From Azospirillum griseum (GTDB lineage: Bacteria; Pseudomonadota; Alphaproteobacteria; Azospirillales; Azospirillaceae), in the NCBI RefSeq assembly GCF_003966125.1, contig NZ_RXMA01000003.1, positions 219,495 to 243,494 on the forward strand: a DNA stretch of 24,000 nt, in the 5' to 3' direction. Positions 1 through 24,000 of the stretch are shown piece after piece (the first letter of the stretch is position 1; every line of letters begins with the position of its first letter). The translations under genes were made by a program, and so were the position numbers. The notes beneath the pieces are model-generated. The model had not been told where the DNA came from. It searched no databases and worked only from the letters and a program-made list of their open reading frames with translations.

Positions 1-39
1 ATAACGGCAGATCTCCTCGCGCCATTTGCTGTCGCTCAT
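1..39 (-). CDS. 5' end of an unidentified gene running off the left edge. Only 13 codons are visible (MSDSKWREEICRY). It could be a class II aldolase/adducin-type protein, which would make it a candidate otnC.
   Basis: A minus-strand ATG (plus-strand CAT at 37..39) is preceded by AAGGA (plus-strand TCCTT at 47..51) with a 7-nt spacer. It lies 70 nt downstream of the lacI-family gene on the same strand. The ...REEICRY N-terminus resembles N-termini of class II aldolase family proteins, but 13 residues are not diagnostic. Confidence 0.3.
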   Translation of the reverse strand, partial: MSDSKWREEICRY

Positions 40-58
40 GCTGTGATCCTTGGAGTTT

Positions 59-86
59 GGGGCGGGTTTTGGGCCGGGGTTTGGGG
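59..86 (+). repeat. G-quadruplex-type motif GGGGcGGGttttGGGccGGGGtttGGGG. It is telomere-like (TTTGGGG units) and lies in the spacer between the lacI-family gene and the left-edge gene.
   Basis: Read directly: five G3-4 runs at 59-62, 64-66, 71-73, 76-79 and 83-86, separated by loops of 1-4 nt. The motif is on the template strand for the flanking minus-strand genes. Confidence 0.4.
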
Positions 87-109
87 CCAGCCGCCGCCGC
101 GCTCCGGCG

Positions 110-1114
110 TCAGGCGGTTGCGCCCTCGATCACTTCGAAACCGACATCCACCGTCTGCGCGGGCGCGCCGGACAGCGCGAGCTGTGCGGCCAGTTCCCCG
201 ATGCGCACGCGCGGGGTGCGGATGGTGGCGATGGGTTGCGGGGTGAGGCGGGCGACGTCCAAGCCGTTGTAGCCGAACAGCGCCAGCCGGTCCGGGATGG
301 CGATCCCCCGCGACAGGCACAGGAAATAGCCGCCGACCGCCATGTCGTCGTTGGAGAAATAAACCGCGTCGAGATCGGGCGCGCGGGCCAGCAGCCGGTC
401 CAGCCCGTCGCGCCCAACCTCCACCGAGGAAGGGACCGGGGCGATGTCGCGGTCGGTCAGGGCCAGCCCGGCGTCGGCCAACGCGGCTTCGAACCCGGCC
501 AGCCGCTTGGCCGCGCGGGTGTCGCGCGTCAGGTCGTGACCGACATAGCCGATCCGCCGATAGCCGCGCGCCAGCAGATGGCGGGCGCTGGCCCGGCCGG
601 TTTCGGCGGTGGCGAAGCCGACCACCAGATCCAGCCCCGGCCCGTCGATGTCGAGCATCTCCGCCACCCGCGCCCCGCCGCCGGTCAGCATGGCGCGCGC
701 CCGCTCGGTGTGCTCCAGCCCGGCCAGCAGGATCGCCGCCGGTCGCCAGGACAGCATGGAGGCGATCAACTCCTCCTCCCGCGCCGGGTCGTAGTCGCTG
801 ACCCCGATCACCGCCTGATGGCCGCTGCCCTCCATCGCTTGGCTGGCCCCGCGCAGCACATCGGCGAACACGATGTTGGAGAAGGACGGCACGACGATGC
901 CGACCAGCCGCGAGCCCGCCGACGCCAGCGTCCCGGCGATCATGTTGGGGACATAGCCCAGCCGGTTCACCGCCTCCATCACCCGGTCGCGGGTTTTGGC
1001 CGAAAAGGAGCCGTGGTTGCGCAGCACGCGCGACACCGTGCTTTCGCCCACCCCGGCGGCCGCCGCCACCTCCGCCAGCGTCACCGTTGCCGCCGTCTTG
1101 CCCCGCCCGTCCAC
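110..1114 (-). CDS. LacI-family transcriptional repressor
   Basis: The 334-aa ORF has an N-terminal LacI-type HTH (TLAEVAAAAGVGESTVSRVLRN...RVMEAVNRLGYVPN) followed by a periplasmic-binding-protein-like effector domain. The GTG start at 1114 is preceded by AAGGA (plus-strand TCCTT 1124..1128). It is divergent from a permease, with palindromic operators in the spacer. Confidence 0.9.
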   Translation of the reverse strand: MDGRGKTAATVTLAEVAAAAGVGESTVSRVLRNHGSFSAKTRDRVMEAVNRLGYVPNMIAGTLASAGSRLVGIVVPSFSNIVFADVLRGASQAMEGSGHQAVIGVSDYDPAREEELIASMLSWRPAAILLAGLEHTERARAMLTGGGARVAEMLDIDGPGLDLVVGFATAETGRASARHLLARGYRRIGYVGHDLTRDTRAAKRLAGFEAALADAGLALTDRDIAPVPSSVEVGRDGLDRLLARAPDLDAVYFSNDDMAVGGYFLCLSRGIAIPDRLALFGYNGLDVARLTPQPIATIRTPRVRIGELAAQLALSGAPAQTVDVGFEVIEGATA

Positions 1115-1184
1115 CGTCGCACGTCCTTAGAAGCTTCAAAATTCTGGACATTCTCCGCTTTCCGTCGATGGGCCGCAAGATTTG

Positions 1185-1200
1185 TTGGCAGCGCCACCAA
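1185..1200. promoter_or_regulatory. Operator O1, a degenerate copy (TTGGCAGCGCcaCCAA, 14/16 match to O2/O3)
   Basis: Read directly. It has the same half-site as the two perfect palindromes downstream and a CG-centred LacI-family-style architecture. Confidence 0.5.
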
Positions 1201-1206
1201 AAATGA

Positions 1207-1222
1207 TTGGCAGCGCTGCCAA
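1207..1222. promoter_or_regulatory. Operator O2, a perfect 16-bp palindrome TTGGCAGCGCTGCCAA
   Basis: Read directly as a perfect inverted repeat with a central CG, as in LacI/GalR-family operators. Its left half, TTGGCA, could also serve as a -35 element (TTGGCA-N17-TATGTC, 1207..1235) for the permease gene. Confidence 0.65.
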
Positions 1223-1237
1223 ACAATGTTATGTCCT

Positions 1238-1255
1238 TTTGGCAGCGCTGCCAAA
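1238..1255. promoter_or_regulatory. Operator O3, a perfect 18-bp palindrome TTTGGCAGCGCTGCCAAA
   Basis: Read directly. Its core is identical to O2. It lies just downstream of the putative -10, about 75 nt upstream of the permease ATG. Confidence 0.65.
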
Positions 1256-1330
1256 TGAATTTCTGAGCCTGATGGCGGCGAAGGGCGGATCAAGAACGCC
1301 CGGCAGGAAAACCCCCCCTTGGAGGAAACG

Positions 1331-2635
1331 ATGTCGCAGCAAGTGCTGACGGCCGACGGCCCGGTGGAGGCCGTGGAGACGCGCGCCTATCGCAAAGTGT
1401 TCTGGCGGATCGTGCCGTTTTTGATGCTCTGCTACGTGGTCGCCTATCTCGACCGCGTGAATGTGGGCTTTGCCAAGCTCCAGATGTCCCAGGCGCTGGG
1501 CTTCAGCGAAACGGTGTTCGGTCTGGGGGCCGGGATCTTCTTCCTGGGCTATTTCCTGTTCGAGGTGCCGAGCAACCTGATCCTGCACCGGGTCGGCGCG
1601 CGGCTGTGGATCGCCCGCATCATGGTGACGTGGGGCATCCTGTCCGCCGCCTTCATGTTCGTGAATTCGGCGGAGATGTTCTACGTCCTGCGGTTCCTGC
1701 TGGGTCTGGCGGAGGCGGGATTCTACCCCGGCGTCATCCTGTATCTGACCCAATGGTACCCGTCGAACCGGCGGGCCAAGATCATCGCGATTTTCATGTC
1801 GGCGATCCCGGTGTCGGGCATCTTCGGCAACCCGCTGTCGGGCTGGATCATGGACAGCTTCCACCAGACCGGCGGTCTGTCGGGGTGGCAGTGGATGTTC
1901 CTGATCGAAGCGGTTCCGGCCCTGATCATGGGCGTGGCGGTCTTCCTCCACCTCGACAATTCGATCGAGGAGGCCAAGTGGCTGGACGCCGATGAAAAGG
2001 CCGTGCTGGCCCGCAACATCGAGGCCGACAGCCGGACCAAGCAAAGCCCGCAGACCACCGCCGCCACCTTCAAGGATGGCCGGGTGTGGCTGATGTGCCT
2101 GATCTATTTCGCTTTCGTCACCGGCCAATACGGCCTGACCTTCTGGATGCCGTCGCTGGTCAAGGCGACCGGCGTGGTGGGCAACTTCAACATCGGCCTC
2201 ATCAGCGCCATTCCGTTCCTGTGCGCGGTGGTGGTGATGATCCTGTGCGGCCGCAGCGCCGACCGCATGCAGGAACGCCGCTGGCATCTGGTGATCCCGG
2301 CCCTGTTCGGTGCTGCCGGCTTCATCGTCGCCGCCACCGCCAGCAGCACGACCATCGCCATCGCCTGCCTATCGCTGGCCGCCGCCGGGGTCATCACCTG
2401 CGCGCCGCTGTTCTGGTCGTTGCCCACGGCCTTCCTGACCGGCACCGGGGCGGCGGCGGGCATCGCCATCGTCAATTCGGTGGGCAATCTGGCGGGGTTC
2501 GCCGGTCCCTACATGATCGGCTACGTCAAGGATCTGACCGGCAACACGGCGATGGGCATGTATGTGCTGGCCGGGGTGTTGCTGGTGGGGGCGGCGGCGG
2601 TGCTGACCGTTCCGGCCAAGCTGGTCAATCGCTGA
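1331..2635 (+). CDS. MFS transporter of the anion:cation symporter (ACS) family (TtuB/DgoT/GudP-like acid-sugar permease). It is the predicted L-threonate/tetronate importer.
   Basis: The product is 434 aa from ATG 1331, with GGAGGA at 1321..1326. The track's TTG at 1319 is 4 codons upstream and has no RBS. There are about 12 hydrophobic segments and the ACS-type N-terminal motif YLDRVNVGFAKLQM. Confidence 0.85.
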   Translation: MSQQVLTADGPVEAVETRAYRKVFWRIVPFLMLCYVVAYLDRVNVGFAKLQMSQALGFSETVFGLGAGIFFLGYFLFEVPSNLILHRVGARLWIARIMVTWGILSAAFMFVNSAEMFYVLRFLLGLAEAGFYPGVILYLTQWYPSNRRAKIIAIFMSAIPVSGIFGNPLSGWIMDSFHQTGGLSGWQWMFLIEAVPALIMGVAVFLHLDNSIEEAKWLDADEKAVLARNIEADSRTKQSPQTTAATFKDGRVWLMCLIYFAFVTGQYGLTFWMPSLVKATGVVGNFNIGLISAIPFLCAVVVMILCGRSADRMQERRWHLVIPALFGAAGFIVAATASSTTIAIACLSLAAAGVITCAPLFWSLPTAFLTGTGAAAGIAIVNSVGNLAGFAGPYMIGYVKDLTGNTAMGMYVLAGVLLVGAAAVLTVPAKLVNR

Positions 2636-2665
2636 GGAATCCTCCCGCGCTGGTGCGCAAGCCTT

Positions 2666-2715
2666 GGGCGGGGACCGTTTCCGATCCGTGATCCGGTTCC
2701 CGCCCGTTTCTTTCG
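2666..2715 (+). terminator. Rho-independent terminator candidate after the permease gene
   Basis: The stem GGGCGGGGACCG (2666..2677) pairs with CGGTTCCCGCCC (2694..2705) over 12 bp, including one G-U. The loop is 16 nt and is followed by the T-rich tail GTTTCTTTCG (2706..2715). Confidence 0.6.
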
Positions 2716-2758
2716 CCGCCGTTCTCCGCGCGGGTCTGTGCAAACGGGAGTGTGAGTG

Positions 2759-3694
2759 ATGAGCGTTTCGTCCAACAGCGGGGCCGGGTTGCGCGCCGCC
2801 GTCATCGGTCTGGGGTCGATGGGCTTCGGCATGGCCCAATCGCTGCGCCGCGCCGGGTTCCATGTGACCGGTTGCGACGTGGTTGCGGCCAACGTCGACC
2901 GTCTGGTGGCCGAGGGTGGCCACGCCGCCGCCAACCCGGCGGAGGCCGCGCGCGGGGCCGATGTGGTCGTGTGCGTGGTGGTGAACGCCGACCAGACCGA
3001 ACAGGTTCTGTTCGGCCCGTCGGGCGCGGTGGAGGGAATGGCCGAAGGGGCGGTGTTCCTGTCGTCGGCCACCATGGATCCGCAGATCGCCCGCCGTCTG
3101 GCCGACCGGCTGGAGGCGACCGGGCGGCTTTATCTCGACGCGCCGATCAGCGGCGGGGCGGCGAAGGCCGCGCAGGGGCAGTTGACGATCCTCGCCTCCG
3201 GGACCGCCGCCGCCTTCGCCAAGGCGCGCCCGGCGCTCGACGCCATGGCGGGCAAGCTGTACGAGCTGGGCGACGCCGCCGGGACAGGGGCCGCCTTCAA
3301 GATGGTGAACCAGCTTCTGGCCGGGGTGCACATCGCCGCCGCCTGCGAGGCGATGGCCTTTGCCGCCAAGCAGGGCCTGGATCTGGCCAAGGTGTACGAG
3401 GTCATCACCGCGTCGGCGGGCAATTCCTGGATGTTCGAAAACCGCGTGCCGCACATTCTGGCCGGGGATTACCGCCCGTTGAGCGCGGTGGAGATTTTCG
3501 TCAAGGATCTGGGCATCATCCAGGACATGGCGCGCAGCGCCCGTTACCCTGTGCCGGTCGCCGCCGCCGCCCTGCAAATGTATCTGGCCACGGCGGGGGC
3601 GGGGATGGGACGGGACGACGATTCGTCGCTGGCCCGCACCTACGCCGCGCTGTCCGGTGCGGCGCTCCCCGACGCCGTGACGCCGAAAGCCTGA
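2759..3694 (+). CDS. ltnD: NAD-dependent beta-hydroxyacid dehydrogenase (3-hydroxyisobutyrate dehydrogenase family), a probable L-threonate dehydrogenase
   Basis: The product is 311 aa from ATG 2759, with GGGAG at 2746..2750. It has an N-terminal Rossmann motif AVIGLGSMGFGMA and a HIBADH-like body (DAPISGG, GAAFKMVNQ). It sits immediately upstream of the otnI/otnK-type genes. The substrate assignment rests on context only. Confidence 0.7.
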   Translation: MSVSSNSGAGLRAAVIGLGSMGFGMAQSLRRAGFHVTGCDVVAANVDRLVAEGGHAAANPAEAARGADVVVCVVVNADQTEQVLFGPSGAVEGMAEGAVFLSSATMDPQIARRLADRLEATGRLYLDAPISGGAAKAAQGQLTILASGTAAAFAKARPALDAMAGKLYELGDAAGTGAAFKMVNQLLAGVHIAAACEAMAFAAKQGLDLAKVYEVITASAGNSWMFENRVPHILAGDYRPLSAVEIFVKDLGIIQDMARSARYPVPVAAAALQMYLATAGAGMGRDDDSSLARTYAALSGAALPDAVTPKA

Positions 3695-3751
3695 TCCGAA
3701 GCCGCTCCAACACCCACCCCCCAGCCCGACGCCGACACGAGGCCGCCACAG

Positions 3752-4540
3752 ATGCCCATCTTCGCCGCCAACCTGACCATGATGTTCAACGAATGGTCGT
3801 TCCTGGACCGTTTCGACGCCGCCGCCGACGCCGGTTTCCGGGCCGTGGAGTATCTGTTTCCCTATGACCACACGCCCGACGCGGTGGGCGAGCGGTTGCG
3901 GCGCAACGGGTTGACCCAGGCGCTGTTCAACATGCCGCCCGGCGATTGGGCGGCGGGGGAACGCGGGCTGGCGGCCCTGCCCGACCGCTTCGCCGAGCTT
4001 CAGGCCGGGGTGGAGACCGCCTTGCGCTACGCCGAGGCCACCGGCTGCCGCCGTCTGCATCTGATGGCCGGTCTGGCCGACGCCGCCGACCCGACGGCCC
4101 AGGCCAGCTACCGCCGCGCGGTGGAGCACGCGGCGGACGCGCTGGCCGAACGCGGGATCGATCTGCTGCTGGAGCCGATCAACGGGCGCGACATGCCCGG
4201 CTATTTCCTGAATGATTTCACCGCGACCGAGCGGTTGATCGCCGATCTGGACCGCCCCAACGTCCGGCTTCAGTTCGACCTGTACCACCGGCAGATCCTG
4301 CACGGCGATTGCACGATGGCGCTGAGCCGCCTGCTGCCGATCACCGGGCATGTGCAGATCGCCTCCGTCCCCTCGCGCCACGAACCGGCGGGGGAGGAGT
4401 TGAATTACCCCTTCCTGTTTGCGGAGCTGGACCGGCTGGGCTACGAGGGGTTTGTCGGCTGTGAATACCGCCCGCGCGCCGGGACGCTGGCCGGGTTGGG
4501 CTGGTTCACGCCGCAGCGCGCCATCGTGACGGGAGCGTGA
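3752..4540 (+). CDS. otnI: Hydroxypyruvate-isomerase-family TIM-barrel protein, a probable 2-oxo-tetronate isomerase
   Basis: The 262-aa product reads MPIFAANLTMMFNE...EYLFPY...LLEPIN...QFDLYH...GHVQIA...GCEYRP, which is typical of Hyi/OtnI xylose-isomerase-like TIM barrels. Its stop overlaps the upstream GTG of the kinase ORF. Confidence 0.8.
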   Translation: MPIFAANLTMMFNEWSFLDRFDAAADAGFRAVEYLFPYDHTPDAVGERLRRNGLTQALFNMPPGDWAAGERGLAALPDRFAELQAGVETALRYAEATGCRRLHLMAGLADAADPTAQASYRRAVEHAADALAERGIDLLLEPINGRDMPGYFLNDFTATERLIADLDRPNVRLQFDLYHRQILHGDCTMALSRLLPITGHVQIASVPSRHEPAGEELNYPFLFAELDRLGYEGFVGCEYRPRAGTLAGLGWFTPQRAIVTGA

Positions 4541-4545
4541 GCGCC

Positions 4546-5838
4546 ATGACCCAGACCACGCTTGCCCTCGGCTGCATCGCCGACGATTACACCGGCGCGT
4601 CCGACCTTGCCAACACGCTGACCCGTGCGGGTCTGCGCACCGTCCAGACCATCGGCGTTCCCGCCGACGGGTTGGACCTGCCGGAGGTGGACGCGGTGGT
4701 GGTGGCGCTGAAAAGCCGCTCCATCGCGCCGGACACGGCGGTGGCGCTGTCGCTGGACGCCCAACGCTGGCTGGCGGCGCGCGGCGTCGCCCACACCCTG
4801 TTCAAGGTGTGCTCGACCTTCGATTCGACCGACCAGGGCAACATCGGCCCTGTCACCGACGCTCTGCGCGCCGCGTGCGGCGGTGGGCCGGTGCTGGTGA
4901 CGCCCGCCTTTCCGGAAACCGGGCGCACCGTGTTCATGGGGCATCTGTTCGTCGGCAGCCAGCCGCTGCACGAAAGCCCGCTGAAGGATCACCCGCTGAA
5001 CCCGATGCGCGATTCCAATCTGGTTCGCGTGCTGGATCGCCAATCCAGCGGCGGGGTCGGGCTGATCGACCGGCTGACGGTGGCGCAAGGCGTCGACGCG
5101 GTGCGGGCGCGCCGCGACGCCGTGGCGGCGGCGGGGCAGGGGGCCGCGATTGTGGACGCGGTGGCCGACGCGGATCTGGCGATCATCGGCGCGGCGGCGC
5201 TGGACGGCCCGCTGTCCACCGGGGCGTCCGGCCTGGGTTTGGGGCTGGCCCGCGCCCTGGTGGCGTCGGGGCGGGTGACACCCGCCACCGGCGGGGCTGA
5301 AGCGGTGGCCCGCCCGGTCGGCGGCCCGGCGGCCATCGTGGTGGGAAGCTGTTCCAAGGCGACGCTGGAGCAGTTGGCGGCGGCGGAAGCGCTGTTCCCG
5401 GTGCTGCGGCTGGACACCGACGCGCTGCTGGCCGATCCGTCGGCCGAGGTGGCCCGCGCGCTGGCCTTCGCCGACGCGCGCCTGGGCGCTGGCCCGGTCG
5501 TCGTCGCGTCCAGCGCCACGCCGGACAAGGTGGCCGCCCTGCAAGCCCGCCACGGGCGCGCGGCGGTCGGCCACCGCATCGAACAGGCGCTGGCCGATGT
5601 GGCGGCGGGGCTGACCGAACGCGGCGTGCGGCGGCTGGTGGTGGCGGGGGGCGAAACCTCCGGCGCGGTGGTGGACCGTTTGGGCATCCCGGCCTTCCTC
5701 GTTGGTCCGGAAATCGCCCCCGGCGTGCCGGTGCTGCGCACCGCCGGTCTGCCCGGCGGCGACCGGCTGATGGCGCTGAAGTCCGGCAATTTCGGCGGCC
5801 CGGACTTTTTCGCCAAGGCGCTGGCGATGATGGGGTGA
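4546..5838 (+). CDS. otnK: DUF1537 four-carbon acid-sugar kinase, a probable 3-oxo-tetronate kinase
   Basis: The product is 430 aa from ATG 4546, with GGGAG at 4531..4535. An alternative GTG at 4537 overlaps the otnI stop. The N-terminal CIADDYTGASDLAN motif and the C-terminal VVAGGETSGAV nucleotide-binding segment are characteristic of the YgbK/DUF1537 family. Confidence 0.8.
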   Translation: MTQTTLALGCIADDYTGASDLANTLTRAGLRTVQTIGVPADGLDLPEVDAVVVALKSRSIAPDTAVALSLDAQRWLAARGVAHTLFKVCSTFDSTDQGNIGPVTDALRAACGGGPVLVTPAFPETGRTVFMGHLFVGSQPLHESPLKDHPLNPMRDSNLVRVLDRQSSGGVGLIDRLTVAQGVDAVRARRDAVAAAGQGAAIVDAVADADLAIIGAAALDGPLSTGASGLGLGLARALVASGRVTPATGGAEAVARPVGGPAAIVVGSCSKATLEQLAAAEALFPVLRLDTDALLADPSAEVARALAFADARLGAGPVVVASSATPDKVAALQARHGRAAVGHRIEQALADVAAGLTERGVRRLVVAGGETSGAVVDRLGIPAFLVGPEIAPGVPVLRTAGLPGGDRLMALKSGNFGGPDFFAKALAMMG

Positions 5839-5873
5839 GGAACAGATCTGCGATGGGGTGGTGACACGAACGA

Positions 5874-5897
5874 GGACCGGGCCACGTCGCCCGGTCC
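5874..5897 (+). other. GC-rich stem-loop between otnK and the hydrolase gene (GGACCGGGC-cacgtc-GCCCGGTCC)
   Basis: Read directly: a 9-bp perfect stem with a 6-nt loop and no U-tract. It could be a weak terminator, an attenuator or an mRNA-stabilising hairpin. Confidence 0.4.
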
Positions 5898-5918
5898 CGA
5901 CCGGGGAGTGAAACGACG

Positions 5919-7016
5919 ATGACTTTGCGCTATCGCATCCGGCGCGCCGCCCTGGCGGCGTTGACCGTGGGGGCCGTGCTGATCGGCGGTGGTCCGAGCG
6001 CTCCGGCGGCACCGGCCAACTACCCAACGCCGCAGGAGGGCGATTGGATCGCCCGCGATTTCCGTTTCAAGAACGGCGCGGTGATGCCGGAATTGCGGCT
6101 GCATTACACCACCCTCGGCAACCCCACGGGCGATGTGGTGGTGGTTCTGCACGGCACGGCGGGCAGCGGCAAGGCGATGCTGACCCCGGCCTTTGCCGGG
6201 GAGCTGTTCGGCCCCGGTCAACCGCTGGACGCGGCCACCCATCGCATCATCCTGCCCGACGCGCTGGGGGCGGGGGCGTCGGCCAAACCGTCCGACGGTT
6301 TGCGCATGGGCTTTCCCGAATACACTTATGACGACATGGTCGCCGCCCAACACCGGCTGTTGACCGAAGGGCTGGGCATCACCCATGTTCGGCTGCTGCT
6401 GGGTCATTCGATGGGCGGGATGCATGTCTGGCTGTGGGGAGCCACCCACCCCGGCTTTGCCGACCTGCTGGTGCCGATGGCGGCGCAGCCGACGGCGATG
6501 TCGGGCCGCAATTGGATGATGCGCCGCCTGCTGATCGAAAGCATCCGCCGCGATCCCGATTGGAACGGCGGCAACTACACCAACCAACCCAAGGGCTTGG
6601 CCTTCGCCAACCTCGTGTTCGGCACGGCGACCAACGGCGGCACCCTGGCGCTGCAAGCCGCCGCCCCCACCCGCGAGGCCGCCGACCGGCTGCTGGAGCG
6701 CCGCTTGGCCGCGCCGTTCGAGGGCGACGCCAACGACGCGCTGTATCAGTGGAACGCGTCGCGCGATTACGACCCGTCGTCGGCGCTGGGGCGGATCACC
6801 GATCCGGTTCTGGCGATCAACGCCGCCGATGACGAGCGCAACCCGCCCGAAACTGGGGTGATGGCGCGCGCGATGGCGGCGGTGGCGCGGGGCAGCCTGC
6901 ATGTGATCCCGGCCAGCGCCGAAACACTGGGCCACAGCACAACCGCCTTTGCCCGCTTCTGGAAAGACCGTCTGGCCGAGGCGTTGGCGGCAACCCCGCG
7001 CGCGCCCCGGCCCTGA
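5919..7016 (+). CDS. Exported alpha/beta-fold hydrolase (MetX/homoserine-O-acetyltransferase-like fold)
   Basis: The 365-aa product starts at ATG 5919, preceded by GGGGAG at 5903..5908. It has a signal-peptide-like N-terminus (RIRRAALAALTVGAVLIGGGPSAPAAPA), the nucleophile elbow GHSMGG, and candidate acid/His residues (AADDERN, TLGHST). Confidence 0.75.
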   Translation: MTLRYRIRRAALAALTVGAVLIGGGPSAPAAPANYPTPQEGDWIARDFRFKNGAVMPELRLHYTTLGNPTGDVVVVLHGTAGSGKAMLTPAFAGELFGPGQPLDAATHRIILPDALGAGASAKPSDGLRMGFPEYTYDDMVAAQHRLLTEGLGITHVRLLLGHSMGGMHVWLWGATHPGFADLLVPMAAQPTAMSGRNWMMRRLLIESIRRDPDWNGGNYTNQPKGLAFANLVFGTATNGGTLALQAAAPTREAADRLLERRLAAPFEGDANDALYQWNASRDYDPSSALGRITDPVLAINAADDERNPPETGVMARAMAAVARGSLHVIPASAETLGHSTTAFARFWKDRLAEALAATPRAPRP

Positions 7017-7063
7017 GTGGTCAACCCTGACCGGTCAACCTTATTCGCCGAGATCGTCCGTGC

Positions 7064-8293
7064 TTACGTCGAAGACGACTGTTGAGGTGAGGCCGACCGT
7101 TGCATCGCCGTCACCGTCAGGAAGGTGGCGGCGATCAGCAGCGGGACAAAGGACACCAGCAGCACCACGTTCCAGCCAAAGGCCGACAGCAAGCCGCCCG
7201 AGGCGAAGGACCCCACCGCCATCGTCCCGAAAACGAAGAAGTCGTTGAGCGACTGCACCCGCGTCCGTTCCTCCGGCCGGTGGCATTCCAGCACCAGGGC
7301 GGACGCGCCGAGAAAGCCGAAATTCCACCCCACCCCCAGCAGGATCAGGCTGCCCCAGAAATGGGCGACCTCCACCCCGGTCAAGCCGACCCCGGCGGCG
7401 GCCGCGATCAGGGCCAGCCCGGCGCTGGTCATGCGCGGCGCACCAAAGCGGGCGATCAGCCGCCCGGTGAAAAAGCTGGGGGCGTACATGGCGATGACGT
7501 GCCATTGCAGGCCGAGATTCGACGCCTCTTGCGGCAGGCCGCACAGGTGCATGGCCAGCGGGGCGGCGGTCATGATGAAGTTCATCAGCAGATAGGACAC
7601 CACCCCGCACACCACCGCGTTGATGAAGCGCGGCTGGCGCAGGATGACGCCCAAGGGCCGACCCTGCGCGCTTTCCGCCAGCGTCGGCTTGGGCAGGCGG
7701 ACCCCCATCAGCACCAACGCCGACACAACGGCCACACCCGCCTGCGCGATGTAGGTGGCGGCGAACAGGTGCGGCGGCGACCAGTTCATGGTCAGGGTGA
7801 CAAGCTGCGGCCCGATCACCCCGGCGAACACGCCGCCCGCCATCACGGCGGACATCGCGCGCGGGCGGCGGTCCGCCGGGGCGCAATCGGCGGCGGCAAA
7901 GCGCAGGGACAGCACGACGGCGGCGTAGGCCCCGCCGAACGCCATCGCCAGACTGAACAGCCAGAAGGATCCCAGCACCACCGCCAGCGACGACAGCAGC
8001 CCGGTGAGCACGCCGCAGCCGGTCCCGGTCAGAAACGCCGCCCGGCGGCCATGGCGGCGGGCCAGCGCACCAAAGGGCAGGGTGCAAACCGCCATCCCGA
8101 CCACGAAAATCGAAATCGGCAGGGTGGCCAGCGCCGAACTGGGAGCCAGACTGTTGCCGACGATGGCCCCGGTGGCGTAGGCGACGACCGCGTTCGACCC
8201 GGCCAGGGCCTGGGCCACCGACAGCCGCAGCACGTTGCTGGTCTCATGGGGATAGAGGCTGTCGGCGGTGGGGATGGAGGCGGCCTGTGCCAT
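7064..8293 (-). CDS. MFS transporter, substrate unknown
   Basis: The 409-aa product is hydrophobic throughout, with about 12 predicted TM segments and an RRHGRR loop after TM2 that is typical of MFS. ATG 8293 is preceded by GAGGG. Confidence 0.8.
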   Translation of the reverse strand: MAQAASIPTADSLYPHETSNVLRLSVAQALAGSNAVVAYATGAIVGNSLAPSSALATLPISIFVVGMAVCTLPFGALARRHGRRAAFLTGTGCGVLTGLLSSLAVVLGSFWLFSLAMAFGGAYAAVVLSLRFAAADCAPADRRPRAMSAVMAGGVFAGVIGPQLVTLTMNWSPPHLFAATYIAQAGVAVVSALVLMGVRLPKPTLAESAQGRPLGVILRQPRFINAVVCGVVSYLLMNFIMTAAPLAMHLCGLPQEASNLGLQWHVIAMYAPSFFTGRLIARFGAPRMTSAGLALIAAAAGVGLTGVEVAHFWGSLILLGVGWNFGFLGASALVLECHRPEERTRVQSLNDFFVFGTMAVGSFASGGLLSAFGWNVVLLVSFVPLLIAATFLTVTAMQRSASPQQSSST

Positions 8294-8396
8294 CGGGTGC
8301 CCTCAACGAACGCGTGCGGCACCGGAATGGCCCCGTTGCCCGTCAGCATGAACCGGAGGGCTGGTTGAACGGAAATGGTTTGTTGAAATGACGAAC

Positions 8397-8419
8397 AGCC
8401 TTGCGTTCGCCGCAAGGCT
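8397..8419 (-). terminator. Hairpin terminator candidate downstream of the GlxA-family regulator gene
   Basis: The stem AGCCTTGCG (8397..8405) pairs with CGCAAGGCT (8411..8419) over 9 perfect bp with a 5-nt loop. It starts 12 nt after the regulator stop. On the minus strand it is followed by GTTCGTCATTTC, which is only moderately U-rich. Confidence 0.45.
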
Positions 8420-8431
8420 CCGGCGGCGTCA

Positions 8432-9424
8432 TCAGGCCCCGCTTTTGCGGAACACCGACGGCGTCACCCCCCGCCGCGCCTTGAAGGCGCGGACAAAGTG
8501 GGAGGAGTCGCAGAATCCGGCGGCGGCGGCGATGTCGGTCACGGATTGGTCGGTGGTTGTCAGCAAAAACTCGGCGTGTTCCAGCCGGATGATCTTGTAG
8601 GCGTCGGTCGGCGTGAGGCCGAGCGCGCTGTGGGTGTGGCGTTCCAACTGGCGGCGGGCCACGCCCAGGCGGCGCGACAGGTCGGCGATGGACAGCGGGG
8701 CGTCGATGTTCTGCTGCATCAGCAGCAACGCCTTTTTCACGATCTCGTCGGTGGTGGTCAGGTCGAGCGGGATGCCCGGCTGGGGTTTTTCGGCGCGCAG
8801 GGCGTCGTCGATGATCATGATGTGCAGGCTCTTGCGCGCCTGCGCCCGCCCGACATGCTTTTCCACCAGATGGGCGGCGAGATGGGCGGAGCTGGTTCCG
8901 CCCGAACAGGTCAGCCGGTCGCGGTCCACGATGAAAATCTGGTCGGACACCGGGGTCAGGCCGCTGAACTGCTCCAGAAAATCGGCGTGGTGGAACCAAC
9001 TGACGCAACAGCGGTAGCCGTCCATCAACCCCGCCCGTTGCAGGATGAAGGCCCCGGTGCACACCCCCACCAGCGGGACCCGCGCGGCGGCCGCGCGGTG
9101 CAGATAGGCGGTGTGTTCGGGGCTGAGAGCCGGGGTTTCGTCGATCAGGCCGCCGACAACGACGATGTAGGTGAAGTGGGCCGGGTCGCCCAGCCGTTCG
9201 GTCGGCTGCACCAGAACGCCACTGCTCGACGCCACCGGGCGCATGGTGTCGGACAGCACCGTCCACTCGCACAGGATCGGGCGGCTGCGGTCGCCCTCGT
9301 CGGCGGCCAGCCGCAGCACGTCCACGAAATTGGCGAAGGCCCCCAACGTGAAGCGGTGGGCCAGGATGAAACCGACCGACAGGCGCGGCGTGCCGCGCCC
9401 CGGCGGGCGGCTGTGGCGGTCCAT
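8432..9424 (-). CDS. GlxA-family (GATase1/DJ-1-like + AraC HTH) transcriptional regulator, SouR/GbdR-like
   Basis: The product is 330 aa from ATG 9424, preceded by GGAGAG with a 7-nt spacer. It has a DJ-1/PfpI-like domain (VGVCTGAFILQRAGLMDG) and a C-terminal AraC HTH (DIAAAAGFCDSSHFVRAFKARRGVTPSVFRK). It is divergent from the sox operon. The track's 414-aa version (start 9676) would overlap soxB. Confidence 0.85.
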   Translation of the reverse strand: MDRHSRPPGRGTPRLSVGFILAHRFTLGAFANFVDVLRLAADEGDRSRPILCEWTVLSDTMRPVASSSGVLVQPTERLGDPAHFTYIVVVGGLIDETPALSPEHTAYLHRAAAARVPLVGVCTGAFILQRAGLMDGYRCCVSWFHHADFLEQFSGLTPVSDQIFIVDRDRLTCSGGTSSAHLAAHLVEKHVGRAQARKSLHIMIIDDALRAEKPQPGIPLDLTTTDEIVKKALLLMQQNIDAPLSIADLSRRLGVARRQLERHTHSALGLTPTDAYKIIRLEHAEFLLTTTDQSVTDIAAAAGFCDSSHFVRAFKARRGVTPSVFRKSGA

Positions 9425-9450
9425 GCGGTGTCTCTCCAGTCCGGGGCTGC

Positions 9451-9506
9451 CGGTCTGTTCGGTCTGTTGTGTTGTCGCATGGGTGACATTACGCTGACGC
9501 ACCCAT
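9451..9506. promoter_or_regulatory. Repeat cluster in the regulator/soxB divergent promoter: tandem CGGTCTGTT x2 (9451..9468) and inverted ATGGGTG-N14-CACCCAT (9479..9506)
   Basis: Read directly. These are the only obvious symmetric or repeated elements in the 142-bp spacer. The proposed function as a binding site is inference. Confidence 0.35.
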
Positions 9507-9566
9507 TCTGTCCAAGCCCGATGGCTTTCCCGATAGTGATGGGGTGTTGAACTGCGCGGTGCCGCC

Positions 9567-10820
9567 ATGACCCGCTTCTCCTTCTCCTCCCTTCTCAGCA
9601 ACGCCCTGACCGGCAACCGGAACTGGCAACCCCAATGGCCCGACGCCGAACCGAAGGCCGAGTATGACGTGATCATCGTCGGGGCGGGCGGCCATGGGCT
9701 GGGGGCCGCCTATTATCTGGCCAAGGAGCACGGCGTCACCAACGTGGCCGTGATCGAAAAGGGGTGGCTGGGCGGCGGCAACACCGGGCGCAACACCACC
9801 ATCATCCGCTCCAACTACCTCTACGACGAAAGCGCGATGCTGTACGAGCACGCGATGAAGCTGTGGGAGGGGTTGAGCCAGGATCTGAACTACAACGTCA
9901 TGTTCTCCCAGCGCGGCGTTCTGATGCTGGCGCACACGGTCCATGACGTGCAGAGCTTCAAGCGGCACATCCACGCCAACAGGCTGAACGGCATCGACAA
10001 CGAATGGCTGACGCCGGAGCAGGCCAAGGCCTTCTGCCCGCCGCTGAACACCGATCCCAACGCGCGTTACCCGGTGATGGGGGCGGCGCTGCAACGGCGC
10101 GGCGGCGTGGCCCGGCACGACGCGGTGGCCTGGGGCTACGCCCGTGGGGCGGCGGCGCGCGGGGTGGACATCATCCAGAATTGCCCGGTGACGGCGATCG
10201 GTCGCGACGCGGCGGGGCGGGTGACGGGGGTGCAGACGCCGCGCGGCTTCATCAAGGCCAAAAAGGTCGCCGTGTCGGCGGCGGGCAGCACGTCGGTGGT
10301 GATGGACAGTGCCGGCGTGCGTTTGCCGCTGGAAAGCTACCCGTTGCAGGCGCTGGTGTCGGAACCGATCAAGCCGGTGTTCCCCTGCGTGGCGATGTCC
10401 AACACCGTCCACGCCTACATCAGCCAATCCGACAAGGGCGAGTTGGTGATCGGGTCGGGGACCGATCAATACACCTCCTACAGCCAGCGCGGCGGGCTGC
10501 CGCTGATCGAACACACCATCGCCGCCATCTGCGAGGTGTTCCCGATCTTCACCCGCATGCGGATGCTGCGCAAATGGGCGGGCATCGTGGACGTGACGCC
10601 CGACCGCTCGCCGATCATCGGCCTGACCCCGGTTCCGGGGCTGTATGTGAATTGCGGCTGGGGCACCGGCGGCTTCAAGGCGACGCCGGGATCGGCGCAC
10701 GTCTTCGCCCACACCATCGCCCGCAACGAACCCCACCCGATCAACGCGCCCTTCACGTTGGAGCGCTTCACCACCGGCCGCCTGATCGACGAGGCCGCCG
10801 CCGCCGCCGTGGCGCATTGA
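9567..10820 (+). CDS. soxB: Sarcosine oxidase subunit beta
   Basis: The 417-aa product has the typical SoxB N-terminus (...[38 protein letters not shown]) with an FAD Rossmann motif. It is followed by soxD, soxA and soxG in the canonical order. Confidence 0.95.
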
Positions 10821-10831
10821 GGAGTGACGAG

Positions 10832-11194
10832 ATGCTGTTGATCCGCTGCCCTTATTGCGAGGCCGAACGCCCGGAGGTCGAGTTCGTTTACGCCGGGGAG
10901 GCGCACATCACCCGCCCGACCAACCCGTCGGCGCTGTCGGACGAGGCGTGGAAGGACCATTTGTTCACCCGCACCAACCCGCGCGGGCGGCATTTCGAAC
11001 GCTGGCGGCATCTGCACGGCTGCGGGCGCTTCTTCAACGCGGTGCGTGACACCGTCAGCGACCGGTTCGCCCTGACCTACAAGGCCGGTCTGCCCCGCCC
11101 GACCGACGCGGAGATCGAGGCGGCCAACGCCCCGGCGGCCCAAACCCCGGCAACGAACGCCCCGGCGGCCCAGAACCAGGAGGCGCGCTCATGA
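10832..11194 (+). CDS. soxD: Sarcosine oxidase subunit delta
   Basis: The 120-aa product is embedded in the track ORF 10004..11194. ATG 10832 follows GGAG (10821..10824). The sequence MLLIRCPYCEAERPEVEF...HLHGCGRFF is the SoxD Cys3His zinc motif. Its stop overlaps the soxA start (ATGA at 11191..11194). Confidence 0.9.
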   Translation: MLLIRCPYCEAERPEVEFVYAGEAHITRPTNPSALSDEAWKDHLFTRTNPRGRHFERWRHLHGCGRFFNAVRDTVSDRFALTYKAGLPRPTDAEIEAANAPAAQTPATNAPAAQNQEARS

Positions 11195-14190
11195 CCAGCT
11201 TCCGCATCCCCGGCAAGGGCCGCCTGACCGCCGCCGCGCCGGTTCATTTCACCTTCGACGGCCAACCGTTCCAGGGCGTGGCGGGCGACAGCCTGGCCTC
11301 GGCCCTGCTGGCCAACGGCGTCCATCTGGTCGGGCGCTCCTTCAAATACCACCGTCCGCGCGGCATCCTGTCCGCCGGGTCGGAGGAGCCGAACGCGCTG
11401 GTCAGCACCGACCGGGGCCAGGGCCGCTTCGAACCGAACACCCGCGCCACCATGCTGGAGCTGTATGACGGTTTGGCCGCGACCAGCCAAAACCGCTGGC
11501 CGTCTTTGCGGCGCGACGTTGGCGCGGTGAATGACGCGCTCTACATGCTGTTTTCCGCCGGTTTCTACTACAAGACCTTCATGTGGCCGAAAAGCTTCTG
11601 GACGAAGGTCTATGAGCCGTTCATCCGCAACGCCGCCGGTCTCGGCCCCGCCCCGGTGGCGGTCGATCCCGACGTGTACGCCAGCCGCTTCGCCCATTGC
11701 GATCTGCTGGTCGTCGGCGGCGGTCCGGCCGGTCTGGCCGCCGCGCTCGCCGCCGGGCGCAGCGGCGCGTCGGTGATCCTGTGCGACGAACAGGCCGAAT
11801 TGGGTGGCTCGCTGCTGTCGGAAACCGACGCGGGCATCGATGGCCGCAGCGGTTGGGGCTGGCTGGACGAGACGCGGGCGGCGCTGGCGGCCCTGCCCAA
11901 CGTCACGCTGCTGCCGCGCACCACCGCCATCGGCTATTACCATCAAAATTTCCTGGGGCTGTGCCAGCGCCTGACCGACCATCTGACCGTGGTGCCGGAC
12001 GGCGCGCCGCGCGAGCGTCTGTGGAAGGTGCGGGCCAAGCGCGTGGTGCTGGCGCAGGGGTCGATTGAAAAGCCGCTGGTCTTCGCCGGAAACGACCGTC
12101 CCGGCGTGATGCTGGCCGGGGCGGCGCGCGCCTATCTGAACCGCTACGGCGTGGCGGTGGGCCGCCGCGTCGCCATTGTCACCACCCATGACAGCGCGTG
12201 GCTGGCCGCCTTCGATCTGGCGCGGGCCGGGGTGGCGGTCGCCGCCATCGTCGACGCGCGCGGCACGGTTCCCGCCGGGCTGGTGGCGCGGGCCGAGGCG
12301 CTGCGCATCCCCACCCGGATCGGCTGGACGGTGACGGACACCGCCGGGCGGCTGCGGGTGGAGTCGGTGCGGATCAACCCGGTGGCGGCGGACGGCACGG
12401 TCGGGGCGGGGCAGACCCTTGCCTGCGACGCGCTGCTGATGTCGGGCGGCTGGACGCCCAGCGTGCATCTGTTTTCCCACACCAAGGGGTCGCTGCGCTG
12501 GCAGGAAGACCGCCAGATGTTCACGCCGGGCGAAACGGTGGAGGACGGTTGCCCGGTCGGGGCCTGCGCCGGTCGCTTCGGTCTGGCCGCCGCGCTGGAG
12601 GATGGGGCGGAGGCCGGGCGCGCGGCGGTGGCTGCGCTGGGCTTCACCGCCGAGGCGACGGCGCACCGGGTGACGGACGAAACGCCGCTGACCGGGACCA
12701 GCCTGCGCGAGCTGCCGACCGACCGCGACCCGTCGCGGATCAAGGCCTTCGTCGATTTCCAGAACGACGTCATGGCCAAGGACATCCGGCTGGCGGTGCG
12801 CGAGGGCTTCCAATCCATCGAGCACATCAAACGCTACACCACCACCGGGATGGCGACCGACCAGGGCAAGATTTCCAACATCAACGGTCTGGCCATCGCG
12901 GCGGACGCGTTGAAGCGCCCGGCCCCGGCGGTGGGGTTGACCACCTTCCGCCCGCCCTACACCCCGACCACCTTCGGGGCCTTCGCCGGCTACAACCGGG
13001 GCGACCTGTTCGAGGTGACGCGCAAGACGCCCATCGACGGTTGGGCGGAGGCGCAGGGCGCGGTGTTCGAACCGGTGTCGCTGTGGCGGCGCGCCTGGTA
13101 CTTCCCGCAGGCTGGCGAGGACATGCACGCGGCGGTCGCCCGCGAATGCGCGGCGGTGCGCTCCTCGCTGGGGATGTTCGACGCCTCGACGCTCGGCAAG
13201 ATCGAGATCGTCGGCCCGGACGCCGCCGAATTCATGAACCGCATGTACACCAACGCGTGGACCAAGCTGGCCCCCGGGCGCTGCCGCTACGGCCTGATGC
13301 TGGGCGAGGATGGCTTCATCCGCGACGACGGCGTGATCGGGCGGCTGGCCCACGACCGTTTCCACGTCACCACCACCACCGGCGGGGCCGCGCGCGTGCT
13401 GGCGATGATGGAAGACTATCTGCAAACCGAATGGCCGGATCTGAAGGTCTGGTTGACCTCCACCACCGAACAATGGGCGGTGATCGCGCTGCAAGGTCCC
13501 AACGCCCGCAAGCTGATCGAACCGCTGGTCGAGGGCATCGATCTGGCCGACAGCGCCTTTCCGCACATGGCGGTGGCGGAAGGCCGGATCTGCGGGGTCC
13601 CGACCCGGCTGTTCCGCGTCTCCTTCACCGGCGAGCTGGGCTTTGAAATCAACGTTCCCGCCCGCCATGGCCGCGCGGTGTGGGAGGCGCTGCACGAGGC
13701 CGGGCAGCGGTTCGGCATCACCCCCTATGGCACGGAGACGATGCACGTCCTGCGCGCCGAAAAGGGCTACATCATCGTTGGGCAGGACACGGACGGCACC
13801 TTGACGCCGGACGACTCCGGGCTGGGCTGGGCCGTGGGCAAGACCAAGCCGGATTTCGTCGGCAAACGGTCGCTGACCCGCCCCGACATGCTGGTCCCCC
13901 ACCGCAAGCAGCTGGTCGGTCTGCTGACCGAGGATCCACAAACGGTGTTGGAGGAGGGGGCGCAAATCGTCCTCGACCCCAACCAGCCGCTGCCGATGAA
14001 GATGGTCGGTCACGTCACCTCGTCCTATTGGAGCGCCGCGCTGGGCCGGTCCATCGCCCTGGCGGTGGTCGAGGGCGGGCGGGCGCGGCAGGGCGAAACG
14101 GTGCATGTGCCGATGCCCGACCGGGTCCACCGCGCGACCGTGACCGGCACCGTCTTTTTCGATCCCGACAACACCCGTTTGAGCGCGTAG
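11191..14190 (+). CDS. soxA: Sarcosine oxidase subunit alpha
   Basis: The 999-aa product has the dinucleotide-binding motif DLLVVGGGPAGLAAALAA and a C-terminal GcvT-like folate-binding domain (GMFDASTLGKIEIVGPDAAEFMNRMYTN). Confidence 0.95.
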   Translation: MTSFRIPGKGRLTAAAPVHFTFDGQPFQGVAGDSLASALLANGVHLVGRSFKYHRPRGILSAGSEEPNALVSTDRGQGRFEPNTRATMLELYDGLAATSQNRWPSLRRDVGAVNDALYMLFSAGFYYKTFMWPKSFWTKVYEPFIRNAAGLGPAPVAVDPDVYASRFAHCDLLVVGGGPAGLAAALAAGRSGASVILCDEQAELGGSLLSETDAGIDGRSGWGWLDETRAALAALPNVTLLPRTTAIGYYHQNFLGLCQRLTDHLTVVPDGAPRERLWKVRAKRVVLAQGSIEKPLVFAGNDRPGVMLAGAARAYLNRYGVAVGRRVAIVTTHDSAWLAAFDLARAGVAVAAIVDARGTVPAGLVARAEALRIPTRIGWTVTDTAGRLRVESVRINPVAADGTVGAGQTLACDALLMSGGWTPSVHLFSHTKGSLRWQEDRQMFTPGETVEDGCPVGACAGRFGLAAALEDGAEAGRAAVAALGFTAEATAHRVTDETPLTGTSLRELPTDRDPSRIKAFVDFQNDVMAKDIRLAVREGFQSIEHIKRYTTTGMATDQGKISNINGLAIAADALKRPAPAVGLTTFRPPYTPTTFGAFAGYNRGDLFEVTRKTPIDGWAEAQGAVFEPVSLWRRAWYFPQAGEDMHAAVARECAAVRSSLGMFDASTLGKIEIVGPDAAEFMNRMYTNAWTKLAPGRCRYGLMLGEDGFIRDDGVIGRLAHDRFHVTTTTGGAARVLAMMEDYLQTEWPDLKVWLTSTTEQWAVIALQGPNARKLIEPLVEGIDLADSAFPHMAVAEGRICGVPTRLFRVSFTGELGFEINVPARHGRAVWEALHEAGQRFGITPYGTETMHVLRAEKGYIIVGQDTDGTLTPDDSGLGWAVGKTKPDFVGKRSLTRPDMLVPHRKQLVGLLTEDPQTVLEEGAQIVLDPNQPLPMKMVGHVTSSYWSAALGRSIALAVVEGGRARQGETVHVPMPDRVHRATVTGTVFFDPDNTRLSA

Positions 14191-14197
14191 GAGGCCC

Positions 14198-14737
14198 ATG
14201 GTGCCGCACGCCCCCGCTTCCCTTCTGGTGCGCAACGGCGCGCTCTCCGTCCGTCTCGCGGACGAGGTCGCCCGCTTCAGCCTGCGTCTGGCCCCCGCCG
14301 ACACCGGCCAGGCCGCCGCCGCCTTCGGCGGGCCGTTGCCCGCCCGCATCGGCGCGATGAGCCAAAGCAACGGGCGCACCGCCCTGCAACTTGGCCCCGA
14401 CGAGTGGCAGATCCTCGCCCCGCCGGGGGACGTCGACGCCCTGTCCGCCGCCTTTGCCGCCCTGCCGGTCCCGCACAGCCTGGTGGACATCAGCCACCGC
14501 GAGGTCGGGATTGTGGTGGAGGGGGCGGCGGCCACGCTTGCCCTGCGCTCGGCCATCGCCTTTGATCTGGAGGCGATGGCGGTGGGAACCGGCTGCCGCA
14601 CCCTGTTCGACAAGGCGCAAATCCTGCTGATCCGCGAGGCCGCCGACCGTTTCCGCATCGAGGTCTGGCGTTCCTTCGCCGATCACGTCTGGGGTCTGCT
14701 GCGCGCGGCCAGCCGCGAAATCGATCTGGATCTGTGA
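14198..14737 (+). CDS. soxG: Sarcosine oxidase subunit gamma
   Basis: The 179-aa ORF lies immediately after soxA, with AGGAGG at 14188..14193. The call rests mainly on its size and its position in soxBDAG. Confidence 0.8.
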
Positions 14738-14783
14738 CCCCACCGGCCTGTGCCGGACGCCATCCAACCCGCGAGGATTCCGC

Positions 14784-16058
<1,275 letters not shown>

Positions 16059-16089
16059 CCGTCACCGCCCTCCTCCTTCTCCTTCCCTG

Positions 16090-16983
16090 ATGCGAGAACC
16101 CGCCATGCGCCCCACCTCCAACCGGTTTGTCATGACGGTGAGCTGCGCCAGCCGTCCCGGCATCATCTCCGCCCTGTCCACGCTGCTGGCGAACCGGGGG
16201 TGCGACATCGTCGAAAGCGCGCAGTTCGTCGATCACGAGCACGCGCGTTTTTTCCTGCGCATGGCGTTCGACGCCCCCCTTGATCTGGGTGGGGCGGGGC
16301 TGGAGGGGGAAACGGTCCTGTTGCGCGAGATGGAACCGATCCGCGAGCGCTTCGCCATGGATTTGTCCATCCGCGACGTGCGGCGGCGCTCGAAGATCCT
16401 CATCATGGTGTCGAAGATCGGCCATTGTCTGAACGATCTGCTGTACCGCCACAGCATCGGGGCGTTGCCCGCCGACATCGTCGGCGTGGTGTCCAACCAC
16501 GACAGTTTCCGCAAGCTGGTGGAGCGCCACGACCTGCCTTTCCATCACCTGCCGATGTCCCCCGAGGTGAAGGCGGAGCAGGAGGCGGCGCTGATGGGCA
16601 TCGTCGAGGACGGCGGGGTGGAGCTGGTGGTGCTCGCCCGCTACATGCAGGTGCTGTCACCGGCCCTGTGCCAGCGGATGGCGGGGAAGGTCATCAACAT
16701 CCATCACAGCTTCCTGCCCAGCTTCAAGGGGGCCAAGCCCTACCACCAGGCGCACAAGCGCGGGGTGAAGCTGATCGGGGCGACGGCCCACTACGTCACC
16801 GACGACCTCGACGAAGGCCCGATCATCGAGCAGGAGGTGTCCCGGGTCGATCACGCGATGTCACCGGACGATCTGGTGGCGATTGGCCGCGACGTGGAAA
16901 GCGTGGTGCTGGCCCGCGCGGTGCGCCTGCACATCGAATCGCGGGTGATGCTGCACGATGAAAAAACCGTCGTTTTCCGGTGA
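16090..16983 (+). CDS. purU: Formyltetrahydrofolate deformylase
   Basis: The product has an N-terminal ACT domain (FVMTVSCASRPGIISALSTLLANRGCDIVES) and a formyltransferase core (INIHHSFLPSFKGAKPY, HYVTDDLDEGPII). The start is ambiguous: ATG 16090 has no SD, and ATG 16105 has a weak GAGAA. Confidence 0.9.
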   Translation: MREPAMRPTSNRFVMTVSCASRPGIISALSTLLANRGCDIVESAQFVDHEHARFFLRMAFDAPLDLGGAGLEGETVLLREMEPIRERFAMDLSIRDVRRRSKILIMVSKIGHCLNDLLYRHSIGALPADIVGVVSNHDSFRKLVERHDLPFHHLPMSPEVKAEQEAALMGIVEDGGVELVVLARYMQVLSPALCQRMAGKVINIHHSFLPSFKGAKPYHQAHKRGVKLIGATAHYVTDDLDEGPIIEQEVSRVDHAMSPDDLVAIGRDVESVVLARAVRLHIESRVMLHDEKTVVFR

Positions 16984-17003
16984 CGGCCACCGGGTGTTCT
17001 CAT

Positions 17004-17076
17004 CCCCGCTTCATCACAGCATCACCATATGATGAATTTCATCAAAGCAAGCGGGGAAATTGTCATCAAAAGATGA
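17004..17076. promoter_or_regulatory. Nested palindromes built from TCATCA/TGATGA hexamers in an AT-rich island
   Basis: Read directly. CCCCGCTT (17004..17011) pairs with AAGCGGGG (17049..17056) and encloses TGATGAA-T-TTCATCA (17030..17044). A further TCATCA lies at 17011..17016, and TCATC-AAAA-GATGA lies at 17063..17076. This could be the terminator structure of the sox-glyA-purU operon, protein-binding sites, or both. Confidence 0.4.
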
Positions 17077-17161
17077 TTTCAAAACACCCCTTACGCTGTG
17101 TGCGCCGCGTCATGGGAACCAGCGGCACCCTTGAAGATTATAAACAATAACTGTTTTGCTT

Positions 17162-17174
17162 CGCGATAATCGCG
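17162..17174. promoter_or_regulatory. 13-bp palindrome CGCGAT-A-ATCGCG overlapping a putative -10 (GATAAT 17165..17170; possible -35 TAAACA 17141..17146)
   Basis: Read directly. It lies about 107 nt upstream of the aldehyde dehydrogenase start. The CGATAATCG core resembles, from memory, IclR-family PcaR/PcaU-type operators of aromatic-catabolic promoters. Confidence 0.35.
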
Positions 17175-17280
17175 CCCATCCCCAGTTCGGCACGCCGCTT
17201 GCTCTGTAAGGGGCAAAGGCGGGGTGCGGATCACACAGCTCCTCCATCCCGCCCGACGACGCGAAAGGGAGGATGATGCT

Positions 17281-18759
17281 GTGACGGTTGGCGAGGGAGA
17301 TTCCTGCTTTCTAAACGCGGCGGTGTGGGCCGACCGTGTGTTTGACGGCGCGTGGCGGGTGCCGCAGGGCGGCGCGCGCGAGGTGCGCGAACCGGCGACC
17401 GGCGGCGTCCTGACCCGCGTCGGCATGGCCAACCCGCAGGATGTTGCGGCGGCGGCGCGGGCGGCGGCGGCGGCGCAGCCGGGCTGGGCGGCGCTGCCCG
17501 CGCGCGACCGTGCGGCGGTGTTCCGGCGGGCGGCGGACGCGCTGGAGCGCAACGCTGATGAACTGGTCCGGACCATCGTCCGCGAAACCGGCTCCATCCC
17601 GGGCAAGGGCCAGCACGAGGTGCGGGAGGCCATCACCATCCTGCACCGCGCGGCGGCGATGCCGTTGGAGGCGACCGGCCAGATTCTGCCCGCCGCCCCC
17701 GGTCATCTCAGCCTGGCGCGGCGGGTTCCGCACGGGGTGGTCGGCGTCATCTCCCCCTTCAACTTTCCGCTGATCCTGTCGCTGCGCGCGGTGGCTCCGG
17801 CGCTGGCCGTCGGCAACGCGGTGGTGCTGAAACCCGACCCGCGCACGCCGGTGACGGGCGGCTTCATCATCGCCCGCGCTTTTGAGGAGGCGGGCTTGCC
17901 GCCGGGCGTGCTGCACGTCCTGCCCGGCGGGGCCGACGCGGGCGAGGCGCTGGTGACGGATCCCAACATCCGCATGATCGGTTTCACCGGATCGACCAAC
18001 GTCGGGCGGCGCATCGGCGAATTGGCCGGACGCCATCTGAAGAAAACCGCGCTGGAGCTTGGCGGCAAAAGCGCGCTCATCATCCTGGACGACGCCGATC
18101 TCGATCTGGCCGCGCGCAACGTCGCCTGGGGGGCCTATCTGCACCAGGGCCAGATCTGCATGGCGTCGGGCCGCATCCTGGTGCAGGAGCGCATCGCCCC
18201 GGCGCTGGTCGCGCGCCTGGTGGAAAAGGCCAGCCGCCTGCCGGTCGGCGATCCGGCGACCGGGACCGTGGCGCTCGGCCCGCTGATCGACGAGACCCAG
18301 CGTGACCGCGTTCACGCCATCGTGCAGGACACCGTGGCGGCGGGTGCCCGCCTGGAATCGGGCGGAACCTTCGAAGGGCTGTTCTACCGCCCGACCGTGC
18401 TGTCGGGCGTGCGCCCCGGCATGCGCGCCTTTGAGGAGGAGGTGTTCGGCCCGGTCGCCACCATCGCCACCTTTGCCAACGACGACGAGGCGGTGGCGCT
18501 GGCCAACCGCACCGACTACGGCCTGTCGGGTGCCGTGATCTCCCCCAACCTGGCCCGCGCCATGGCGATTGCGGACCGGCTGAACACCGGCATGGTCCAT
18601 GTCAACGACCAGACCGTGGCCGACGAGTGCGTGAACCCGTTTGCCGGACGCGGGGCGTCGGGCAATGGCGGCGCGGTGGGCGGCCCCGCCGACTGGGAGC
18701 AGTTCACGCAATGGCGCTGGACCACGGTCAAGCCCACCCCGCCCGCCTACCCGTTCTGA
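17281..18759 (+). CDS. NAD(P)+-dependent aldehyde dehydrogenase, benzaldehyde/aryl-aldehyde dehydrogenase-like
   Basis: The product is 492 aa from GTG 17281, preceded by AAGGGAGGA (17264..17272). The track start at GTG 17224 has no RBS. It has the ALDH catalytic motifs ALELGGKSA (Glu) and GQICMASGR (Cys), and its overall layout resembles XylC-type enzymes. Confidence 0.85.
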   Translation: MTVGEGDSCFLNAAVWADRVFDGAWRVPQGGAREVREPATGGVLTRVGMANPQDVAAAARAAAAAQPGWAALPARDRAAVFRRAADALERNADELVRTIVRETGSIPGKGQHEVREAITILHRAAAMPLEATGQILPAAPGHLSLARRVPHGVVGVISPFNFPLILSLRAVAPALAVGNAVVLKPDPRTPVTGGFIIARAFEEAGLPPGVLHVLPGGADAGEALVTDPNIRMIGFTGSTNVGRRIGELAGRHLKKTALELGGKSALIILDDADLDLAARNVAWGAYLHQGQICMASGRILVQERIAPALVARLVEKASRLPVGDPATGTVALGPLIDETQRDRVHAIVQDTVAAGARLESGGTFEGLFYRPTVLSGVRPGMRAFEEEVFGPVATIATFANDDEAVALANRTDYGLSGAVISPNLARAMAIADRLNTGMVHVNDQTVADECVNPFAGRGASGNGGAVGGPADWEQFTQWRWTTVKPTPPAYPF

Positions 18760-18771
18760 GGAGGACCCGGC

Positions 18772-19890
18772 ATGCGCATTCACGCCGCCGTTGCCCGCGT
18801 GCCCAAGGGGCCGCTGTCCATCGAAACCCTGGAGTTGGAAGACCCGCGCGACGACGAGGTGCTGGTCCGCGTCGTGGCGACCGGGGTGTGCCACACCGAT
18901 CTTGTCGTGCGCGACGGCATGCTGCCCACACCGCTGCCGGTGGTGCTGGGGCATGAAGGGGCGGGCGTGGTCGAACGGGTCGGACGGTCCGTCACCAAGG
19001 TCAAGCCGGGCGATCCGGTGGTGATGACCTTCAATTCCTGCGGCACCTGCCCAAGCTGCGCCGACCACGCCCACAGCTATTGCCACGAGTTCTTTCCCCG
19101 CAACTTCTTCGCCGCCCGCCCGGACGGCACGACCGCGCTGTCGCGGGAGGGGGAGCGGATCCACAGCCACTTTTTCGGCCAATCCTCCTTCGCCAGCCAC
19201 GCGCTGTGCCGGGAGCAGAACGTCGTGAAGGTCCCCGCCGACGCGCCGCTGGCGTTGCTGGGGCCGCTGGCCTGCGGCGTGCAGACGGGGGCCGGGGCGG
19301 TGATGAACGCGCTGGAGGTCACGGCGGGTCAATCCATCGCCGTGTTCGGCGCGGGATCGGTCGGGCTGTCGGCGGTGATGGCCGCCCGCGTGGTCGGGGC
19401 CACCACCATCATCGCGGTGGACATCAACGACGCCCGTCTGGATTTCGCGCGCGAGGTGGGGGCCACCCATTGTTTCAACCCACAGGCGGGCAGCGTCGTC
19501 GATCCGATCCTGGCCCTGACCGGCAGCGGGCTGAATCACGCGTTGGACACCACCGGGCGGGCGGCGGTCATCCGCGACGCGATGGCGTGCCTGGCCCCGC
19601 GCGGGCGCTGCGGCGTGCTGGGCGCGTCGCCGATGGGCAGCGAAATCACCCTGGATCAGGTGCATTTCATGAGCGGCGGGCGGCGTCTGATCGGCATCGT
19701 CGAGGGCGACGCCAATTCCGACACCTTCATCCCCACCCTGATCGCGTTGAACCGGCAGGGGCGCTTTCCCTTCGACCGGATGATCCGCGCCTACCCCTTC
19801 TCCGCCATCGACGAGGCGATCCATGACATGGAGGCCGGTCGCACGATCAAGCCGGTCCTGATGATGGAGGCCGCCCCCCCGTCCGCCTGA
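18772..19890 (+). CDS. Zn-dependent aryl-alcohol (benzyl alcohol-type) dehydrogenase
   Basis: The 372-aa product has catalytic Zn ligands GVCHTDL and GHEGAGVVE, a structural Zn cluster CGTCPSCADHAHSYC, and the NAD motif VFGAGSVGLS. It starts 12 nt after the ALDH stop, preceded by GAGGAGGA. Confidence 0.85.
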   Translation: MRIHAAVARVPKGPLSIETLELEDPRDDEVLVRVVATGVCHTDLVVRDGMLPTPLPVVLGHEGAGVVERVGRSVTKVKPGDPVVMTFNSCGTCPSCADHAHSYCHEFFPRNFFAARPDGTTALSREGERIHSHFFGQSSFASHALCREQNVVKVPADAPLALLGPLACGVQTGAGAVMNALEVTAGQSIAVFGAGSVGLSAVMAARVVGATTIIAVDINDARLDFAREVGATHCFNPQAGSVVDPILALTGSGLNHALDTTGRAAVIRDAMACLAPRGRCGVLGASPMGSEITLDQVHFMSGGRRLIGIVEGDANSDTFIPTLIALNRQGRFPFDRMIRAYPFSAIDEAIHDMEAGRTIKPVLMMEAAPPSA

Positions 19891-19988
19891 CCGCAACATC
19901 CGCGTTTTTTGGAGACCAACGAACAAGAAAGGACGCCACCCCAAGGGCCGTCCGCATCCGAAAACCCACACACAGGGAAACGCACCGC

Positions 19989-21662
19989 ATGAAACGGTAT
20001 TTTCTGGCCGGTACGGCGTTGGTCGCCGTCGCCGTTGGCCCCGTGCTGCCCGCGCAGGCCGAAAGCTTCACCTTCGACGACAGCGATTTCAAGATCACCT
20101 GGGACAACACGGTCAAATACAGCACGTCCTATCGGTTGACCGATCCGAAATCGTCGATGCTGACCGACACCAACCTGGACGACGGCAACCGGAATTTCCA
20201 GGCGGGCTTCACCTCCAACCGCGCCGACATCCTGTCGGAACTGACGGTGGGCACCCGCGATTATGGGTTCCGCGCCAGCGGGGCGGCGTGGTTCGACACG
20301 CTCTATCTGCGTGACAACGACAACAATTCCCCGGCCACCGCCAATTCGACCAGCGTGTCCAACAGCCGGTTCACCGGGGCGACCCGCACCGTGCATGGCC
20401 GCAACGTCGAACTGATGGACGCCTTTGCCTATGGCAACGGCACGGTCGGCGACACCCGCGTGTCCGGGCGGTTGGGGCGGCATTCGCTGATCTATGGCGA
20501 GAGTCTGTTCTTCGGGGCCAACGGTGTCGCCGCCGCCCAGCAGCCCATCGACCTCATCAAGCTGTTGAGCGTCCCCAGCACCCCGTTCAAGGAGGTTCTG
20601 CTGCCGGTCTGGCAGGCGTCGGGCAATGTCCAGCTACGCGAAAACCTGTCCGTGGGCGGCTATTACCAACTGCAATGGCGCAAAACGCGCCTGCCGGCGG
20701 CGGGCAGCGCCCTCAGCTCGGCGGATTTCGTCGGGGATGGGGCGGAGCGCATCGTCGTTGGCGGCCCGGTGCTGCCCGGCGGTGGTCCGGCGGCCTTCTG
20801 GCGCGGCCAGGACATCAAGGCGCGCGACAGCGGCCAGTTCGGCGCGCAGGTGCGTTACACCCCGGACGACACCGATTATGAGCTGGGGTTTTACTTCGCC
20901 CAGTATCACGACAAGACGCCGCAGCTCTATTTCGTGCCCAACGCCCGGCCGACGCTGGGGCAGCTTCAATCCGGCAACATCGGCGAACTGCGCCACGTCT
21001 ATGCCGAAAACGTCCGCACGGTCGGGGCCAGCGTCAGCACGGTGGTGGGACGCGCCAACGTGGCGGGCGAGGTGTCCTACCGCTGGAACGCGCCGCTGGT
21101 CAGCGATCCACAAACCGCGCTGCCGGGCGTGCTGGCCGACAACAAGGCCCACCCGCTCTACGCCGTGGGGCGGACGCTGCACGCGCAGGCGTCGGCCATC
21201 TACGCCTTCACCCCGAACAGCTTGTGGGACGGGGCGTCGATCGCCGCTGAAATCGCCTGGAACACGCGGGTCGGCATCGACAAGAACCCGCTGGCGCTCG
21301 ATCCCAACAGCACCAAATCGGCGCTGGGCGTCCGCGCCGTCTTCACCCCGACCTATTTCCAGATCGCCAACGGGCTGGACGTGAACATCCCGATCGGCAT
21401 CGGTTTCAACCCCTATGGCCGCTCGTCCGCCGTCGGCAATTTCAACGGCGGGGCGTCGCGCGGGGGCGACATCAGCATCGGGGCTGACTTCACGTACCAA
21501 TCGACGTGGAATTTCGGCATCAACGCCACCCACTATTTCGGTCCGGCGGGTGTGCTGCTGACCGCCGCCGACCCAACCGCCACACCGGTTCAGAAGCTGA
21601 CCTTCAAACAGACGATGGCGGGGCGCGATTTCATCGGCGCCTACGTGAAGCGTTCCTTCTGA
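19989..21662 (+). CDS. DUF1302-family protein, a predicted large outer-membrane beta-barrel
   Basis: The 557-aa product has a signal peptide (MKRYFLAGTALVAVAVGPVLPAQA/E) and the family-typical N-terminal block FKITWDNTVKYSTSYRL...NLDDGNRNFQAGF...SGAAWFD. It shows alternating beta-strand-like composition and a C-terminal aromatic residue (…YVKRSF), as in BAM substrates. Confidence 0.75.
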   Translation: MKRYFLAGTALVAVAVGPVLPAQAESFTFDDSDFKITWDNTVKYSTSYRLTDPKSSMLTDTNLDDGNRNFQAGFTSNRADILSELTVGTRDYGFRASGAAWFDTLYLRDNDNNSPATANSTSVSNSRFTGATRTVHGRNVELMDAFAYGNGTVGDTRVSGRLGRHSLIYGESLFFGANGVAAAQQPIDLIKLLSVPSTPFKEVLLPVWQASGNVQLRENLSVGGYYQLQWRKTRLPAAGSALSSADFVGDGAERIVVGGPVLPGGGPAAFWRGQDIKARDSGQFGAQVRYTPDDTDYELGFYFAQYHDKTPQLYFVPNARPTLGQLQSGNIGELRHVYAENVRTVGASVSTVVGRANVAGEVSYRWNAPLVSDPQTALPGVLADNKAHPLYAVGRTLHAQASAIYAFTPNSLWDGASIAAEIAWNTRVGIDKNPLALDPNSTKSALGVRAVFTPTYFQIANGLDVNIPIGIGFNPYGRSSAVGNFNGGASRGGDISIGADFTYQSTWNFGINATHYFGPAGVLLTAADPTATPVQKLTFKQTMAGRDFIGAYVKRSF

Positions 21663-21688
21663 ACACCGAATTTCCAGGAGTGTGTTCC

Positions 21689-23047
21689 ATGAAAGTGACC
21701 ATGATTCTGGCCGCCGCCGGTGCGCTGCTGTGCGCTCACAGCGGGACCGCCTTCGCCCTTGTCACCGCCGAGGAGGCGGCGAAGCTGAGCACCAGCCTGA
21801 CCCCGATGGGGGCCGAACGGGCGGGCAACAAGGAGGGGACGATTCCCCGCTGGGAGGGGGGGTACACCAAGCCGTTGCCCGGCTACACCCCCGGTGGCGT
21901 CCGCCCCGATCCCTTCGCCGACGACAAGCCGACCCTGACCATCACCGGCAAGAACGCCGCCCAACACGCGGAAAAATTGAGCGACGGCACCCGCGCGCTG
22001 CTGGCCAAACACCCCGGCCTGCGGCTGGACGTGTACCCCACCCGGCGCAGCGCGGCGGCCCCGCAATGGGTCTATGACAACACCGCCAAGAACGCGACCC
22101 GCGCCAAGCTGACCAACGGCGGCCACGCGGTGGAGGGGGCCTATGGCGGCATTCCCTTTCCCATCCCGACCAACGGCTATGAGGCGATCTGGAACTACCG
22201 CCTGAGCTGGCTGGGCGAGAGCGTGGAATATTCGCTGGGCACCTGGGTGGTGACGCCGGACGGCAACAAGGTCCAGGCGTCGGCGGGCGACGAGTATCTG
22301 CAATACCCCTACAACTACAAGGACGGTTCGCTGGACAGCTACAAGGGGATTTTCCAATACGGCAAATTCATCCAGAGCCGCCCCAGCTCGCGCGCCGGTG
22401 AAGCGATCCTGGTGCATGAATCCTCCAGCGCCGAGAAGGCCCGCGCCATCTGGCAGTATCTGGTCGGTCAGCGCCGGGTGCGCCGCGCCCCGTCGGTCGC
22501 CTACGACACCCCCGATTTCGTCACCTCGGGCGTGGGCTTCTTCGACGAGGCGTTCATGATGTTCGGCCCGGTCGATCACCATGATTTCAAGCTGGTCGGC
22601 AAGAAGGAGATGTATGTCCCCTACAACAACAACCGTGCGGCGGCCGCCGATCCCGACAAGCTGCTCGGCCCGCAGCATCTGAATCCCGATCTGGTCCGCT
22701 GGGAGCTGCACCGCGTGTGGGTGGTGGACGCGACCCTGTCCGACGGCAAGCGCCACGTCGTGCCCAAGCGCCGCTATTACCTGGATGAGGACAGCTGGCA
22801 GATCCTGATGTTCGACGGGTGGGACGCGCAGGGGCAGTTGTGGCGGCACAACTACACCCTGACCCTGCTGGCCCCCGATCTGCCCGCCCTGGTCGGGACG
22901 GTGATGTGGGGTGGCTATGACCTGCGCACCGGGTCCTATTATCTGAACGCGGCGTCGAACGGTCTGCCGACCCAGTACAAGGCGGTCCCGCGCCGCCCGG
23001 CGGACGCCTTCAGCCCCGACGATCTGGCCGGACGCAGCGTCCAGTGA
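21689..23047 (+). CDS. DUF1329-family protein (LolA-like / outer-membrane lipoprotein-sorting-like fold), periplasmic
   Basis: The product is 452 aa from ATG 21689, preceded by AGGAG at 21676..21680. The track's 513-aa version (start 21506) overlaps the preceding gene. It has a signal peptide with an AFA/LV cleavage site and no lipobox. The family-typical motif LTPMGAERAGNKEGTIPRWEGGY is present. Confidence 0.75.
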   Translation: MKVTMILAAAGALLCAHSGTAFALVTAEEAAKLSTSLTPMGAERAGNKEGTIPRWEGGYTKPLPGYTPGGVRPDPFADDKPTLTITGKNAAQHAEKLSDGTRALLAKHPGLRLDVYPTRRSAAAPQWVYDNTAKNATRAKLTNGGHAVEGAYGGIPFPIPTNGYEAIWNYRLSWLGESVEYSLGTWVVTPDGNKVQASAGDEYLQYPYNYKDGSLDSYKGIFQYGKFIQSRPSSRAGEAILVHESSSAEKARAIWQYLVGQRRVRRAPSVAYDTPDFVTSGVGFFDEAFMMFGPVDHHDFKLVGKKEMYVPYNNNRAAAADPDKLLGPQHLNPDLVRWELHRVWVVDATLSDGKRHVVPKRRYYLDEDSWQILMFDGWDAQGQLWRHNYTLTLLAPDLPALVGTVMWGGYDLRTGSYYLNAASNGLPTQYKAVPRRPADAFSPDDLAGRSVQ

Positions 23048-23084
23048 TCGGCCACCCCCTCGCATCTGTTCAGGACGAGCGCGC

Positions 23085-24000
23085 ATGACAACCCGCATTT
23101 CCTTTGGGCGTGGCCCGGTGGCGGCGGTCGCCGTCGCCGGGGCGCTGGCTGCGCTGGCGGTGCCGATGACTGGAACCGTCCGCGCCGAAACCGCGAAAGC
23201 CGAGACCGCCAAAACCGAGGCTGGCGCGTTTCCGGTGCTGACGCAACCGGCGCTGACCACGCCCAAGGCGGCGGGGGCGGCCATGCTGGGCTTGGCCCGC
23301 GCCGGTCAGCGGCTGGTCGCCGTCGGCGAACGCGGCATCATCCTGCTGTCGGATGACCGGGGCGAACGCTGGCGGCAGGCCCGCGTTCCGGTCAGCGTCA
23401 GCCTGACCGCCGTCCGCTTCGTGACGGAGCGGACGGGCTGGGCCGTCGGTCATTTCGGCGTGGTGCTGCGCACCGACGACGGCGGGGAAAGCTGGACGAA
23501 GCAGTTGGACGGGGTGGCGGCGGCGCGGCTGGTTGCGCAAACCGCCGCCGATCTGGTCCGTCTGGGCGCGCCCGACGCGGAGGGCCTGCGCGAGACCTCC
23601 CTGCGACTGGTCGAGGAGGGGCCGGACAAGCCCTTCCTCGACCTCTTTTTCGCCAACGAGCGCGAGGGGATCATCGTCGGAGCCTACAATCTCGCCTTCC
23701 GCACCCAGGATGGCGGACGAAGCTGGACGCCGTGGATGCACCGGCTCGACAACCCCAAGGGGCTGCATCTTTACGGAATCGCCAAAGGGCAGGGACCGGC
23801 GGCGGGCGACCTTTACATCGTGGGGGAGCAGGGGGTGCTGCTGCGCTCCACCGATGGGGGGGAGCGGTTCACCGCCTTGCCCTCTCCCTACAAGGGCAGT
23901 TGGTTCGGCGCGCTGACCACGGCGGACGGCGGCCTGTTGGCCTATGGCCTGCGCGGCAGCCTCTACCGCTCCACCGACCGGGGCGAAAGCTGGACCGCCA
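23085..24000 (+). CDS. BNR/Asp-box beta-propeller protein, Ycf48/photosystem-II-assembly-factor-like. It is exported, and it is partial because it continues past the window end.
   Basis: This ORF is not in the supplied track because it has no stop in the window; I translated it by hand from ATG 23085. It has a signal peptide (…AALAVPMTGTVRA/E). There are five SxDxGxxW-type Asp-boxes: SDDRGERW (23349..23372), TDDGGESW (23472..23495), TQDGGRSW (23703..23726), STDGGERF (23847..23870) and STDRGESW (23970..23993). Confidence 0.7.
   Translation, partial: MTTRISFGRGPVAAVAVAGALAALAVPMTGTVRAETAKAETAKTEAGAFPVLTQPALTTPKAAGAAMLGLARAGQRLVAVGERGIILLSDDRGERWRQARVPVSVSLTAVRFVTERTGWAVGHFGVVLRTDDGGESWTKQLDGVAAARLVAQTAADLVRLGAPDAEGLRETSLRLVEEGPDKPFLDLFFANEREGIIVGAYNLAFRTQDGGRSWTPWMHRLDNPKGLHLYGIAKGQGPAAGDLYIVGEQGVLLRSTDGGERFTALPSPYKGSWFGALTTADGGLLAYGLRGSLYRSTDRGESWTA

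Follow-up and report, generated by a model that had tools for sequence, protein, structure and literature searches.

An AmeABCD-type four-component transporter cassette in a predicted sigma-54 operon of Azospirillum griseum

Here we report that three consecutive genes at the end of a 24,000-nucleotide stretch of Azospirillum griseum DNA (the window) encode three of the four components of an AmeABCD-type transporter, those of the outer membrane and periplasm, with the fourth, an RND permease, encoded just beyond the window, and that these genes belong to the distal portion of a predicted six-gene sigma-54 operon starting with an aldehyde dehydrogenase gene (Table 1). We put at about 0.5 the probability that the cassette is a conduit which is co-transcribed with aromatic dehydrogenases under sigma-54/XylR-type control and exports hydrophobic aromatics or terpenoids. 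The order of the four genes is kept in all 63 related genome loci flanked by 5 kb or more on each side, in agreement with the co-occurrence stated in the first-pass annotation of the window.

Table 1. Features of the A. griseum locus in window coordinates; those downstream of the window are window-equivalent (w.e.), taken from source contig L001 by adding 9988 to its coordinates.
Feature	Coordinates	Strand	Basis
Putative XylR/DmpR-type upstream activator sites	17010..17077	.	Repeats I2, I10, I11, D1; presumed function
Sigma-54 (-24/-12) promoter motif cGGCACgccgcTTGCT	17188..17203	+	Consensus match, conservation
Aldehyde dehydrogenase, aromatic-aldehyde type, 492 aa, cytoplasmic	17281..18759	+	Pfam Aldedh
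Zn-dependent alcohol dehydrogenase, benzyl-alcohol-dehydrogenase-like, 372 aa, cytoplasmic	18772..19890	+	Pfam ADH_N, ADH_zinc_N
DUF1302 outer-membrane beta-barrel, 557 aa	19989..21662	+	Pfam, signal peptide, C-terminal Phe, AlphaFold2 and Foldseek
DUF1329 periplasmic LolA-like protein, 452 aa	21689..23047 (true start ATG 21689)	+	Pfam, AlphaFold2/Foldseek, signal-peptidase-I site
Ycf48-like BNR/Asp-box beta-propeller	23085..24000, full gene to w.e. 24293	+	Pfam PSII_BNR and BNR
Predicted MMPL/HAE3 RND permease, 800 aa	w.e. 24308-26710		14 nt after propeller gene
XylR/DmpR-type activator	w.e. 26734-28665	-	XylR_N, V4R, Sigma54_activat and HTH_8 domains
Serine hydrolase	w.e. 28884-30038		S-x-x-K motif

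The three co-directional genes for exported proteins lie where the first-pass annotation had placed them, and Pfam searches assigned their products to the families that it had proposed. The first product matches DUF1302 over its full length (403 bits, covering 3-541 of the 541 profile positions), starts with the signal peptide MKRYFLAGTALVAVAVGPVLPAQA/E and ends in ...VKRSF, with the expected C-terminal Phe. Its AlphaFold2 model (pLDDT 85, pTM 0.82) is an almost entirely beta-stranded barrel, and all 50 of the Foldseek PDB matches listed are outer-membrane barrels, including OmpF/OmpK36-type porins, OccAB4, OccD3, and AlgE, at query-normalised TM values of about 0.35-0.45. The second product matches DUF1329 (436 bits) and, weakly, LolA_like; its signal peptide terminates in ...GTAFA/L, and a lipobox is absent because the sole Cys is preceded by Leu at position -1. 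Matches of its model (pLDDT 72) to LolA3 (9tp6), 4z48, which is a DUF1329 crystal structure, 3bk5, 3buu, LolA, and RseB agree with the sequence in supporting the LolA-like assignment made from the letters alone. The third gene begins within a few bases of the start implied earlier, and its product, 402 aa long when completed on the source contig, matches PSII_BNR (67.6 bits) and BNR and carries five S/T-x-D-x-G-x-x-W/F Asp-boxes and a Cys-free signal peptide that ends in VRA/E. Its Ycf48-like character holds as a family resemblance (PDB matches to Ycf48-like chains, E 6e-14); as a Ycf48 orthologue it was rejected, with 74.5 bits against a cutoff of 326. Third-position GC is 0.86-0.90 in the frames of the trio, and long overlapping antisense ORFs (0.60-0.74) were rejected as genes, being GC-rich shadows.

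The cluster is cut at position 24000, as had been suspected, and continues with the RND/MMPL permease gene. HAE3 is the best NCBIfam match of its product, yet under the cutoff (140 vs 352 bits). In a hydropathy scan, a single hydrophobic segment at the N-terminus precedes a long hydrophilic stretch, a cluster of segments, a second long hydrophilic stretch, and a second cluster, a predicted layout that corresponds to the RND pattern, and all 72 homologues keep the TM10 motif G(V/I)DYALY. The nearest solved relatives are HpnN and MmpL3, matched over the C-terminal transmembrane bundle only (E 1e-9 to 1e-4). Neither a membrane-fusion protein (MFP) nor a TolC-type channel was found to be encoded across the 21.7-kb locus, as the first-pass annotation had also noted for its part of it.

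The six genes of the predicted operon are separated by gaps of 13, 98, 26, 37, and 14 nt, and no terminator or stable hairpin was found in the 98-nt gap upstream of the DUF1302 gene. The only site of the locus with at most one mismatch to the sigma-54 consensus TGGCAC-N5-TTGCW (it has one) precedes the start codon of the aldehyde dehydrogenase gene by about 78 nt, and the same motif is the best-conserved block between the intergenic regions of A. griseum and Azospirillum sp. B510 (TTCGGCACGnCGCTTGCT). In 41 of 71 related loci, the 350 nt preceding the operon's first gene contain a match of at least 15/16, vs 1.1% of random windows. The putative activator sites, 110-190 nt upstream of the -24/-12 element, combine an AT-rich stretch with inverted and direct repeats containing TTCATCA/TGATGAA (GAWTTTCA) motifs, and a GATTTCA-type motif recurs upstream of the B510 copy. 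The activator encoded beyond the permease gene resembles DmpR/CapR (6iy8, E 6.5e-132) and the phenol-sensor domains of PoxR and MopR, and has a homologue in 57 of the 63 related loci; the cassette has previously been assigned to the regulon of XylR-type regulators.

The nearest solved structures of the aldehyde dehydrogenase are benzaldehyde, 4-hydroxybenzaldehyde, salicylaldehyde, and vanillin dehydrogenases (E about 1e-102). Its B510 orthologue bears the PGAP name 'benzaldehyde dehydrogenase', and counterparts with 60-70% identity were found in 49/63 related loci. The alcohol dehydrogenase is closest to 5tnx (E 5e-123) and to benzyl alcohol dehydrogenase (1f8f, E 3e-107), and its position is taken by a 278-aa SDR in most beta- and gammaproteobacterial relatives. 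Taken together, the nearest characterised dehydrogenases (E about 1e-102 to 1e-123) suggest that the substrate would be a hydrophobic aromatic or terpenoid. These dehydrogenase genes and the sigma-54 promoter, about 2.8 kb upstream of position 19989, had not been linked to the trio by the first-pass annotation.

The first-pass annotation had presented the cassette as a system with no established mechanism. It has in fact been described as AmeABCD, a 'tetrapartite RND transporter' of Castellaniella defragrans 65Phen whose deletion phenotypes point to export (Puentes-Cala and Harder 2018, PMC6394551); what stands is that direction and architecture are unproven and that the system has no solved structure. 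The permease and partners of the proposed 'distinct trans-envelope conduit' were indeed found, but the idea is an existing hypothesis, since the cassette was already described as AmeABCD, with published AlphaFold complexes. AlphaFold-Multimer gave an ipTM of 0.84 for the DUF1302-DUF1329 pair (PMC13499233), and in a second prediction study DUF1329 is bound to the barrel or, alternatively, to the propeller together with the RND protein (PMC10866462); in A. griseum similar contacts among the four proteins may be expected. When families and order are compared, both systems consist of DUF1302, DUF1329 LolA-superfamily, COG4447 Ycf48-like, and HAE3 RND proteins in identical order, both lack MFP and TolC, and both lie among genes for hydrophobic alcohol and aldehyde oxidation, the ame genes adjoining geoA and geoC (PMC6394551). 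The A. griseum locus differs in its longer propeller (402 vs 316 aa), which has an Ala/Glu/Thr/Lys-rich N-terminal segment and a Pro/Ser-rich C-terminal tail, as well as in its aromatic-type flanking enzymes and XylR/DmpR-type sigma-54 activator.

The four families are shared with Pseudomonas putida (PP_0765/PP_0766 plus PP_2018/PP_2019) and Shewanella amazonensis (Sama_1588-1591), and transposon screens showed them to be cofit. However, P. putida and P. stutzeri carry the set at two separate loci, with the DUF1302/DUF1329 pair under a LuxR-type regulator, whereas in A. griseum it is contiguous and under sigma-54 and an XylR-type activator. HpnN (hopanoid) and MmpL3 (trehalose monomycolate) share the TM10 Asp-Tyr motif, although their match to the permease is weak and partial, and HpnN, according to work cited in PMC6394551, acts without dedicated periplasmic or outer-membrane partners, whereas the permease here always has three. 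The Lol pathway (LolCDE, LolA, LolB) likewise places a LolA-fold carrier in the periplasm between an extractor at the inner membrane and an acceptor at the outer membrane; however, its energiser is an ABC transporter instead of an RND protein, its acceptor is the LolB lipoprotein instead of a large barrel, and its cargo is a lipoprotein instead of, presumably, a small hydrophobic molecule. The HAE1 tripartite pumps (AcrAB-TolC, TtgGHI) are proton-driven RND-superfamily systems linked to tolerance of hydrophobic compounds as well, but they use the membrane-fusion protein and TolC-family channel absent here and belong to a different RND subfamily. The TOL upper operon xylUWCMABN, controlled by a sigma-54 promoter and XylR, carries genes for benzyl alcohol and benzaldehyde dehydrogenases and for XylN, a single FadL-type protein that serves as the substrate channel of the outer membrane. 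The A. griseum operon shares this type of control and the combination of dehydrogenases with an outer-membrane protein, but has a four-protein RND system in place of XylN and no monooxygenase.

For the direction of transport, proton-driven export is slightly favoured over uptake. The operon would be induced by a hydrophobic alcohol, aldehyde, or ester of aromatic or terpenoid type, with the sigma-54 promoter being switched on by the effector-sensing XylR/DmpR-type activator. The molecule would then be handed over to the LolA-like protein, which would shuttle or bridge to the periplasmic mouth of the barrel, and the barrel would release it outside the cell, therefore preventing a toxic membrane load during consumption of the substrate by the cytoplasmic dehydrogenases. 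All characterised bacterial RND proteins move cargo outward and none is known to work inward, which argues against uptake, as does the ability of small aromatic alcohols to pass membranes unaided. Without ameABCD, cells also tolerate high limonene less well, even if acetate is supplied as a co-substrate and carbon source, and they accumulate more Nile Red, although the latter effect is small (PMC6394551).

Uptake is a tentative alternative, in which a bulky hydrophobic substrate enters through the barrel, crosses the periplasm on the LolA-like protein, and is inserted into the inner membrane by the propeller and RND protein for the dehydrogenases, following the NPC2-to-NPC1 logic of eukaryotic RND relatives for the purpose of bacterial nutrient acquisition. 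Where a substrate-sensing activator drives catabolic genes together with one for an outer-membrane protein, that protein is usually an uptake channel, as with XylN and TodX. In A. griseum, as in at least 49 of the 63 related loci, the cassette shares its operon with signal-peptide-less catabolic dehydrogenases under a substrate-sensing XylR-type activator; chemoreceptor genes adjoin it in A. griseum and on a plasmid of P. putida. P. putida requires all four genes for growth on Tween 20 and butyl stearate and not on free fatty acids, the mutants growing on laurate and myristate, a specific failure that fits uptake better than detoxification; the fitness result cited in the first-pass annotation is real, but for fatty esters and not for alcohols. 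Poor growth on monoterpenes as sole carbon source was reported for the ameB::Tn5 and ameABCD-deletion strains (PMC6394551), and impaired growth on phenanthrene for a Delftia DUF1329 deletion mutant in work cited in PMC13101534.

It is unlikely that the cassette exports an envelope component, remodelling the surface by a hopanoid-HpnN or Lol-like logic so that cells contact or tolerate hydrophobic substrates. This reading draws on the four genes being cofit with pleiotropic phenotypes in S. amazonensis and P. stutzeri, from which 'export of a cell wall component' was proposed, on the lipid transporters HpnN and MmpL3 as the nearest solved RND relatives, on the LolA-like fold of the DUF1329 protein, and on the presence of DUF1302 and DUF1329 proteins in 'nanopod' outer-membrane-vesicle proteomes (PMC3110197), a localisation that equally supports the export conduit favoured above. 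However, the cassettes of this clade are wired to a xenobiotic-sensing activator and catabolic enzymes rather than lipid-synthesis genes, no cargo-biosynthesis gene is present in the locus, and the paralogous cassettes described below argue against it. That DUF1302 and DUF1329 form an outer-membrane esterase, as proposed from the ester-specific P. putida defects, is very improbable, given the non-enzymatic folds of both models (porin-like barrel and LolA-like carrier), the lack of a hydrolase-family match to either protein in profile searches, the separate serine hydrolase of the locus, and the rereading of the pair as transport proteins in an AlphaFold follow-up on the same fitness data (PMC10866462).

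Four plasmid or chromid copies have an identical gene order, 40-74% identity, and different neighbours. The A. griseum cassette is a typical member of a known, widespread, and mechanistically unsolved transporter system, and the several paralogous cassettes with differing catabolic neighbours that genomes carry suggest substrate-specific, not housekeeping, roles for its members.

The three genes at window positions 19989-24000 and the gene that follows them are contiguous and all transcribed in one direction, ordered DUF1302-DUF1329-propeller-RND, the arrangement described as AmeABCD, in which A is the barrel, B the LolA-like protein, C the propeller, and D the RND permease. The Azospirillum griseum system is a typical member of this already described and widespread family. 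Genes past the window were read on the source contig, which is identical to the window over 9989-24000. The first-pass annotation had assigned the trio to the DUF1302, DUF1329, and BNR families, expected an RND permease just downstream and the co-occurrence of these genes in relatives, and read the ensemble as a trans-envelope conduit for hydrophobic molecules; its observations were borne out in every particular, and its interpretation is supported.

The DUF1302 product matched PF06980 at 403.4 bits (cutoff 23.2), with positions 3-541 of the 541-position profile covered. The signal peptide ends in AQA (followed by E), and the C-terminus ends in RSF, with the terminal Phe expected of an outer-membrane barrel. 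An AlphaFold2 model built on an alignment of 34 homologues was beta-strand almost throughout (pLDDT 85, pTM 0.82), and all 50 of the 50 PDB matches listed by Foldseek were outer-membrane barrels, including OmpF/OmpK36-type porins, OccAB4, OccD3, and the alginate exporter AlgE. The model thus points to an outer-membrane barrel without a close solved relative, since the TM-scores, normalised to the query, were only 0.35-0.45; a sequence-only search against all PDB chains gave no match. These results agree with a 2026 paper in which DUF1302 was modelled as an 18-stranded barrel, an experimental structure being lacking (PMC13499233).

For the DUF1329 gene, we took the ATG at 21689 as the start, within a longer GTG-initiated ORF from 21506. 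Its product matched PF07044 at 436.4 bits (cutoff 23.1) and, weakly, the Pfam LolA_like family; the signal peptide ends in AFA (followed by L), as for signal peptidase I, and the sole Cys does not form a lipobox because it is preceded at -1 by Leu. The structural model (24 sequences, pLDDT 72) was matched by Foldseek to LolA3 of Porphyromonas gingivalis (9tp6, E 6e-15, target-normalised TM 0.80), to the DUF1329 crystal structure 4z48 (E 3e-14), and further to 3bk5, 3buu, LolA, and RseB, which argues for a LolA-like open beta-barrel fold. Sequence searches against all PDB chains, including one with a 24-sequence profile, returned nothing, so that the tie to 4z48 and LolA is visible only by fold comparison. 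NCBIfam contains no model for either DUF1302 or DUF1329.

The third product matched Pfam PSII_BNR at 67.6 bits (cutoff 27) as well as BNR, contains five Asp-boxes, and is matched by Ycf48-like crystal structures at E 6e-14. The protein does not score as a Ycf48/HCF136 orthologue, reaching 74.5 bits with the NCBIfam equivalog PRK13684 (cutoff 326), and it does not qualify as a cyanobacterial-type lipoprotein, its signal peptide having no Cys; it is Ycf48-like only. The permease has the hydropathy pattern of RND proteins, namely one N-terminal segment and two clusters with two long hydrophilic stretches between. Its best NCBIfam match was HAE3 TIGR00921 (140 bits vs a cutoff of 352), HpnN and MmpL3-5 are the closest relatives with solved structures, and its TM10 motif G(V/I)DYALY is present in 72 of 72 homologues. 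No MFP or TolC-family (OEP) domain was found among the 15 called genes of the 21.7-kb locus, as had been noted at first pass, and the locus therefore lacks the adjacent MFP and TolC-family factor of a tripartite HAE1 efflux pump.

Features of the A. griseum window and of related loci (window positions unless a locus is named; L001 is the source-contig locus, window coordinate = L001 + 9988)
Feature	Position	Strand	Assignment and remarks
LacI-family regulator, MFS sugar transporter, NAD_binding_2/11 dehydrogenase, AP_endonuc_2 isomerase-like protein, SBD_N/NBD_C kinase	~110-5838		
Kinase of this cluster	4537-5838		continuous 433-aa ORF
DJ-1/PfpI-AraC-type regulator	~8432-9424	-	divergent
Heterotetrameric sarcosine oxidase cluster soxB, soxD, soxA, soxG	within 9567-16983		gene and Pfam lists
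Serine hydroxymethyltransferase, formyltetrahydrofolate deformylase (purU)	within 9567-16983		after the sox genes
Sigma-54 -24/-12 element cGGCACgccgcTTGCT	17188-17203		in the 297-nt gap 5' of the aldehyde dehydrogenase gene
Aldehyde dehydrogenase	17281-18759	+	nearest structures: benzaldehyde, 4-hydroxybenzaldehyde, salicylaldehyde, and vanillin dehydrogenases
Zinc alcohol dehydrogenase	18772-19890	+	nearest named structure: benzyl alcohol dehydrogenase 1f8f
DUF1302 gene	19989-21662	+	557 aa; PF06980 (Pfam)
DUF1329 gene	21689-23047	+	452 aa; PF07044 (Pfam)
Ycf48-like propeller gene	23085 onward, ending at window-equivalent 24293	+	PSII_BNR and BNR
RND permease gene	source contig, 14 nt after the propeller gene		800 aa; MMPL family (Pfam)
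Sigma-54 activator gene	next after the permease gene	opposite	643 aa; XylR_N, V4R, AAA+, HTH_8
Serine hydrolase gene	L001 18896-20050		beyond the activator gene; cytoplasmic, beta-lactamase fold
Methyl-accepting chemotaxis protein gene	L001 20113-21525		after the serine hydrolase gene
Serine hydrolase gene, Azospirillum sp. B510	L083 16162-17322		
Methyl-accepting chemotaxis protein gene, P. putida YC-AE1 plasmid	L084 14364-16478		
278-aa SDR gene, beta-/gammaproteobacterial relatives	~7.3-8.3 kb in L002-L081		
N run	L082 5844-5978		

The GC content of the cassette region is 0.65-0.71, with long shadow ORFs on both strands. Third-position GC reaches 0.86-0.90 in the five reading frames from the aldehyde dehydrogenase to the propeller vs 0.60-0.74 in antisense and alternative ORFs, and the antisense ORFs of up to 886 aa (minus strand 17311-19971; others in 19791-23768) were for this reason rejected as high-GC shadow frames.

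The trio appears to belong to a larger unit, a predicted six-gene sigma-54/XylR-type operon that also contains a pair of dehydrogenases of aromatic type, both devoid of a signal peptide. The gaps between the six genes are 13, 98, 26, 37, and 14 nt. Within the 98-nt gap between the alcohol dehydrogenase and DUF1302 genes, neither a sigma-54 site nor a sigma-70 site nor a terminator was found, and its RNA fold is unstable (z-score -0.28); terminator-like matches within the coding regions occur at chance level (9 vs 7.7 expected). The -24/-12 element departs from the sigma-54 consensus at a single position, and TTCATCA/TGATGAA repeats lie 110-190 nt upstream of it, with an AT-rich stretch in between, which is the usual layout of XylR/DmpR-dependent promoters. 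Of 71 loci, 41 have a sigma-54 element with 15 or more of the 16 positions matching at most 350 nt 5' of the gene that opens the operon, compared with 1.1% of random windows. The activator matches DmpR/CapR 6iy8 at E 6.5e-132 and also the phenol-sensor domains of PoxR and MopR. Taken together, the activator domains, the promoter, and the upstream repeats are those of a putative XylR/DmpR-regulated sigma-54 operon. The Are-type aryl-ester pathway of Acinetobacter (areCBA, AreR) comprises an esterase, benzyl alcohol and benzaldehyde dehydrogenases, and a sigma-54 XylR-type regulator; the A. griseum locus resembles it in gene content only, namely in an aldehyde followed by an alcohol dehydrogenase, a neighbouring S-x-x-K hydrolase, and the type of regulator.

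The serine hydrolase gene, which adjoins that of the activator in A. griseum and B510 alike, encodes a protein whose S-x-x-K motif begins at residue 68 and whose best match, a weak one, is the methyl acetate hydrolase AcmB; it was found in only one of 63 other related loci, and hints that esters are a possible entry substrate in Azospirillum. Both in A. griseum and on the P. putida YC-AE1 plasmid, a chemotaxis gene directly follows the cassette region on its 3' side; an association of this kind was reported for Azoarcus sp. BH72. On the other side, the genes at 9567-16983 and the divergent regulator form a coherent sarcosine/one-carbon catabolic unit, which stops 297 nt ahead of the dehydrogenase/cassette operon. 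Further left, the cluster that begins at ~110 is one we take to resemble a four-carbon acid-sugar (threonate/erythronate-type) utilisation cluster, and a class II aldolase-fold gene is situated just left of the window. A difference of ~115 nt between window and contig near 5525-5544 is not biological and reflects an N run (scaffold gap) in the other assembly; it splits the kinase gene, continuous in the window, into 326-aa and 79-aa calls, and the split kinase is an assembly artefact, not a pseudogene.

Conservation of the operon was analysed with a DUF1329 profile (two peptide patterns) run against a single genome of each species, which yielded at least 586 loci; the best 80, the closest relatives at 56-65% identity, were kept, and the contents of the 63 loci flanked by 5 kb or more on either side were determined by tblastn with the A. 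griseum proteins. The order DUF1302, DUF1329, propeller, MMPL was found in 63 of 63 loci, a count that holds for this clade and some spot checks and not for the family at large, because the closest relatives were sampled; four of the DUF1302 matches fell just below the 40% identity filter yet are present by tblastn. Split arrangements of the cassette in P. putida and P. stutzeri are known from the literature. A XylR-type activator accompanies the cassette in 57 of the 63 loci, mostly divergent upstream, and an aldehyde dehydrogenase of 60-70% identity in 49. Between the latter and DUF1302, a 278-aa SDR is encoded in 52 loci, while the zinc alcohol dehydrogenase is restricted to eight. In most beta- and gammaproteobacterial relatives, this SDR fills the slot of the Azospirillum zinc enzyme, and the activator is divergent upstream, as opposed to convergent downstream in Azospirillum. 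At the alcohol-oxidising step, the SDR and the zinc alcohol dehydrogenase thus replace one another as non-orthologous enzymes, while the frame of the operon is conserved.

In Azospirillum sp. B510, the same eight-gene block is located on the 682-kb plasmid pAB510c (DUF1329 74% identical), with flanks unrelated to those of A. griseum. Its genes are annotated by PGAP, in order, as benzaldehyde dehydrogenase, NAD(P)-dependent alcohol dehydrogenase, DUF1302, DUF1329, YCF48-related, MMPL, sigma-54 regulator, and serine hydrolase. Although the intergenic region has otherwise diverged, the -24/-12 element stands out as its best-conserved block. Plasmid copies that are more distant (40-48% identity) retain the four-gene order beside different neighbours: carboxylase-type genes on a 504-kb P. 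putida plasmid, a LuxR-type regulator and a fatty-acid-CoA ligase on Azoarcus pAZKH, and a sterol-desaturase-family protein and an SDR on P. aeruginosa pPAMH19. Therefore, the four-gene cassette is the invariant part, around which enzymes and regulators are swapped. B510 has DUF1329 paralogues on at least three replicons (74%, 45%, and 43% identity) and Massilia putida has seven matching places on a single plasmid, so multiple cassettes per genome appear to be common. With at least 8000 protein clusters for DUF1329, the four-protein system is very common in Proteobacteria, and many genomes carry several paralogues.

In Castellaniella defragrans, where the cassette was named AmeABCD, its proteins were induced on alpha-phellandrene, growth on non-functionalised monoterpenes was poor both in a transposon mutant of ameB and after deletion of ameABCD, and the deletion lowered limonene tolerance even with acetate and slightly raised Nile Red accumulation; the authors proposed a tetrapartite exporter of a new HAE3 sublineage always found with these partners (PMC6394551). 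Price et al. found the four genes to be cofit in Shewanella, Kangiella, and Pseudomonas and proposed export of a cell-wall component, and Thompson et al. showed that P. putida needs all four for Tween 20 and butyl stearate, the free acids not requiring them. A later AlphaFold study described a transport system in which DUF1329 pairs with the barrel or with the propeller and RND (PMC10866462), and AlphaFold-Multimer gave an ipTM of 0.84 for DUF1302-DUF1329 in the 2026 study (PMC13499233). Suvorova and Gelfand assigned all four genes to the AphR (XylR/DmpR-type), AphS, and AphT regulons and suggested a role in solvent stress. DUF1302 and DUF1329 proteins were detected in nanopod/outer-membrane-vesicle proteomes of Delftia (PMC3110197), and a DUF1329/YCF48-related/MMPL cluster was highly expressed in an anaerobic benzene degrader. 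The cassette occurs in genomic islands for the catabolism of terpenes, aromatics, and esters, and possibly of benzene. Literature searches turned up no structural or biochemical resolution of the cassette and no newer mechanistic or structural work beyond these papers.

In the mechanism that we propose, a hydrophobic aromatic or terpenoid alcohol, aldehyde, or ester would activate the XylR/DmpR-type regulator, upon which the sigma-54 promoter would fire; the proton-driven RND protein and its propeller partner would exchange hydrophobic cargo with the LolA-like protein, which may dock onto the barrel. We favour outward transport, with a probability of about 0.5, because of the AmeABCD tolerance data and because no characterised bacterial RND protein is known to work inward. 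Uptake is a serious rival that fits the P. putida ester phenotype better and also fits co-transcription with cytoplasmic catabolic enzymes, and which we regard as less likely than export. In its most explicit form, an RND uptake machine would pass bulky hydrophobic alcohols or esters from the barrel to the LolA-like carrier, to the propeller-RND pair, and on to the inner membrane, thereby supplying the cytoplasmic catabolic enzymes. This form is somewhat unlikely; if true, it would be the first RND system of bacteria to work inward and would parallel, in prokaryotes, the NPC2-to-NPC1 lipid hand-off, and it would explain why, in this clade, co-transcription of the cassette with dehydrogenases is conserved under an activator that senses substrate. 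Export of an endogenous envelope lipid is improbable at the A. griseum locus because of its xenobiotic-sensor wiring. An esterase function of DUF1302/DUF1329, as suggested by Thompson et al., is rejected on fold grounds.

What the A. griseum locus adds is a confirmed fourth gene, a predicted six-gene sigma-54/XylR-type operon with conserved dehydrogenase partners, and a route from inducer to cargo. In this clade, the cassette appears firmly tied to a sensor of XylR/DmpR type, to a sigma-54 promoter, and to a pair of alcohol and aldehyde dehydrogenases, and the inducer spectrum of the promoter could therefore identify the cargo of a system that is relevant to solvent tolerance, bioremediation, and strains consuming or producing hydrophobic chemicals.
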